From IMG/VR virus record IMGVR_UViG_3300031998_000006, positions 128,001 to 192,000 of that record: DNA of 64,000 nucleotides; one strand, 5' to 3'. The DNA comes from a virus. Lineage: Duplodnaviria; Caudoviricetes. Under the pieces are notes generated by a model. It did no database searches. It was not told the DNA's origin and saw nothing but the letters and a program-made list of their open reading frames with translations. This document shows positions 1-64,000 of this stretch, piece by piece (the first letter of the stretch is position 1; each line of letters opens with the position of its first letter). A program made the position numbers and the translations under genes.

Positions 1-51
1 ATGCTCAATCGGCTACCTTTTGGAGTGAGTTCCTTCTGTTGTTCGCAATAC

Positions 52-261
52 TCACACATTCGTCAATTTCCTTCCACACATCGGGCAAAACTTTATGGGC
101 GAACTATGGTCCGCATAGCACTCGATTCTATACGTGCCATCAGGAAACTTGCACAGATGAAAGCGGTCCGTCCAACTATCATCGTAGATGATGTCCGTGC
201 ATTCTCCGGTTTCATTCAGCGGTTCGCAATGTTCGCACATTTCTTCTCCTTTAATGACCAC
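52..261 (-). CDS. small Cys-rich protein with C-terminal FCPMCGRKL zinc-ribbon motif
   Basis: ORF track; CEHC and CPMCG pairs. Confidence 0.6.
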   Translation of the reverse strand: MVIKGEEMCEHCEPLNETGECTDIIYDDSWTDRFHLCKFPDGTYRIECYADHSSPIKFCPMCGRKLTNV

Positions 262-430
262 GCGATAAATGCATCACTACAGGTTTCATACTTCGGTTCT
301 TTCCTTCTGCCATCCGCATAGCAGAAGGACTTTGCGGGGCAAGTTTTGCAATTTTCGTTCATTACGGATTCTATGAGTCTGCTGATATTCTTTGCATTCC
401 TTACAAAGTATTGCAAGTTATTCATAGTCA

Positions 431-637
431 TTATTCCTTCGTACCACACTGTTTCGTGAGGATGTCTTTCACGTCATCAAGTTGATGGACAACAATAGAC
501 ACCCTACCATCCACCCTTTCACGGATTTCGGTTTGAAGCCGGTTGAACTGTCGTTGCGTAAAGAAGAAATTCAAAAGGAAATAGACACATATCATAATGG
601 CAAGAAGGGTTATACCCCAGTTATCATCTTTCTTCAT
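431..637 (-). CDS. small membrane protein
   Basis: N-terminal hydrophobic segment WGITLLAIMICVYFLLNFFF. Confidence 0.6.
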   Translation of the reverse strand: MKKDDNWGITLLAIMICVYFLLNFFFTQRQFNRLQTEIRERVDGRVSIVVHQLDDVKDILTKQCGTKE

Positions 638-638
638 A

Positions 639-1013
639 TCATGGCTCCCAAGTTATTACAAAATATTCTTTTCCGGGTTCAGCACCCCATTCTGGGTTTC
701 CCTTGCCGATGCGGATTTGAGGATTCTTGAACACAAGCCTACGCTCCGTGTCCGTCTTCTTCGGGTAGCCCAAGGTAAAGACGAGTGAATCATAGCCCTT
801 TGGATAATCCTTACAAACATCATACGGAACGCCAAGCACGTAGCGTTTAAACGTTAGTGCTTGCACATCTGCTTTAATCGCCTTGTAATCAAGTAGTCTT
901 TTTTCCCAGAACGGCTTTATTTCCCTATACTCTTCAAGTTTGACGCCACTCTTGATGAGGTCAAACCATTTTCGTTTCAAGGTCAAGGTCAATATAGTGC
1001 TTCTTTTTCTCAA
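639..1013 (-). CDS. ASCH/PUA-like domain protein
   Basis: LTLKRKWFDLIKSGVKLEEYREIKPFW matches the phage ASCH GxKxxExR motif. Confidence 0.75.
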   Translation of the reverse strand: MRKRSTILTLTLKRKWFDLIKSGVKLEEYREIKPFWEKRLLDYKAIKADVQALTFKRYVLGVPYDVCKDYPKGYDSLVFTLGYPKKTDTERRLVFKNPQIRIGKGNPEWGAEPGKEYFVITWEP

Positions 1014-1231
1014 GGGGCGACTCCTGCTTTGTCACAATCCTTTAGGTACTGCTCAAACGATGCATCGTTCTGGCGCTTGTACTTGTGAAGTGTCCGCAAG
1101 TTGTAGATGCACCCTTCCTCGTCCTTTCGGGATTTTTCGTCTTCGGGAAAATCGCCAAACACGGCACAATACTCGTCTGCATCTTCCATCCCTACTTCAT
1201 AGTGATGGTACGGACATCCACTACATTTCAT
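1010..1231 (-). CDS. hypothetical Cys-rich protein
   Basis: Overlaps the next gene (coupled); CSGC motif. Confidence 0.55.
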   Translation of the reverse strand: MKCSGCPYHHYEVGMEDADEYCAVFGDFPEDEKSRKDEEGCIYNLRTLHKYKRQNDASFEQYLKDCDKAGVAP

Positions 1232-1234
1232 TGG

Positions 1235-1438
1235 CTACACCTTGCGGAGAAATTCCGTGGAGAAATATCCACGATAACCTTCAAGGAATACAACTTCCAC
1301 ACCACTACAGGCGATGAACGAGTCGCCTTGGCAGGTCCACACCTTGTCCTTGTTCTGTTCAAAGGTGGATTCAAAACAAGTGTGCATCACTACCTTATCA
1401 CCATCCTTAAAGTTCTTGAGTTTCGGTTTCTTTGCCAT
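1235..1438 (-). CDS. hypothetical protein
   Basis: Likely start MAKKPKLK within the 80-aa ORF. Confidence 0.55.
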   Translation of the reverse strand: MAKKPKLKNFKDGDKVVMHTCFESTFEQNKDKVWTCQGDSFIACSGVEVVFLEGYRGYFSTEFLRKV

Positions 1439-1736
1439 TTTCGGTTTCTCCTTTTGGTTGCTTGGCACCCGTGCCAAATTTGTTGTTGAATACGTTCTTA
1501 AATGCTTCCATCTTGGGGCTATTGACCCATTCCGGGGGAGGGCGCTTGATGCTGTCTTCGGGAGTCAGCTCCCTTCCGCACATAGGGCAGAAATTGATTT
1601 CCGTTTCTAGGGTTTCGTTCTCGAAGTACACACGGAGCTTATGGTACTGGACATTAGCACCGTGATGGAGCATTTTCTTGCCTACAAGTGTAAGCGGATT
1701 GTACTTGCAGTAATTGCAAGGCTCTGTTCTTCGCAT
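1407..1736 (-). CDS. zinc-ribbon protein (FCPMCGREL)
   Basis: Likely start MRRTEPCNYC; CxxC pairs. Confidence 0.6.
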   Translation of the reverse strand: MRRTEPCNYCKYNPLTLVGKKMLHHGANVQYHKLRVYFENETLETEINFCPMCGRELTPEDSIKRPPPEWVNSPKMEAFKNVFNNKFGTGAKQPKGETENGKETETQEL

Positions 1737-1738
1737 AG

Positions 1739-1999
1739 CTACTCCTGTGGGAGTTCCCTTCCGCACATAGGGCAGAAGCGGATGAACTGATAGTCCGATG
1801 TCTGGGGGCATTCAATAGCCCAATGCTCCGAATTGTTTTCGCCACAGCCTTTGGGGTACTGACGAATCACCATAGAGCCACGCCCTAGGTGCTTTCCATC
1901 CTTGGCACAGACGTTTACCATTTTTAGCAAGGGTAAAGTCCGAGTGTAGGTCTGACAAAAATCGCAAGATTCTGTATGATGATAATGAAATCCCGGCAT
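1739..1999 (-). CDS. zinc-ribbon protein (FCPMCGREL)
   Basis: CDFC and CPMCG pairs. Confidence 0.6.
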   Translation of the reverse strand: MPGFHYHHTESCDFCQTYTRTLPLLKMVNVCAKDGKHLGRGSMVIRQYPKGCGENNSEHWAIECPQTSDYQFIRFCPMCGRELPQE

Positions 2000-2053
2000 A
2001 GCCGTTTCCTCGGAAAGTTGTGGTTGTCTTCAAGAGAAAAACAATAGTTGCTA

Positions 2054-2198
2054 TGCACTCGGAAGGATTCGAACCTCCGTGGCGATGTTTGGCTCGTCTG
2101 CCCCGTTTCAGCACCATCCCAGTCCTCTCTGGTAAGGTTCAAGGTTGCCCTTGTGTAGCCTAGTGGGGCTGCTTATACCCAGACTTGCATACGGATGC
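2054..2198 (-). ncRNA. tRNA-like RNA with a 60-nt expanded anticodon loop
   Basis: Acceptor GCATCCG/CGAGTGC-A, D-arm, anticodon stem GCCCC/GGGGC, long variable arm, T-arm GGAGG-TTCGAAT-CCTTC; promoter just upstream. Confidence 0.7.
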
Positions 2199-2218
2199 AA
2201 GCAACTATCGTTATGGCA

Positions 2219-2247
2219 AATATAACACTTTATCTATGCAGTGTCAA
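2219..2247 (-). promoter_or_regulatory. sigma70-type phage promoter (class I)
   Basis: TTGACA-17 nt-TATATT. Confidence 0.8.
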
Positions 2248-2277
2248 TAGGTAAAGCTAAAATTTTTAATTTTCCGG

Positions 2278-2616
2278 TCATAGGTATTCTTCCGCTTCGC
2301 ACCCGATTTGGGCTACCTTGCCGAAATCGCATTCTTTCATAACGAGTTCCAACCTCTTCTGCAAAAGTTCAATGTCGGGTTTCTCGAACACGAGGAATGT
2401 TTCATTTTCCTCCACATCTACCTTGCCATCCCAATCCCAAGTTTCTGCCACATCTTCGTGTAGGCTGAAACCCGGAAGCAATCCGATAGCCCCGAAATCC
2501 TGACCCGTCTTGATTTCGGCTTCGCCATCGCAAGACTGAATCATCCCGTGATAGCACTTGCGGAACAGAATATATGGGGGCATCTCAAGGAGTTCTTTCT
2601 TGTTGACTACTCGCAT
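2278..2616 (-). CDS. hypothetical protein
   Basis: 112-aa ORF in the minus-strand operon. Confidence 0.65.
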   Translation of the reverse strand: MRVVNKKELLEMPPYILFRKCYHGMIQSCDGEAEIKTGQDFGAIGLLPGFSLHEDVAETWDWDGKVDVEENETFLVFEKPDIELLQKRLELVMKECDFGKVAQIGCEAEEYL

Positions 2617-2628
2617 TATTAATCCCTT

Positions 2629-3204
2629 TTATTTAAGCAGACCGCTGACGGCACGGACAAATTCTTTTTCGGAACAAGCCAAGTCGCCATCGTTGGCAAC
2701 ACAAGCATCCCAAGGGGCTGACTCTTCAAAACGGGTAAACTGCTCATCCTCATCGGCACTTCGCTTCTTCCAGACGAAATCGTTGCCATTTCGAGCGTTA
2801 GCTCTTTGCTCACGGATGCTTCCGTTGGTCCGGACATAGACCACCCTCATATTGAACTTGTCCTTGAACTTGGAGCAATAGTAGTAGCCGTTGGGGTCGA
2901 TGATGTAAAAGATGGTATCTCCGTCTAGGCGTTCAAGCATTTCAACCGTGGAGCAATAGCGATACCCCGTTTCGCCTATCTTCGTGTAGGCGAAAATGGT
3001 TTCACGATTCAGCAATGCATCAAACTGTTCCTTTGTCAAGAAGGTATGTTCCACCCCATCGGTTTCAATGTCACGGATGGGTCTATCCGTGTAAGATGGG
3101 ACCGATACAATCTTGTGGGAATCCTTCAATGCTTCGGTTGCATATCGTACAAGGGTGTCCTTGCCAGCCCCCGAACGTCCGATGACGAGAATCAAGTTTT
3201 TCAT
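2629..3204 (-). CDS. gmk: guanylate kinase-like protein
   Basis: P-loop GRSGAGKDT, SYTDRPIRDIETDGVEHTF. Confidence 0.85.
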   Translation of the reverse strand: MKNLILVIGRSGAGKDTLVRYATEALKDSHKIVSVPSYTDRPIRDIETDGVEHTFLTKEQFDALLNRETIFAYTKIGETGYRYCSTVEMLERLDGDTIFYIIDPNGYYYCSKFKDKFNMRVVYVRTNGSIREQRANARNGNDFVWKKRSADEDEQFTRFEESAPWDACVANDGDLACSEKEFVRAVSGLLK

Positions 3205-3632
3205 TAGTTTGTCCTGCTAGTCTGCCACGAAACGTGGATGAGGTTTTCCTTGTGGTGGGTGTCCGGAACGATACAGAATCCACGAGCGCGGAGGGATTCC
3301 TTGATGGCATTCCACCTCTTCTTCATGGTTTCCGGGTTGAACTTGAAAAATTTCTCCATATCGTCCGTATCTATGATAACTTCGTTTTTGCGGTTTGCCG
3401 CTTCCTTGTCGATGACCAGAAGCACCTCGTAGAGCATCTTATCCGATTCCTTACGCATCTTGCGATGTTCTTGCTTCTGTGCATTCTTGGAACGGATTTG
3501 GGCATCGGCACAAGAATAGTTCTTTATCCGTAGCTTTTCACGATGGTTCGTCACTATAAGTATGGCGATGCCTACCGCCAACAGAAGCACTACGGATAGC
3601 ACCGTAATTAGGAATAGGACTGGGGTTGTCAT
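3204..3632 (-). CDS. membrane-anchored hypothetical protein
   Basis: N-terminal transmembrane segment VLFLITVLSVVLLLAVGIAILIV. Confidence 0.65.
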   Translation of the reverse strand: MTTPVLFLITVLSVVLLLAVGIAILIVTNHREKLRIKNYSCADAQIRSKNAQKQEHRKMRKESDKMLYEVLLVIDKEAANRKNEVIIDTDDMEKFFKFNPETMKKRWNAIKESLRARGFCIVPDTHHKENLIHVSWQTSRTN

Positions 3633-3824
3633 TTGCTTACCTCGGTAGTTGCCCACTTACGGAATTGCTTGCCACAGGTCGTAAAGTAGTCTATCTGGCA
3701 GACATCCCTAGCGGGGCATTCCTCGCAGACGAAGTTGGCGTGTTCAACGATTTCGCCAGTGTCATCGTCCTCAACGGTATGGCGGAAATCTTCCACCGTC
3801 AAGGCACTCTTCCAATGGTCGAAG

Positions 3825-4670
3825 TTATTCATCGCTCGGTTTCTCGTAGTTGTCCATGATGACTGGATGCACCACCACAGAGCCATTGGCATGGGAACTC
3901 AAGGAAATCACTTGATAGCCCGGAATGGCGGTAGGGCTACAGTCCTTGCTATACGGGTCAATCTGGCATTGGATTCCGGGGCAGAGGTGCATTTCCAAAG
4001 AACCGCAATCCACGTGTGCAAGGTGGTGGTAGTGACCGCAGAAGTAATGACGGATATACGGACGGAGTAGTTCGCCAACATCCGTGGGCATCACATTCTC
4101 CTTCATAAAGCGGTGGTACAGACGCTCCGTTGCGAATGGGGTATGGGTAAACAGAAGGGTATCATTATCGTTCCATGAAGAACCCCTTTGCATAACCTTT
4201 GACGCAAGCCTTGCAATACCCTTGTACGGAACTACTCCACCGGAATCAAGGAGGACAATGTTAATGTGGGATGCCTTGGACGGAGTAACCACTTGCATAA
4301 AGCATCCGGGTTCGTTGAAACCTCCGTTATCCATAAATTCGGGGTTATTGGACCATCCAAGAATTTCGGTAGCAGACTTGGTAAGGGCTTCTCGGTTATC
4401 GTGGTTGCCGGGTACAACATAGACCCCGTGCTTGCCATCCTTGCAGAGCTGACAAGCACGCTTGAGGATGATGTCCATACCTTCTTTTTGTTCTTTAAAG
4501 GTAATGTTGGGGTTGACATCCACGAGGTCGCCAGACACGATTACCATATCGTACCCGGACGGAGTTCGCTTGATGGCGTGTTCAACAACCTTGTTAAACT
4601 GGTCTTTCGTGTTGAACTTGCCCTTATAATCCGTTCCGTAGTGAATGTCAGAGAGTTGCAAGATTTCCAT
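3825..4670 (-). CDS. calcineurin-like metallophosphoesterase (CpdA-like)
   Basis: SDIH, GDLVD, PGNHD, GHYH motifs. Confidence 0.85.
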   Translation of the reverse strand: MEILQLSDIHYGTDYKGKFNTKDQFNKVVEHAIKRTPSGYDMVIVSGDLVDVNPNITFKEQKEGMDIILKRACQLCKDGKHGVYVVPGNHDNREALTKSATEILGWSNNPEFMDNGGFNEPGCFMQVVTPSKASHINIVLLDSGGVVPYKGIARLASKVMQRGSSWNDNDTLLFTHTPFATERLYHRFMKENVMPTDVGELLRPYIRHYFCGHYHHLAHVDCGSLEMHLCPGIQCQIDPYSKDCSPTAIPGYQVISLSSHANGSVVVHPVIMDNYEKPSDE

Positions 4671-4673
4671 AAT

Positions 4674-4892
4674 TTATTCCTCGGTATTTAAGGGTGTGTC
4701 CACCCATTCTGTTCCACAGAGCATCGCAATGGCATAGTAGATACCGGCTTCAAATCCGCATCCGTAGGAATGCTGGTCTATCGTAGGGTCTTTGGCTTTA
4801 GCCTGCCGAAAATCGCTCCAGCCCTCACGGATTGTCTTATACTTCTTGACGGTCTTCAAAAGTTCTTCAACATCTTCTTTTGCTACTTCCAT
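4674..4892 (-). CDS. hypothetical protein
   Basis: Start MEVAKE downstream of the IS right end. Confidence 0.6.
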   Translation of the reverse strand: MEVAKEDVEELLKTVKKYKTIREGWSDFRQAKAKDPTIDQHSYGCGFEAGIYYAIAMLCGTEWVDTPLNTEE

Positions 4893-4931
4893 AAGGTTTG
4901 CTCCGATATGCGAAATACCTATCGTATGTGC

Positions 4932-6292
4932 TTGAACTACCCACACGCTAAAGCGGTATGGGATTCCCCTAACTTACACGGACTGTTGTTCGTGATGGCT
5001 TCGGGCATTCTCGGTGTAATCCGAGCATTTTTAAGGACATCGGTAGGTTCCCTTCCTATTGTCCGTTTAACTCCTAGATACAGAATGTTCTGTGCGGCGT
5101 TCACATCCCTATCGTGCTTGGCATTGCATACGGGGCATACCCATTGCTTCACGCCTAACACAACTGTAGGATTTATGACACCACAAGTGTTGCATCGTTT
5201 TGATGTATATTCCGCAGACACTTTGACAAGGTTCGTCTTATAGGCAAGGAATTGTCTTAACAACCCGAATCCTTGGTCGCCAACGGTCTTCCCGTGTTCA
5301 AGTTCCGAGGACATCTTCTGTAGGTTGATGTCCTCCACGAACACATACTGGTACTTGTTGGCTAACTTACGGCTAACCTTGTGTAGCCAATCCTTCCGTT
5401 GGTTGGCTACCTTTTCGTGTAACCTTGCAACTTTCAATTTGGCTTTCTGGTATCGGTGGGATTGGGTGTCTGCACACTTGACGAACCGGCTGGACTGAAT
5501 CTGCTGATACTTCTCCAACTGCATTTCCTTTCGCTTCAAGAATCTGGGACACTTGATTTTCGTGCCATTGCTCAAAGTGAGGAATGAATCGGAGTTGCAG
5601 TTCCAGTCTATGCCTATAGCTTTTCCATTCTGTATCTTGTTTTGTTCTTCTTTAAGTTCTACACAAATCTTGACATACCACTTTCCACTTGCGGACCGCT
5701 TGAAGGTAATATTCTTCCACTTACCCTTGCAGAACTGTGAGGATGCTTGGATGGGAATGTAACCTATCTTTTTAGAGACATACAACCCCCTAGATGTAAT
5801 CTTGCGAGAATCCGTCAAACAAGTGAACCTAAAGGAAGCCTTGTTGTTCTTCTTGCTCTTGAAGGTAGGGGGCTGTATTGATTTCCCTGCACGTTCGCCT
5901 TTGAGGGACTTGAAGAAATTAGTGTATGCCCCACGTACATCCCGCCACATCTGGGCAAGCGGTACAGAATCCACTTCCTTAATCCATTCAAGTGCTTCGG
6001 GGCGGTATTTTGTAAAGGTGGGCTTGTAGCCCTCTATGGGCATACTGTGGTCTTTATTCTTATTTTCAACTACAAGGTTGTAATACAGACGACAAAGACC
6101 CAGTGTCTTGTTGAAGATAGACACCTGCTCTACCGTGGGATAAATTCTGTATTCGTATGCCTTGTTCATAGTTGATTGTCTATACTAATGTATATGATAT
6201 ATACAATAACTTTAGAGGTTTGTCAAGAGGGTTTCTTTAGAACTTGGAATTACCCCACCCTCTAAAAAAAATGGGTGAGTTTGGTTTTTGCT
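4932..6292 (-). mobile_element. non-autonomous IS200/IS605-family (IS1341-like) element 1
   Basis: tnpB only; right-end hairpin CCCATACCGCTTTAGCGTGTGGG then TAGTTCAA; left-end hairpin CTCACCC..GGGTGGGG; preceded by TTGAT; the two flanks rejoin into a hairpin. Confidence 0.8.
4937..6169 (-). CDS. tnpB: TnpB RNA-guided nuclease
   Basis: KAYEYRIYPT, RuvC motifs GIDWN, FVEDI and HDRDVNAA, zinc finger CNTC/CPVC. Confidence 0.93.
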   Translation of the reverse strand: MNKAYEYRIYPTVEQVSIFNKTLGLCRLYYNLVVENKNKDHSMPIEGYKPTFTKYRPEALEWIKEVDSVPLAQMWRDVRGAYTNFFKSLKGERAGKSIQPPTFKSKKNNKASFRFTCLTDSRKITSRGLYVSKKIGYIPIQASSQFCKGKWKNITFKRSASGKWYVKICVELKEEQNKIQNGKAIGIDWNCNSDSFLTLSNGTKIKCPRFLKRKEMQLEKYQQIQSSRFVKCADTQSHRYQKAKLKVARLHEKVANQRKDWLHKVSRKLANKYQYVFVEDINLQKMSSELEHGKTVGDQGFGLLRQFLAYKTNLVKVSAEYTSKRCNTCGVINPTVVLGVKQWVCPVCNAKHDRDVNAAQNILYLGVKRTIGREPTDVLKNARITPRMPEAITNNSPCKLGESHTALACG

Positions 6293-6332
6293 ATCAATAG
6301 GTATTCGTTAGCATTTATTGTCCTGCGAACGG

Positions 6333-6842
6333 CTACTTCTTGGGCTTGACTGTGGCTTCCGTGACAATACCCTCCGTACCATTCCAAGTGTACTTGTCGC
6401 CATAATCGGTGGTAATGGAGTTTGCCTTGGAAGAGCGGAAGGGCTTACCCTTCTTGTTGACAATACCACTACTCAAGTAGTCGCAAAGCATAGCAAACAT
6501 CTGCTTGCCGATTTCAAGGTCTGCAATGGATTCGACAACCTTGGGAGAAACACCAAAGTCTTCCGGTCCGAAGTTGACATTCCAGAGCATCTTTTCGGAT
6601 TCTTTACCCATCTTGATAGTAAGCGGAATGCTCAAGGCGATGCGGTTCTTTTCACGGACCGTGACGGTGGCATTCGTGTACAGAGCCATCGCATTGACGA
6701 TGCGTGTGCCGAAATCGGTATTAACCTTCACGACCTTGCCGTATTTGGGGTTCTTGATAATAGTGTTGCCCTTTTCGGTTTCTTTCTTGGCAACCGGTTT
6801 CTTCGCTACCTTCGTAGCCGTGGTTTCAGTCTTCTTGGACAT
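6333..6842 (-). CDS. hypothetical basic protein
   Basis: 169-aa ORF with SD and class II promoter. Confidence 0.7.
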   Translation of the reverse strand: MSKKTETTATKVAKKPVAKKETEKGNTIIKNPKYGKVVKVNTDFGTRIVNAMALYTNATVTVREKNRIALSIPLTIKMGKESEKMLWNVNFGPEDFGVSPKVVESIADLEIGKQMFAMLCDYLSSGIVNKKGKPFRSSKANSITTDYGDKYTWNGTEGIVTEATVKPKK

Positions 6843-6884
6843 AGATGTTCCTCTGGTTGAATTGTTCTAAAGGATATATAGCCA

Positions 6885-7127
6885 CTAGGTAGTCTGCTTG
6901 AGTAGGCTATCCGGCAAAAGTGACCAATGGGTAATACCTTCCACCTTTGTTCCGTCCGAACGGACCCAAGTCTTCGTTCGTCTGTTATATGAACCTTCCT
7001 CTACGAATCCGTCCGATGTACGCATCAGCACCTTGGACACTTCCTTGCTAGGCGTACCCCAAGACACGGAAACCCACTTGATTGTGCGATGTTCATTGGA
7101 AAAATTATTGTTGTTGCTACTGTACAT
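6885..7127 (-). CDS. DUF551-like small phage protein
   Basis: KWVSV...ITHWSLLP pattern. Confidence 0.55.
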   Translation of the reverse strand: MYSSNNNNFSNEHRTIKWVSVSWGTPSKEVSKVLMRTSDGFVEEGSYNRRTKTWVRSDGTKVEGITHWSLLPDSLLKQTT

Positions 7128-7153
7128 ATCCTTCTCTTGTTGTGAAAATTTAT

Positions 7154-7254
7154 GCCCAATGGGGGCGACTCGGCAAGTCGCTAGGTGTTGAGGACATCTG
7201 GGATTTTTGTTAGTTATTCCTGTGATACCCCTTCGGTATCTGCCCCCGTAGGGC
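7154..7254. ncRNA. structured intergenic element
   Basis: Closing GCCC..GGGGG / CCCCC..GGGC stem enclosing hairpins GCGACT/AGTCGC and GATACC/GGTATC. Confidence 0.4.
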
Positions 7255-7260
7255 TATAGA

Positions 7261-7701
7261 CTATTTGAGGTTCAATCGTTCCTTGAGCTTGGCGTTCTCG
7301 TCTATCAGCCGCTCGATTACCGCAGTGTTATCCGTATGCGGAATCCGCTGAATATCCCAAAGAGCCTTTTCAAGTTCGTGTACCTTGTTGGTCAACCTGC
7401 CGATGCACTCGTCCTTCTTGACAAGCGATTCCTGCAACTTGGAATTGCATTCCTTCAAGGTAGCGTTTTCTTCCTTGAGATGCTTGTTCTCCGAAACGAT
7501 GTCGTTGGCAACCGCCTTATAGTCCGGGTTAGAGTCAATCTTCGCCATAATTTTATCTATCTCCAAAAAGAAAGCATCCCGATGATTGCGGTAGAGGTCT
7601 GCAATACGGATGCATTCCTTCTGTGCAACATCGAGCTTGTTCTTAATCTGTTCAAATTCATCATAGGGGACCATCTGGAAAAGCGGTCTTGCATCTGTCA
7701 C
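7261..7701 (-). CDS. coiled-coil hypothetical protein
   Basis: 146-aa heptad-rich ORF. Confidence 0.65.
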   Translation of the reverse strand: MTDARPLFQMVPYDEFEQIKNKLDVAQKECIRIADLYRNHRDAFFLEIDKIMAKIDSNPDYKAVANDIVSENKHLKEENATLKECNSKLQESLVKKDECIGRLTNKVHELEKALWDIQRIPHTDNTAVIERLIDENAKLKERLNLK

Positions 7702-7730
7702 GATAAGTTGTCCTTAAAAAATTGTTGTAA

Positions 7731-7814
7731 TGGGCAAGGCGGGACTTGAACCCGCAAGGCGATTAAGCCAACAAATTTTGAGTCTGCCGTGTCTGCCAAT
7801 TCCACCACTTGCCC
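7731..7814 (-). tRNA. tRNA-Leu(CAA)
   Basis: GGGCAAG acceptor, loop CT-CAA-AA, long variable arm, GGTTCAAGTCC T-arm. Confidence 0.9.
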
Positions 7815-8103
7815 GGACACTAGAAATATAGTCTAGTGCTAGTCTATCGCAAGCAAGAGTTCATCTCTTTCAAGGCTTTCAGCCGTGCTTTCGTGAACTT
7901 CATAGTCATAATCCGGTCCCAAGCCACATCACGGAACTGGTCTTCAAAGGAGAGCATATCGCTAGTAGGGTCTTTCTTGCCAGCCATACGAATCTCAATC
8001 TGTGCTTCCGTGGTTGAACGGATTACGGACGGTTCCTTCTGGAACTCCCGTGTGTACGGATTCCAGAACTCTCGCTTGGAATTGAATATATACACGGGCA
8101 TAG

Positions 8104-8616
8104 CTAGGAGTCCTTCTTCTTGTAGATGTAGGTATTCGTGCGGTCGCCCCAAGACATTCCGTAGAAGCCCTCCATTCCGGTTGGAATCAAGGTATAGTTC
8201 AAACGGATGTAGAAGCCCTCGTGAGAATCCTTCATCTCGTAGTGGTGGTAGCCATACTCGCTGTGTTCGGAATCCGTTTCCTTGTAGCCCGAACTTGCAA
8301 GCCGTTCGTAGGCTTCGTAGATGGAGATGCTTCCGCTGTTCAAGGCATCAAAGAGTTCATTCGCAAACTTGTAGAACTTGTCCTTGGCGTCCAGCGAAAT
8401 CTTAACGCTATCGTAATAGATGATTCCATTAGGGCAATGAATTATGTGATGGATTTCGTCACGGAGCGGTTCGTACTTGCGAAGATTCTTGCCATAGGAA
8501 TAGGGGGCATACTTACCCATCACATAGGCGGCTAAATCCTCCCTAGTGAGGTCGCGAATATATTCGTGGGTTTCCTTGTCACGAATGTCGAAGGTTTCAT
8601 AAGATTGGTTGGTCAT
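8104..8616 (-). CDS. hypothetical protein
   Basis: 170-aa ORF with GGACAACCACA leader. Confidence 0.7.
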   Translation of the reverse strand: MTNQSYETFDIRDKETHEYIRDLTREDLAAYVMGKYAPYSYGKNLRKYEPLRDEIHHIIHCPNGIIYYDSVKISLDAKDKFYKFANELFDALNSGSISIYEAYERLASSGYKETDSEHSEYGYHHYEMKDSHEGFYIRLNYTLIPTGMEGFYGMSWGDRTNTYIYKKKDS

Positions 8617-8631
8617 TGTGGTTGTCCTTGA

Positions 8632-9534
8632 TTACATCGCCATTGCGGAATACATAGAAAGGTCAAGATACTGGTCTGTCTTCTTGTCGAGCGGTGGGAT
8701 GATTCCTCTATTCTTCAAGCTACGATAAAGCCCGTAGGTAATGCCGTGGCGTTCCTCGAAATGGAAGTACCAAGTGCTGCTTCGGGATTCCTTCCTAGCC
8801 CTACTCTTCTTCGGCACGGGCTTGAACTTGGGGTCACAGATGGATGCCGGTAATTTGCCGGTCATATAGTTGCGGAAAATGCCCCGGAGTCCTCGCCAAG
8901 CATTGCGGACTCTATCAAGCGTCCATCCCTCGTGCATATACACCCTTCGGTACAGACGGATGGGGTTGAGATATTCCCTAGTGCGAATCTTCGCCCTAGT
9001 GAGGTTGTTGGGGGGAGTGAGGTCAAATCTCCTTCGGCAGAAATCCTGGAAGATTCGGAGGGAATCTCCACGGAGAGCCTTGATGTACGGAATCATATCT
9101 TCCGGGAACTCCATATTTTCAGTTCCGTTGGAAAGGTTCTGTTCGTAGTTTTCAAGATACCACGATTCAGTAAAGTCGGAGATGTCCGTCTTGTCATCGT
9201 CCTCATCACGGGATTTAGCCACTACATCCTTGATGGTCTGCATCTGCACAAGCGGCGTGCTACAGGACTTCAAGAGATTAGGTCCGTGTTTAGCCTTGTT
9301 CTTGATGGCTGTGATGGATTTAAGCTGATTGCGAAGCCAAGTTTCAAATGATGCACCGCTAGGGTGGTTCGGGTCATAGGAAAGACACGCTTGGCAGAAT
9401 ACTAGCTGGGCTTGGAGAAAGAGTTCATCCTGCACATAGTCCTGCACTTCCTTGGGGCATCCGTAGGCATACTTGTTGACCACACTGGTAAGCACACCAG
9501 CATACTTGTAGTAGAGTTCTTCTGTGGGTTGCAA
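8632..9534 (-). CDS. phage sigma-factor-like protein
   Basis: Region-2-like segment DELFLQAQLVFCQACLSYDPNHPSGASFETWLRNQLK; TTG start with SD; own TTGCAA-17-TATATT promoter at 9584-9612. Confidence 0.6.
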   Translation of the reverse strand: MQPTEELYYKYAGVLTSVVNKYAYGCPKEVQDYVQDELFLQAQLVFCQACLSYDPNHPSGASFETWLRNQLKSITAIKNKAKHGPNLLKSCSTPLVQMQTIKDVVAKSRDEDDDKTDISDFTESWYLENYEQNLSNGTENMEFPEDMIPYIKALRGDSLRIFQDFCRRRFDLTPPNNLTRAKIRTREYLNPIRLYRRVYMHEGWTLDRVRNAWRGLRGIFRNYMTGKLPASICDPKFKPVPKKSRARKESRSSTWYFHFEERHGITYGLYRSLKNRGIIPPLDKKTDQYLDLSMYSAMAM

Positions 9535-9660
9535 TGGAAAAAGTCCTCGGTTCTTCGGTTGCGAAATGATAGGTTGTGATGGAAATATAAGAAATTACCT
9601 ACCATTTTGCAAGCCATCCGTGAGAAAAAATTATTTACTTTGAGTGTTGACAACGGATGG

Positions 9661-11049
9661 TTATTTAGTACCGTGCTTGCGGTTCAAGGGCTTGTTGAAC
9701 GAGTTGAAGTTCAAGGTTTCCTTCAACTCCCCACGATACCTCCAACGGGGCATATTGTGAGTAATCTCCTGCTTGGAATCCCTTGCATATTTTTCCGTAA
9801 ACATATCAAACCACCATCGCCAGAAGTAAAACTTTACACCGTCAAGTTTAATCATCCAGTGACTCGTGGAAATCTTTCTTTTCACTCGGCTATGGTAGGA
9901 CAATACGGCTTCCGTTCCAAGCTCCTTATAGAACTTCGGGATGGCATCAAATTCTTGCTGTGTAAGGCATCTGGGTTTCTTCATACTATACCTCGATTCG
10001 GCTAAAAGACCCCTCTATAATCTTGTAGCCATGGTTGGACATAAAGTCGTGGATGTGTGTCCATCTTGCGTAGGACATCTTATAGGTACTCCAGAGGTCG
10101 AAATCTCCCACCCTGAATGTTTCTTCCACGATGGAAACTTCCGTCTGGTTCGGACGGATGACTTTGATGAAAATTTTGAAAGCTGGAGTGGACATAGGGA
10201 AACCTCTGTTGGTACTATTTGATTTGATTCACAAGGATGTCCAGATAATACTTGATTTCTTTTTTATCCTGCTTATAGTAAACCCGAATGTTCAAGCCGT
10301 TGGGGCCGCTCCAGTAGGTTGCCCCTATGTAGCTATACTTGCCCCCGTCAATCGTGACGCGTGCCGTTCCATAGGAGATTCCTTTGAACACACCCAAACG
10401 GGTCATAGTTTCCATAATATCGGAACGAGCGCCACCGCACTGCTTGAAAAAGTCTTCCACTTCGGCTGAAAGAACTTTTTCCATAGCTTCTTGGGTTTCA
10501 TACATCGCTTGACTCAACCCTTTCACCATCTGGGGGTGGTGGGTGTAGATTGCTACGGAATAATTAGGTGTCATATCGCTATCCTCTGCTGAAAAAGTTG
10601 AATTAGATGGACCAAGTGGGAATCTGCTTTCCGTTCTTGAATACCTCTATGTTGCGAACAATCCACATAGATTCGTAGGTCTTGAGAGTATTGCGGACGC
10701 TACCGATGTGGCTATGCTTGAACACAGAGGGTTCGGAATCGGTGACGAAATTCACACGGACTTCGTAGCATTCCTTCCTATTGCGGGGCTTATGTTCCTT
10801 GGACATATAGATGGTCAATCCGTCGATTCCGTCAGCCATCTGTTCGTCCGTGTATTCACGCCAATCATATTTGGTGCAATTAGTGTTCTCAAGGATGTAG
10901 TCGAAAGACTTCTTCGTGAGAACCTTGCGGTTGTCCACCTTGAACCCGTTGTTGCGGAGGTCACGGATGAACTGTGCCTTTGTGGGGTAATCCCTTTCGA
11001 TGTGCTGTAAAGCACCAGTATCGTCTTTTACGGAAGCCTTGAAAATCAT
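9661..11049 (-). CDS. cluster of four small hypothetical genes (9661-9984, 9986-10195, 10215-10574, 10603-11049)
   Basis: Consecutive ORFs downstream of the class I promoter at 11093-11121. Confidence 0.65.
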
Positions 11050-11092
11050 TGTGTTACCTCGGTGGTCTGGAGTGGTTGTTCCCTACACTTAA

Positions 11093-11121
11093 AATATAAC
11101 AATTTATCAATGAAGTGTCAA
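11093..11121 (-). promoter_or_regulatory. sigma70-type phage promoter (class I)
   Basis: TTGACA-17-TATATT. Confidence 0.8.
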
Positions 11122-11128
11122 TAGCTTT

Positions 11129-11166
11129 TATTAAAAATACTAGCCAAAATAAATCGGCTAGTATTT
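11129..11166 (-). terminator. intrinsic terminator after the tRNA-fMet unit
   Basis: AATACTAGCC/GGCTAGTATT inverted repeat with a T-rich tail. Confidence 0.6.
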
Positions 11167-11256
11167 CGGAGATTCCGTTCCTACTCCATACGTGGGCAAA
11201 ACACTCGATTGCCCCGTGGGAAATTCCACCGCTGGAGTCCTACAGAACAGAGTTAG

Positions 11257-11332
11257 TAGCGGGGGCGGGACTTGAACGCCGCGACATCCGGGTTATGAAC
11301 CCGACGAGATACACCAACTTCTCCACCCCGCA
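11257..11332 (-). tRNA. tRNA-fMet(CAT)
   Basis: 1:72 mismatch, three G:C pairs in the anticodon stem, CAT anticodon; promoter TTGACA-17-TATATT at 11338-11366. Confidence 0.85.
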
Positions 11333-11729
11333 CTTTAAATATAACACATTATCAGTGTATTGTCAATTAGGACTGTGTGGCGATGCAATGAGCAACCGTT
11401 TCCGGGTCTATTCCATCCTTGTAGCAGTCCTCAATCAGCGGGTCATACATTCCTTGCTCGTTCTGCTCGAAATCCACCTTCCTGTTGTACTTCTGCTCAA
11501 GGACTTCATATACCTTGTTTCTATGTTCTTCTTCTGTCACACCACCCCCTTTTCTTGCATAGTTTCAAACATCGTGATGGGGAGGGTGGCGAGTGCCGCC
11601 ACTACCCAAGACATCTCTTCCACGGTTATCTCCCCGGATTCTATCATCTTCTTTGCAGATTCCATAGGTTTACCCGTTCGTACAATCGCATTCAATTTTT
11701 TCCAAAGTTTCAAAGTGTCCATACCTTTA

Positions 11730-12582
11730 TTAGAACCGCAAGTTGCAGCAATCTTCCTTGTTCGGATTAAAGTGTTCCTTCCAGTATTCGTAGGCTTCCG
11801 TTTCGTCCTCACAGACGCTCACATACTTGAAGCCAGTGATGCCCTTGATGAGATTCTTCTTGTCTTCAAGAGTCCTGTGCAGATAACCGCTCTGCTTGAC
11901 AACATAGGGGGTGTAGTCGATGTTGAACCACTTCTTAATCCAAGTGTTCACACGGAGAAATTCAACTTGAATCTTGTCACACTTTACGGAATTGAGGATG
12001 GACAAGTCAACGAACTCCGGGATGAACGGGGATAGTCTTAAAGCAACATCGAATCCATTTTCCTGCAACTTCTCTATAGCCTTGATTCGTCTGCTAGGAA
12101 CTACCGCCTTTTCGTAGGTCAATGCTCGTTCGTCATCCGTGGTGGTAACGGTTATCTGGATATGGGCAAGTTCCTTGTCGAGAACTTCCATATACTCATC
12201 CGTTGCCACTAGGTCGGACTTGGTGACGATGAGGTATGGCACCCGCTTCTCCTTGAGATACTTCAATGTTTCGTAGGTTACGTGGTGTGTTCCTTCTATG
12301 GGCTGGAAGCAGTCTGTCATCCCCCCCAAGACGGATGGCACGGATGTTGCCACACTTGCCCGATGCTATCTTGTCAATCTGCTTGCGGATTTTAGTGATG
12401 TCAGCAAGAGAAGGGTCCGAGGGTTTCCACAGCTTTCGGAAATCCAAGAGAGACTTCGCATAGCAATAGGAACAATCGTGGGAGCATCCTTTTCCGTAAG
12501 TATCTAAACGGACGGGGTATTTGCACTTATCGCCCTCGTTACCGCCAACATTCTTGAAGAATGACTTAAATTCGTCAGCCAT
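11730..12582 (-). pseudogene. radical SAM protein (SplB-like), frameshifted in a G7 tract
   Basis: CSHDCSYC motif in the upstream frame; RLGG/MTDCFQP becomes continuous if G7 at 12321-12327 is G6. Confidence 0.8.
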
Positions 12583-12655
12583 AAAACTCCTATAGAAATA
12601 GAAAAGTAGTGGAGCGGTATGCCCCACTACTACCATATATTGTGGTTCTAGTATA

Positions 12656-13936
12656 TTATGCGGATGCCGTCTGCACCATAGAGCCATACTTGGACGGGCG
12701 CTTCGTGGCAACGGCATCTTCATGCATCTCCCATTTGGCACGGACTCGTTCCGTGAGTTCCTGTGCCATTTCCGGGTTGTCTTCACAGAGCTTGATGAGT
12801 TCGTCACGAGTGTACTCTTCGCCAAACTCTTCGTTGAGCAAAGCCTTGCGTTCAGGGGTCTGTTCAGCCCATTCAAGAATCCAATCCACAGCGAGATTGC
12901 TAGTACCATCCTTCTCCTTTCGGGCAGCCTTGCAATCAGCGGTCATACCGTTCTTTTCAAGCCATTCCTTGAGGTTGTTCAAGTTCTTGGTCTTGGCATT
13001 TGCACTCCAAGCGATTGCATTGGCGGCTTTTTTCAGCTTGCCATCATCGCCAAGCAAATCAAAGAGATAGTCAATGTTGCTTCCGATGTTGTCGATGCCG
13101 TAGTCAAAGTAGAATGTATAGACAACTTCACGATACGGACGGGGAGTCTTGGATTTCGTGGTTGTAGCCTTGACTACAGCACCTACCTTCGTTCCGTTTC
13201 GTTCAATGTAGGCGAGTCGCTTCAACTGCAAACGGGTGTGGCAATAGAACTCCATCGCCTTGCCATTGGATGTCTTGGTCTTCGGGGCATACGAACCGGC
13301 ATTCATATTTTCACGGGTCTGCGAAACGATGATGAGCGCCACCTTCTTCTTTTCGAGAGTCTTATGCTTGTTTCGGAAAAAGTCCTGTGACAAGAACTTC
13401 GCAATTTGAGCGCCATAATCCCCTTCGTCCTTGACTTCCTCGCCCTTCGCCTGCTTCTTGGCACGGGCGGCTTCCTTGGCTTTTCGTGTGGCATCCGCAA
13501 GACCATCAAGCGAGTCGATGGCGTACAAACCATACATATTTGCCGGAATCCAGTCAAGCATATTCGTGAGCTTGCCATCCATCTCTTCAACGGTAGCGGC
13601 ATCCTCAAACTTGTACGGGCCAACCTTGCGAATAGGCGGGTGGACATCAACACCATACAGACGGGTGGTGTCGAATGTATCGCCCGTTTCACAGTCATCG
13701 GATTCCCACACAAAGTCAAGACCGGCACGGACCATCGCCCAATAGGTAGATGCAATAATTTCATTCTTGGATGCAGATTTGCCTGCGGAACTATCTCCGT
13801 AAATCTGGAGGATAGCACCGAACGGAAGACCGTACACACCCTTATCGCCACCTACGAGCAAGTCCAAAAGGTCGCTACCCATGCGGACACGGGGTTCTTC
13901 TGCAACAACACTAGCATCTTCTTTCTTTTTAGCCAT
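12656..13936 (-). CDS. RecA/UvsX-like recombinase
   Basis: IYGDSSAGKS Walker A, AIDSLD, IIVSQTREN, GKAMEFYCHTRL. Confidence 0.9.
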   Translation of the reverse strand: MAKKKEDASVVAEEPRVRMGSDLLDLLVGGDKGVYGLPFGAILQIYGDSSAGKSASKNEIIASTYWAMVRAGLDFVWESDDCETGDTFDTTRLYGVDVHPPIRKVGPYKFEDAATVEEMDGKLTNMLDWIPANMYGLYAIDSLDGLADATRKAKEAARAKKQAKGEEVKDEGDYGAQIAKFLSQDFFRNKHKTLEKKKVALIIVSQTRENMNAGSYAPKTKTSNGKAMEFYCHTRLQLKRLAYIERNGTKVGAVVKATTTKSKTPRPYREVVYTFYFDYGIDNIGSNIDYLFDLLGDDGKLKKAANAIAWSANAKTKNLNNLKEWLEKNGMTADCKAARKEKDGTSNLAVDWILEWAEQTPERKALLNEEFGEEYTRDELIKLCEDNPEMAQELTERVRAKWEMHEDAVATKRPSKYGSMVQTASA

Positions 13937-13950
13937 ACTATTTTCCTTTG

Positions 13951-13985
13951 AATAAAAAGGGGCATCAGCGATGAGCCAATGCCCC
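13951..13985 (-). terminator. intrinsic terminator after the SSB gene
   Basis: GGGGCAT/ATGCCCC stem followed by TTTTTATT. Confidence 0.75.
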
Positions 13986-14006
13986 ATTGTTGTTTACGGA
14001 GATTTA

Positions 14007-15497
14007 TTAGCGACCTCTGCGGTTCTGCTTTGCCGCACAGCACTTGGCGAACACATCGTCACTGCACTTGCTACAGAGCTTACCCGATTCGCAATCCACA
14101 CCAAATTCGTAACCGAACGGGCAGGAATTGGCGGTATCGCCACGGGTCGGAGTTTCAGCCTGTTCTTCGGGCTGTTCATCGTCGAACGGCATAGCCGGTG
14201 CCTTTTCTTCCACGGGTTCACGAGAGCGACGCGGAGCAGGCTTTTCTTCGGGAGCTTCGTCCACGGCACGACGAGAAGTCCTACGAGCGGTGGTGTACGG
14301 GTCTTCGGACAAGTCCACATCAAAATCCTTCTTGGAATCTTCCGCTTCTGCGGTGCGAGTCCTGCGAGGGGTGGTGGCTTCTTCCGTTGCGGTTTCACGA
14401 TTGCGACGCGGGGCGGGTTCTTCGGCTTCCACGGCACGGCTTCTGCGAGGTGCGGTTTCTTCTGCTGGTTCTTCGGCTTCCACAGCACGGGTTCTACGCG
14501 GAGCGGGTGCTTCGGCTTCCGCTTCACGATTGCGACGAGAAGGAACTTCGTCAGCTACCGCTTCACGGCTTCTGCGAGAAGGGGCTTCGTCAGCTACTTC
14601 ACGGGAACAACGCGGAGAGGGGTTGTCATCAAAACGGGCGGGAGGGTTGTTGTCACGGAAACGAGCCGGCGTGGATTCTTCACCCTCATCGGCTTCCGGC
14701 TGATTGTTGAAATCTTCTTCCACGTCATCCGGGTCGCCATAGAGGGCAGCCTTCAACTGGTCATAGGACTTGAGAACCATCATGGAATCGAGCGACGGAC
14801 ACTTTTCAAGTGTTTCATCGGAGATTTCTTCGACTCGTTCGTTGAACTCAAAGTTACCGGCTTTCTTGAAGGTCTTGCCATCGCCCATAGAACCTTCGTT
14901 CACGGAGAAGGACACAACCTTACCTTCATCTGGGTCGGCAAAGTTGACCACACCCTTGCCACGAAGACAAGAAGTGGCACGGCTCTGCAATTCCTGCGAG
15001 AAGCACGGATGGGAAACTTCAAAAATCATCGGGTCATCGCTCTTTGCCTTGAAATTTTCGTTGAGTTCCTGCACACAATAAACGCACTTGCGACGGGCAA
15101 AGAGTTTCTTGGCATCTTTCTTCGTGGCTTCGTTCTTCCACAATTCATCGGCTCGTTCACAAATCGGACACGGCTTATTGAAATTCTTTTTGGGGCAGAT
15201 GTAATCGCCATTACCCGGTCCAATGCGAGTATGCACCATCAGGTCAAGAACATAGTCGAAATCGCCAACTTCGGCATTCTTGGCATAGACTTCGGGATGA
15301 TTCTTTGTTCCGATACGCCACGGAAGGATGTTCAAATCGTGATACTTGCCTACATCGCCAAACTTGAAGAACTTGAGTCCACAAGAGCGGTAGTCCATGA
15401 AGCCCTGGCGACCTACGCCACCATTGGAATCACGGGTGTCTGTCTGTTGCTGGGTACGGCGACCCAGAGAAATACGGCTACGGTCAAATCCTGCCAT
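14007..15497 (-). CDS. gp32-like ssDNA-binding protein with repetitive tail
   Basis: H..G....YICPKKNFNKPCPICE zinc motif; adjacent to the recombinase; long P/R/E-rich tail. Confidence 0.75.
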   Translation of the reverse strand: MAGFDRSRISLGRRTQQQTDTRDSNGGVGRQGFMDYRSCGLKFFKFGDVGKYHDLNILPWRIGTKNHPEVYAKNAEVGDFDYVLDLMVHTRIGPGNGDYICPKKNFNKPCPICERADELWKNEATKKDAKKLFARRKCVYCVQELNENFKAKSDDPMIFEVSHPCFSQELQSRATSCLRGKGVVNFADPDEGKVVSFSVNEGSMGDGKTFKKAGNFEFNERVEEISDETLEKCPSLDSMMVLKSYDQLKAALYGDPDDVEEDFNNQPEADEGEESTPARFRDNNPPARFDDNPSPRCSREVADEAPSRRSREAVADEVPSRRNREAEAEAPAPRRTRAVEAEEPAEETAPRRSRAVEAEEPAPRRNRETATEEATTPRRTRTAEAEDSKKDFDVDLSEDPYTTARRTSRRAVDEAPEEKPAPRRSREPVEEKAPAMPFDDEQPEEQAETPTRGDTANSCPFGYEFGVDCESGKLCSKCSDDVFAKCCAAKQNRRGR

Positions 15498-15625
15498 ATA
15501 TTACTCCTTGTATGTTATGCTATCTGCAATTAACGAGTTTGTTTCTGTTTTCTGTTCACTGTTCACTTGTATCTAGTAGGGGGAGAACCCTACTAGGCAC
15601 ACTTTCAATATAGCAAATAGGTAGT

Positions 15626-16111
15626 CTATCTGCGGTTCAACTGGTTGCGAATGGTTCGGGTGGAGTCTTCGTTAGACCAGTCCTCGGCAACCCCGTTGGA
15701 GCTGATTCCGTTGGACCTAGAAACCACCATTCGCACGGCAGATTCAATCATCGACCTCTTGTGGTCGAGTGCCTTGACCTTGCTATCCAGCTTCAAGAAA
15801 GCCCTGTTCTTTTCCACCACTACGGCACGCAATTCCACAAGACGGGGATGGGATGCCACCTTTGCGGTAACTTCAGGGATGGTCAACTTCTGCTTGCTTT
15901 CTTCGGCAGTCTTGCGAATTTCAAGTTCCACTTCGCCCTCTGCTTTCGTGAGTTCGTCCACGGCAGAATCTCGTTCTGCACGGGCATCCACGGCAAGTTC
16001 ACTGTAGTAACCATAGAGGGATGCTTGCATCGCAACTGCGGGTTGCAAATCCATAAAGTCAATGTCCAAATCCGGGTCAACCTTGTCGATTGAAAATTTG
16101 TAGTTGCTCAT
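15626..16111 (-). CDS. UvsY-like recombination mediator
   Basis: Helical 161-aa protein beside SSB and recombinase; mostly contextual. Confidence 0.55.
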   Translation of the reverse strand: MSNYKFSIDKVDPDLDIDFMDLQPAVAMQASLYGYYSELAVDARAERDSAVDELTKAEGEVELEIRKTAEESKQKLTIPEVTAKVASHPRLVELRAVVVEKNRAFLKLDSKVKALDHKRSMIESAVRMVVSRSNGISSNGVAEDWSNEDSTRTIRNQLNRR

Positions 16112-16147
16112 TGCATTTGTTCCTTTTAAGGGTTAATCGGGGGTTAA

Positions 16148-16222
16148 TGGACGGACTGGGACTTGAACCCAGAAACCTACTGGTTATGAGTCAGTTGCTC
16201 TAACCTATTGAGCTATCCGTCC
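16148..16222 (-). tRNA. tRNA with CAT anticodon (Ile2 or elongator Met)
   Basis: GGACGGA acceptor, TAGCTCA D-arm, CT-CAT-AA loop, GGTTCAAGTCC T-arm. Confidence 0.88.
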
Positions 16223-16242
16223 ATTCTGTATATACAGACTTG

Positions 16243-17190
16243 CTATTTCATCGACCTATAGGCGGCAAGAACAAGACCCGGAAATCCGGTGTCATAAAGA
16301 TTCACAGCGAACTCTTCCATAACCCTACAGATGCGGTCGCTGCCGTTCTTGAGCATAATGGCGGTGCAATAGCCAAGGACACCCCTACGGACCGTTTCGG
16401 CGTCAACCTTGCCCTTCATATCTCGCAATACTTCCGAAATCTTTTTCCAGTCCGGGCGGGATGCCGTGACCGCTTGGCAGAATGCCTTGGTGTCTGGGTC
16501 TTCCTCCATCCCACCTTCAAGACTCTTTAACTGGGCTTCCACATTGCCGGGGTTGCCCATAGCCTTTTCAAGTGCAACGAGAGCCATTCGGGGAGAGCCA
16601 TCAGCCACTTCTACGATTGCGGACAATACCTTGTCATCCACATCGAACTTTTCTGCATCAGCCGTGCGGAGAACCAACTTGCCCAACTGACGAGCATTCA
16701 ACGGTTCCATCTTCCATTGGGTACTTCTGGTGTTAAGAGCCTTGCCCTCATCGCCCTTCAAGAACTGGGTTAAGTTCGTGGTGCAGAAGAAGAAGAACAC
16801 GTGGTTCGGCATATCTTCCGTAGGCTTCAAGAAAGCCCTCTTTGCATCAGCGGTCATTCCGTGGGCTTCGTCGATGATGAACACGGTTGCCTTGCCCTTG
16901 AGCGGAAGACCACGCATCTTGTCGATGACATCACGGGCGGTATCAATGCCACGGTTGTCTGCGGTGTTAATTTCGTGGATGCCGAACACGGGGTCGGCGT
17001 GAAGGAGTTCCGTAGCCACGGCTCGTGCAATCGTGGTCTTGCCGGTACCGCTAGAGCCATAGATGATGTGGCAGTGCGAGATTCGCTTCGGGTCTGCTTG
17101 AGTGAAGTGTTCCTTCATCGTCTGGATAGTGTTTTCGTTACCCACCATCTCGGCGAGGGTCTTGGGGCGGTATTCTTTGTAAAGCGACAT
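16243..17190 (-). CDS. dnaX: clamp loader AAA+ ATPase (DnaX-like)
   Basis: LYKEYRPKT, GSSGTGKTT, IIDEAH, LKPTED, GSPR. Confidence 0.9.
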   Translation of the reverse strand: MSLYKEYRPKTLAEMVGNENTIQTMKEHFTQADPKRISHCHIIYGSSGTGKTTIARAVATELLHADPVFGIHEINTADNRGIDTARDVIDKMRGLPLKGKATVFIIDEAHGMTADAKRAFLKPTEDMPNHVFFFFCTTNLTQFLKGDEGKALNTRSTQWKMEPLNARQLGKLVLRTADAEKFDVDDKVLSAIVEVADGSPRMALVALEKAMGNPGNVEAQLKSLEGGMEEDPDTKAFCQAVTASRPDWKKISEVLRDMKGKVDAETVRRGVLGYCTAIMLKNGSDRICRVMEEFAVNLYDTGFPGLVLAAYRSMK

Positions 17191-17191
17191 A

Positions 17192-17888
17192 CTAGATGTT
17201 TCCTAAAGAGATGTTGTATTTAGTGGTAAGAAGGTTTTCGAGGTCGTCCTTGAGAGAAAGGACTTCGCCCATATTCGGCTCGTGACTCGTAAAGGTTCGG
17301 AGCATTGCGGAAGCATATTCCTCAAGGTTAGGCTGGGAACTTTCCTTTTCGTTCAGTGCATCCTCAAGTTCGCTTACACGATATTCAAGGTCATTATTGG
17401 AGGTTTCAAGTTCGTCGATGCGGTCTTCGTATTCCGCAACGAGCTTGTCAATGCTCTCCTTGATGTCATCGGCTTGGTCCGTGTACTTTGCCGCAAGCCG
17501 GTCAATATCGAACTTGATGTCGATTGGGTCTGTGGTTGTTACCATTTTGCGATTCCTCGGTATTAGGGTTGAAAAGCACCCACCGCACATTCGGTGCATC
17601 AGGGAAAATACACCAGTGTTGCGGTAATCGTGCGATGGGTGCAAGGACTTATTCAAACTGCGATGTGGACACACCGTAGTCATTGTGCAAGGTCAGCTCA
17701 ATGGCTGTCTTGAATGTCAGCACATCGCCCATACTGGGTTCACGACCTTGATACTTCTTGAGAAGGGCGTGGCACACGGACTCAATCGTGAGTTCTTCCT
17801 GCGGGAGTTTGTCAAGATTATCCAGGGCTTCCGTCACTACGGACTGGATGTCTTGAAGGTACTTCTTTGCAACTTGAAAATTGTCCAT
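17192..17888 (-). CDS. two small related hypothetical genes
   Basis: Both carry EP(N/S)MG(E/D)VL(S/T)xK near the C-terminus. Confidence 0.6.
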
Positions 17889-17927
17889 ACTGATAATTCC
17901 TTATATTTGATATAGGTTGTAGGTAAT

Positions 17928-20615
17928 CTATGCCGGTTGCGGTTCAAACTTCTTAATCCAGTTGGGGTCTGCGATTCCGTTATCTCCGAGAGCGCCAACA
18001 TCCGTCATCTTCGCCCAAGAGCCACCTACTTCGGATGCTTCGGCTTCAATGACGAGCGGAACGCAAATCCACGGAAATTCCTTGCTGACTCGCTTAACTC
18101 CGTTGTTGTAAACGATTTGAGCCAGCTTGTCCTCTTCGCCCTCCTTAACGAGAGCAATGATAGCATCGTGAATCTGCCCGATAATTACGGACTGCAAACC
18201 GGCTTTCTTGATGTCCTGCAAGTCATAGGTAAGAGCCTTGAGCAAGATATGGAATGCAGAACCCTGTATGCATCGGTTGGTTGCTTCCGTGTAGCCCATA
18301 GGTCCCCAACAACGGAAACCCGTGTAGGACTGCACATAGCCATAGTCCTGATACCTCTGCCATTCCGTTCCTCGCCAAGCATTGTAAACCTTGAATCGTT
18401 CGTTCCAGAAGATGTCATCGCCCTTCTTGACATGGGCTTCCCATTTCTCGTAGGTCTTGATTCCGCAATCCTTGGCAAGATGCTCCTTGGTGTAGGCTGG
18501 CATATTGTTCCACATATTACGGGCGCAAGACTTGTAGGATGCACCGTAGAAGGAACTGAATACATAGCCAGCCTTGATGGTGGAGCGTTCGTCCTTCGTA
18601 AGTTCATCGGGCTTGCGGATGTACATATCGCAAGCGGTGTCACGGTGCATATCCGAAGCGGGGTTTTGCAGATAGTGAATCATCTGCGGGTCGTGATGAT
18701 AACTTGCGGACACCATCACTTCCAAGGACTTGTAGTCCATTTCCATGAACCTATATCCCGGAGGGGCTACGAAGAGGGTGCGGAGCATCTTCTTCATTTC
18801 TTTATCTCTTTTGGGGATATTTTGAAAATTCGGGGAGTCGGCAGAGGAACGGTAGGTTCGGGGGCCGGCTTCGCCATCACCACCGGCACCAGTAGAAATG
18901 TTGAAGAACGGACGGATGAGATAGGACTTCTTGTCCTCATCGTACACGGCTTCTCGCTCGTAGCCCTTCAAGAAATCCTTGACCTTGGACCACCTTCTCA
19001 TACCGAGGATAGCCTTACAGAACGGAGTACCCAACTTTTCAAGAGTATCGCCAGTAGCATCTTCCTTTGCGGATGGCGGTTTCAGCTTGCAGATTTTGAA
19101 GAGGACTTCCACAATCTGCTTGTTTGAGCCGGGGTTGAAGGTTTCTCCGGGGTGTAATTTCGACCATTCCTTGACTTCATCGGAAGCCATCACTTCCGCT
19201 TCGGATTCCTTGTACTTGCTCTCAAGGGTATTCCGCAATTCGTCAATCTTGCCAAAGTTAATGGGCAGACCCTCACTCTGCACACGGGCAAGAGCATCCA
19301 TCCCTTGCATAAAGAATCGGAAGGGCTTCTCCAAGCCAGCCATCTGTTCGGACTGGATGTCACGGAGGGCGATTGTGAAGATGGAGTCCTCCCCGCAATA
19401 GTAGGTAAGTTCGCCCTTGGGAACGCCTACACCACCCTTCAATAGATTGAAGGAGTTCTTGCTATCCTTATCCTCTCCGTCCATCATAGTAGAAAGGAAC
19501 TTGTCCACCTTGTTATCGTAACCGATTACCCCGAACTCGCAATATGTATGGAGCTTCAAGCCGATTTTCTGGTTGTTGTCGATGACGTGAGCGCCCAAGC
19601 AAGTGTCCCAGCTCCAGTTCGTGGGCCACTCCGTCTTCCCGTTGTGCCATCCGGCACGGAAGCGAGTCCAACAGGCTTCAAAGTCAGCCTTGTGAGCAAC
19701 AAGCCCGATGGTATCGTGATGGGTTAATCTGTACCAAGCATCCGTGAGTTCCTTGCATTCGCCATCCCACAGAAATCCGATGGCGTGGTATTCGCCATCC
19801 TTGCGGTAGCCAACAGATGCAGCCTTGATTTCGTGTCCGTCACGGTGGGGTTTAAGACCCGTGGTTTCATAGTCGATGGCTACATCGTGATAACCTTCGG
19901 GAGATTTGTCAAGTTGATTAGTTTCGCCCCACTCAATAATTTCGTCAACCCATTTTGCCGCTTCCTTCGCATCCCCCGTGGTTCGGATGTCCGATGGAAT
20001 CTTCGGGAACGGAGTGTCCACCATCTTCCAAGCGGCACGGATATGCTGGGAGAAGTACATATAGGGGCAGTGGTCATCCTTCTGCCAAGTCAAAAATTCG
20101 GGAGAGTAAGTAGGGCAAATCCAACAGTTGTAGTGGCGGTCCGGAATCCTTTTTCCATAGAAATCGGAGGGCTTCGTGTCCTTGATTCTGCCAGACATCC
20201 TACTCCAGATGAGGGCGTGTACTGCGGTAGGACCCATCGGGATGATTACCTTCGGCTTGAGTTCCGCAATGAGTCTATTCAATCGTTCGCTACAGCAATC
20301 CGTAGCCGGTTCCTTGTCCTTGATTCCATAACAAGGAAAGATGTAGCCGAACCAAGCGGATTCCAAAAAATCATTCGGCAGACCCCTCTTGCCCTGCAAG
20401 TCCCAGAGTCTATCGTACATCTTGTGAAGGAAGACCGTTTCACTATCGTTACCCTCGTTGCCGCGAGGATGGTCACAGAGAATCAAAACCTTGTCCTTGC
20501 CCTTACCGGCAAACACGGAATCCTTGCCGGACTGGTCAAGACCGCAAGCGGCACATCCTACAAGTTTCAGCTTCTTGGGTGGTGCTTGCATAGTAGGAAT
20601 CTTAAAGAAACCCAT
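17928..20615 (-). CDS. polA: family A DNA polymerase with N-terminal UDG-like domain and 3'-5' exonuclease
   Basis: DYETTG exonuclease, SSADSPNFQNIP, DYKSLE motif A, R..IK....SSFYG motif B, QIHD motif C; likely start MGFFKIP. Confidence 0.93.
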   Translation of the reverse strand: MGFFKIPTMQAPPKKLKLVGCAACGLDQSGKDSVFAGKGKDKVLILCDHPRGNEGNDSETVFLHKMYDRLWDLQGKRGLPNDFLESAWFGYIFPCYGIKDKEPATDCCSERLNRLIAELKPKVIIPMGPTAVHALIWSRMSGRIKDTKPSDFYGKRIPDRHYNCWICPTYSPEFLTWQKDDHCPYMYFSQHIRAAWKMVDTPFPKIPSDIRTTGDAKEAAKWVDEIIEWGETNQLDKSPEGYHDVAIDYETTGLKPHRDGHEIKAASVGYRKDGEYHAIGFLWDGECKELTDAWYRLTHHDTIGLVAHKADFEACWTRFRAGWHNGKTEWPTNWSWDTCLGAHVIDNNQKIGLKLHTYCEFGVIGYDNKVDKFLSTMMDGEDKDSKNSFNLLKGGVGVPKGELTYYCGEDSIFTIALRDIQSEQMAGLEKPFRFFMQGMDALARVQSEGLPINFGKIDELRNTLESKYKESEAEVMASDEVKEWSKLHPGETFNPGSNKQIVEVLFKICKLKPPSAKEDATGDTLEKLGTPFCKAILGMRRWSKVKDFLKGYEREAVYDEDKKSYLIRPFFNISTGAGGDGEAGPRTYRSSADSPNFQNIPKRDKEMKKMLRTLFVAPPGYRFMEMDYKSLEVMVSASYHHDPQMIHYLQNPASDMHRDTACDMYIRKPDELTKDERSTIKAGYVFSSFYGASYKSCARNMWNNMPAYTKEHLAKDCGIKTYEKWEAHVKKGDDIFWNERFKVYNAWRGTEWQRYQDYGYVQSYTGFRCWGPMGYTEATNRCIQGSAFHILLKALTYDLQDIKKAGLQSVIIGQIHDAIIALVKEGEEDKLAQIVYNNGVKRVSKEFPWICVPLVIEAEASEVGGSWAKMTDVGALGDNGIADPNWIKKFEPQPA

Positions 20616-20681
20616 AAATCTTTTCCGTAAACTAAATGGTTGAACTTTCCATAAGGAATATAGGCGGTTGCTAGAAGATGG

Positions 20682-20726
20682 AAAAGGGGTGCTTCGGAAT
20701 AGAGGTAGAAGACTCCGAAACACCCC
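20682..20726 (-). terminator. intrinsic terminator between the clamp gene and polA
   Basis: GGGGTGTTTCGGA/TCCGAAGCACCCC followed by TTTT. Confidence 0.75.
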
Positions 20727-20749
20727 AACCCATCATCGAGGTATCGCAA

Positions 20750-21820
20750 TTACTTTGCTACACCACAGACCATCTGTGTATAGCTACCGGACTGGAAGAC
20801 AAGTGCCGGGTTGCCATCAACGTAGGCGAGAAGGAAGTCCATAACCTTGTTGGATGCTTCCAAGAGGAACGCGGTGTCCACCCAGAACTGGAAGCCCTGC
20901 GGGTCTTCTTCAAGCGGACTATCCCACGGGATAGTTTCGGATGCTTCGCCACCAGCCTTTTCAGCGTGAAGACCGAGTTCATCTTTGTTGAAGGTAAGTT
21001 CCACAAGACGGGCGCTCTTGGAGTCAGCACCAGAAGCGAGGATAGCTACACGAGAAACCGCTTCTGTAATGTTGGACGGAAGACGACCCTTGGCGATGAC
21101 ATTTACCGTAGGAATAATTTCAAGGAAGCCACGGCAAGTTTCATACGGGTAGGTGGTATCGTCCTTTCGCTTTGCGGAGAAGACCGTACCATCTTCATAC
21201 TTGAGATGCAACCAAGCCCCATTGACACAATACTTTTTCGGAGTACCAATCTTGAGAGCGTCATTGAACACGGTGTCGTCCACGAAGAAGGAATCCATCT
21301 TTTCCTTCAAGGTGTTGATGCAGACGCGGTTGGAGTCGATTTCAAAGATAGCGGAAGCATCTCCACAATCGTTGACGGCAACACCACGATAGGATTCCTT
21401 GTTGCCTGCGAGGGCGCAAAGACGGACGCCATCGAGGAAGTCTTCGGAGAGGTCTGCATATTCAAGGGCTGCGGTGTTGAGAGCCTTGACCGCTTCCATA
21501 ACCTTCGACGAGTCGAGCAAGGACATAGAAGCCTTTGTACGCCCAGCCTTGAGCTTAACCTTGTTGTCCACAACTTCGATGGCAACCATCACATCGGACA
21601 TACGGGCAACGAGATTATAGAAGTCCGCACCCTTGACGGAGAACGAGAGGTTTTCCGTATTGCACGGAGCGGAAACGGCTACTTCGCCATTATAGGAACT
21701 GACGGAAGCACCCGTGAAGAGAAGCTGGTCTGCACCGTCGATTACGGTGCTACCGGATTCCACACCCGGCATAACTTTCTTGAGCGATTCGATGAGTTTT
21801 GCTTTTTCTACTTGGACCAT
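20750..21820 (-). CDS. DNA sliding clamp (beta/DnaN-like) 1
   Basis: 356 aa; AVSRVAILA, VDTAFLLEA pattern; adjacent to polA. Confidence 0.7.
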   Translation of the reverse strand: MVQVEKAKLIESLKKVMPGVESGSTVIDGADQLLFTGASVSSYNGEVAVSAPCNTENLSFSVKGADFYNLVARMSDVMVAIEVVDNKVKLKAGRTKASMSLLDSSKVMEAVKALNTAALEYADLSEDFLDGVRLCALAGNKESYRGVAVNDCGDASAIFEIDSNRVCINTLKEKMDSFFVDDTVFNDALKIGTPKKYCVNGAWLHLKYEDGTVFSAKRKDDTTYPYETCRGFLEIIPTVNVIAKGRLPSNITEAVSRVAILASGADSKSARLVELTFNKDELGLHAEKAGGEASETIPWDSPLEEDPQGFQFWVDTAFLLEASNKVMDFLLAYVDGNPALVFQSGSYTQMVCGVAK

Positions 21821-21826
21821 TGTTAG

Positions 21827-22147
21827 CTATCCTTGTTGTTGATTGATGATGGGTTGTTCGTCCTGCACGGGTTCAGCCTTATCGCCAAACCAATCTTTAG
21901 GCAAGAACGAGAAGAAATGCTTGATGACCTCCACCGTCCAGCCGTTGCCTAGGACTCTGTATCTTTGAGAGTCGGACATTTCGTCCCAGTTGTACCATAC
22001 TGGGATTGTCTGGAGTCTGGCACATTCCGTGGGGGTAAGTCTGCGGATTCCGAGGACTCGCACCTTCTTTCCGTTGAGCATAATGATGCGAGAATCGTGA
22101 TTTTCGTCTTTCGGCTTTGCCGTAGCTTTCAAATCAAAAAATGGCAT
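21827..22147 (-). CDS. C5-cytosine methyltransferase C-terminal subunit (motifs IX-X)
   Basis: IRRLTPTECARLQTIP (IX), QRYRVLGNGWTVEVIKHFF (X); own SD and promoter. Confidence 0.92.
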   Translation of the reverse strand: MPFFDLKATAKPKDENHDSRIIMLNGKKVRVLGIRRLTPTECARLQTIPVWYNWDEMSDSQRYRVLGNGWTVEVIKHFFSFLPKDWFGDKAEPVQDEQPIINQQQG

Positions 22148-22170
22148 AGTTTGTTTCCCTTTTGTTATTC

Positions 22171-22189
22171 ATATAATTCCAACCTAGTC
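22171..22189 (-). promoter_or_regulatory. class II promoter-like motif before the MTase C-subunit
   Basis: GACTAG-GTTGGAAT-TATAT. Confidence 0.65.
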
Positions 22190-22369
22190 AATCTCTTCAA
22201 TCTCCATTACATAGGTTCGCTTTGTAAATCCTTCCACCCCACCTTGATGTTGTGTGGGATAATCGCCACTCGTAAGACAACAGCCCTTGACCCTTGCCGG
22301 GTTGTGGCACTTGTCTATACCGAAATATCCACTACTCGTGTGAACGCTTGTCTTCAAATACTTCTTCAT
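22184..22369 (-). CDS. TRD-like cassette T17
   Basis: KGCCLTSGDYP...RTYVMEIEEID. Confidence 0.75.
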   Translation of the reverse strand: MKKYLKTSVHTSSGYFGIDKCHNPARVKGCCLTSGDYPTQHQGGVEGFTKRTYVMEIEEID

Positions 22370-22514
22370 ATTCCAATATGTGCAAAAGCCCGTAAGAGTT
22401 TGTCCTGTGTGCCATCTCCGTAGTGAGTGCCGGAGCCTTGTTGTTTTCGGGTGGCTTGTCGATACCGCATCTGTACCCCACCATAACCGGCTTATACATC
22501 CGCAACCCCCTCAT
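22332..22514 (-). CDS. TRD-like cassette T16
   Basis: NKAPALTTEMAH...HILEYEE. Confidence 0.8.
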   Translation of the reverse strand: MRGLRMYKPVMVGYRCGIDKPPENNKAPALTTEMAHRTNSYGLLHILEYEEVFEDKRSHE

Positions 22515-22659
22515 ACACCAAAATCAATATCCTTCCATTCAGTTGCGAGGACAATGCCGGTACAAGACCACCTTCGGGGTCGTAAATCCTATCCTGCTGA
22601 TAGGGTTGCGTACCGCCATTGCTCTTGTTCAGCATACCTATTTGCTTAATCGTCCGCAT
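22492..22659 (-). CDS. TRD-like cassette T15
   Basis: Hand translation MRTIKQIGMLNKSNGGTQPYQQDRIYDPEGGLVPALSSQLNGRILILVYEGVADV. Confidence 0.85.
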   Translation of the reverse strand: MRTIKQIGMLNKSNGGTQPYQQDRIYDPEGGLVPALSSQLNGRILILVYEGVADV

Positions 22660-22840
22660 CTGCACAAACCAAAACTAGATTATCCTTCAAGACCGTAGTG
22701 AGCGGATTGCTCTTGTCCGTGACCGGAATATACTCTTGCATCTTCGACATACCCCCGAAAGCACGAGAATGGGCATACTCGTACTCCGAGCGATGGAGCT
22801 TTCCGTACTCGCTCCTGCGGGGGTGCAAGATGGCTAACAT
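22646..22840 (-). CDS. TRD-like cassette T14
   Basis: DKSNPLTTVLKDNLVL. Confidence 0.85.
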   Translation of the reverse strand: MLAILHPRRSEYGKLHRSEYEYAHSRAFGGMSKMQEYIPVTDKSNPLTTVLKDNLVLVCADADD

Positions 22841-23013
22841 TCCTCATACTCCAGAACATAGTTATCCTTATCAACGGTACTCAAAGTGTTGGATTTCCCA
22901 GGCACGAAACATAGTTCGAGCATCTGCACCCACCTTCCGTGGCTGTGGCTCTTGCGGTCGCCCGGATTTTCGGGATTCCGTCCTCTACTTGCTATAATCG
23001 TCCTGCTCTTCAT
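22834..23013 (-). CDS. TRD-like cassette T13
   Basis: ASRGRNPENPGDR...GKSNTLSTVDKDNYVLEYEEC. Confidence 0.85.
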   Translation of the reverse strand: MKSRTIIASRGRNPENPGDRKSHSHGRWVQMLELCFVPGKSNTLSTVDKDNYVLEYEEC

Positions 23014-23149
23014 AAACCAAAATATAGGGAACATCAAAATGGTTTCCGGGGATGCTTCCGTCTATTCGCTGAATGACACAAGGGGATTTCTCCTGTGTTT
23101 CGGGAAACTTGATTCCACGGCTATAGGCTGCATACACTAACTTCTTCAT
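22985..23149 (-). CDS. TRD-like cassette T12
   Basis: Hand translation MKKLVYAAYSRGIKFPETQEKSPCVIQRIDGSIPGNHFDVPYILVYEEQDDYSK. Confidence 0.75.
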   Translation of the reverse strand: MKKLVYAAYSRGIKFPETQEKSPCVIQRIDGSIPGNHFDVPYILVYEEQDDYSK

Positions 23150-23288
23150 ACTCAACAATCAGCGGTTGCCCCGCACTGTTCCACCCCTTCGCATACTCGC
23201 TCTGTAGGCACAGAGTCTTGTACGGAGGGTCTGGAACTTTCAGGTCCTTGTGACGAATGCTATCAATAGTAACATATAATCTTATCAT
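23121..23288 (-). CDS. TRD-like cassette T11
   Basis: Hand translation MIRLYVTIDSIRHKDLKVPDPPYKTLCLQSEYAKGWNSAGQPLIVEYEEVSVCSL. Confidence 0.8.
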   Translation of the reverse strand: MIRLYVTIDSIRHKDLKVPDPPYKTLCLQSEYAKGWNSAGQPLIVEYEEVSVCSL

Positions 23289-23289
23289 A

Positions 23290-23600
23290 GACTACAATTC
23301 TGTCTTTAACGTTTATCATATATCATAATAGAGTTGGAAGCATAATATCCCATATTCTCTATCACATCCAGTTTAACGGTCACAATTCCATATTTGTTGT
23401 AATCGTTTACTATTTTAAACCTATTCCCATAGTTTTCTTCTAACCCCTACAATCCATACATTTCTTACCTAGTCACATCGAAACAACCTTACATATCATA
23501 ATCAACCATACACCATAGGTTATCAAAATACCCATCTTGAACTTGTACGGAAGGTTTGGTACTTTTAAGTCCTTGTGGCGGTTGCTGTCTATCGTTACAT
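23290..23600 (-). pseudogene. 3' remnant of IS-disrupted cassette T10 plus decayed AT-rich sequence
   Basis: VTIDSNRHKDLKVPNLPYK directly after the IS right end, paralogous to T11; stop-rich sequence further on. Confidence 0.7.
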
Positions 23601-24969
23601 TTGAACTATCCATGCACTAAAGATGCATGGGACTCCCCTAACTTACACGGACTGTTGTCCGTGATGGCTTCGGGCATTCTCGTTTCATTGCTTCCACGAG
23701 CATTTTTAATGACATCGGTAGGTTCCCTTCCTATTGTCCGTTTAACTCCTAGATACAGAATGTTCTGTGCGGCGTTCACATCCCTATCGTGCTGTGCATT
23801 GCATACGGGGCAAACCCACTGCTTTATTCCTAACACAACTTGAGGGTTGATGTTACCGCAATGATGGCACGTCTTGGATGTGTTGTTTGCAGGTACTTTC
23901 ATAAGGTTCGTCTTGTAGGCTATGTATTGACGAAGCAATCCAAACCCCTGGTCGCCGATGGTCTTCCCGTGTTCTAACTCGGATGCCATTTTGTTCAAAT
24001 TGACATCTTCCACGAACACATACTGATACTTGTTGGCTAACTCACGGCTTACCTTGTGGAGCCAATCCTTGCGTTGGTTGACTACCTTTTCGTGTAGCCG
24101 TGCAACTTTTAGTTTAGCTTTCTGGTAGCGGTGGGATTGGGTTTCCTTGCCTTTGACGAACCGGTTTGACTGAATCTGCTGATACTTTTCCAACTGCAAT
24201 TCCTTGCGCTTCAAAAATCTAGGACACTTGATTTTCGTGCCATTGCTCAAAGTAAGGAATGAATCGGAGTTGCAGTTCCAGTCTATGCCTACGGCTTTTC
24301 CATTCTGTATCTTGTTCTGTTCTTCTTTAATATCTACACAAATCGCTACATACCATTTTCCGCTTGCGGACCGTTTAAAGGTAATAGTTTTCCACTTGCC
24401 CTTGCAGAACTGTGAAGATGCACAGATGGGTATGTAGCCAAGCCTACGAGAAACAAATAATCCGTGAGAATTGATGTGGGCTACATTTCCTTGAATAGTG
24501 TACCTAAAGGAAGCCTTGTTGTTCTTCTTTCTCTTGAAGGTAGGGGGTTGCATAGGCTTTCCCTTGCGAATACCCTTGAGGGATGCAAAGAAATTCGTGT
24601 ATGCTCCACGAACATCGCACCATACCTGTCCTAGGGGTATTGAATCCACATCCTTAATCCATTCAAGTGCTTCGGGCTTGAATTTTGCAAATGTGGGCTT
24701 GTAGCCCTCTATGGGCATTTTGTGGTCTTTGTTCTTGTTCTCAACTACAAGGTTGTAATACAGACGGCAAAGACCAAGTGTTTTGTTGAAGATAGACACT
24801 TGTTCCTTGGTTGGATAGATTCTGTATTCGTATGCCTTGTTCATTTCTTATGTAAGACTTAAACCTACACTAAATATACATAATATTTTATTGATTTGCA
24901 ATAGGTGTTTAAATAATCTTGGTGCTTTCTCATAGCACTAAAAGTCGTGAGTATTCTCGTTACACTTCT
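23601..24969 (-). mobile_element. non-autonomous IS200/IS605-family element 2
   Basis: Preceded by TTAT; ends with hairpin CCCATGCATCTTTAGTGCATGG then ATAGTTCAA; removal restores MKKLYVTIDS. Confidence 0.88.
23606..24844 (-). CDS. tnpB: TnpB RNA-guided nuclease
   Basis: Close paralogue of 4937-6169; intact RuvC D/E/D and zinc finger. Confidence 0.93.
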   Translation of the reverse strand: MNKAYEYRIYPTKEQVSIFNKTLGLCRLYYNLVVENKNKDHKMPIEGYKPTFAKFKPEALEWIKDVDSIPLGQVWCDVRGAYTNFFASLKGIRKGKPMQPPTFKRKKNNKASFRYTIQGNVAHINSHGLFVSRRLGYIPICASSQFCKGKWKTITFKRSASGKWYVAICVDIKEEQNKIQNGKAVGIDWNCNSDSFLTLSNGTKIKCPRFLKRKELQLEKYQQIQSNRFVKGKETQSHRYQKAKLKVARLHEKVVNQRKDWLHKVSRELANKYQYVFVEDVNLNKMASELEHGKTIGDQGFGLLRQYIAYKTNLMKVPANNTSKTCHHCGNINPQVVLGIKQWVCPVCNAQHDRDVNAAQNILYLGVKRTIGREPTDVIKNARGSNETRMPEAITDNSPCKLGESHASLVHG

Positions 24970-25136
24970 ATAACTTCTTCATATTCCAAGATAAAGTTTT
25001 GATGCCACCACGAATTGATAGTTAGGGCATTGTTGCACTTCCCGTTGTTCCAGATGAAGAACGGACCCTTGTCCGCATTCTCTAGCCCGTGGGTGGCGGT
25101 AAATCCTATTCTATTTCTTCTGTGAGCATTATCCAT
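24960..25136 (-). CDS. TRD-like cassette T9
   Basis: Hand translation ending NGKCNNALTINSWWHQNFILEYEEVIEV; start uncertain. Confidence 0.7.
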   Translation of the reverse strand: MDNAHRRNRIGFTATHGLENADKGPFFIWNNGKCNNALTINSWWHQNFILEYEEVIEV

Positions 25137-25288
25137 TGTATTCCGTTCGTCCTCAAGGCATCCGTCTTGAAATTGAAAGGCATAGGTACATAGATAGTTC
25201 CATACTCCCCGGCTATAGGTTCTCCGGGTGTGTTAGCCACGAACACTCTCAAGCCCCTAGACACCTTGTTCAATCCCAACTTACGCAT
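25106..25288 (-). CDS. TRD-like cassette T8
   Basis: FKTDALRTNGIQWIMLTEEIE; TAATG-coupled start. Confidence 0.75.
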   Translation of the reverse strand: MRKLGLNKVSRGLRVFVANTPGEPIAGEYGTIYVPMPFNFKTDALRTNGIQWIMLTEEIE

Positions 25289-25467
25289 TACACTTCCTCA
25301 AAAATCAAGATGCACGGCTGACCGCATCCGTCGTTCCTCGCACGGTTCAACAGAGTGATGCACTTGCCATTATTTTCCGTGCCACGCAAACTAAATTGAA
25401 CCATACCATCCCAGCCAGTGATAGTACCTATCTGGTATTTTGTGTTAGCCGTGTTCATTCGTTGCAT
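25288..25467 (-). CDS. TRD-like cassette T7
   Basis: Hand translation ending NGKCITLLNRARNDGCGQPCILIFEEV. Confidence 0.82.
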   Translation of the reverse strand: MQRMNTANTKYQIGTITGWDGMVQFSLRGTENNGKCITLLNRARNDGCGQPCILIFEEV

Positions 25468-25631
25468 TGCTCAAGTTCCATCACAAAAGGTCTAGTTCCA
25501 TTACCATCCCTACCACCCGTGTAGCTTGCCGTGAAGCATCCCAGCTTACTTTCAGCCGTAGGGGGCAGAATCTTCGTCTTGCCATAAAAACAAGGATAGC
25601 AAATTCTCTTCTCTACTCCACCTCTTCGCAT
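25455..25631 (-). CDS. TRD-like cassette T6
   Basis: Hand translation ending SKLGCFTASYTGGRDGNGTRPFVMELEQCNE. Confidence 0.78.
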   Translation of the reverse strand: MRRGGVEKRICYPCFYGKTKILPPTAESKLGCFTASYTGGRDGNGTRPFVMELEQCNE

Positions 25632-25789
25632 ATCATCACTCTAGTATCAAACTCGAACGAAGTCACTATTCCGCTTGCGGCATATCGTGTAGTAAGGCTA
25701 TACGATTTCTCCTGCTCCTTCTGGACTATCAGCCCGTGCAACCTAGTTGTCACGATAGCCACGTTATGCAGTTTGCCCGATTTCTTCAT
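25613..25789 (-). CDS. TRD-like cassette T5
   Basis: Hand translation ending EKSYSLTTRYAASGIVTSFEFDTRVMICEEVE. Confidence 0.8.
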   Translation of the reverse strand: MKKSGKLHNVAIVTTRLHGLIVQKEQEKSYSLTTRYAASGIVTSFEFDTRVMICEEVE

Positions 25790-25946
25790 ATTCCAAGATT
25801 ACCGCTTCGATTGACTTTGTATGTGTATAAATGCGATGCCCCGCTAGGAGCGTATAGGACTTGCTCTGCTTGAGTGCAACCCCGTAGAACTTCTCCTTGT
25901 GGGGATGGATGCAAGCAGCCACGATTACTCTCTTACACTTCCTCAT
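25764..25946 (-). CDS. TRD-like cassette T4
   Basis: MRKCKRV...SKSYTLLAGH...VILEYEEIGQTA. Confidence 0.8.
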   Translation of the reverse strand: MRKCKRVIVAACIHPHKEKFYGVALKQSKSYTLLAGHRIYTHTKSIEAVILEYEEIGQTA

Positions 25947-26106
25947 ATTCCATAATAAAGGGGGTCTGTGTGTGCTGAACGATGCCACAGAGATAACGGC
26001 TGATGACCGCATAGGTCCTCACGGATTCAGCCGGTCCGTACTCGTTCAAGTGCATCGGACCGTCCTTATATTCCCTTGTTGGGTAGATTAGGTAAGATTT
26101 CTTCAT
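25933..26106 (-). CDS. TRD-like cassette T3
   Basis: Hand translation MKKSYLIYPT...RTYAVISRYLCGIVQHTQTPFIMEYEEV. Confidence 0.75.
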   Translation of the reverse strand: MKKSYLIYPTREYKDGPMHLNEYGPAESVRTYAVISRYLCGIVQHTQTPFIMEYEEV

Positions 26107-26242
26107 AGTCAAGTATGTATGCCCTAGTTCCGAACCCGTCGAAGTTGTGGCTATAGGTTGCCGTCAGGCAATTAACCTTCGTCAATGCGGTCACGGCATT
26201 CTTCTCATAAACCGACGGATAGATTACAGCCCTTCGCTTCAT
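26066..26242 (-). CDS. TRD-like cassette T2
   Basis: Hand translation MKRRAVIYPS...KVNCLTATYSHNFDGFGTRAYILDYEE. Confidence 0.82.
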   Translation of the reverse strand: MKRRAVIYPSVYEKNAVTALTKVNCLTATYSHNFDGFGTRAYILDYEEILPNLPNKGI

Positions 26243-26397
26243 TTAACTTCCTCATATTCAAGGATGTAGGCGCGATTGCGGTCATTGCCATAACCCTTGT
26301 GGTAGGTCTTGAGCAACGGGAAGCATTTCCGCTGGAACTCGTCCGGCACCGTAATCTGCCAATCTCTAATGGACGGGAAGCACACCGCCCTTTTCAT
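26239..26397 (-). CDS. TRD-like cassette T1
   Basis: Hand translation MKRAVCFPSIRDWQITVPDEFQRKCFPLLKTYHKGYGNDRNRAYILEYEEVK; TAATG-coupled to the MTase stop. Confidence 0.82.
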   Translation of the reverse strand: MKRAVCFPSIRDWQITVPDEFQRKCFPLLKTYHKGYGNDRNRAYILEYEEVK

Positions 26398-28133
26398 TAT
26401 GCACCCTTGATTCCGTTGGCAAGGAGCTTGTCAACCACCTCGTCCTTGAGGTAGTATTTCTTGTCCACCTCATCTTCGAGGATGTCCTGCAAGAAGATGC
26501 CCTTGTCAGCCGGTTGCGGAATATCGGGAACTACGATACGGAGAAGACCCTGGGTCTTCGTGCGGATGTTAGTCCAGTAGATTCGTCTGCGGTTCTGTGC
26601 GGACACGAGAGCGGAGTTCACGTGGACTCCCGGAATACCGATGGCTTTTGTAAGGACATCCTCCCACTTTTCGCCCATTTCCACATTTTCCAGGAAGAAG
26701 AATACATTCGGGTTCGTTTCACGGACTTCGTGAAGGATTCGCATATACTCCCAGAATAGGAAGGATTCGCCATCAAACTGGAAGCCTTGTTCCTTGAGTT
26801 CAAGGTAGCGTTCAAGGGTGTAAATCTCTTCGTTAGTGGTGGTGTTCATACCATTGCGGCGACCGGCAAAACTGAAATTCGTGCAATTTTTTACGACCAC
26901 ATTTTCAACCGTATAGGAGTGGTCTTCGTCCACCGTGATATTGTAAACGAGTTGTTCGCCAATGTGGGTGTATTTCTTGACCCCAAACCAAATCTTGTCC
27001 TCATCATACTGCACCTTGCCCTTGACACCCTTGGCATAGTGTATGACATACTGCGGATGCTGATTGACGGTTCTTCCGTCGATTTCCCAAGTAGCACCCC
27101 TATCATACAGATAGATGTTGGAGTGAACCTTTTCCACATCAAGGATAAGGCGTTGCAGACCGAGGGCGAGATTGTGGCTGACCGTGCAAATCTGCACCTT
27201 GTTTCCCTTGATAGAACCATCGCCAGAAAGATAACCTTCAAGGAAGGACTTCTTGATTTCATCGGAAGAGTTGAAGATTTCTTCGGAGATGAACTTGTCC
27301 ATTGCATTGCAACCGCAATTCTTCTCCGCAAGTTCCACAAGTTTCTTGTTGGAGAACACGATTCGGTAGGTGGACGTGCTATGCGGATAGCAAGAATACT
27401 GCAAGGCGGCAAGGTGGGCTTTCACGTCGTCCAACTTCTTGCTTCCAATGGACAAGATAAGCTGCCAAGCACGAGAACCCTTATGCTTGCCATCAAAACG
27501 CAAGTCTTTTCGGGTATGACCATCAGCTAGATACCTACCAAGAACCCAGGCTTCTTCCAAGGTAATGTCCAAGCCATCGCCATCCACCTTCGGGCGGTTG
27601 CTACAGATGTAGTAATCGTTCTTCAACTTTTCAGCTTCAACCCAGTCAGCCTTACCGAGTTCCAATCTACGAGTACGGGCATCGTTCCTCCATGCAAAGG
27701 ACTTCTTTTTAGCCCAGAACTTGTGGTCAGCGGTACACACGATGGGTGCGGAACACTGGGTCTGTACCTCAAAGGTTTCAGCCAGCTTGCATCCGTAATC
27801 CACCACGGGACGCCAACGGTTCTTGTGGGTAAGCACCAGTTCGCCAAGACGGATGTCTTCAATGTTCTTGTAGCCTTGCTTGGTAAGGACTTTAGTACCG
27901 GCTGCGAAGCACGGAGAACCGCCAATCAAAAGGTCGATGTGTCCGAGCTTTCGGGCATCAACTTCCGTGACGGACCCTAATTGAATAGTGTCAGGGAAAT
28001 TCTTCTGTGTCTGTGCAATGGCGTGCTTGTCAATTTCCGATGCATAGTATTTGTCAATCTTGGCTCCGAGTTCCGTGAGAGCGATTCTCCCGCACGACAT
28101 ACCGTCGAACAAACTCAATACTGTAATACCCAT
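26397..28133 (-). CDS. C5-cytosine methyltransferase N-terminal catalytic subunit (motifs I-VIII), intein-containing
   Basis: LSLFDGMSCG (I), GGSP/C (IV), FLENV (VI), QNRRRIYW (VIII); stops after LQDILEDEVDKKYYL; no TRD or motifs IX-X. Confidence 0.93.
   Translation of the reverse strand: MGITVLSLFDGMSCGRIALTELGAKIDKYYASEIDKHAIAQTQKNFPDTIQLGSVTEVDARKLGHIDLLIGGSPCFAAGTKVLTKQGYKNIEDIRLGELVLTHKNRWRPVVDYGCKLAETFEVQTQCSAPIVCTADHKFWAKKKSFAWRNDARTRRLELGKADWVEAEKLKNDYYICSNRPKVDGDGLDITLEEAWVLGRYLADGHTRKDLRFDGKHKGSRAWQLILSIGSKKLDDVKAHLAALQYSCYPHSTSTYRIVFSNKKLVELAEKNCGCNAMDKFISEEIFNSSDEIKKSFLEGYLSGDGSIKGNKVQICTVSHNLALGLQRLILDVEKVHSNIYLYDRGATWEIDGRTVNQHPQYVIHYAKGVKGKVQYDEDKIWFGVKKYTHIGEQLVYNITVDEDHSYTVENVVVKNCTNFSFAGRRNGMNTTTNEEIYTLERYLELKEQGFQFDGESFLFWEYMRILHEVRETNPNVFFFLENVEMGEKWEDVLTKAIGIPGVHVNSALVSAQNRRRIYWTNIRTKTQGLLRIVVPDIPQPADKGIFLQDILEDEVDKKYYLKDEVVDKLLANGIKGA
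26886..27911 (-). mobile_element. 342-aa intein with LAGLIDADG endonuclease at the catalytic Pro-Cys
   Basis: Starts CFAAGT, contains TADH, LGRYLADG and FLEGYLSGDG, ends VVKN/C. Confidence 0.92.
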
Positions 28134-28168
28134 TGTATGTTTTTCCTCTTAATGATTGGTTTATTGTT

Positions 28169-28187
28169 ATATAGTTCCACCCTAGTC
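28169..28187 (-). promoter_or_regulatory. class II promoter-like motif before the MTase N-subunit
   Basis: GACTAG-GGTGGAAC-TATAT. Confidence 0.65.
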
Positions 28188-28346
28188 CATCTCCACGTAG
28201 TCCATGACCCACTGCCGTTCGTGGGAGTGGCTACCGAAATACTTGTCATAGCCCTTTATGAAGTATTTAGCCTTGTTTTCTGTGGGGGGTGGTACGAACA
28301 CCCCGTTCTGCCAAGTAGGTTCTACCACGATGGACTTCTTCCGCAT
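28182..28346 (-). CDS. orphan TRD-like cassette
   Basis: Hand translation MRKKSIVVEPTWQNGVFVPPPTENKAKYFIKGYDKYFGSHSHERQWVMDYVEMD. Confidence 0.65.
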   Translation of the reverse strand: MRKKSIVVEPTWQNGVFVPPPTENKAKYFIKGYDKYFGSHSHERQWVMDYVEMD

Positions 28347-28352
28347 CCGGTG

Positions 28353-29834
28353 CTATCTCCTGCTTCCGTATCTTCCACGGCTACCCGTCCGTCTGCCGGT
28401 CTGTCGCTTGGGCATATCTTCATCCCCATCGCCATCCCATTGTTCCTCCTGACTCATATCCACACGGGAAAGGAGTTCGCATTCGAGGTAGGGTCTGCCG
28501 ATGGCAAGGCAACTCGTGCATACCACGGAGTCCTGCACGGGAGCGCCATCACGGGTGGTGTTGCAAGCTAGACGAGTGATGCCCCTCTTCCTTTCGGTGG
28601 GGGTGTGGTTAATGGTAATCATCTTCGTGACGTGGGCTACCTTTCGGATGTCTTCGGAAATTTGATTTTCGGCGGCATCTTGTTCGCCACCCACAGTGGC
28701 ACGACCCGTCTGCGAAACGGTAGCAAGCATACACTTGCGGGATTGAGCCAAGCCACGGAGGGCTTTCCAGCACTTGTTGATTTTCTCGCGTTCATCGTTG
28801 CCGGGACCCAAGTCCATAATATCCGCATAGTCCACACAGATGACTTCGGGTACAAAGCCCTCATAGACTTCCATATCCTTGAGTTCGGCTTCAAGACCAC
28901 GGACCGTGAGAGTGCCGGTAGGGAATGTACGGAGTTCCAAGTGACCCCTACGGCTAATCTTTCGGAATGCCTTTTGAGCCTTCTCGATGCTCTCAACACT
29001 TGCATCCACCCTCTCCGTGGGTTGTCTATCGTCCACGATTCGGGCTGTGCCACCATTGTCATACTCAAATGTGGGCCACGCCACCTCTTCGCCATATCTG
29101 GACTTGCCCGTAAGCATCTGCCAGAATCTACGGACAACTTGCTTTTCGGACATTTCAAGGGAAACATAGAGAACACACTTGCCCTGCAAGGCGGCTTGAG
29201 TGGCGATGGTCATAAGCCACCAAGTCTTACCGCTCTTCGGAGGACCAATGACCGCAATGAAATCTTCACGGATGAACGGACCGATGACACTACCGAGAAC
29301 ACCCGGCATAGTGAAAATCTCTTCCTCATCGTTGTCGAAAGCACTTGAGATTGTACCGGCATCCCTAAAAAGGTCAACCACCTGTGCCTGACGGATGTCC
29401 GGTTTCGTGAAGTCCGAAACCGCGTGCAAACCTCCCGAAACATCGTTGTTCTGCACGGCACGGTTAATCTTTTCGGCTAGGAGGACCAAGGCTCTCTTTT
29501 GAAAATACTTGATGGCATTTTCCGTGGCAACCGCTTCATTGGAAGGAGTCCATTCTTCGGAGCAGGTGTCCAAGAATGCCTTGACCATCTCCGCATCGGC
29601 TTCCTTGAGGTCGGAAGCCTTGTGCATATAAATATCGCTGATTGTCTTCTGCGGGGCATCCCCATACTTGTCATAGAAGGTAAGAACCCAGTCGGCAACA
29701 ATCTTGCCCATCGTGCTTTCAAACAGGATGGCATCGCAACTCTTCCTACACTTGGAGATGAGTGCGGTGGACATAATCATATTGGACAAGATGATTCGCT
29801 CTTCCGAAAATTCAATCTTCTCTCGTCTTAACAT
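28353..29834 (-). CDS. DnaB-like replicative helicase
   Basis: GPPKSGKT, YVSLEMS, VDYADIM, TVSQ. Confidence 0.9.
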   Translation of the reverse strand: MLRREKIEFSEERIILSNMIMSTALISKCRKSCDAILFESTMGKIVADWVLTFYDKYGDAPQKTISDIYMHKASDLKEADAEMVKAFLDTCSEEWTPSNEAVATENAIKYFQKRALVLLAEKINRAVQNNDVSGGLHAVSDFTKPDIRQAQVVDLFRDAGTISSAFDNDEEEIFTMPGVLGSVIGPFIREDFIAVIGPPKSGKTWWLMTIATQAALQGKCVLYVSLEMSEKQVVRRFWQMLTGKSRYGEEVAWPTFEYDNGGTARIVDDRQPTERVDASVESIEKAQKAFRKISRRGHLELRTFPTGTLTVRGLEAELKDMEVYEGFVPEVICVDYADIMDLGPGNDEREKINKCWKALRGLAQSRKCMLATVSQTGRATVGGEQDAAENQISEDIRKVAHVTKMITINHTPTERKRGITRLACNTTRDGAPVQDSVVCTSCLAIGRPYLECELLSRVDMSQEEQWDGDGDEDMPKRQTGRRTGSRGRYGSRR

Positions 29835-29907
29835 TACAAAATACCTCTAGTAGCATTACAAATATAGGACGACCCTAGTATATCTGTACATAGATGGGGG
29901 CATCTCA

Positions 29908-30096
29908 TCACAGTTCCTCATAGAGCAGAACCTTAATGCGGTTGCCAGAACCCTCGCTTGCCTTTAGAGCGTAGCACTTGCCACGGGGGTCAACCACATT
30001 CTGCTCGAAATGCCATCCGTACATAGTCATCCCCTTCAAGGGAGTAAGTATCTGGCTTACCCCGCTGAACGGCATATCCTTGTCACGTTCCGTCAT
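29908..30096 (-). CDS. orphan TRD-like cassette
   Basis: FEQNVVDPRGKCYALKASEGSGNRIKVLLYEEL. Confidence 0.75.
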   Translation of the reverse strand: MTERDKDMPFSGVSQILTPLKGMTMYGWHFEQNVVDPRGKCYALKASEGSGNRIKVLLYEEL

Positions 30097-32248
30097 TTAT
30101 CCGCAATCCCCTACGCTCTAGGAGTTCTGTAAGTAAGTCGGAAGTTGCGGTTTCCTTGCCATCAAGAACCCCATCAAGCATCTTGGCACGGCTATCCAAC
30201 ACTTCAATCGCATCCATATCCACAGTTCCAGGGGCTACGAGATAGTAAGAGGTTACTGAATTATGTTGTCCTGAACGGTGCAAACGGTCCTCCGCCTGGC
30301 GATGATAATTTGGAGTGTGCGAAAATTCAGCAAATGCCACGTCGGAACACACATCTTGAAAGCCGTCGATACCTACACCACCAGCTTGAATGTTAGCCAC
30401 AATTACCCTACACTTCGGGTCTTCAATGAATTTTAGTCGGGCATCCTCACGCTCATTTGTGGACATACCCCCATAAATAATTGCGGGATGCCATTGCTTG
30501 AGAGTATCGTATAAAACCTCAACTACGGAACGGTGCCAAGCGAACAGAAGCAACTTCTTACCGGATTCAAGGAAGTCCTCAATCCACAGAAGCATAGACT
30601 TTTCCTTGAGGGCATAGGCTGAACGGAGAAGACCGGCAACTTTAGCCCTAGCGTTCTCCTTTCCACTCTTGCTAGTGTTTTCGGAGAATACTTCCCGTTC
30701 CTCTTCGTAGTAATCGTTCATTGCGGATTCGTCAACTTCCAAAGGTACAACTTCCATAATCTTTGGGGGTAGGTCCTTCATCACTTCCGATTTGGTTCTG
30801 CGGAGCATACATCCAACTAGCAGTTCGTGGAGTTCTTCAACATTAGATGCCCCATTGTACTTTGTTCCATACTCGTCCGTCTGCGGGTCGCAATAGCGGT
30901 TGCAGAAGAAGAAATAATTCTTGAACTTGGACGGTTCCACGATATTGAGCAGAGTCCAGAACTGGAGTGGTTTGGACATAGCCGGTGTACCGCTCATCCC
31001 GATGCAATGGGGGATGACCTTGGACAAGGCAACGAATGCCTTGGACCGCTGCGACTTGTAGTTGCCGATGGCTTGTACTTCATCGCCAACCAACAGACGG
31101 AATCCTACTTGTGCAAGTTCATCCTGCCAGTCGGCTAGGATGTCCCAGTTGATAATGTAACTCTTGTCGTGTGCAAGCCTATAAGTCTTTCTGCCCCCGA
31201 TGACTTCCACATCGGGATAGTGCTTCTTGGTTGCACCTACCCACTTGCGATAAGCACCTTGCCATTGCAATTTCGTTGGGGCATTGACCACATAGAGTGC
31301 TGGATAGGCATTGGCATAAACCATCCACGAGAGCGCTTCAACGGTTTTACCGCAATTATGCACGATAATGTGGTTGGCTACAAAATTCCCGTGATTGAGA
31401 ACCTTGACATCGTAGGTCATTCTCATCCCTGCGGAATGAATGGATGTAACTTTCGACATAAGCATACCTTTAGTGCCGTCAAGCTGCACATAGGCATTCA
31501 AAGTGTCCTTGACCTCCACCCATCCGTTGTCCGTAAGAACCTTATGGTCAGGGGTTGCGATGAGGTACATCCCGTCCTCGAAAGTCACGTGGACACACCG
31601 CTTCAAACCACTATGCAAGACATCAACAACCTCACCAAATCCCATAGAGTGACCATCGTTGACAAGGCATTGAATGCTCCAGTCACACTTGTCCTTGGTC
31701 TTGGCAAATTCACGATAAAGGGTTTCAAGGCTAATCTTCCGTTCCTTGCCATCCTTGCGGACAACAACGGTCATATCGCCACAGACGCATCCCATCTCGT
31801 CGCCGAGGGCAAGTCTTCCGTGACGGAGCTGTGCGAACTTGAGGAAGTCAATCTGGTACGGACGAAGACCCGGAATCAAAGTTCCTTCGGGGTCTAGCTT
31901 CGTGGCGTCGATTAGAGCCTTTTGCTTGATTCGTGGGTCTTCTCGCTTTACGGTGGGGTCTTTCTTCGTAGGCTGGGGCCATCCCGAAGCAAGCATCCAC
32001 TTCTGCGTACCGGCATTCCACGGAATCTCCCACTTTTTAGTTGCGGCATTGTAGGAGCGTTCCGGGAGCTTGCGGATGGCTTCTAGGATTGTCTTCCATC
32101 CATCCTTGTTTCGTGTGAGCCAAGTGAGGGCAACGGTGGTTTCCTCAACGTCCGTGAACTCCGCTACATACTTTACCCCGGCGATAGGCTCAAGGGGTTT
32201 GGGCATACGGACCAACGAATTTTCCAATTCAAAAAAATCAAAAGCCAT
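30083..32248 (-). CDS. SNF2/SMARCAL1-like helicase with mini-intein
   Basis: LRPYQ, DEMG/CGKT, DEVQ, SGTP, QAEDRLHRSGQ; HARP-like N-terminus. Confidence 0.9.
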   Translation of the reverse strand: MAFDFFELENSLVRMPKPLEPIAGVKYVAEFTDVEETTVALTWLTRNKDGWKTILEAIRKLPERSYNAATKKWEIPWNAGTQKWMLASGWPQPTKKDPTVKREDPRIKQKALIDATKLDPEGTLIPGLRPYQIDFLKFAQLRHGRLALGDEMGCVCGDMTVVVRKDGKERKISLETLYREFAKTKDKCDWSIQCLVNDGHSMGFGEVVDVLHSGLKRCVHVTFEDGMYLIATPDHKVLTDNGWVEVKDTLNAYVQLDGTKGMLMSKVTSIHSAGMRMTYDVKVLNHGNFVANHIIVHNCGKTVEALSWMVYANAYPALYVVNAPTKLQWQGAYRKWVGATKKHYPDVEVIGGRKTYRLAHDKSYIINWDILADWQDELAQVGFRLLVGDEVQAIGNYKSQRSKAFVALSKVIPHCIGMSGTPAMSKPLQFWTLLNIVEPSKFKNYFFFCNRYCDPQTDEYGTKYNGASNVEELHELLVGCMLRRTKSEVMKDLPPKIMEVVPLEVDESAMNDYYEEEREVFSENTSKSGKENARAKVAGLLRSAYALKEKSMLLWIEDFLESGKKLLLFAWHRSVVEVLYDTLKQWHPAIIYGGMSTNEREDARLKFIEDPKCRVIVANIQAGGVGIDGFQDVCSDVAFAEFSHTPNYHRQAEDRLHRSGQHNSVTSYYLVAPGTVDMDAIEVLDSRAKMLDGVLDGKETATSDLLTELLERRGLRINDGT
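31355..31789 (-). mobile_element. 145-aa mini-intein in the Walker A motif
   Basis: Starts CVCGD, contains TPDH, ends IVHN/C; no endonuclease domain. Confidence 0.9.
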
Positions 32249-33306
32249 TATCCTACGTTCCTATAATCGGGGATAACCACATTGCGGTTAGTCTTGCACC
32301 ACTGGCAGAACCTAAACCACTTTTCGCATCCGGGGTAGATGAATGTGAGGGGCAAAGCCCTTCCGCTTGCGGATGCATTCCATTCCTTTACCAGAGTGAC
32401 CGCCATCCCGATGTCAGCCATACGGACGCGGTTCTCCACAACGGTCATCAGCTTGTCACGATTGGAATAGTACCAATCTACATATTTCTTCACACCCATC
32501 CAGTAAGTACCCATAGAACTTGCAGGCATACTGTTGAGGTAGGGCGATTCCTTAATCAAGTTTTCAGCCACGGACACGGCAAGTTTGGGAAGCGCGGTCT
32601 TCACGGCTTCGTCTTTATTCATCTCCCACATAACTTCACAGAACGGACTCCATTCAGTACCGGACTTCGTGGCGGTACAGAGGAAAGACGCCAATGACTT
32701 GCGAGGAATCTTGCCATTCTCAAGGGTGGGCCACCAATAGCCCCTCTTCTCGTGGGCATCTGCTACATAGTCAAGGCACTCCTTGATGGAGTCGATGACC
32801 TTGGCGATGGAATCAAACTTACCACGGACAATCTGCGGACCGCTACCCTTCTGTTCCGTCTTGGAAAGCCAAGCCTTGTCCCAGCGGTGGGAATCCGCAA
32901 ACAAATCGGCAGATAGCCATACAACCTCACGGCAAGTGGCATCCCATACCTTGCTATCCAGCTTGGTAGCGGATAGGAACGGATAGTTCCGTGTCAGTTC
33001 GTGGAGTTCGGAAAGTTCCGTATTGGACATCCCGTCCGCATGGGTAGGAATCTTGAAGTTGAAGCCTTTATGAACTGGTTCTTCATTGGGTTTAGGAGCT
33101 TTCGGAGCGGGGGTAGGACGGACGGTTGCGTGAGTCTTTACCACGGGTCTTTTCTTCTTGACCTCAAACATCTCGGACATCAAGTCCTGCGATTCCATAC
33201 GGACTTCCAAGGTGTCCTTTCCCTTAATGACAACACGAGCCGAAACATTCTGTTGTTTCAGCCATTCGTTGAGCTTCGGGAGCAATGTAGAAGCGGATTC
33301 TGCCAT
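32248..33306 (-). CDS. hypothetical protein
   Basis: 352-aa ORF coupled to the helicase gene. Confidence 0.75.
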   Translation of the reverse strand: MAESASTLLPKLNEWLKQQNVSARVVIKGKDTLEVRMESQDLMSEMFEVKKKRPVVKTHATVRPTPAPKAPKPNEEPVHKGFNFKIPTHADGMSNTELSELHELTRNYPFLSATKLDSKVWDATCREVVWLSADLFADSHRWDKAWLSKTEQKGSGPQIVRGKFDSIAKVIDSIKECLDYVADAHEKRGYWWPTLENGKIPRKSLASFLCTATKSGTEWSPFCEVMWEMNKDEAVKTALPKLAVSVAENLIKESPYLNSMPASSMGTYWMGVKKYVDWYYSNRDKLMTVVENRVRMADIGMAVTLVKEWNASASGRALPLTFIYPGCEKWFRFCQWCKTNRNVVIPDYRNVG

Positions 33307-33308
33307 CG

Positions 33309-33689
33309 CTATTTACCCTTGTTTGATTTCCATTTCGCAAGCATCCGTTCGAACTTGTCCTGCGGGATGGGGCAAGTCTTGCAGAAGATTTCGTTCCACT
33401 TCTTTCGGGAGAGGTCGGCGTCCACAAGCTCCGAAGCTAGGGGTAGAATCCTACCCCTATAAAGAGGGTCAAACCAATGGGAGGACGGCTTCCATCCACG
33501 GCTCTGCATCTCACGGAGGATGCGGTTATGATACCAAATCAAAGCCCCCCAAGGAAGGGCATAGAACCAGGTTCGTGTATTTACGGGGCTTCTCCACTCG
33601 GACGAGCGGATTCTGCATACATCACGATGGAGGGCTGTCAGGAGTCTGTTGGGCAAATCGGGTAAAAGGTTCGGATGCCAAAGTTGCAT
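33309..33689 (-). CDS. pyrimidine-dimer glycosylase/DenV-like protein
   Basis: MQLWHPNLLPDLPNRLLTALHRDVCRIR, EMQSRGWKP. Confidence 0.7.
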   Translation of the reverse strand: MQLWHPNLLPDLPNRLLTALHRDVCRIRSSEWRSPVNTRTWFYALPWGALIWYHNRILREMQSRGWKPSSHWFDPLYRGRILPLASELVDADLSRKKWNEIFCKTCPIPQDKFERMLAKWKSNKGK

Positions 33690-33734
33690 TCTATCTATCC
33701 TTTTGAAATTCTACACATAGTATATAGCACGGAA

Positions 33735-34160
33735 CTATTTGCTCATCTTTAGCCAGTAAGTGGCATACCTTTTTCCGGTCCGTGGGTCAACGCTGTTGTC
33801 CACGTCTATATCCATACCTTCCTTCTTGAGATTGAAGATGTATGCACCCAGACGGAAGCACCCAAAGTGTTCGAGGGCGTCTAGCGGAGTGATAGGCTTG
33901 CCGGTCAAAAGCCATTCCTTGATAGCCTGCTTCTGTGTCTTCTTCACGGAGCGGTCAAACTGGTATTTCGGATGGATGCCATCGGGGTTCTCCTTGGATT
34001 CCGCTTGAAGATAGATTGTGACCGTCTTACCATCCGGACTCAATTCCTTGTGGTTGACAATCAGTTCACGGCTGCCCAGCTTGAGATGGACTTCCGTAAC
34101 ATTTTCGCCAAGACATCCGCTCTTTCCTTCAAGCAGCTTGAGCATCGTATAAAGTTCCAT
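33735..34160 (-). CDS. winged HTH protein
   Basis: ITPLDALEHFGCFRLGAYIFNLKKEG. Confidence 0.75.
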   Translation of the reverse strand: MELYTMLKLLEGKSGCLGENVTEVHLKLGSRELIVNHKELSPDGKTVTIYLQAESKENPDGIHPKYQFDRSVKKTQKQAIKEWLLTGKPITPLDALEHFGCFRLGAYIFNLKKEGMDIDVDNSVDPRTGKRYATYWLKMSK

Positions 34161-34194
34161 TGTGTTATCCTCGGTTGATGGTTGAAAAACTTTT

Positions 34195-35289
34195 CTATCG
34201 GAGGGGCATCAGCAATGTTGTAGCCTTGCCATCAATCCACATAGTAGGGCGTTCAAGGATGCCCACGGACTGGAAGATTACATCGGAGTTGTCGCTGAAC
34301 CTCTCAAGGGTTTCAAGAAGACGGTTAGCATCCAGCTTAACACCACCCTCATTGAACTTGTAGTCTTCTGGAACTCTAGTTACACCAAGCCCGTCCTCCC
34401 CGTAGGTTAGCATCACGGGGCAAAGACCCTTGCTCGTGAGCGGAATGACATTCACGAGAGTCTGGGTGGCTGAACGGAGTGATGCCACGTCCACCTTGTA
34501 TTCGTGTTCTGCCGATAGCAGCGGAAGGGCATTGTAGGTTGGGGGATAGGCACCGGCAATCAAGTTGCCATATACAGACACGGATTTGTTCTCGAAGATG
34601 TATCGGGATTTCTGTATGCCCATAGTAGCATCAGCCCCAAGCGATGCAAGTACCTTGAACGCCTTGAGCGGAATACTACAAGTGACCTTTGGATGCTTGA
34701 CGAACTGGGTACAGACCATCAAGGTACGATTGGTTGTAGCGAATCCGCTCTGGTCGCCCCCGAACGAAAGAAGCACACCACTCAACGTAGGGTACTGCTT
34801 GTCATCGGAACTGAACTGGACTAAATACTTGTCCACGAACTTGATGTCGAAATCGGTAAGGTATTTCTCAAACAGCTTCGTATCTCTAGGAATAATCATA
34901 GAAGGGCAATCCCTTCCGGGTACACCCTCAACCTTTCCGCAATCCGTGCAGTTGACCTTGAAGGACACGCTATTGCCGGTCCTCTCAATCCGCATCATTC
35001 CGTTGGGGGCTTTGCTTGCGATATTGTTGAATACCGTGTAGTCGATGGCAAGGTCGATTGTACCCTTGCCATTCGCGTCGGACACATTGAGTTCCGCAAA
35101 GCAATCGGAGTCAGTTGCGGTCAAATAGCCCTTTCCGTCCACAACATTGATTCGTACAAACTTCAAAATTGGGATGGTGGTCTTCTTGGGGATTATGGTA
35201 TTGACGGCAGAAAGGTAGCTTGCAAGCACCGTGGTAGAGATGGACACAGACGCTTCGGCATTAGACTTGATAGCAAAATTGAATGGCAT
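34195..35289 (-). CDS. DNA sliding clamp (beta/DnaN-like) 2
   Basis: KTTIPILKFV, LTATDS, YPTLSGVLL, GAYP, LLMPLR C-terminus. Confidence 0.8.
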   Translation of the reverse strand: MPFNFAIKSNAEASVSISTTVLASYLSAVNTIIPKKTTIPILKFVRINVVDGKGYLTATDSDCFAELNVSDANGKGTIDLAIDYTVFNNIASKAPNGMMRIERTGNSVSFKVNCTDCGKVEGVPGRDCPSMIIPRDTKLFEKYLTDFDIKFVDKYLVQFSSDDKQYPTLSGVLLSFGGDQSGFATTNRTLMVCTQFVKHPKVTCSIPLKAFKVLASLGADATMGIQKSRYIFENKSVSVYGNLIAGAYPPTYNALPLLSAEHEYKVDVASLRSATQTLVNVIPLTSKGLCPVMLTYGEDGLGVTRVPEDYKFNEGGVKLDANRLLETLERFSDNSDVIFQSVGILERPTMWIDGKATTLLMPLR

Positions 35290-35303
35290 AGGTATCGTTC
35301 CTT

Positions 35304-36242
35304 CTAGGCTTTGATGCCTAGTTCCTTCATAATGTCTTGGGCTTCGGCTGGGGTAAGGTCGCCGGGGTCACGGGGGTTTCCCTTGGCATCAAGCCCGAAC
35401 TCTGCGGCACACACCTCCACGGAGCATCCGCAAGCGGCAATGTCACGGGCATAATCCCTAGCGTGCTGTTGGGCTTCGGGTTCGGGGTCGAATAAAAAGA
35501 TTACTTCGGGCCATTGAGTAAGTAGGCTGACCTGCTCACGGGTAAGGCTCGTTCCGAATGTAGCAACAGAACCAGGACCCATTCTCCACTGGTCGAACAC
35601 ACCCTCCACCACAACGATGCGGTCGCGATTCTGTGCGAGTTCAGCACCGTAGAGAAGGTGCTTGTGATGCACCACCGCCTTTTCAACGGGGCAACACTTG
35701 TATCGGAGTTCCTGTTTACCGGTATAATCTCTTCCTTGGAAAGTACAAAGATTTCCAAAGCAATCGTACACGGGGATAATGATTCTGTAGCGAAAGTCTA
35801 TTCCCTGCCAATCGCCTACCATATCCGTTCCAAGGATTCCGTGGTAGAACTCAAGTTCTTCTGGGTCAAACCCACGTCCACGAAGGTACTTGCGATGCGG
35901 TTCTCCGATGGGGCTTCCGGGAAGGGTAATGCTCGTAACGCCCAATGTGGATTTGCGTTGAGTGGGGGTATAAGTGTGGGAACTGACACCATGCGAGTAT
36001 TTACGGATGAGTTCTCTAGCAGAGTCCATAGGGATTCTAGCGGCTAGAGCAACCGCCTTAACTGGATGACCTGCGGAGCATCGCCAACATTGGCAAGTTC
36101 CTTTTTCTATGGAGAATCCTAGATGATTTGAATGGTCATCACAAAACGGACACTGAATGTTAATATTTCCGGGAGCAACATTCTTACCGCTTTCCCAATT
36201 AGGGACATTCAAATCATCAAAAAGCCGTTTCCAATCTGTCAT
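35304..36242 (-). CDS. DNA primase (zinc finger plus TOPRIM)
   Basis: CPFCDDH, CWRC, VVEGVFD, FDPE, DPGD. Confidence 0.9.
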   Translation of the reverse strand: MTDWKRLFDDLNVPNWESGKNVAPGNINIQCPFCDDHSNHLGFSIEKGTCQCWRCSAGHPVKAVALAARIPMDSARELIRKYSHGVSSHTYTPTQRKSTLGVTSITLPGSPIGEPHRKYLRGRGFDPEELEFYHGILGTDMVGDWQGIDFRYRIIIPVYDCFGNLCTFQGRDYTGKQELRYKCCPVEKAVVHHKHLLYGAELAQNRDRIVVVEGVFDQWRMGPGSVATFGTSLTREQVSLLTQWPEVIFLFDPEPEAQQHARDYARDIAACGCSVEVCAAEFGLDAKGNPRDPGDLTPAEAQDIMKELGIKA

Positions 36243-36877
36243 TTAGACTTCCTTTGTTTGGCAAGCCAAGACCTAAAAGGCTTCCAACTTAATTCGCCAC
36301 CATTACTTTTATATTTCTTATATTCTTCTAAATCTCGCTTAATTATTGTTGCAAATTTAGTTTGAATAGTTTTTCGAAATTCAGCATTGGTAGCCCATAT
36401 TCGTTTAGTAACTTCCGATTGCCGTGACCTCTTTTCTGGAGTCCAAATTCGTTCTTGAGCATTATGTAGCTTATCCCTAAATTCTTTTGTAGCCCGAATC
36501 GGTGCGCAGGCTTCTACAACGTGTAATGTATGCTCTGGAGTTTGTTTCACTCCTTTCTTTGCTTCACTTATATGCCTACGATGTTCTTCTGTAAATTCGG
36601 GGATATGACCATCTTTAAACTGACCATTTACTAACCTATCCGTAGGAATTAGGGTAGTATGCATTTTATTATGTTCTCGTCCATTCATAAAGACTAATTC
36701 ACAAGCTGGACGATTATAATACATCCCTAATTCTTTTAAATCCGCTTGGGATAGCCCCATTTCCTCAAATCTATGATGGATATGATATTTTTCGGAAGAT
36801 TCCGATGCTTCTTTAAACCCTTTAATATTTTCAATAGGGTCACAACAATACATTCGTGCCATTGCACTATTAAACAT
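36239..36877 (-). CDS. free-standing HNH homing endonuclease with NUMOD3-like repeats
   Basis: HIHHR...ELVFM..EHNKMH, TEEHRRHISEAKKG; AT-rich relative to neighbours. Confidence 0.75.
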   Translation of the reverse strand: MFNSAMARMYCCDPIENIKGFKEASESSEKYHIHHRFEEMGLSQADLKELGMYYNRPACELVFMNGREHNKMHTTLIPTDRLVNGQFKDGHIPEFTEEHRRHISEAKKGVKQTPEHTLHVVEACAPIRATKEFRDKLHNAQERIWTPEKRSRQSEVTKRIWATNAEFRKTIQTKFATIIKRDLEEYKKYKSNGGELSWKPFRSWLAKQRKSK

Positions 36878-36880
36878 AAG

Positions 36881-36939
36881 AGCCACCTCCGGCTTGTTGG
36901 GGTTTTTAAGCCCCGACGACGCGTCAAGTCGGAGGGGCT
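36881..36939 (-). promoter_or_regulatory. hairpin sequestering the RBS of the HNH gene
   Basis: AGCCCCTCCGACTTG pairs with CAAGCCGGAGGTGGCT, which contains GGAGG. Confidence 0.65.
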
Positions 36940-36982
36940 ATAGCTAATATAGCAACCTACCAGTATATAGTCAATAACATCA

Positions 36983-37288
36983 TCAGCCATCCAACTTAAT
37001 TGAGTCGAGCCATTGCTTGATGATTGCGTGGACTCGCTGACGGGTCACACCTTCGGCTTTGGCGATGTCACGATAGGACATACCCTTCTCGTGCATTTCG
37101 TGGAACTTCTTGCCACGCAAATCACGGTCCTTCGCCAACTGCAACTTCACGGGCTGAAAACCGCAATGCAGATGCACACGGCAGAAGTACGAACATTGTG
37201 CGTAGGTCTTCCCTTCGGGAATCTGGTTCTTTTTCAACTGCTTTATCTGTTCCACAGTCCAGTCTTTATATGGGGATTGTGTTACCAT
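36983..37288 (-). CDS. HTH protein (sigma region-4-like)
   Basis: GMSYRDIAKAEGVTRQRVHAII. Confidence 0.75.
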   Translation of the reverse strand: MVTQSPYKDWTVEQIKQLKKNQIPEGKTYAQCSYFCRVHLHCGFQPVKLQLAKDRDLRGKKFHEMHEKGMSYRDIAKAEGVTRQRVHAIIKQWLDSIKLDG

Positions 37289-37296
37289 ATTACACC

Positions 37297-37425
37297 TCAC
37301 TTTTTTAGAAATTCTATCATAACCATCGCAAATATTCCGAACACCGTCAATGCGGTCATCGTTATAAATATGCAGATAACCGAAAATAATATAGTGCCGA
37401 TTGCTCGTAAACTTGCTCTAAACAT
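37297..37425 (-). CDS. 42-aa membrane peptide
   Basis: Hand translation MFRASLRAIGTILFSVICIFITMTALTVFGIFAMVMIEFLKK; class II motif upstream. Confidence 0.5.
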   Translation of the reverse strand: MFRASLRAIGTILFSVICIFITMTALTVFGIFAMVMIEFLKK

Positions 37426-37454
37426 CTGTAATTACCATATAGTCATTGTCTAGT

Positions 37455-38944
37455 CTATAAATTCCTTCCACACATAGGGCAATAGCGGATTTGTGAACTT
37501 TCACCGAATACGGACTGCGGAAAGCCATAGAGGTCATCCCCGTTGGAAATGTCCGCTTCAATAGTCCATCCGTTCTCGCCCGAATTGTGGACTAGCTTGA
37601 AGGAATGAGCAAGGCATCCACCGAAGTCCTTGCCACTTTGCCCAACCTTCAAGAGTCCACATTCACAATACGGGCATTTGTTTGGAATCATTGCTTTAGC
37701 CTTGTCCGTAAGTTCAAGGGGCATAGACTCGTGATTCCGTTCCCACAATGCTTCCTTTTCCGGGTCACGCTTTACAACTTCCAGTTCATTAGGAAATGTC
37801 ATCAAGCACCCCCGAATTTAGGGAACTTTCGTAGGGTAACATTAAAAGACCTTCGGACCGTGTTCTTGGCATAGAACTCATCGAGTTCTTTCTGCTTGTG
37901 GATTCTTCGGAGTTCTCTCCTACGGGCATTCATCCGGTTGATACGGTCATCGGGCTTGATAACTACCATACCTTTGCAGACATCCCTAGATACGGAAACA
38001 CGACTCAACCCGAACTCATTAGATAACCGGACTTCCATATCCTTGTTAGGCATCTGCATTTGCTGTAGCATCTTTATGAACTTCGATAACTTCATCTGCA
38101 TTTTCCTTTGGAGAGTCCGGCAAGATTGCAATGCTTGATATTTCCGTGAACTGGTAGGTATTCTCGTCATCAGGCAAACATTCTCCTACACCCCCATAGG
38201 CGAAACCGAGCCTAATACCACCTTGAATCAAATCAAGCAGACGCTTGCTATCCGGGAGCTTCGGGTCAAGGGTCAAGGTAGCAATCGCTTCATCGCCATT
38301 GTCAACGATGGTGTCGATTGTGCCAACCCCAGCCTTGTGCAAGAGTTCTTCGGGGGAGTCCGGGATAAGCGGGTCAACTGGCTTCGGGAAGCCGAGTGTG
38401 ACTACTCGCTCCGAAGCCGGTCTGCTCAAGAAGTCAGCGAGTACATTTTCGGGGCAGAAATGGCGGCAATTATGGACGTGTTCAAAAGCCAACACTTGAT
38501 TAGGGTCCGGCTTGTTGACAATCAGCTTGTCGCAAATCTTGTCATTGTCGCTCTTTTCCAGGAACTTGCGGACTTCCTCAAAATCCGAATGGGAGTTCAT
38601 AAGGTAGTTCATACACACGTTGAAATCATTGGCAGCCCGTACCCAGTCCTCATTCTCAAGGACTTCTCCTTTTGCGTACTTGTCTGCATTCGCACGGATG
38701 GCATCTGCCACCGCATAGAGCCTATTTCTTACTTCTTCTCTGGTCATTTTTAGCCCCACACATAGTCGATGTAGCCGTTGAGAGCATAGGCACCGAGGAA
38801 CACCAAAGCCCCAGCGATACCCTGCAACCAATACTTGACCCTTTCCACTTTTTCCTTGTGGCGGTAGTAGGCATTCCAAGAGCTGAATCCCTGCGGTACG
38901 AGTTCGGGAATGAAAGAATTTTCGGTTTTGACGAGATTAGGCAT
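37455..38944 (-). CDS. cluster of about four hypothetical genes including a YCPMCGRNL zinc-ribbon protein
   Basis: Coupled ORFs downstream of the promoter at 38984-39012. Confidence 0.6.
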
Positions 38945-38983
38945 TGTGGTTGTCCTCGGTGGTTGAATTTTTTGTACACCTTA

Positions 38984-39012
38984 AATATAACACTTTATCC
39001 AATAAGTGTCAA
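38984..39012 (-). promoter_or_regulatory. sigma70-type phage promoter (class I)
   Basis: TTGACA-17-TATATT. Confidence 0.8.
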
Positions 39013-39044
39013 TAGTGTTTCGTAATGTAAGTGTTAAATAATGT

Positions 39045-39761
39045 TTACACTATTTCAAAATTACGGGGTTCGTTCCGTATCGGGAAATTGTGTTCACGGA
39101 TGAGGTCTATGTAGGTCTGCAACGATTCCCTATAGTCCTCGTGTTGGTCGGCATCGCCACCAACGGCACCGTTAAGAAGGACTTCACAAGTAATAGCTAC
39201 CTTGTAGTGGAGGTAGTCGCAGACAAGACCTAGGTACTGGTCTTCGCTACCCCATCGGGTAAATCGTGGCTCAAACAGAGAGCCATTGTTGAATGCCATA
39301 ACCTCAAGGATGGCTGAAACCCGCATAACGAATCCACAGGAATAGAAGGGGTTGCAGAGAGTTCCGGTGTCCACGATGGTAGCACCACTCAACGGAACAT
39401 AAACCTTTTGATGACGTGCATCGTGTTCGCAAGAGTATAGGACGCACTGGATGCCACGGGAGTCTATCAATGACTCTATGGCATCCGGGTTGTAGGTTGT
39501 TGGGTAGCGGTCGCCATCAAAGAACTCTATGATGTCGTCGAAACGAGGGTCAAATGTAGAGAGTATCTTCTGTACCCCCGCATTGCGATTAGCCCCACGA
39601 TTACCGGCATAGGGCATCAGCACATAGTTGCATCCGTGAGCGATGCATTCCGTGATGTCCTTCTCCGTAGGGGAGTCGAATACGAACACGGTGGATGGGC
39701 CACCCGGAAACTTTCGGATGGATTCCGTCTGGTTGTGTGAGATGACTACGCGGTACAGCAT
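39045..39761 (-). CDS. GT-A fold glycosyltransferase-like protein
   Basis: RGANRNAG, FFDGD (DxD), FTRWGSED. Confidence 0.7.
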   Translation of the reverse strand: MLYRVVISHNQTESIRKFPGGPSTVFVFDSPTEKDITECIAHGCNYVLMPYAGNRGANRNAGVQKILSTFDPRFDDIIEFFDGDRYPTTYNPDAIESLIDSRGIQCVLYSCEHDARHQKVYVPLSGATIVDTGTLCNPFYSCGFVMRVSAILEVMAFNNGSLFEPRFTRWGSEDQYLGLVCDYLHYKVAITCEVLLNGAVGGDADQHEDYRESLQTYIDLIREHNFPIRNEPRNFEIV

Positions 39762-41572
39762 TAGTAGCTCATCACGAATACTTTACCGTTCAAATAAGTA
39801 AACAGCACTCGTGCAGTTGCCATATCCCTCAACTGGGTATAGTTGTTGCTCTGTGTTCCGGGCGCTCCATAGTTCGGAGAAGGTGCGGCATAGAATGCCG
39901 GGTAGATGACATTATCCGAACCACACTCGCTACCCCAATACTTTACATAAGTTGGCACACTGTTATAGCCCACAAACCGAATCGCTGGCTTTCCAAAGCT
40001 ATTGTAATCCAAAGTGCCACCACCGGAAACCTTGTTGGTAACGGGACTTGCTTGGTCACGATAAGTCACAGCGGGGTTGCCGATAGTTGTGGGGTCTGCC
40101 ATCGGAAGCCAGACCGAGTGAAGGTTCACTTCGTAAACCACACCTTCTTTAAGTTCGTCGATGGCGATGTACAAAGTCAATCTTGGATTCTTTATCCAAA
40201 TATTAGTGGTGCTAGTTGCTCCAGGTGTAAAATCATTGTAGTCGAGAATAGCATACCAGAAGTACCAATCAAGTTTGGTAATCGCACCGTGCTGGAACGA
40301 GAACCCCGGATAGCCCGAATACCAATTAGGGGATGCGGGTTCGCCACTACTATGACGAGTACCCATATCCTGCTTCGGAGTCAAGAACCGATTCTCATTA
40401 GGAAGGACTACCAACAACTGGGCTTCATTGAATGAAGAAGCTGACCCAAATCCGTTATCAACAATATACGGATGAATTAAACCCGGATTAAAAGAGTCGT
40501 CCGCAATGGCGTGAACCAAAAAGTCAGAAATTATGGCGCTACTGCCACCTCCACCGCTGACCGCAGAAGCATAGCCCCACTTAACGGTGCCATCCTTATA
40601 AATGGTAACAGTATTACCTTCCGATGCATTGACAAAACGGAACTCAAAGCTATCCCATCCGCTCAACTGGTAACGAGATGTGCTATAGTTATGGGTCACT
40701 ACAAGAATAGGTTCTGTGTCCCAGTCAGCAACGGATGCCTGCATCTGGGCGTACAGACCATTTTTGATTGTAGTTGGATTAACAGTGTCTTTTCCGTGGA
40801 TGCTATATTGAGTGGAAAGTCCGCTTCCAGTCATCCAGTTGCCATACACGATGGAGGGGCGTAGACCTCCAAAATACTCATCGGGGCTTGCATCGCTACC
40901 CGTGTAGGTAAACATCAGCCCAAGACCCAAACCTTCTATTACCAACTGGAAATTATCCGGACGGCAAATATTCGTAGTGTGAGTCAGCTTGTAAGAACCA
41001 ATCTTGGCGATACCCGCGTTAGTATTGTAGCCAGCGGTTTCAACATAAGCCGTAGGCGAGGACCAGAAATTAAACCCACCGGCAAGGTTCTGCACGATGT
41101 ACGGATGCGACGAATAAATGTTCATCATATCCTTCGTGACAAAGGCATCCCAGCTACCGCCAACCTTAAAGTCGGAGCAATCTATGATATTAAGAAGTTC
41201 ATAGGTAAACTCAAGGGGCATTCTTCCCGTATCGGCGTCAATGTAGATGTTGACGGGGGCTTTAGCAAGAACCGTACCGGATTCATAGCCATCCGTGCCA
41301 TCGGGCTTGCTACAAATCAACAGACCCACGTCGATATAAGTAAAGGACGGATGCTTTTCAACATAGGCATCAAACATCTTCTGGGTAATCACGAAATCGT
41401 AGTGAATAGACCTAGCCAACTGGTTAGCGGCTTCGGGCTTGAACACGTCGTCGATTTGGTAATCGGTATGAATCTGTTGGTTCGGGTTTGTCTGCATAAT
41501 GGACCTCTTTCCATCAAATCTATAAATTTTACAAGGCTTCCGTTGTGGCAATAATCTGCTCACGGAAGACAT
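39761..41572 (-). CDS. putative virion structural or tail protein
   Basis: Beta-rich G/S/T/Y composition; start uncertain. Confidence 0.45.
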   Translation of the reverse strand: MSSVSRLLPQRKPCKIYRFDGKRSIMQTNPNQQIHTDYQIDDVFKPEAANQLARSIHYDFVITQKMFDAYVEKHPSFTYIDVGLLICSKPDGTDGYESGTVLAKAPVNIYIDADTGRMPLEFTYELLNIIDCSDFKVGGSWDAFVTKDMMNIYSSHPYIVQNLAGGFNFWSSPTAYVETAGYNTNAGIAKIGSYKLTHTTNICRPDNFQLVIEGLGLGLMFTYTGSDASPDEYFGGLRPSIVYGNWMTGSGLSTQYSIHGKDTVNPTTIKNGLYAQMQASVADWDTEPILVVTHNYSTSRYQLSGWDSFEFRFVNASEGNTVTIYKDGTVKWGYASAVSGGGGSSAIISDFLVHAIADDSFNPGLIHPYIVDNGFGSASSFNEAQLLVVLPNENRFLTPKQDMGTRHSSGEPASPNWYSGYPGFSFQHGAITKLDWYFWYAILDYNDFTPGATSTTNIWIKNPRLTLYIAIDELKEGVVYEVNLHSVWLPMADPTTIGNPAVTYRDQASPVTNKVSGGGTLDYNSFGKPAIRFVGYNSVPTYVKYWGSECGSDNVIYPAFYAAPSPNYGAPGTQSNNYTQLRDMATARVLFTYLNGKVFVMSY

Positions 41573-44453
41573 ACACGGAGTTCACAAGTTCCTCAAGTTC
41601 CTTGGCGTAATCGTCGAAGATGCCGAAGCGGAACTCCACAAACTTGCCATTGTCCGCAGGCAACTGACCCACGAACTTCGGAGTGGATATATTAAATTCG
41701 GACAAGTCGTCTTGCAACTGCTTCAACCTCTTTCCGTTATCTCCGCAAAGACCGGCAAGGTTTTCGGCAAGAAGGTACATTTCGTGGATAATGTCCATCA
41801 CGGACCACTTTTCCGGGTCAACATACTTGGCACACTTCGGGATTGGATTCCGCATCGTGATGTAGTGGTACTTCGTTCCGCTGGGACTAATGGCATCTAC
41901 AGAGAGAATCTTACCGATAGAGTTTTCCGGTACAACGGACACGGACACACTTTCGCAAGGGAATATGTAGAAATCGTAGCCATCCCTAGACCCGTAGGAC
42001 TTGGACTCCTTATCCAGATATTCGTGATACACCGCCATGCTGATTTGGCGAGATTGCGACATATAGGACGAATGGTAATAGATTACCTCTGCCGGGTTGG
42101 AGTTCTTGTAGTACAGACTAGAACCGGACTTGATTCTAGTGTATGCCGACTTGAACTGGTCGAGGGGCATTTCAAGGTAGTGCCAAGACTGCATCGAGAG
42201 CAGATTGCCATAGACCCCGAAGCAAGGGAACTTCGTTTCTCTACCCTTGTTGATGGAATAACCCACTACTTCCGCAAGCTCTTCCGTGGCGTCGGAGGTA
42301 GTTGCCACAAACGAATGGTAAAGGGTCACGAAAGTATGAGATTCGCCAAGAGCCTTTGCGGTAGCGGGGAGTTCGCCATCCGGAAAGAAGTAGTTGCCTA
42401 TTTCTTCGGTTGTTTCCCACGCTATCCCATCTGTTGTAGGCTGGGGCATACCACATGAATGATGCATAGACAAGGCATCTGGCAGATTGCCTACGATGAT
42501 GGGGTCATTAGAAAGCATACCGGCATCGTACTGATAGCCAATCACATAACCCGAAAGCTGACCGTCCTTGAGTACACTTTCATCAATCTCCAAGCCACTA
42601 GGCAAGCCCCCAAATGTGGACTTGAGTACTTTAGTACGATTGCTAACATTCAGCATCCTACTCACGTTGTCTTCAAGCGAATGGATGGTCCGCTTATCGG
42701 ACGGAAACATTATGAAAGTAGGGGCATCCACGGATATGCCAACAACGCCGTTATCCCCTTCGGCTGTCACACCCGTAATATCTTGACTGCCATCAGCCTT
42801 GTAGATATGCTTCAACTTGATGTTATCATAACTGACCGTGTAGGTGGAATAGGGTACACCAAAAGTCTGCCGTTTAGCATCGTCCAGACCACCCCACAAG
42901 ACCACATCGGGCAAGTAGGACGGAGCGGATGCATAGGTCTGCTGTGCATCAATCAAGCCGGTCACACGGGCGGTGTCCACGAACACCTTCATAGCACGAT
43001 TATAGAAATCCTGCCACGCTTCGGATGCATCCAATTCGGGGTGGGCAACGATGTAATAGTTTTCCATCGCCTGCCACACACCAGCCATATCCTTTACGGA
43101 CTGGTGGACATCCATATTAGTAATCCAATCGTGATAGGACACGAAGTTAGCCGGGGGGTCACCAACCACGGCATTCTGCATATCAATGAAATCCTTCAAG
43201 GTGGTGGGCTGCTTGCCGAACAAGGCACACTGGGCTATAAAGTAGTCAGCCATTGCCGCACGGATGGTATCGTAGGCGGTCTGCCAAATATCCATCAAGT
43301 TCACGATTTCGGGCGTGAACACATCGTCGAGAGCTGACTTCGCTTCCGCAAGAGCTGCGGAATCCGCATCGGGCTTAATGTCAGTTCCGTTCAAGGACAT
43401 CTTGTCCGTGTCCAACTGGGCAAAAGTCTTGCCGGTCTGCAACGGCTTCGGCAATTCCTTCTCAACTTGCCCCGGAATGGCATTGCCCTTGTCATCCCTC
43501 GCCTGCTCCCCATACTTCCTTCGGGGGTACATATTGTTGACGAGCGGAAGCCATGCATCCGTGTAGGAACTACCCCAATACTCAAGTGCCTGTTGGAGCA
43601 TCCGCATCGTATTCGGCAGATAATACGGAGAACCGTTCAAGTACCAAGTATCAGGATTCTGCCGGTCCAACTTGCCCACGTAGGATGGGTCACGGGTAAA
43701 CATAATCGGGTCCGGCACGGGGAGCGGAATGGGGGAGAACCCTATTCCGGGAGGAAGGTTGCCCAAGCTAATCTTTTGGTCCGTGCCATAGCTTTCGGAA
43801 GCGATGGGCTTCTTGTACCAATAGGCGCAAGTGACATTAGGTACGATACTATCAAGCAGAGGGATGGGGATTCCCTTGAGGTACAAAGCACCCCAATATT
43901 GCTGAATCATCCCAAGATAGGACTCAAGGCAAATAAGCCCGTCCGTCATAGAAATCATCGCAAGGAGGGCAGCCTTGATGGCAGCCTTTGCACCCGCTGC
44001 CACATCTCCAGCCATACTTCCCGTCTGGGTGGCAAGCAAGCCCACCATATCGTGCAGATACCAATAGTTCGCTTCGCCCATATACCTACGGAGAATCGGG
44101 GTGTCCTGGATGATTTCCCACGCTTCCTTGGCAAAGTCAAGGGTCATCGTACTTTCAAAGTTTGCGGACAAGTCCTGAATCTTGTTAAGGAGTTCTTGAT
44201 AGTTCTCCTTAATCTTTTTAAGGCGGTCCTCCCAATCGTTCAGCCACTTCTTAATCTGCTTGAGCGATGACTTCTTGCCCAAAATCATAGGATTCATCAG
44301 CCAGTGCATCGTATCATAGGCATTACGAGCGGTAAGGACCACGGACGAGATATACGGGTTGTTGTCATCTTCGGATATGGCGATGTTGTCGTCCATGATT
44401 GAATCGGACGGCTTTTCCTTGAGCAAAGAACCGATGCCAGAAAACAGATTCAT
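41529..44453 (-). CDS. large hypothetical protein (974 aa), possibly structural
   Basis: Long ORF with no recognised motif. Confidence 0.7.
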   Translation of the reverse strand: MNLFSGIGSLLKEKPSDSIMDDNIAISEDDNNPYISSVVLTARNAYDTMHWLMNPMILGKKSSLKQIKKWLNDWEDRLKKIKENYQELLNKIQDLSANFESTMTLDFAKEAWEIIQDTPILRRYMGEANYWYLHDMVGLLATQTGSMAGDVAAGAKAAIKAALLAMISMTDGLICLESYLGMIQQYWGALYLKGIPIPLLDSIVPNVTCAYWYKKPIASESYGTDQKISLGNLPPGIGFSPIPLPVPDPIMFTRDPSYVGKLDRQNPDTWYLNGSPYYLPNTMRMLQQALEYWGSSYTDAWLPLVNNMYPRRKYGEQARDDKGNAIPGQVEKELPKPLQTGKTFAQLDTDKMSLNGTDIKPDADSAALAEAKSALDDVFTPEIVNLMDIWQTAYDTIRAAMADYFIAQCALFGKQPTTLKDFIDMQNAVVGDPPANFVSYHDWITNMDVHQSVKDMAGVWQAMENYYIVAHPELDASEAWQDFYNRAMKVFVDTARVTGLIDAQQTYASAPSYLPDVVLWGGLDDAKRQTFGVPYSTYTVSYDNIKLKHIYKADGSQDITGVTAEGDNGVVGISVDAPTFIMFPSDKRTIHSLEDNVSRMLNVSNRTKVLKSTFGGLPSGLEIDESVLKDGQLSGYVIGYQYDAGMLSNDPIIVGNLPDALSMHHSCGMPQPTTDGIAWETTEEIGNYFFPDGELPATAKALGESHTFVTLYHSFVATTSDATEELAEVVGYSINKGRETKFPCFGVYGNLLSMQSWHYLEMPLDQFKSAYTRIKSGSSLYYKNSNPAEVIYYHSSYMSQSRQISMAVYHEYLDKESKSYGSRDGYDFYIFPCESVSVSVVPENSIGKILSVDAISPSGTKYHYITMRNPIPKCAKYVDPEKWSVMDIIHEMYLLAENLAGLCGDNGKRLKQLQDDLSEFNISTPKFVGQLPADNGKFVEFRFGIFDDYAKELEELVNSVYVFREQIIATTEAL

Positions 44454-44459
44454 AATAGA

Positions 44460-44894
44460 TTACTTCTTGCGGTCGTTGAGGGGAGGGGCGTTCATATTTA
44501 TCTTGTTCAGCACACCCTTGCCCATCAAGTAGTTGATGTAGGCATAGAGATGCTTACAAGGTGCGGCAACCTGTTTCGGGTTGTTAATTTTCTTGTTGAC
44601 GTGTCCGGTTCCGGGGTAAGTAGAACCAATTTTAGCCAAGGGGTCTTGCACATAATACTGGAATGCGGGGCAGGAGCAATAGATGTAGGACACGGGGCTA
44701 GAATAGTTGACCTTGCCAACCTCGTCCTTCTGCAACTCGATTTCCATTGTGTACATACCCGTAGAGCCAGTAGCCGTACCCTTGAGCAAGACATAGTGTC
44801 CGTTGTGCTTTGCGGAACTGTGGCGAACCTTCGGAGTTACCTTGGCGCTGAACACCTTGTAAAAGTTATCCGCTAGATTTTTGAGAGTTACCAA
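44460..44894 (-). CDS. SWIM zinc-finger protein
   Basis: YCSCPAF...PCKHL. Confidence 0.75.
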   Translation of the reverse strand: MVTLKNLADNFYKVFSAKVTPKVRHSSAKHNGHYVLLKGTATGSTGMYTMEIELQKDEVGKVNYSSPVSYIYCSCPAFQYYVQDPLAKIGSTYPGTGHVNKKINNPKQVAAPCKHLYAYINYLMGKGVLNKINMNAPPLNDRKK

Positions 44895-44912
44895 AATACA
44901 ACCTCTTTAATG

Positions 44913-46208
44913 TTATGCGAAAACGTAACGTTTCCATTTCCGCTGTTTATAGAAGTCACTAAAGACTGCATTACAAACATAGTCTGTTAGCAGGAAGCGA
45001 TATTTGAGTTTCGCTTCTTTGACTTTTTGGAATAAGTTCTTCCAGGTCTTCACTCCATCAAGCGTTTGCTTCCATCGCTCGTCTTGAGTTTCAACGTTAA
45101 ACTTGGGATAGAACCACCCCTTTTCAAATTTCTTATATGCCCTTCTAGCAATCTCGATGCTTGCAGAAACCATATCGGGAGTATTTGGATTTCCGTATGC
45201 AAAGTTGCCCACAATAGATGAATAAGCAGGATTAACCTCAACGAACTCATACTTGTGGATGTTGGCAAGCATATTCAACTTGTTCACAAATAGTTGGCGT
45301 TCCCATCTGTTGTTGCAAAGCCTGTTAAAAGTCTTGCCCTTCTGTTTATCTGTAGGCTTGATAGACAGGTCTTCAATAGCCAGTTTACTGCACTTCCAAT
45401 AATCAACCAATTTGTTAATTTTGTGGGCAATCGCTACTGTTTCGTGCTTTAACTTATTCGTAGAATACTTGGATTTTGCATCCGATAAAGATTTACCACT
45501 AGGTTTTGTTAAGGCTGTAAGGTCATACACCTCTTTGTGAAGAACTCTTAATTCATCATTTTTATCAAACTCAATAACAGATACCCCTATGTAGTTGGGG
45601 TTCATATCTATGCCTAACACTCTGTTATGCTTCAAACTCTTATAGGCTTCGTTGTAAATCAATGATTCATCATAGGTAAGATACAGGTGCTTGTCCGTAA
45701 ACTTGACTGTAACAGGCATTTTCTTCTGTTCGGCTAACTCTTGAACTTTGGCTAACTCTTGTGCCAACTTTTTCTTTACAGAACAAAACTTTATTTCTTT
45801 GCGAATGTCACGGTTCGGTTTATACCTTACAGTGTTATTCGCAAAATCAAACGAAAACAAGCGATTCCCGTGATAGTTAGACTCACCTATACTGCATAAG
45901 GGCATTTGCCGTTCCTGCTTAAACTGCTCTTTGGTAATCAAGCCTTTAAGGTATTGTTTTAGATTCCACTTACCACCGAACAGGACTTTTTTACAATTAT
46001 TAGCATTTAACAATCCGTGGGCTTCCTTTACAGCGGATGAAGCAAGCCAACAGTTTACACCGAAAATTTCTTTAAGTTTGTGCCATGTGGTATTCTCGGA
46101 GCAGCCCTCTTGAAGACGGTTATATGCCATACGGAACATACTGCTATACACACGGATAGCATCCGACAAGTTAGGTTTATTCGTTATGGCTAGTTTCAAC
46201 GTCTTCAC
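44913..46208 (-). CDS. TnpB-related RuvC protein without zinc finger, copy A
   Basis: GIDMNP, LAIEDL, VNPAYSS, PDMVSAS; likely GTG start just after TTGGCA-17-TATATT. Confidence 0.8.
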   Translation of the reverse strand: MKTLKLAITNKPNLSDAIRVYSSMFRMAYNRLQEGCSENTTWHKLKEIFGVNCWLASSAVKEAHGLLNANNCKKVLFGGKWNLKQYLKGLITKEQFKQERQMPLCSIGESNYHGNRLFSFDFANNTVRYKPNRDIRKEIKFCSVKKKLAQELAKVQELAEQKKMPVTVKFTDKHLYLTYDESLIYNEAYKSLKHNRVLGIDMNPNYIGVSVIEFDKNDELRVLHKEVYDLTALTKPSGKSLSDAKSKYSTNKLKHETVAIAHKINKLVDYWKCSKLAIEDLSIKPTDKQKGKTFNRLCNNRWERQLFVNKLNMLANIHKYEFVEVNPAYSSIVGNFAYGNPNTPDMVSASIEIARRAYKKFEKGWFYPKFNVETQDERWKQTLDGVKTWKNLFQKVKEAKLKYRFLLTDYVCNAVFSDFYKQRKWKRYVFA

Positions 46209-46264
46209 TCCACAAATATACATTATGGTAGCATTATTGCCAATGTTACCATACATAATTTAAG

Positions 46265-47080
46265 CTATCCTTCCACCCATCCGTTATCGGTATAGTAGAA
46301 ATTTCCGTTCTTGACGCTATAACTCATAACAGCATCGGCAGAAGCCATCCCCACGATAACGGAATTATTGTTGGGTCTGCTATAGAAAAGGCTATCGGCG
46401 GCAACATTGACGGTGCCACCTTCGGGTTCTGGATTCGGAGAAACGGGGGTGTCCTCCATAATGTCGTTGAGAAGCCGTGACACATCGTAGCGGAACTGGT
46501 CAAGACCGGCTTCCGCTCCCTCGTGGTTGCACCACATAGCGGGGCATAACTTGCCGGTAATTTGGTTATGCATAATTATGTGGTCAACCTTAATTCCGAA
46601 CTCGTCACAGAGCCAAGCTGTCAGCATAACCGCGTTTGTATAAGCCCCATCGCTAAAGTACCAGTCCGTGTCATTGGGGTTGCATCTACGGAGACCGGCT
46701 TTGCAAGAACAAATTTCAATGTTGATGGTGTTGCGATGACCAGCTACCCCGGCGTGGCTCATTGCGAGCTTGCCCCCGAACCATCCGGGGAGTTCGCACT
46801 TGTTCTTCTTGCCAACATCCGAACCGCAACTGAATGTGCAATAGTAGGTCTTCGGGTTGACCATCTCCCAGATTTCTTCCCTACCAACAAGGTAATGGGC
46901 ATTCGAACCGCGTTCGGCATAGGACTTGTAGGCGGCTGTCATACCACCATGGCTATCGCTATTCTTGGAGAATCCCGATGTAAAGTGTATCACAATATAG
47001 GCAGGGGAGTTCCTACCCCACCGTTTGATATTTGCCCACAACTTGTGAGCAGACGATATAGACGGCTTTGAAACGCTCAA
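46265..47080 (-). CDS. N-acetylmuramoyl-L-alanine amidase (endolysin)
   Basis: IVIHFT, NAHYLV, INIEIC, IMHNQITGKLCP. Confidence 0.88.
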   Translation of the reverse strand: MSVSKPSISSAHKLWANIKRWGRNSPAYIVIHFTSGFSKNSDSHGGMTAAYKSYAERGSNAHYLVGREEIWEMVNPKTYYCTFSCGSDVGKKNKCELPGWFGGKLAMSHAGVAGHRNTINIEICSCKAGLRRCNPNDTDWYFSDGAYTNAVMLTAWLCDEFGIKVDHIIMHNQITGKLCPAMWCNHEGAEAGLDQFRYDVSRLLNDIMEDTPVSPNPEPEGGTVNVAADSLFYSRPNNNSVIVGMASADAVMSYSVKNGNFYYTDNGWVEG

Positions 47081-47092
47081 AGTATAACTCCT

Positions 47093-48388
47093 TTAATTAA
47101 AAAGTAGTAATTTCCACTTTCGTTGATTATAGAAGCCACTAAAGACTGCATTTCCAACATAGTTGGATAGCAGGAAACGATATTTGAGTTTCGCTTCTTT
47201 GACTTTTAGGAATAAATTCTTCCAAGTTTTAACTCCGGCTAGTGTTTGCTTCCATCGCTCATCTAGCGTTTCTACGTTGAACTTGGGATAGAACCATCCC
47301 TTTTCAAATTTCTTATATGCCCTGCGTGCTATCTCAATAGAAGACGCTACCATATCGGGAGTAGTTGGACCACCGTATGCGAAATTCCCTACGATTGAAG
47401 AATATGCAGGGTTTACTTCAACCAACTCGTATCTGTGAATGCCTGCAAGCATTTTCAACTTGTTCACGAACAGCGAACGGTCCCACTTATTGTTGCAAAG
47501 CCTGTTGAAAGTCTTGCCCATCTGTTTATCGGAAGACTTGATAGACAAGTCTTCAACAGCAAGTTTATTACACTTCCAACAATCCACCAACTTGTTAATC
47601 TTATGGGCTATGGCTAGGGTTTCGTGCTTCAACTTATTCGTAAAATACTTGGATTTCTTGTCGGTGCTTGCTTCTCCGCTAGGCTTTGTGAGAGCCGTTA
47701 AATCAAACACCTCTTTGTGCAGGACCTTAAATTCGTCAGCCTTATCAAACTCAATGACGGACACCCCTATGTAGTTGGGGTTCATATCTATGCCCAAAAC
47801 ACGATTATGCTTCAAGCCCTTGTATGCTTCGTTGTAAATCAAGGACTCGTCGTAAGTTAGATACAGGTATTTGTCCGTGAACTTAACAGTCACGGGCATT
47901 TTCTTTTGGTCCGCTAGTTCTTGGACCATAGCGAGTTCACGGGCGAGTTTCTTCTTGACAGGACAGAACTGAATTTCTTTACGGACACCACGAAAAGGCT
48001 TATAGACTACACGATTATTTAATAAACTAAAATCTACAAGACGGTTACCCTTAAACTGATATTCGCCTATACTACACAGGGGCATCAAGCGGTTCTGTTT
48101 GAACTGTTCCTTGGTAATCAAGCCTTTAAGATATTGCTTTAAATTCCACTTGCCCCCGAACACAATATGTCTTTGTTCTTGGGAATCAAACAAGGCGTGG
48201 GCATCCGTAATAGCGGAACGTATTAACCAACAATTAACACTAAAGCGTCCTTTTATATACGCTGTAATTTGTTTCTCGGATAGCCCGTCTTGAAATCGGT
48301 TGAACGCAACACGCACCATACTGCTGAACACACGCATATCGTCCAACACATCGGGTTTGGTTAATGTTTGCAATTTAACCGTCTTCAT
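47093..48388 (-). CDS. TnpB-related RuvC protein without zinc finger, copy B
   Basis: GIDMNP, LAVEDL, VNPAYSS, PDMVASS. Confidence 0.8.
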   Translation of the reverse strand: MKTVKLQTLTKPDVLDDMRVFSSMVRVAFNRFQDGLSEKQITAYIKGRFSVNCWLIRSAITDAHALFDSQEQRHIVFGGKWNLKQYLKGLITKEQFKQNRLMPLCSIGEYQFKGNRLVDFSLLNNRVVYKPFRGVRKEIQFCPVKKKLARELAMVQELADQKKMPVTVKFTDKYLYLTYDESLIYNEAYKGLKHNRVLGIDMNPNYIGVSVIEFDKADEFKVLHKEVFDLTALTKPSGEASTDKKSKYFTNKLKHETLAIAHKINKLVDCWKCNKLAVEDLSIKSSDKQMGKTFNRLCNNKWDRSLFVNKLKMLAGIHRYELVEVNPAYSSIVGNFAYGGPTTPDMVASSIEIARRAYKKFEKGWFYPKFNVETLDERWKQTLAGVKTWKNLFLKVKEAKLKYRFLLSNYVGNAVFSGFYNQRKWKLLLFN

Positions 48389-48419
48389 ATCCGAAATATA
48401 CATAATTCCTAGGAGATTG

Positions 48420-48821
48420 CTACAAGTCCTTGGACAAGGCTTCGTCGATTACATCCTTCTGCACATTATCCCAAAGGGTCATACACAAAGGAGCAGCAAG
48501 TTCCATATAGAGGGTTGTCTTGATGTCGAGAAGGGCATCGTCCGGGGTCTTTCCCTGGAGATAGTTGCTTGCAAAGAGAGCCAAGCAGACGTGAGCCATA
48601 TTGGTAGCCATAATGTCGGACAAAATCAGCGGAACACGGTTCCCGTCCTCCATCCTCGTCTTTGTGCATTCCTTGAAGGTGTCCGCAAGCATCTGCGTGT
48701 GCTTGGAAATCTTGCTCAACAGAACGGACTCGTCGAAATTCTGCGACTTCAACGATGCAAGGAAAGAACCCTTGTAGGCATCGTACATCGTCATCCAATC
48801 ATTCAATTCTTCTTGGGTCAT
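48420..48821 (-). CDS. hypothetical protein
   Basis: 133-aa ORF. Confidence 0.65.
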   Translation of the reverse strand: MTQEELNDWMTMYDAYKGSFLASLKSQNFDESVLLSKISKHTQMLADTFKECTKTRMEDGNRVPLILSDIMATNMAHVCLALFASNYLQGKTPDDALLDIKTTLYMELAAPLCMTLWDNVQKDVIDEALSKDL

Positions 48822-48832
48822 ACCTAAAATCC

Positions 48833-49603
48833 TTACGGCTTGTCCTTCCAGAACTTCTCGAGGATGCCAGCCTTGGCATACCGCTTGATTGCACCTTCCG
48901 CTGATGCGAGGTTACTATAGTGGGTAGGCACGTTGTAGAGAAGCTGGCTCAAAGTGTATTCGGGATGCTTCTGTGCTTCCATCTTGAGGGCATCTATGGT
49001 TCTTGCGAAGGTGGTGGAGCGCTTGCCTAGCTTGCTCCCTGCGGGGGCTTGATTCTCCCCTATCCTAGCAAAGCAATCCTTCCAGTATTCCATATCTGCC
49101 GGGAACTTGTAAATTCCGTTATTAGCTGGAGCGCAAATGTCATCTTGCCCGAACGGACTGTAACATCTTCCGAATCGGGCATCGTGTTCGTCCACGACAA
49201 TCAATCCCAGCCCAAGCTCTTCAAGAATTACCTTCTTCGGGCTATAGAACCAGTCCTTCATCGTGTGGACTGGGATGGCTACATAGGAAGCGGTAGCCAC
49301 GGTCCTCCATCGGCAAGCCTGTGCAAACACCTTGTAGTTGAGTTCCGTCTTGGCTTCTACGGTGTACACCTCCCTGCCGTTTTCATAGACCATATCGCAA
49401 GACACCCCGGAGATGCCAACTTCTTCGTGAAGGGTAAAGCCCGGAAAGAGATTGGACTTCTTGAGGATGTCACAGAGTTCGACTTCGGAAAATGTCTTTT
49501 TCAATTTGCAACTCCTATCGGAATGCTTGAATCCGTTGAATGCTTGACGGAACTCGTCGATGGTCAGGTCCGTGGATTTGTCCATTTTTAATGCCCCGTC
49601 CAA
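48833..49603 (-). CDS. PD-(D/E)XK nuclease-like protein
   Basis: HEEV...CDMV...VEAK...QA motif order. Confidence 0.65.
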   Translation of the reverse strand: MDGALKMDKSTDLTIDEFRQAFNGFKHSDRSCKLKKTFSEVELCDILKKSNLFPGFTLHEEVGISGVSCDMVYENGREVYTVEAKTELNYKVFAQACRWRTVATASYVAIPVHTMKDWFYSPKKVILEELGLGLIVVDEHDARFGRCYSPFGQDDICAPANNGIYKFPADMEYWKDCFARIGENQAPAGSKLGKRSTTFARTIDALKMEAQKHPEYTLSQLLYNVPTHYSNLASAEGAIKRYAKAGILEKFWKDKP

Positions 49604-49961
49604 TATCGGTTGATTTCCCGATTAAGTTTAGTCCAGTAGGCATCCTGACGATACCAGACGTACCTTGCATATAGAAGACGGATAGGATGGGTTGCCAAGG
49701 AAAATGACCGCATCAAGAGATAGCGAACTAGGTTGCAGACTTCACGGACAAACGGTTTAAATCCATATCCGAAATAAGAACTCCAATGAAAGCAGAACAT
49801 ACCCATTTCGCTATCCGTAGGGTCTGGCATTCCACAATAAGGACAATAGAACGGGCCATCGTCCGTTCCCTCCACGAAATGACTATTGCCCGTCCACAGA
49901 CAATGCTTACAATGGACGGGATAGTAATTTTCCCAATCGTGCTTCTGTAGCAATTTCATTA

Positions 49962-51101
49962 CTAGCCCTCTGTAGCCTTGGATTCACAAGAAACGATGCC
50001 ATCCGGTGCTTTTTCAGCCGGTAGCATAATATTCTCGATTGTGTCCAAGGATGGCAATGTGCCATCTCCAAATGTAGCAACAATCGTACAACCCTTGCGG
50101 TAATTGTCAGCCCTCTCAAACGAGTGGCAGGACATACATTCATCGCACGGAGATACCATCACGATAAGCCCGTGGTTGTTGCCGATAATGGTGCATTCCG
50201 GTCCTTCACAAGTGACCATCGGAATCTTGTCATACAGCCCGATTTCCTTCAAAGCATCCGTAATGATGAACTTGCAATACTTCCGCAAGGGGTACTTGAT
50301 AGGAATGGTAAGGTAGTTGTCGAACGGCATCACAAACTTTCGGGCAGCCTTGTACAAGTCCTCAAACTCTTCAAGGAACGAGTTGCATTCGTCCTTGCAG
50401 ATGAACCCAACCTGGATTTCCTTAATAGTTGGACGGAGGTCATCGAGAATGAATGCAAGCGAGTAGGCGAGGGCCGGCTGAATCTTGTAACCGCTGACAT
50501 TGCACCCATAGTCGATGTGGGAGATGGGAGTGATGGCACGGCAGATTTTGTTCTTGTACTTCCTACGGAGTAGCAAGAGGGCATATTCTGCAAGCACCCA
50601 CATTCCATCCATATATTCGTTCACGCCCAGACGGATGGGTAGAATCGTTTCGCCCCTTTCGGCAGCCTTTGCCATCAACAAGATGGAATCGTAGCCACCG
50701 CTATAGCAGATGCCCACGCACGAATCCGGGGCGGTTGGAGTAGGGGCATAGAGGGATGAGTCCGTTTCGTGAATGTCCGAAAGCAATCTCTTGACCCTTC
50801 GCTCATCGTCAACCGAAAGGGTACGATACTTCTTATCGTCATCGGGATTTTCGCCATTCAATGCATTCACTAGGATGTACGGATTCCTTCTGCATTTCAG
50901 GTCCAAATAGCCGAATGCATCAGAGGTAAATTGCTGTTCATACAGAATAGGCTTTGGTTTCGCCACAGCCTGCTCCAAGGGCTTCATAGGAATCGGTACT
51001 TTGCATTCTGTTGCGGGGATGAGGGCTTCCTTGCGAAGATTCATCCTCCGTTCCTTCATAGTTTCAAAGGCTCTCTTTCTTGCCGGTGATTTCATAGACA
51101 T
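49962..51101 (-). CDS. QueC-like PP-loop ATPase
   Basis: CYSGGYDS PP-loop; C-terminal Cys cluster TC..PCDECMSC. Confidence 0.65.
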   Translation of the reverse strand: MSMKSPARKRAFETMKERRMNLRKEALIPATECKVPIPMKPLEQAVAKPKPILYEQQFTSDAFGYLDLKCRRNPYILVNALNGENPDDDKKYRTLSVDDERRVKRLLSDIHETDSSLYAPTPTAPDSCVGICYSGGYDSILLMAKAAERGETILPIRLGVNEYMDGMWVLAEYALLLLRRKYKNKICRAITPISHIDYGCNVSGYKIQPALAYSLAFILDDLRPTIKEIQVGFICKDECNSFLEEFEDLYKAARKFVMPFDNYLTIPIKYPLRKYCKFIITDALKEIGLYDKIPMVTCEGPECTIIGNNHGLIVMVSPCDECMSCHSFERADNYRKGCTIVATFGDGTLPSLDTIENIMLPAEKAPDGIVSCESKATEG

Positions 51102-52847
51102 TAGGCTGATTCCTTCTGCTTGGCATATTCCTGGAGGGCAAGGAGTGCCGCACCCTCACCATTATCCCTATCGTACAGACGGGGGCTAAAAGATTCCGCA
51201 TTTTCCGGCAACTTGACCTTAATGACTCGCCCCTTCACATAGTCGGCATAGTCATAGCCATCAAGCTGTTCGTGGGCTTCTTTGAGAGTGAGGTTTTCTG
51301 GGGTAAAGTGCAAGATTCCGAGTCCGAGGGGCTTGGACTTGTTGTACAATGCACAGAGGACTTCGTAGCGGTCAAGACCCATAGCCTTGAAATTGATTTC
51401 TTCCATAATCTGTTCCTTCATAGATTGGATTCGGGTGTTTACATTATTGACGATTTCTCGTACAGTCTTTTCAAAGCGGTGTTTCCAGCGGTAATTCTTG
51501 AAGAACCACATCTTACGCATTTCCTTGTGGATTTCCGCAAGTTTGATGGCTTCGTAAGAATACCAAGCACCATCCTCCTTGCGTTCATCGTACCAATCCA
51601 GAAACCGCTTGTAGGAAATATATGTGTACTTCATCATTCCTTGCCCCCTTCAATGGAGGGTGTGACACTTGTAGAATCTTCGTTCATAAGGCACTTGACC
51701 CCGTAATCGCCAAGACGGAGTTCGGCATAGGCATTGATTTCGGCTTTAGCCTTGACCACTATCTTTTCCATATCCTCACGGAAACGGTCGTGGGCATACT
51801 GAATATCGGACGGGGCATTCTCACGGAAGCACTTCATAGAATTAAGAAGTTCCTTCATCTGTGACTTGCCCATCGTCTTGCCCGAATTGAGGACCTGTTC
51901 AATCGTGTCCTCAAACCGCTTGATGCCGGTCTTGAAGTTCTCGAACTTCGCCTTGATATGTTCGCCATACTCTTCGGAGAGATTGCGGATTTCAACCCTG
52001 GACATACTCTTGCCGTTCAATCGGGTAATCGTGCAAGGCACACCATCATCCACGTGACCTGCGGTAAGAAATTCAGCCCATTGAATAGGAGTCATTTCAA
52101 CTTCGATAATAGCGGGGTGCTTTCCGTGGATGTGCTGGTCGGTAGGAGTTCCACCCATATCGGACACAACGGCATTGCAGATTCGAATATAGACGGGCGA
52201 ATCCGTCTTGATTTCCGAACCGAACATAGGCTGGGGAGCGCCACATTGCAGACGACCCCAAGTAATCACACCCATATAGTCTTTTTCGTATTCAGCATCG
52301 TGCATAAGTACCTCGATTGTTTTAATTATTTCGTTACTCCGTTCATCACGGCATAGGCAATCTTCTGTGCATACTCAAGCGGAGAGTTGTAGCTGCTGAT
52401 TTCGCTGATAGGCGTGAGTTTCCAACCCACCTTGATATTGCTCAAATCGGTGGGCTTCTTGGAGTAATAGGTGCGTGCAGAGTAGTTCCACTTACGGCTA
52501 TCAAAGTCGAAGGTGGCTTCCACATAGAAACACGAAGAGTTACGACCCTTCCACATCACTCGCCAGACCTTGCGTTCCGGGTCATTGGACCCGATGCTCT
52601 CCAGTTCTTCCTTGGAGAGCATTTCGCCCTTCAAGGCTTCCGAGAAGAACATCTTTCCGGTCAGCACATCAAATTCAACGGGGTTATAGTGAACCTTGAG
52701 CAAATCTTCTATGCGGTTAACGGCACGGAACAGGACATCCTGTTCCTGCACGGTCAAGGACTTGTTCCCGTTCCTTTCGTCAAGGAGTTCTTGAGCCTTG
52801 GCGAGAAGTAAGTCGGCGACATTCTTGGAAATCTTTTCTGTAGGCAT
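51101..52847 (-). CDS. three hypothetical genes (51101-51637, 51634-52305, 52326-52847)
   Basis: Coupled ORFs after the promoter at 52888-52916. Confidence 0.7.
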
Positions 52848-52887
52848 TTTGCTATCCTCGGTAAAATGTGGTTGTCTTTGTACCCTA

Positions 52888-52916
52888 AATATAACACTTT
52901 ATCTATTAAGTGTCAA
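52888..52916 (-). promoter_or_regulatory. sigma70-type phage promoter (class I)
   Basis: TTGACA-17-TATATT. Confidence 0.8.
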
Positions 52917-52945
52917 TAGCAAATCGTAAAAATTTCCAACTTTTT

Positions 52946-54037
52946 TTACTTGAGGGCTTCAAATTCTTCGGGATAGGCTTTGCGGATGGCGTCTTCGCTG
53001 ATGGTATAGGGCATAATTCCATCCTCCGCATAGAACTTCGTGAGCTTTGCGGATGCGTCGGGGTATCGTGCCATAATCGTACCGATGTCCGAATCGGGCT
53101 TCTCGCCATAAGATGTGGCAAGTTTCCTTGTTGCACACTTGATTCGTAAGTCATAGAGTTCGCCACGGGTCTTGGGCTTCGGTTTCTGCTCCGCAATGAC
53201 CTTCGAAAAACCGGATTCCACCGCTTCCTTCTGTGCGGATTCAGCCTGTGCCTTGGCTTCCTCGTAGGACGGTTCCACGATTTCGGCATCCTTGAGGGTG
53301 GCTTCCTTGTCCATATAGTTCCGGGGTACACCTACGAAGTCGGTTTCCACAACTGGGGGTTCTTCGGAAGTGGTGGGTTCTTCCACGGGCTTTACTTCAT
53401 CAGCGGTAGTCTTGATGTCATCCACAACCGGCTGAATGTTTATCTGCATATCAACAAAATGGACGGGGGGCATTACCCGTACATCAATCCTATTATCGTT
53501 GGGCTTGATGTCCACGTCTATCTGTGTACCTTCGGGGTACATACCCTTGAGAGTTTCCTTGATAATATCCCCAGGCTTTTCGGATGTAACAACCTCATCG
53601 GACTTTTCCGCAAGCACCGGCTTAAAGTCCTTGGGAGGATAGTCTTTATACAAGGGGGCGAGTGCTTCCAAGCATTCAGCTTCATTCTTGATTAAGCCAC
53701 TCGGAGGGGGCGTCAATATTCCAAGACTCGCGTCGGATGTGTCTTCCGAAACCTCTGCCACCTTCTCGCATTCAGCATCCTCATCGGTCCCGAGAATCTG
53801 GTGGAGTCTTTCAATGAGTTCATCGTAAGTGCCATCAAAGGGCTTATAGAGAACCTTGATATTGGTCAGCTCCACCATACCCTTGTCAGCCTTGGATTCA
53901 TCATAGGAAAGCCCGTACACGGGAAAGAAACGGGTCTTGACCTTACCGCTCTCGGATTCCGTACCCTTGACTTCGGACTTGTAGTTGGCACGGGCGAGGT
54001 AGCGGAGTTGCTTGGATTGCTTTTTCGTGATAATCAA
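52946..54037 (-). CDS. acidic hypothetical protein
   Basis: 363-aa ORF with class II motif upstream. Confidence 0.7.
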   Translation of the reverse strand: MIITKKQSKQLRYLARANYKSEVKGTESESGKVKTRFFPVYGLSYDESKADKGMVELTNIKVLYKPFDGTYDELIERLHQILGTDEDAECEKVAEVSEDTSDASLGILTPPPSGLIKNEAECLEALAPLYKDYPPKDFKPVLAEKSDEVVTSEKPGDIIKETLKGMYPEGTQIDVDIKPNDNRIDVRVMPPVHFVDMQINIQPVVDDIKTTADEVKPVEEPTTSEEPPVVETDFVGVPRNYMDKEATLKDAEIVEPSYEEAKAQAESAQKEAVESGFSKVIAEQKPKPKTRGELYDLRIKCATRKLATSYGEKPDSDIGTIMARYPDASAKLTKFYAEDGIMPYTISEDAIRKAYPEEFEALK

Positions 54038-54070
54038 AATGTACCTCTCATACTCAAATATAGCGATTGA

Positions 54071-55470
54071 CTAGCCGTTCGGGAGAACCGGAACTTCCAG
54101 CCACCATTTAACGGGTGCCTGGATGTACTTGCCTATCTGTGGGCAGAACACATTGAACCTATGTGATTCCCTATCGAACTGACCGAGAACGGGTTCCGTG
54201 CATCCCTCTAGGATAAGCAAATAACCCAGCGGATTCGGGTAGCTAGGGCGAACTTCCTTGAACAGCTTCCATTTCATACAGGCTACTCCTTCTCCACGAT
54301 GACCTTGGGTGTGAACATCGCAACATCCTTGGGGTTTCGACCGTAGAATTGCTGTAGGGTCAATCGCTTGTGGTACTGGTGCAATCGGTGTGCCACTCGC
54401 TTCCAGATGTGTTCCCAATCTACGGGCGCTCTACAGTTCGGACAAGACATTACATCTATAACTACCTTGCCATGGACATCGTAGCCAGTGTGTGCCGTAG
54501 TAATGTCAGCAGCCAAAACACGATAGTAACGGGCTTCGGCATTAGCCCAATTTTCACGAGCCTTGATACGGATGAGCTTGTTGTTCAGTTCAGCGGTTGC
54601 CTTTTCGGACTCGATGGTATTTACCATCTCACGGATGGCATAAGCCTGCTCAAGAAATGTGCCGGACATTTCAAGGAACTTTTCCATCTTTTCGAAAAGC
54701 GTCTTGTTTTCCATATTATCCTCGCTTTTGTTTCAAGAGTAGGTTCAAGCATTCCAGTAGGCTAGACTGCTCAAACGTAATATGCTCATCAATGAACTTA
54801 TCGACCTCTCTCCAGTCAATATTGTAATAGGAACGAATCCACGAATAAGCGGAGGGTTCGTCCTCACAGAAATGAACGAGGATGTTGTCATTATCCTCGG
54901 AAGCCTTTTCGTGGTAATAGACTGCTATCAACTTGAACATAGTGCTAAATTCCTTTAATCAGGCATCGTGTCCGTATAGAGATTGGTAACATCTTTCTTA
55001 ATGATAGTTAAGATATGGTCATCCGGGAGCAATTTCAGCCATTGTTCTAGAACAAACTCGGCTTCCTTATATGAAGAAAACCATTCGAGGAGTTCCGAAC
55101 AACATACACCCCTTTTATGAAGAACCCTACCCATAGTTCTATCATAAGCGGCATATTCGGAATATTGCTGTTTGGGAATGTTGGCTTTCATACAAACACC
55201 CTAGTCGAAGTACCCAAGTTCTGCCACAGCATCCATTACCAACTTCACTTGGTAGGCATAGCAATATCCCTCAAGACAAACCATAGTGCTACGGTCGCCA
55301 TACTTGACATGGATGTAGAGATGCGGATTCTTCTTGAACTGGAAGTTATCGGGATTCCACTTCATTTCACGGATGAGGTCGGCAACGAACACCGTGATGG
55401 TGGGTGGTGTGTAGATACCACCTACAACTTTAGTATGGATGTCTGCAAGTTCTTGTGTCATTTTCATAAG
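54071..55470 (-). CDS. cluster of about five small hypothetical genes
   Basis: Consecutive minus-strand ORFs with SD sequences. Confidence 0.55.
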
Positions 55471-55481
55471 ATGTTCCTCGG

Positions 55482-55955
55482 TTAGATGTTTGTGTCCTTG
55501 ACAAGACGGACGGAGAAGCCATGGTTGCCCCAAGCGGTAGCCATAGTGGTGCAATCATCGTTATGGAAGACATAATTGGTGCGGATTTCGTCCGCAAGAC
55601 CGGTACTCCAAGTGTAGGAAGCATCGCCCACGAACCAATACCTACCTTCCATGAAATAGCCACACTTGCGGATGTCCATTGCCGGAATAAAGGTAGGATT
55701 GTCATTCAAGAAACGAACAAGTTCCTTGCTTTCCTCAACGGTGGGGAGTCGCCATCCATTCAGCTTCTTTGCAATTCGCTGTGCGGCATCAACGGTGTAG
55801 TAGTATTCGTCCGTCTTGGGATTGTAAGTGATACCTTCTCCGGCATCATTCTCACGGAGATTGTGAGCCATCCATTCGGTATTGCCCACTTTGCAAGTAG
55901 AAAAATCATTAGACATAATCGGCACTCCTTTATTGAACCTTGGCTTCATAGGCAT
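55482..55955 (-). CDS. FISUMP (Fib_succ_major)-like protein
   Basis: VGNTEWMAHNL, GWRLPT, GFSVRLVKD. Confidence 0.8.
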   Translation of the reverse strand: MPMKPRFNKGVPIMSNDFSTCKVGNTEWMAHNLRENDAGEGITYNPKTDEYYYTVDAAQRIAKKLNGWRLPTVEESKELVRFLNDNPTFIPAMDIRKCGYFMEGRYWFVGDASYTWSTGLADEIRTNYVFHNDDCTTMATAWGNHGFSVRLVKDTNI

Positions 55956-56211
55956 TTGTCTTGATTTCAGTCAGCACATCAATGAGCCAACCCTTGCCGG
56001 AATACAGACGCTTGGCTTCTTCGTAATGGCGGTCCACGGATGGCATATTTACCTTGCTGACGGTCTTCTCGGTAACAAGAGCCATACGAAGACATTCGAG
56101 GGCGTGGAAGAACGAAGTGTCCTTCAACTTCTCGTCCGTGGTCTTGATTTCTTCTTGAATTTGCTTCAAAGCGGAGATAATCTGTTGCTTGGAGATTTGG
56201 GCTATTGCCAT
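55930..56211 (-). CDS. hypothetical protein
   Basis: ORF behind the promoter-like TTGACG..TATATT at 56252-56279. Confidence 0.65.
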   Translation of the reverse strand: MAIAQISKQQIISALKQIQEEIKTTDEKLKDTSFFHALECLRMALVTEKTVSKVNMPSVDRHYEEAKRLYSGKGWLIDVLTEIKTNAYEAKVQ

Positions 56212-56312
56212 TGAACTATCCTCGGCTGTGGTTGGTTGTCTTTGTACTCCAAATATAACAAAATATCTGTTGCCGTCAACAGATATTCGTAAAATAGTAT
56301 GTTACATTTTTC

Positions 56313-57596
56313 TTACAAAAGGCAAGTGTCCTTGGAGAGCGGTCTGCCACAGACGGGGCAGGCAACACCCTCGATAGATGCATAGGCATCGTCAAGGTAG
56401 TCCTTGCAGTCCGCAATAGTTGTGGTCACGGAGTTGTATTCACGGACCGAACGGACGAGGGCTGACATATCCTTGCTAGTCCATCGGCACGGCTTCGGCT
56501 CTTCCAGCTTTGACAGCTTACGGAGTGCCAAATCCACGGACACTTCGGAATTGAGGATTTCCTTGTAGTTCTTGATGGAGCGTTGCATCGGGATGAGCTT
56601 GCCCTCCCACTTGCACGGTTTCGGTTCTTCAAGACCGGCAAGTTCCTTGAGGTACTTCGTACATTCGGCAGTGGATGTGGATGTAGAACGATACTCACGA
56701 ACCGAGCGGACAATGGCTGACATATCCTTTTCCGTATGCTTCGGGGGTTCGGGCAGTTTAAGGGCTTCCACCTTGCGAATTGCCGGGTAAACCCTAGCGA
56801 GAACCTTGCAAGTATTGATGTAGGAATCCAATGCACGGATAGCCGATTCCTTGTTGTAGATGATAACGGAGCGGTCCCCGCTGACAAGCCATTCGGGAAT
56901 ATCAGGATAGTTGCGGATAGCCTTGTAGTCCATAATCAGCTTGGACAGGGCTTCAATGCGGTGGGTAAGGCTGTTAATGGTAGGCTCTTCGTCCGTAGCT
57001 TTCTTGAGAAGGTCTTCCGCTGACTCCACCCATTCGTAGGAACTGACCTCTTTCGTGAGGGCATCCACGGAATCCTTCGTTTCTTCAAGGGTTGCGGAGG
57101 TATCTGCAACATTCCTCTTGGCGATGGAGAGGATTTCGTCCACGCACTCAAGACCTGCGAGGGAGTTGAGGTACTGGGATGCTTCGCCGGGGGTGGCTGC
57201 GAGAAGGAAAGGAGCATCCATCTGCCGTTGAACGGATGCATCGGCAAGATTGAAAATCTTCGTGACATCATCGGGAACAGCGGTGCGGAGAGCTTCGTAC
57301 ACCTTGCCGTCCACGATGTAACCATTGAAATCGTTAGAACGCTTTCGCTCAATGATGTGTCCGTCAACTTCCACGATGACGGAGGTGTATTCGTCAGCCT
57401 TGAACTTCGTCTTGTTCTTTGCCCAGTAGGACACATAAGCATCCCCGGACGGAGTGTTGAACAGAACCCAGTACAAGGCACGGAGAACAGCGGTCTTACC
57501 ACTGTTGGAGTTGCCCGAAAGCACCGTGGAACGACCAAGGTCAAGGTCTAGGTGCTTATGGCATTGAAAGTTGTGAATGGTAATTCTTGAAATCAA
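56313..57596 (-). CDS. Rad50/SbcC N-terminal half (Walker A, coiled coil, zinc hook)
   Basis: IHNFQCH, GNSNSGKT, Q-loop QRQMD, ends CPVCG. Confidence 0.85.
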   Translation of the reverse strand: MISRITIHNFQCHKHLDLDLGRSTVLSGNSNSGKTAVLRALYWVLFNTPSGDAYVSYWAKNKTKFKADEYTSVIVEVDGHIIERKRSNDFNGYIVDGKVYEALRTAVPDDVTKIFNLADASVQRQMDAPFLLAATPGEASQYLNSLAGLECVDEILSIAKRNVADTSATLEETKDSVDALTKEVSSYEWVESAEDLLKKATDEEPTINSLTHRIEALSKLIMDYKAIRNYPDIPEWLVSGDRSVIIYNKESAIRALDSYINTCKVLARVYPAIRKVEALKLPEPPKHTEKDMSAIVRSVREYRSTSTSTAECTKYLKELAGLEEPKPCKWEGKLIPMQRSIKNYKEILNSEVSVDLALRKLSKLEEPKPCRWTSKDMSALVRSVREYNSVTTTIADCKDYLDDAYASIEGVACPVCGRPLSKDTCLL

Positions 57597-57632
57597 AATC
57601 TGTGTTTCCTTTTAGTAGGATATACTTGGGAA

Positions 57633-58244
57633 CTAATCTCTGGCGTCACGGACCAAGCGGACACAATACCTACAAGTGTCCGGAACGATATTGGTAACGA
57701 ACGGGTAGTCCTTCGTTCCGTTCACGATGTCCACATACTGGCAATCGTTAGGGCGGTCATTGTCGAACAGAAAGGCATTGATATGCTTAAACTTATTCCG
57801 GTTGGAATGCTTGAACAAATTGCTGACATCGTAGAAAGTAGGAACTCGCCATCCGAGCGGAATGGTTGCCACAATTCGCTTTGCCGATTCGAGGGTGTAC
57901 AGATAGCCATACTCCCCACTCGTAGCGGTAACATCGTCCTTGCCATCGGTAAGGCAAAGGTTGGTGCTTGCCCATTCAAGGTTGCCGATGCGGACGCTCT
58001 GCAAAACCATGAGAGAAGCCATTTCCCTCACAGTGATTCGTGTAGGCTCAACGTGCTTGGTAGCTTCACGTATCTGTTCGGCTGCTTTCTTGAAGGCTTT
58101 CAACGAAAAACCGTCATCCTTCCAACGGTTATGGGCTGTTAGCTTGTCTATAGTCTTCTTGCTTTCCTTGGGTATCATAGTTAATCTCCCTTGTCCGCAA
58201 TGCATAGGTAGAGCATACCCACCGCACCTAGGACAAACGCACAT
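57633..58244 (-). CDS. FISUMP-like protein
   Basis: IGNLEWASTNL, YGYLYT, GWRVPT, CVRLVRD. Confidence 0.75.
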   Translation of the reverse strand: MCVCPRCGGYALPMHCGQGRLTMIPKESKKTIDKLTAHNRWKDDGFSLKAFKKAAEQIREATKHVEPTRITVREMASLMVLQSVRIGNLEWASTNLCLTDGKDDVTATSGEYGYLYTLESAKRIVATIPLGWRVPTFYDVSNLFKHSNRNKFKHINAFLFDNDRPNDCQYVDIVNGTKDYPFVTNIVPDTCRYCVRLVRDARD

Positions 58245-58283
58245 AAATAAAGTAATGCCTTTTTCAACAACTTGACCATAGTG

Positions 58284-58956
58284 TTACTTTATCGGGGCTA
58301 TGGCTTCGTAGGAATAGGCAAAAGTCTTGTGGTCATCCGTATGGCAACCGGCACAGCCATTGAGCCACCCGGCATCCCTAGCCAAGTCTGCCATTATCTT
58401 CTCGTTCACGACCTTGCGGAGTTCTTCTTCCGTAAGCTCCGCACTACTGGCATTTACCTTGATAGCAAACTCGATGGACATTATGAAATCAATCTTCGAT
58501 GGCATCCTCAATGCACCTCACTAGATTCGGTATCAATAAGCCATTCCTGTTCGGGGAGAACAGTGATAGTCTTCGTAATCTGTTCTAGAGAAACATCCTT
58601 GATATGAGCATTTCTCTTTGCACCCGTAGCAAAAACACGGGCAGACTTGTAATCGCCAAACTTCTTTTCTCCGCGTTCGTTATAGAACTCGTTGAAATAG
58701 GAAACAACATATTCGTTGACGGTATCAGGCATAATGGCTAACCCCTTGGACCTATGCTCTTGTCGAACCAGTCCGATGTAGGAATGATATTGAAACTCTT
58801 GCGAACCTCATACAAAGAGATGTTCTTGTTTCCAGCCGTTGCAAGACGGTTGGCATTATCCTTTGCGGTCTTGAGGGTATGAAATTCCTCAAACAAATTT
58901 TCGTGAGGAACATTCACGGATGTCCACTCAAGACGATAGCAGATTTCTTCTCGCAT
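58284..58956 (-). CDS. three small hypothetical genes
   Basis: 72-75 aa coupled ORFs. Confidence 0.6.
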
Positions 58957-59534
58957 TAGAAGCTGTACTCCTTGTCAGCATCGATTTCAGTACCAGCAAC
59001 ATCTCCAACCATCAGCACTTGCACACCCATCTTTTCTACGAGTGTGGAAAGCACCCTTCCGAGTTCCTTTCGTGGCTTGATGTACTCGCCATCACGGAGA
59101 TGCTTGAAGGGTTCGTCCAAGAGAAGCAACGGGCGCTTGCCAGCCAACCTCATACAGCCCACACGGAGGGCGAAGCTGACCGTATCGACAACGCCACCGC
59201 CAGAAGAGTCCAACGGGTTGAGTTCAGCCTTGTCCTTGCAGATACGGAACTCCGCATCCACCTTGCCCCTCTTCGGAACGAAATTCACGTGGAAGGCGTA
59301 GCCCGGAAAGAGCAAGTCGATGCAGTTCTGCACGATGTTCTCCACGGCATCCTTGAGCTGGTCTTGCGTCTTGGATGCAACATCCTGCAAGAGTGCAAGA
59401 GCCTTTTTCTGCTTGTCCAGAGTAATCGTGGAAGCATCCAAGGACTTCCGCTTCGTCGCAAGCGAATCCGTGGCGATGTCCAGTCTTGCACGACCGTTAG
59501 ACACCTTTTTCTGTAAATCTTGAATTGAGAGCAT
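58956..59534 (-). CDS. Rad50/SbcC C-terminal half (signature, Walker B)
   Basis: DSSGGG, LLLDEPFKHL. Confidence 0.85.
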   Translation of the reverse strand: MLSIQDLQKKVSNGRARLDIATDSLATKRKSLDASTITLDKQKKALALLQDVASKTQDQLKDAVENIVQNCIDLLFPGYAFHVNFVPKRGKVDAEFRICKDKAELNPLDSSGGGVVDTVSFALRVGCMRLAGKRPLLLLDEPFKHLRDGEYIKPRKELGRVLSTLVEKMGVQVLMVGDVAGTEIDADKEYSF

Positions 59535-59777
59535 TTAGACTCCGGCTTCGGTAAGCAACTTGTCCGCTGCGGTAAGGTAGGCTTCCTGTGCGGTCTTGTG
59601 TTCTTCAAGTTCCTTCTGCATCTGTTCCATCAAGTCTTCGGCTTCTTCAAGGGAGGACACATTGAACTCACGCTTCCAGTTTTCCTCGATTGCCTGCTTC
59701 TGCCCTTCGGCTCTGGACTTTTCGCTCTTGAGCTTGTCAATACGGGCCTTGATGTTTTCCAAATCAATAGTTGCCAT
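59535..59777 (-). CDS. small coiled-coil protein
   Basis: Start MATIDLENIKARIDKLK; lies between Mre11 and the Rad50 C-half. Confidence 0.7.
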   Translation of the reverse strand: MATIDLENIKARIDKLKSEKSRAEGQKQAIEENWKREFNVSSLEEAEDLMEQMQKELEEHKTAQEAYLTAADKLLTEAGV

Positions 59778-59817
59778 AATAGTTTTTCCTTTTGGTTTGT
59801 AATTATATAAACGGATT

Positions 59818-60753
59818 CTAGGTCTTGTCCGGGTTGTAGGCGTCAAGAACCTTCTGTGTTTCTGCACGAACATCCTTGTCCTTTTCCTTGGACATAGCTT
59901 CTTCCACATTTGCGATGAAGTCGAGATGCGGAACTTCAAATGCTTGCAGACCCTCCATATAAGTTTCAAGGGATTGACGGGATTCCCTCTTCGGGTCCGG
60001 ATGAACCTTGCCGAACTTCTTGAGTGGAACTTCCTTGATGGAGAAGTCGGAAGTGTCTAGGATATAGACACGGGGCTTGTAGTCTGCCATATCCGATGCT
60101 TGAATGTTAAGGCATCCGCAAGTGACCACCTTCGCATTCTTGAACTCACGGATGTAACCGTGATGATAGTCGCCGGTCAAAATTAACGAAGCATTAGAAC
60201 GCTTCAAGAGGTCTTCTGCAATGATACCAATGTCCGTCAGCGGAGTTCCGTTGCTAGAGTGAGGACGGGCGTCATTATCCGGGAATACGAGTTCGTGAAC
60301 ACACCAGATGTCGCAATCTGGAATCTTTTCCGGTACAGCCCCGAACGGATAGGCTTCAAGAAGGGTCTGTACATTCTCGTGGTTGACCAAATCAAACCAC
60401 GAACTCGAACGGAGTTCAGTCACGTTGTCCAACGAGAAGATTGTTCCGATTGTGGACTTGGACACATTTTCGTATTGATGCTGGAGTTCATCATGGTTTC
60501 CTACAAGCACACGGACCGGAGTCTTTCCGAAGCCCCTCAAGAGGTTCAATGCCTGCACGGTTGCTTCCGTAGATGTCCTTGCACGATGGAAGAGGTCGCC
60601 AAGAATCCACACTTCATCGCAATGCTCTTCTTCCACGATTGGATAAAGCTGTTCCACAGATTGCTTCTGTTCTTCAAGCCAATTATCGGGGTCAACTCGA
60701 CAAATAGGTGCATCTCCACGAAGATGCCAGTCTGCTGTTAGTAAACAACGCAT
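59818..60753 (-). CDS. Mre11/SbcD-like nuclease
   Basis: ADWH, GDLFH, GNHD, GDYH. Confidence 0.88.
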   Translation of the reverse strand: MRCLLTADWHLRGDAPICRVDPDNWLEEQKQSVEQLYPIVEEEHCDEVWILGDLFHRARTSTEATVQALNLLRGFGKTPVRVLVGNHDELQHQYENVSKSTIGTIFSLDNVTELRSSSWFDLVNHENVQTLLEAYPFGAVPEKIPDCDIWCVHELVFPDNDARPHSSNGTPLTDIGIIAEDLLKRSNASLILTGDYHHGYIREFKNAKVVTCGCLNIQASDMADYKPRVYILDTSDFSIKEVPLKKFGKVHPDPKRESRQSLETYMEGLQAFEVPHLDFIANVEEAMSKEKDKDVRAETQKVLDAYNPDKT

Positions 60754-61268
60754 TAACGTAGTTCCTTCTTGTAAAAGTCCTTTTCGGATTCCATCACTTC
60801 GATAGAAACGATGCCACACGAACCACGCCTAACGGGGGTACTATCGGAGATGCCAAGTTCCTTCTTCTTCAAGCCCAGGAACTTAATGGCAAGTTCTTCA
60901 TCCGTGAAATACCAAGATTTTTCACCGAACGGAGTAGCTGTGGGGCTATTATTGATAAATACCTTATATTCTGTCTTCATAATTTATCCTGCATTGAAAC
61001 TTGCGTGAACCACAACCGCCTGCTTATCCGTAGGCAATGTGTAAATTCCGATTTCTGTAATCTCTTCTACCTTGTGCGAAAGAAAGAAGTCCTTCCTATA
61101 ACTTACGATGTCACCGCTATCACGGAGTTTTGAACCATCAGCGGTGAACTTATCGAAAACTCCATCGTTAATCAAGTCAACTAGCTTGGCACGGGATTCA
61201 CAAGCGATTACCGCTGAATCGTATGTGTCATATTCAAACTGGTTAGTTTCAACCAAAAACAGCTTCAT
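60753..61268 (-). CDS. two small hypothetical genes (60753-60980, 60984-61268)
   Basis: Consecutive ORFs. Confidence 0.6.
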
Positions 61269-61280
61269 AAAAAGTCCTAG

Positions 61281-61344
61281 AAAAGAAAAAGTGGCATCCC
61301 CTTATCTTTAAGACAACCACATCCGAGGAACAAGGGGATGCCAC
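61281..61344 (-). terminator. 13-bp stem terminator with 28-nt loop (candidate sRNA 3' end)
   Basis: GTGGCATCCCCTT/AAGGGGATGCCAC followed by TTTTTCTTTT. Confidence 0.7.
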
Positions 61345-61448
61345 GAGAAAGTTCTAAAATTAAAGCAATAAAACTTATCTATCTGGCAAAATATTACATA
61401 CTAATATAGTAATTTTGTCGTTCCAAAGATAGCAAATATATAATCCCA

Positions 61449-62744
61449 TTAAACAAAAACGTGATATATCCACTTTTGCTTATGATAGATTTTACTCAAG
61501 ACTGCGTTTCCAACATAGTCGGATAGCAGGAAACGATATTTGAGTTTCGCTTCTTTAACTTTCTGGAATAGTTTCTTCCAAGTTTTCACTCCATCAAGTG
61601 TTTGCTTCCATCGCTCATCTTGAGTTTCAACGCTGAACTTGGGGTAGAACCACCCCTTTTCAAATTTCTTGTATGCCCTGCGAGCTATTTCAATGCTTGC
61701 CGCAACCATATCGGGAGTATTCTCATTGCCGTATGCAAAGTTACCCACAATAGAGGAATACGCCGGATTGACCTCAACCAACTCGTACTTGTGTATGTTG
61801 GCAAGCATTTTGATTTTATTTACGAATAATTTTCGCTTCCATTTATTATTACATAATATATTTATATTCTTACCTTTATGTTTATTTGCGGGTGCTATAC
61901 TTAACTCCTCAATAGCGAGTTTAGAACATTTCCAGTAATCCAGCAACTTGTTAATCTTATGAGCTATCGCTATTGTTTCGTGTTTCAACTTATTCAAGTA
62001 ATACTTAGATTTTGAATCCGAAGAATATTTCCCATTAGGCTTTGTAAGGGCTGTAAGGTCATACACCTCTTTATGCAAGACCTGAAATTCATCATTCTTA
62101 CCAAACTCGATAACTGATACCCCGATGTAGTTGGGGTTCATATCTATGCCGAGAACACGATTAATTTTTAAGCCCTTGTAGGTTTCGTTATGAATTAAAG
62201 TTTCATCATACGTTAAAAATATATGGGTATCAGTAATTTTTACAGTTATAGGTATTTTATTTTGATTTGCTAATTCCTGTACAATAGAAAGTTCGTGAGC
62301 CAGTTTCTTTTTTAAGGGGCAGAATTTAATCTCCTTATGCACACCACGAGAAGGCTTATATATAATAACTTGATTGCCTAAATCAAACTCAAATAACCTA
62401 TTACCCGCATACTGACTTTCGCCGACGCTACATAACGGATGCATTCTATGTTGCTTAAACTGTTCTTTAGTAATATAGCCCTTTAAATATCGCTTTAAAT
62501 TATATTTACCACCGAACAATATAGGCTTTCCGCTACTAGACAAAAATAACCCTTGAGCTTCCTTTGTTGCCGAGGAAGCTAACCAACAATTTACACCAAA
62601 AATTTCCTTAATCTTATGCCAGGTATCATTCCCAGAACATCCTTCTTGCAACCGTTTATAAGCCATACGAAACATACTACTATACACACGAATATCATCG
62701 TGTATATCAGGGCTATTTACTATGGCTAATTTTAAAGTCTTCAT
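61449..62744 (-). CDS. TnpB-related RuvC protein without zinc finger, copy C
   Basis: GIDMNP, LAIEEL, VNPAYSS, PDMVAAS; promoter TTGACA-17-TATATT at 62751-62779. Confidence 0.8.
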   Translation of the reverse strand: MKTLKLAIVNSPDIHDDIRVYSSMFRMAYKRLQEGCSGNDTWHKIKEIFGVNCWLASSATKEAQGLFLSSSGKPILFGGKYNLKRYLKGYITKEQFKQHRMHPLCSVGESQYAGNRLFEFDLGNQVIIYKPSRGVHKEIKFCPLKKKLAHELSIVQELANQNKIPITVKITDTHIFLTYDETLIHNETYKGLKINRVLGIDMNPNYIGVSVIEFGKNDEFQVLHKEVYDLTALTKPNGKYSSDSKSKYYLNKLKHETIAIAHKINKLLDYWKCSKLAIEELSIAPANKHKGKNINILCNNKWKRKLFVNKIKMLANIHKYELVEVNPAYSSIVGNFAYGNENTPDMVAASIEIARRAYKKFEKGWFYPKFSVETQDERWKQTLDGVKTWKKLFQKVKEAKLKYRFLLSDYVGNAVLSKIYHKQKWIYHVFV

Positions 62745-62827
62745 ATTGCAAATATACATTATGGTAGCATAATTGTCAAGACCATCTAACAATTTTTTTT
62801 TTAATAGCGTAAAATTAACAATGTCTG

Positions 62828-62856
62828 TTGACAATTTCTAGGTAATCAGTTATATT
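62828..62856 (+). promoter_or_regulatory. divergent sigma70-type promoter at the strand switch
   Basis: TTGACA-17-TATATT. Confidence 0.75.
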
Positions 62857-63072
62857 ATGGTTATGACAAAGCAGCCACATACCGACGACATCACGGGCAT
62901 CATCGCCATGCTTCCCGAAGACAAGCGGAAGCTCTTCCTAAACACTCTCTACTCTATAGCCCGAACAGCTATTGATGCCCGATGCGGAGAACTGCAAATT
63001 ATGGATATTGAAATCCTGCAATCCCTAGAAGCCGAAAGTAACGCTATATTTGAAGAGTGGATTTTTAAATAG
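62857..63072 (+). CDS. hypothetical protein
   Basis: ORF right after the promoter. Confidence 0.55.
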   Translation: MVMTKQPHTDDITGIIAMLPEDKRKLFLNTLYSIARTAIDARCGELQIMDIEILQSLEAESNAIFEEWIFK

Positions 63073-63118
63073 AACGAAAATTAGTTAAATTAAGTAGTAT
63101 AAGACCAAAGAGGATATT

Positions 63119-63385
63119 ATGCCGAAATTAAAAATTAAAATTCACGAAAAATCCACGGATTTACTTGAAACCACCAAACAATTCCAGGACGCATTGGAAT
63201 ATGCCTACCATAACTTTAATGGTAAAGTGTTCCTTGATGAAATGCGGAGTATCGCAAATAAGGAAAGAACTTATAGCGACACCGCTTCATGGGAACAAAA
63301 AAGTGTTACACCCGTAATTGACCGCCTTAAAGAAGCAATGTCTGCCTTTGCTACTACCTTGCATCATAGTATAGATGCCCTATAA
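63119..63385 (+). CDS. hypothetical protein with LKIKIHE N-terminus
   Basis: SD GAGGA; N-terminal motif shared with the next gene. Confidence 0.7.
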   Translation: MPKLKIKIHEKSTDLLETTKQFQDALEYAYHNFNGKVFLDEMRSIANKERTYSDTASWEQKSVTPVIDRLKEAMSAFATTLHHSIDAL

Positions 63386-63399
63386 GGAGAAATTAAGAT

Positions 63400-63696
63400 A
63401 TGTCAAGACTCAAAATCAAGGTACACGAAGCCTTTGGTGGTCCTAGCACACCAAAAGAACTTAAAGACGAATTGGAAAAAGTTGTTTCCGATTTCAGCAA
63501 ATTTATCGGAGAACACAAGGGATATGACCGCTATGAGGGCAAGATTGCTTACTATATAGCAGACTTGGGGTTCGGTAGTACCGAAGAGGACAAGAATGAA
63601 GCACTTGATGTAATTGACTTGCTTCGTAATGAACTGTTACAGCTCCGTGGGATGATTGAGGACACCCCTATTCCCGAAAGCACCACGGAAGACTAA
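63400..63696 (+). CDS. hypothetical protein with LKIKVHE N-terminus
   Basis: SD AGGAG; N-terminal motif shared with the previous gene. Confidence 0.7.
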   Translation: MSRLKIKVHEAFGGPSTPKELKDELEKVVSDFSKFIGEHKGYDRYEGKIAYYIADLGFGSTEEDKNEALDVIDLLRNELLQLRGMIEDTPIPESTTED

Positions 63697-64000
63697 AGGA
63701 CACTTTCACCCGTGCAGACGCTCTATATCCCCAAATACGATATTCACTATAGAGTAAACCCAAAAAACTCCTGTGAATTGCAGTGGTCAAAAAAACCATT
63801 CGGCCCTCTTACCGCTTGGCAACACGCCTATACATTCAATAATCCAATTAGAGCTTTAGACACGGACGATAAGACCGGTCAAGGCGTAGTTGTATTGAAT
63901 GACAGCACCACCTATGTAGGCTCTGGTGTTCGTGTATGGGGCAGAAAGTTCTATACGGCTGGTTCTCGCATTTATAGCCTATATGCTATTGGAGAATCAA

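What the first reader, a model, noticed from the sequence alone, without database searches (positions are those of the whole stretch)
21827..28133. Split C5-methyltransferase with a library of stand-alone target-recognition peptides
Seen: the gene at 26397-28133 encodes motifs I-VIII and stops where the variable region begins. Motifs IX-X are a separate gene (21827-22147). Between them, where TRDs belong, are 16 intact overlapping ORFs of 52-64 aa and one IS-broken ORF. They differ in sequence but share an architecture: often a basic N-terminus, a central K-x-x-(T/C/A/P)-L-(T/S)-like core (KSNTLST, KSNPLTT, KAPALTT, KVNCLTA, KSYSLTT, KCITLLN) and an acidic C-terminal tag (ILEYEE, ILDYEE, IMEYEE, IVEYEE, ILVYEE, VMEIEE). 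Known: multispecific MTases of Bacillus phages (SPR, phi3T, rho11, H2) carry several TL-containing TRDs fused in tandem between motifs VIII and IX, and M.AquI shows that a C5-MTase can work as two chains. Inference: each TRD here is its own gene product that plugs into an N+C core in trans, so one enzyme could protect against many host restriction systems. The acidic tag may dock on the basic strand NGKKVRVLG that precedes motif IX. I do not know of a description of this three-part architecture.
Basis: partly seen in the sequence, partly recalled or inferred. Interest (0 to 1): 0.96.

Follow-up and report, generated by a model that had tools for sequence, protein, structure and literature searches.

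The report
Phage methylase with plug-in recognition peptides
A giant cattle-gut phage encodes its DNA cytosine methylase as a two-protein catalytic core plus about 18 separate 55-residue DNA-reading modules, which probably lets one enzyme shield the phage DNA from many bacterial restriction systems.

Summary
On the minus strand, a C5-cytosine methyltransferase is split into an N gene (26397-28133; motifs I-VIII, interrupted by a 342-aa intein) and a C gene (21827-22147; motifs IX-X). Between them lie 16 overlapping 52-64-aa ORFs. Fifteen are intact. The sixteenth (T10) lost its start to a TnpB insertion that is absent in another strain. Two more members lie outside the given coordinates (28182-28346, 29908-30096).

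The same three-part layout occurs in at least four other phage records, with the cassette order shuffled. All 22 ortholog pairs show purifying selection (pN/pS 0.09-0.49). Nine of the 18 peptides match segments between motifs VIII and IX of single-chain tandem-TRD relatives, or occur naturally fused to the C subunit. A basic segment (GKKVRVLG) before motif IX occurs only in the systems that have free peptides. A complex model on a relative's proteins docks the peptide's acidic end strand on that segment (score 0.87; best control 0.08).

The best reading is stand-alone target-recognition subunits that plug into an N+C core, giving multispecific anti-restriction methylation. No biochemistry supports this yet. 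Seven literature searches found no earlier description. It is a new variant of known multispecific and split C5-methyltransferases.

The parts
26397..28133 (-). N subunit of the C5-cytosine MTase (motifs I-VIII plus the conserved start of the variable region), 578-aa precursor
   Evidence: Pfam PF00145 E 5.8e-20. Exteins colinear with the 236-aa L001 N subunit. It is the only N-part PF00145 match in the 215-kb genome.
26886..27911 (-). Intein (Hint + LAGLIDADG), residues 75-416, inserted between GGSP and the catalytic Cys of motif IV
   Evidence: Pfam Hint_2, LAGLIDADG_3 and Intein_splicing. Boundaries. Absent in L001, L002 and L004; a shorter Hint insert sits at the same site in L095.
29908..30096 (-). 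U2, a stand-alone TRD peptide (62 aa) upstream of the DnaB-like helicase gene
   Evidence: 76% identical to L002 array member p13. tblastn hits inside annotated C5-MTases of 5 phage records, between motifs VIII and IX.
28182..28346 (-). U1, a stand-alone TRD-like peptide (54 aa) just upstream of the N gene
   Evidence: 49% identical to L002 p1, which follows the N gene there. hhalign 95-98% to the T1 group and a relatives' group.
26239..26397 (-). T1 peptide (52 aa); its ATG overlaps the N-gene stop by 1 nt
   Evidence: Ortholog L002 p2, pN/pS 0.36. hhalign 95% to the T2/T6/T10 group.
26066..26242 (-). T2 peptide (58 aa)
   Evidence: Ortholog L004 p1 (51% identical, pN/pS 0.38). Its group HMM weakly hits the variable region of L042 (E 5e-4).
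25933..26106 (-). T3 peptide (57 aa)
   Evidence: hhalign 78-79% to the T2/T6/T10 group and a relatives' group. No ortholog found in the loci examined.
25764..25946 (-). T4 peptide (60 aa from the ATG inside T3's EYEE codons)
   Evidence: Shares only the end architecture; no homologue found.
25613..25789 (-). T5 peptide (58 aa)
   Evidence: Ortholog L002 p6 (48% over 31 aa; pN/pS 0.25). No embedded homologue found.
25455..25631 (-). T6 peptide (58 aa), paralogue of T2
   Evidence: BLAST to T2 E 1.5e-9.
25288..25467 (-). T7 peptide (59 aa)
   Evidence: BLAST E 1.7e-7 and HMM E 8e-16 to variable regions of single-chain and two-part relatives. Orthologs L001 p6 and L002 p9.
25106..25288 (-). T8 peptide (60 aa)
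   Evidence: Orthologs L001 p4, L002 p8 and L082 p2. Exact sequence on 9 contigs; 15-member cluster, all 60 aa. Fused to a T9-type unit in P0070.
24960..25136 (-). T9 peptide (58 aa)
   Evidence: 82% identical to L002 p15. The same type is fused end to end with the C subunit in P0073, P0071, P0072 (98-member cluster) and L004.
23275..24968 (-). 1694-nt insert carrying tnpB (23606-24844, IS605-type OrfB/TnpB)
   Evidence: Pfam OrfB_IS605, Cas12f1-like_TNB and HTH_OrfB_IS605. A contig of run X3 joins 23274 to 24969.
23121..23288 (-). T10 peptide; its first codons were replaced by the insert, and it is an intact 55-aa ORF in the insert-free allele
   Evidence: Member of the T2/T6 group.
22985..23149 (-). 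T11 peptide (54 aa)
   Evidence: Shares only the end architecture; weak hhalign (50%) to T15.
22834..23013 (-). T12 peptide (59 aa)
   Evidence: BLAST E 3.7e-8 to residues 298-341 of the 593-aa tandem-TRD relative L010. The same type is embedded in full-length MTases in 5 of 6 metagenome loci.
22646..22840 (-). T13 peptide (64 aa)
   Evidence: BLAST E 4.9e-9 to residues 274-328 of the 386-aa relative L039, directly before motif IX at 336.
22492..22659 (-). T14 peptide (55 aa)
   Evidence: BLAST E 2.8e-9 to residues 94-137 of the 195-aa C part of L041, directly before motif IX at 138. The L012 C subunit (111 aa) has this type fused to motifs IX-X.
22332..22514 (-). T15 peptide (60 aa)
   Evidence: Ortholog L002 p17 (67% identical; pN/pS 0.27). 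No embedded homologue found.
22184..22369 (-). T16 peptide (61 aa)
   Evidence: Orthologs L002 p7 and L095 p5. In 1.84 billion representatives, the only credible homologues are five proteins of 57-82 aa.
21827..22147 (-). C subunit (106 aa): a basic hairpin (RIIMLNGKKVRVLG) followed by motifs IX and X
   Evidence: Pfam PF00145 profile 261-319. Exact sequence on 10 contigs; in a 21-member cluster, 11 of the 15 listed members are 106 aa. The hairpin occurs only in systems with free peptides.

Best explanation
This is a three-component, multispecific DNA (cytosine-5) methyltransferase of a 215-kb cattle-gut phage. The catalytic core is made of two chains. The N subunit carries motifs I-VIII and becomes active after its intein splices out. 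The C subunit carries motifs IX-X.

The DNA-reading target-recognition domain is supplied in trans by any one of about 18 separately translated 52-64-aa peptides. Each peptide has a variable middle with a TL-like core (inferred to read the DNA) and two generic docking strands. The N-terminal hydrophobic strand lies against the C-terminal tail of the N subunit. The C-terminal h-h-x-Y-E-E strand pairs antiparallel with the basic strand VRVLGIRRL that leads into motif IX.

The peptide genes overlap by 1-41 nt in changing frames, which suggests translational coupling within one replication-module operon. Different peptide-core complexes would methylate different sequences, so the phage DNA is pre-protected against many host restriction enzymes.

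Shown here: the gene structure, its conservation, purifying selection, TRD homology or natural fusion for 9 of 18 peptides, and co-occurrence of the basic hairpin with free peptides.

Inferred: non-covalent assembly with one peptide per core, a distinct specificity for each peptide, and the anti-restriction role.
For: (a) The motifs of one C5-MTase are divided over the N and C genes, and the genome holds no other PF00145 gene.

(b) The best 80 of 422 C-subunit relatives were kept, and motif IX was recognised in 79. They form a series: 42 single chains of 307-734 aa, 23 C parts with at least 80 aa before motif IX, 5 short C subunits and 9 unclear. The long single chains carry TRDs in tandem; read by eye, L010 has about six units, each ending in a hydrophobic strand.

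(c) Window peptides match those internal units. T7, T12, T13 and T14 do so by BLAST at E 1.7e-7 to 2.8e-9; that is 4 of 18 peptides against 53 unique relatives. Group HMMs reach down to 8e-16 and add a weak hit (E 5e-4) for the T2/T6/T10 group. U2 matches inside annotated C5-MTases of 5 phage records, at residues 280-321 between motif VIII (158) and motif IX (357). The T12 type is embedded in full-length MTases in 5 of 6 metagenome loci.

(d) Natural fusions exist. T9-type + C subunit: P0073, 137 aa. T9-type + another TRD + C subunit: P0071; P0072, whose cluster has 98 members; and L004. T14-type + motifs IX-X: L012. T8 + T9 types: P0070.

(e) The three-part layout is also found in L001 (5+1 peptides), L002 (17), L004 and G001/L095 (6 aligned, 7 candidate ORFs). 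Type order is shuffled between phages. U2- and T9-type genes (plus a T8-type gene in L082) sit next to the helicase gene, away from the core genes, in L081/L082.

(f) pN/pS is 0.09-0.49 in 22 of 22 ortholog pairs, with synonymous sites saturated.

(g) It is not an assembly artefact. Exact peptide and C-subunit sequences recur on 2-10 contigs from JGI, ENA and Logan at the same lengths. Contigs of runs X3 and X10, from other studies, cover the array with substitutions only and no inserted or missing letters. Adjacent ORFs are always in different frames, so only an indel could fuse them.

(h) GKKV[KRH]x[VL] before motif IX occurs in 4 of 79 loci (L001-L004). Three of these have at least 2 free tail-pattern ORFs upstream; the fourth is cut by a contig end. 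None of the 75 loci without the motif has them.

(i) complex prediction was run on the L001 N, C and peptide p5 (the T12 type) with my own alignments. Score 0.87, best of 3 controls 0.08. That mark was reached by 58 of 80 solved complexes and 2 of 110 mismatched pairs. The runs agree in at least 91% of contacts and the partner pLDDT is at least 74. Peptide residues 52-58 touch C-subunit 28-36. Peptide residues 2-7, 9 and 29-46 also lie in the interface, as do N-subunit residues 166, 170-174 (the motif VIII loop) and 227-235 (the C-terminal tail); which of these touch which is my inference from the fold, not listed by the tool.
Against: There is no experimental evidence that the peptides are translated, that they bind, or that they set specificity.

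The complex model used a relative's proteins (81% identical N subunit), not the window's own. The job was three chains with my own alignments, so the calibration holds only roughly. C5-MTase structures are solved, so the pass may reflect remembered fold likeness rather than binding.

Five of the 18 peptides (T4, T5, T11, T15, T16) have no sequence link to any embedded TRD. T8 and T16 had no credible homologues among longer proteins in very large databases. tblastn of T8, T15, T1, T5 and T2 against GenBank phages found nothing.

The C subunit keeps what looks like the last strand of a TRD (RIIML). N+C alone might therefore already be active, with the peptides only modulating it.

Fused forms (P0070-P0074) show that free-standing peptides are not obligatory in this lineage.

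The EYEE codons also encode the next gene's ATG and a purine-rich stretch, so part of their conservation could be translational. Against that, L001 keeps Y-E-E tails where the genes do not overlap in this way.
Confidence: 0.72

Rival explanations
1. The peptides do not exchange one at a time. Instead they assemble head to tail: the acidic C-terminal strand of one pairs with the basic N-terminal strand of the next. This rebuilds, without covalent links, the tandem multi-TRD enzyme seen in single-chain relatives. The result is the same multispecific methylation from one large complex.
For: Single-chain relatives string the same TRD types in tandem. Many window peptides start M-K/R-K/R and end in EYEE. 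A natural two-TRD peptide exists (P0070, T8+T9 types).
Against: The basic N-termini are not conserved where genes do not overlap (L001 peptides start MSW, MDR, MQR, MKN, MSE), so they look like a by-product of the ATG lying inside the EYEE codons. Cassette order is shuffled between phages. In the model a single peptide fills the gap between N and C, using both its ends. The basic hairpin on the C subunit is the element that co-occurs with the acidic tails.
Confidence: 0.12
2. Ribosomes join the small ORFs by programmed frameshifting or read-through, so the real product is one long single-chain multispecific methyltransferase, or a few long products. The peptides would not be separate subunits.
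For: Conserved sequence at the junctions: 6 copies of a 25-nt family (at least 68% identity to the reference copy) and 5 copies of a 28-nt family (at least 67%) around GAATATGAAGAAG. Single-chain tandem relatives exist.
Against: The required shifts are a mix of +1 and +2, with overlaps of 1-41 nt and no uniform slip site. In L001 some neighbours are separated by non-coding gaps rather than overlaps. Every unit keeps its own ATG. Variable tails follow EYEE before the stop. U2 lies beyond a 1.5-kb helicase gene, and U1 lies upstream of the N gene. About 17 consecutive recoding events would be needed.
Confidence: 0.04
3. The peptides descend from TRDs but no longer recognise DNA for the enzyme. 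They could be regulators or inhibitors of the N+C core, decoys against host factors, or spare cassettes used only after recombination into the C gene.
For: Five of the 18 have no detectable TRD homologue. The C subunit keeps a residual TRD strand. Fusions to the C gene occur in relatives, as expected if cassettes were recombined in.
Against: Purifying selection acts across the whole peptide, including the TL-like core, in 22 of 22 pairs. N+C has no TRD of its own: only about 30 residues precede motif IX. Contigs of the four laid runs show no joints inside the array other than the IS and the intein. The model places the peptide core beside the motif VIII loop, where a TRD sits.
Confidence: 0.07
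4. The many stops are an assembly or sequencing artefact, or a decaying pseudogene of a tandem-TRD methyltransferase.
For: None beyond the unusual look of the locus.
Against: The same ORF structure is seen in five phage records from different samples. Identical peptides are called in many assemblies. Independent contigs show no indels. pN/pS is well below 1. Stop and start placement is systematic.
Confidence: 0.01

Closest known systems
Multispecific C5-MTases of Bacillus temperate phages (SPR, phi3T, rho11, H2)
   Same: A phage enzyme of the same family, with one catalytic core and several TL-containing TRDs, each presumed to give one specificity and to act against many restriction systems. 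A 2025 review (PMC12707154, passages read) states that these phages array multiple TRDs in a single polypeptide. Single-chain relatives of the window enzyme have exactly this layout.
   Different: Here the TRDs are not in the polypeptide. Each is its own gene with its own start and stop, and the core itself is split in two. The number of units (16 in the array plus 2 outside) is, from recall, larger than in the Bacillus phage enzymes.
M.AquI (natural two-subunit C5-MTase)
   Same: The split falls in the variable region: the large subunit has motifs I-VIII and the small subunit has motifs IX-X (PMC3404938, passages read). Two-part relatives such as L005 look like this.
   Different: In M.AquI the variable region is shared between the two subunits. 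Here almost none of it is on either core subunit; it is supplied by a third, exchangeable chain.
M.EcoHK31I (two polypeptides; motif IX on the small one)
   Same: It shows that a short separately encoded piece can complete a C5-MTase (PMC3404938, passages read).
   Different: In M.EcoHK31I the small chain carries a catalytic-fold motif and the TRD stays on the large chain, with a single specificity. Here the small chains are the TRDs themselves, and there are many.
Type I restriction-modification HsdS specificity subunits
   Same: It works in the same way: a separate specificity subunit plugs into a methylase core, and alternative S genes give alternative specificities.
   Different: There is no homology. 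HsdS works with N6-adenine (gamma-class) HsdM dimers, is about 400 aa with two TRDs and coiled coils, and its variants arise by DNA inversion or recombination. Here about 18 subunits are encoded side by side and are probably all expressed.
Engineered fragment complementation of M.HhaI, M.SssI and M.MpeI
   Same: Inactive N- and C-terminal fragments cut in the variable region reassemble into an active enzyme (PMC3404938, abstract and passages read; PMC3439449 and PMC5944983, abstracts in search listing only).
   Different: Those are artificial and two-piece, with the TRD on one fragment. A three-piece enzyme with a free TRD has not, to my knowledge, been made or found.

Membership tests
DNA (cytosine-5) methyltransferase (Pfam PF00145) | Motifs I (FxGxG-like), IV (PC), VI (ENV) and VIII (QxRxR) in the large-domain part | tested here: met
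   N subunit: PF00145 E 5.8e-20. FDGMSCG at residue 9, GGSP|C across the intein, ENV at 482, QNRRR at 513.
DNA (cytosine-5) methyltransferase (Pfam PF00145) | Motifs IX (RxLTPxE) and X (GNG/A) | tested here: met
   C subunit: PF00145 E 9.7e-9, profile 261-319. RRLTPTECARLQ and LGNGW are invariant in alignment A2.
DNA (cytosine-5) methyltransferase (Pfam PF00145) | A TRD between motifs VIII and IX on the same chain | tested here: not met
   The N subunit ends 65 aa after motif VIII, and the C subunit has about 30 aa before motif IX. TRD-like sequences are separate ORFs.
Multispecific phage C5-MTase (SPR type) | Several TRDs in tandem in one polypeptide | tested here: not met
   There are 16+2 separate ORFs in changing frames. 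Relatives such as L010 and L064 do meet this feature.
Multispecific phage C5-MTase (SPR type) | Units homologous to TRDs of other C5-MTases | tested here: met
   Met for 9 of 18 peptides: T7, T12, T13, T14, U2 and T9 strongly, T2/T6/T10 weakly. T1, U1 and T3 link to these by hhalign at 78-95%. T8 is linked only by a fusion. No link was found for T4, T5, T11, T15 and T16.
Multispecific phage C5-MTase (SPR type) | Each TRD confers one distinct methylation specificity | not testable with these tools
   This needs methylome read-out after co-expression.
Natural heterodimeric C5-MTase (M.AquI type) | Two subunits split in the variable region that together carry the whole TRD | tested here: not met
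   The split position is alike, but the TRD is on neither core subunit.
Non-covalent N:C:peptide complex (the claim itself) | The peptide binds between the N and C subunits | tested here: inconclusive
   The model supports binding: score 0.87 against best control 0.08. That mark was reached by 58 of 80 solved complexes and 2 of 110 mismatched pairs. Run agreement is at least 91% and partner pLDDT at least 74. It was run on L001 proteins with my own alignments, and fold likeness to solved MTases may explain the pass. This is a model, not a measurement.
Intein with homing endonuclease | Hint domain with a LAGLIDADG insert, Cys at position 1 and Cys at +1, and intein-free alleles in relatives | tested here: met
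   Pfam hits. Boundaries C75 and N416|C417. L001, L002 and L004 lack it.
IS200/IS605-type TnpB element | OrfB_IS605 + Cas12f1-like TNB domains, and presence/absence polymorphism | tested here: met
   The X3 contig lacks the 1694-nt insert. Element ends and the omega RNA were not analysed.

The most novel reading that the evidence does not exclude
This is a natural plug-and-play specificity system for C5-methyltransferases. About 18 interchangeable 55-residue DNA-reading modules share two universal docking strands, and any one of them completes a split catalytic core. The array would behave as a cassette library. Its order is shuffled between phages. Cassettes are gained, lost, fused, or moved elsewhere in the genome. 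The conserved roughly 20-nt stop/start junction (ATCTTGGAATATGAAGAAGT-like) may act both as a translational coupler and as a recombination point for cassette exchange. If the docking mode is general, it would also explain how the classical tandem multispecific enzymes present one TRD at a time. It would also give a minimal scaffold for programmable 5mC writers.
Probability: 0.5. Interest if true: 0.88.

Novelty: new variant of a known kind. Interest (0 to 1): 0.8.

Why it matters
C5-methyltransferases are textbook single-chain enzymes in which the TRD is an internal domain. Only two natural two-chain exceptions are cited in the passages I read (PMC3404938). A free-standing 55-residue TRD that completes a split core would be the first specificity subunit for this enzyme class, working like the Type I HsdS subunit.

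It would show how a phage can stack 16-18 specificities without a giant protein. It would define the minimal autonomous TRD and its docking elements. It would make testable the old question of how multispecific enzymes use one catalytic centre with many TRDs. The parts are also small, modular and natural, which makes them attractive for engineering targeted or multiplexed 5mC writers.

The claim is directly testable with routine co-expression and methylome sequencing.

Tried and rejected
Searches and models that gave nothing:

- Megablast of the whole locus against GenBank phages found no match.
- A viral-contig scan with T16 gave 27 pattern matches, none confirmed.
- Pfam on 8 peptides gave no family, apart from one chance-level GidB hit at E 0.18.
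- PDB sequence searches with T14 and with the T12/T13 profile gave 0 matches at E up to 1.
- tblastn of T8, T15, T1, T5 and T2 against GenBank phages found no match.
- T8 against longer proteins found none.
- The ESM Atlas for T8 scored at most 0.78, below the tool's own chance range, and the Atlas model is poor (pLDDT 0.41), so it gives no lead.
- An AlphaFold2 model of the natural fusion P0073 reached only mean pLDDT 55.2 and pTM 0.52, too poor to use, so no fold search was run.
- The promoter and terminator scan found 10 terminator-like sites against 7.6 +/- 3.2 in shuffles, and 22 promoter-like sites against 12.4 +/- 3.7. It gives no usable operon boundary.

Reads and runs:

- Contigs from an RNA library (X19) lie on parts of the C gene, T13, T12 and the T1/T2 region. 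The tool warns that this does not show transcription, so I do not count it.
- Gaps in contig cover are not used as evidence.
- I looked for DNA rearrangement or cassette switching. The only joints in the four laid runs are the IS (X3) and two around the intein (X5, X19).

Other points:

- Programmed frameshifting and an assembly artefact were considered and rejected; see the rival explanations.
- Host: the only lead is a TnpB relative, 75% identical, in a Clostridia MAG from buffalo caecum. That is too weak to name a host.
- The Trautner 1996 paper (PMC450048) is not held. REBASE could not be searched. Supplementary files were not needed and not opened.

Full report
WHAT IS THERE.

The window is bases 128001-192000 of a 215,310-nt virus record that CheckV rates complete. 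On the minus strand a replication module reads as follows. It starts with peptide U2 (29908-30096). Next come a DnaB-like helicase (28353-29834; Pfam DnaB_C) and peptide U1 (28182-28346). The methyltransferase N gene (26397-28133) follows, then sixteen small ORFs (22184-26397) and the methyltransferase C gene (21827-22147). A 356-aa ORF without a Pfam match (20750-21820) comes next. The module ends with a family-A DNA polymerase carrying an N-terminal UDG-like domain (17928-20723).

The N protein (578 aa) matches Pfam DNA_methylase at both ends of a Hint/LAGLIDADG intein. The intein is residues 75-416. It is inserted between GGSP and the catalytic Cys of motif IV. The two exteins (74 + 162 aa) are colinear with the 236-aa intein-free N subunit of relative L001, and 81% identical to it. 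The protein ends 65 residues after motif VIII. The C protein (106 aa) matches profile positions 261-319 of 324, which are motifs IX and X. No other PF00145 gene exists in the genome.

THE PEPTIDE ARRAY.

I count 15 intact ORFs of 52-64 aa (T1-T9, T11-T16) plus T10. Every adjacent pair from N to T16 (the IS break between T9 and T10 apart) overlaps by 1-41 nt and is in a different frame, a mix of +1 and +2 shifts. In many pairs the next ATG lies inside the GAATATGAAGAA that encodes the previous peptide's EYEE.

A loose pattern for the tail hits 22 of 3358 short ORFs genome-wide, and 15 of those lie in this 8-kb stretch on this strand. HMMs of the peptide groups find 18 ORFs in the genome: the 16 array members, U1 and U2 (the models include these sequences, so this only shows that there are no further copies).

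T10 is not really broken. A 1694-nt insert carrying an IS605-type tnpB (Pfam) replaced only its first codons. An 11-kb contig from a run of another study (X3) joins 23274 directly to 24969. In that allele T10 is an intact 55-aa ORF that starts, like its neighbours, at the ATG inside the preceding EYEE codons.

IT IS REAL AND CONSERVED.

The C subunit has 422 relatives in IMG/VR. I examined the best 80 and recognised motif IX in 79 of them. They divide as follows:
- 42 are single-chain enzymes of 307-734 aa.
- 23 are C parts with at least 80 residues before motif IX (two-part enzymes such as L005, and some fragments).
- 5 are short C subunits.
- 9 are unclear.

Arrays of free peptides between an N gene and a short C gene occur in L001 (5 peptides, plus one by the helicase), L002 (17) and L004 (one peptide plus a fusion). 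They also occur in G001/L095 (6 peptides aligned; 7 candidate small ORFs), whose U2- and T9-type genes lie apart, next to the helicase (L081).

Orthologous peptide types are 44-85% identical between phages. All 22 pairs tested have saturated synonymous differences and pN/pS of 0.09-0.49.

The order of types differs between phages:
- The T16 type is last in the window but seventh in L002.
- T7 and T8 are swapped.
- U2 is outside the window array but thirteenth in the L002 array.
- U1 is before the N gene in the window but after it in L002.

Exact window peptides and the C subunit were called on 2-10 contigs in JGI, ENA and Logan assemblies, mostly at the same lengths. Runs from 12 studies, mostly labelled bovine gut metagenome, hold the stretch or a part of it; one of those studies may be the source. 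Contigs of X3 and X10 cover the array with substitutions only. Neighbours are never in the same frame, so only indels could fuse them, and none were seen.

THE PEPTIDES ARE TARGET-RECOGNITION DOMAINS.

The long single-chain relatives are tandem-TRD enzymes. In L010 (593 aa) I read by eye about six units between motifs VIII and IX, each with a TL-like core and a terminal hydrophobic strand. The evidence for each window peptide is:
- T7, T12, T13 and T14 match such units by BLAST: 4 of 18 peptides against 53 unique relatives, E 1.7e-7 to 2.8e-9. T13 and T14 align directly in front of motif IX.
- Group HMMs strengthen these hits (down to 8e-16) and add a weak hit (E 5e-4) for the T2/T6/T10 group.
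- U2 matches residues 280-321 of an annotated 408-aa DNA-cytosine methyltransferase of Lactococcus phage D7138, and four other phage records. The match lies between motif VIII (158) and motif IX (357).
- The T12 type is embedded in full-length MTases in 5 of 6 metagenome loci; the sixth is a free peptide from a close relative.
- The T9 type occurs fused end to end with the C subunit (P0073, 137 aa). With a further TRD in between, it occurs in P0071, P0072 (98-member cluster) and L004.
- A T8+T9 double peptide exists (P0070).
- L012 carries the T14 type fused to motifs IX-X.
- Profile-profile comparison links U1, T1 and T3 to the T2/T6/T10 and T7 groups at 78-98% probability.
- For T4, T5, T11, T15 and T16 I found no link beyond position and end architecture. 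T16 has only five credible homologues, all proteins of 57-82 aa, among 1.84 billion representatives.

HOW IT PROBABLY WORKS.

The peptides share generic ends and a variable middle. The N-terminus holds a short hydrophobic strand. The C-terminus holds h-h-x-Y-E-E followed by a variable tail. The Y-E-E end is kept in L001 even where neighbouring genes do not overlap, so it is selected at the protein level.

The C subunits of exactly the peptide-bearing systems carry a basic segment, GKKV[KRH]x[VL], before motif IX. It occurs in 4 of 79 loci (L001-L004). Three of the four have at least 2 free tail-pattern ORFs upstream, and the fourth is cut by the contig end. None of the other 75 loci has them.

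A complex prediction with the L001 N subunit, C subunit and peptide p5 (T12 type), each with my own alignment, supports binding:
- Score 0.87; best of 3 controls 0.08.
- That mark was reached by 58 of 80 solved complexes and 2 of 110 mismatched pairs.
- Runs agree in at least 91% of contacts; partner pLDDT is at least 74.

In the model, peptide residues 52-58 (the Y-V-L-E-Y-E strand) run antiparallel to C-subunit residues 28-36 (VRVLGIRRL). The tool also lists, as interface residues, the peptide's N-terminal strand (2-7) and core (29-46) and the N subunit's C-terminal tail (227-235) and motif VIII loop (170-174). From the fold I infer that the N-terminal strand lies on that tail and the core lies beside that loop; the tool does not list these pairs.

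The caveats are those of the tool. It is a model's confidence, the job differs from the calibration, the proteins are a relative's, and solved C5-MTase structures may let the model pass from fold memory.

My reading is that any one peptide completes an N+C core. Different peptides give different specificities. The overlapping starts and stops couple translation so that all peptides are made together with the core. The phage genome is then methylated at many motifs, as in the Bacillus phage multispecific enzymes. A 2025 review describes those enzymes as arraying multiple TRDs in a single polypeptide (PMC12707154, passages read).

The evolutionary series is visible among the relatives. It runs from a single chain with tandem TRDs, to a two-part enzyme (N + TRDs-IX-X, like M.AquI as described in PMC3404938, passages read), to full fission of the TRDs. 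Occasional re-fusions also occur.

RIVALS.

- A head-to-tail non-covalent chain of all peptides is possible but less likely. Basic N-termini are not conserved, the order is shuffled, and one peptide satisfies both docking sites in the model.
- Programmed frameshifting into one chain is unlikely. The shifts are mixed, there is no common slip site, some relatives have gaps between genes, and some members lie beyond other genes.
- Loss of TRD function (regulators or spare cassettes) is not excluded for individual peptides. It fits poorly with whole-length purifying selection and with an N+C core that has no TRD of its own.
- An artefact is excluded.

NOVELTY.

Seven full-text searches found no description of free-standing TRD subunits for a C5-MTase. 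I also read passages of a jumbo-phage comparative genomics paper (PMC7824862). It mentions cytosine methylases but has no occurrence of the term 'TRD'. Older subscription papers and REBASE were not searchable, so this is absence in the searched library, not proof. All parts belong to known kinds: the C5-MTase fold, TRDs, split enzymes and multispecific phage enzymes. The three-component architecture with a cassette library is therefore a new variant of a known kind.

LIMITS.

Nothing here shows translation, binding, or specificity. The complex test was not run on the window's own chains. One third of the peptides rest on architecture alone.

Noticed in passing
window 26886-27911 (-): A 342-aa intein with a LAGLIDADG homing endonuclease sits between GGSP and the catalytic Cys of motif IV of the N subunit. 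Relatives L001, L002 and L004 lack it. G001/L095 has a shorter Hint insert at the same site (369-aa N protein). Contigs in runs X5 and X19 show joints that skip roughly this stretch.
   Followed up: partly
window 23275-24968 (insert); 23217-23294 vs 23542-23619: The tnpB-bearing insert is absent in a contig of run X3. Just after the tnpB stop, the insert holds a 78-nt copy, 74% identical, of the start of T10 (repeat D3). This suggests it arrived by recombination with another phage that carries the IS at the T9/T10 junction. In L081, tnpB also follows the T9-type gene. The closest genomic TnpB (75% identical) is in a Clostridia MAG from buffalo caecum.
   Followed up: partly
L095:3341-4150 and protein P0074: In two relatives the C subunit carries an insertion of about 160-220 aa between motifs IX and X. 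It has no Pfam match and no obvious intein ends.
   Followed up: no
L002:5659-6444 and L095:174-899: A conserved 241-261-aa ORF (starts MDITGKVHCLFEQSG / MEIKGKVHCLFEQSG) lies directly upstream of the N gene in two relatives. The window has peptide U1 at that position. Its function was not examined.
   Followed up: no
L048, L051-L054, L056, L057, L062, L067: In nine related loci the ORF holding motifs IX-X starts only 6-19 residues before motif IX and has no ATG, or lies at a contig edge. These could be other split, frameshifted or intron-bearing forms of the same methylase family.
   Followed up: no
window 17928-20723 (-): The family-A DNA polymerase (931 aa) has an N-terminal uracil-DNA-glycosylase-superfamily domain (Pfam UDG, E 2.7e-5).
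   Followed up: no
window 7731-7814, 11256-11332, 16147-16223 (-): Three tRNA genes: Leu-CAA and two Met-CAT.
   Followed up: no
protein P0070 (116 aa): A relative encodes a T8-type and a T9-type unit fused into one two-TRD peptide without catalytic motifs. This shows that cassettes fuse as well as split.
   Followed up: partly
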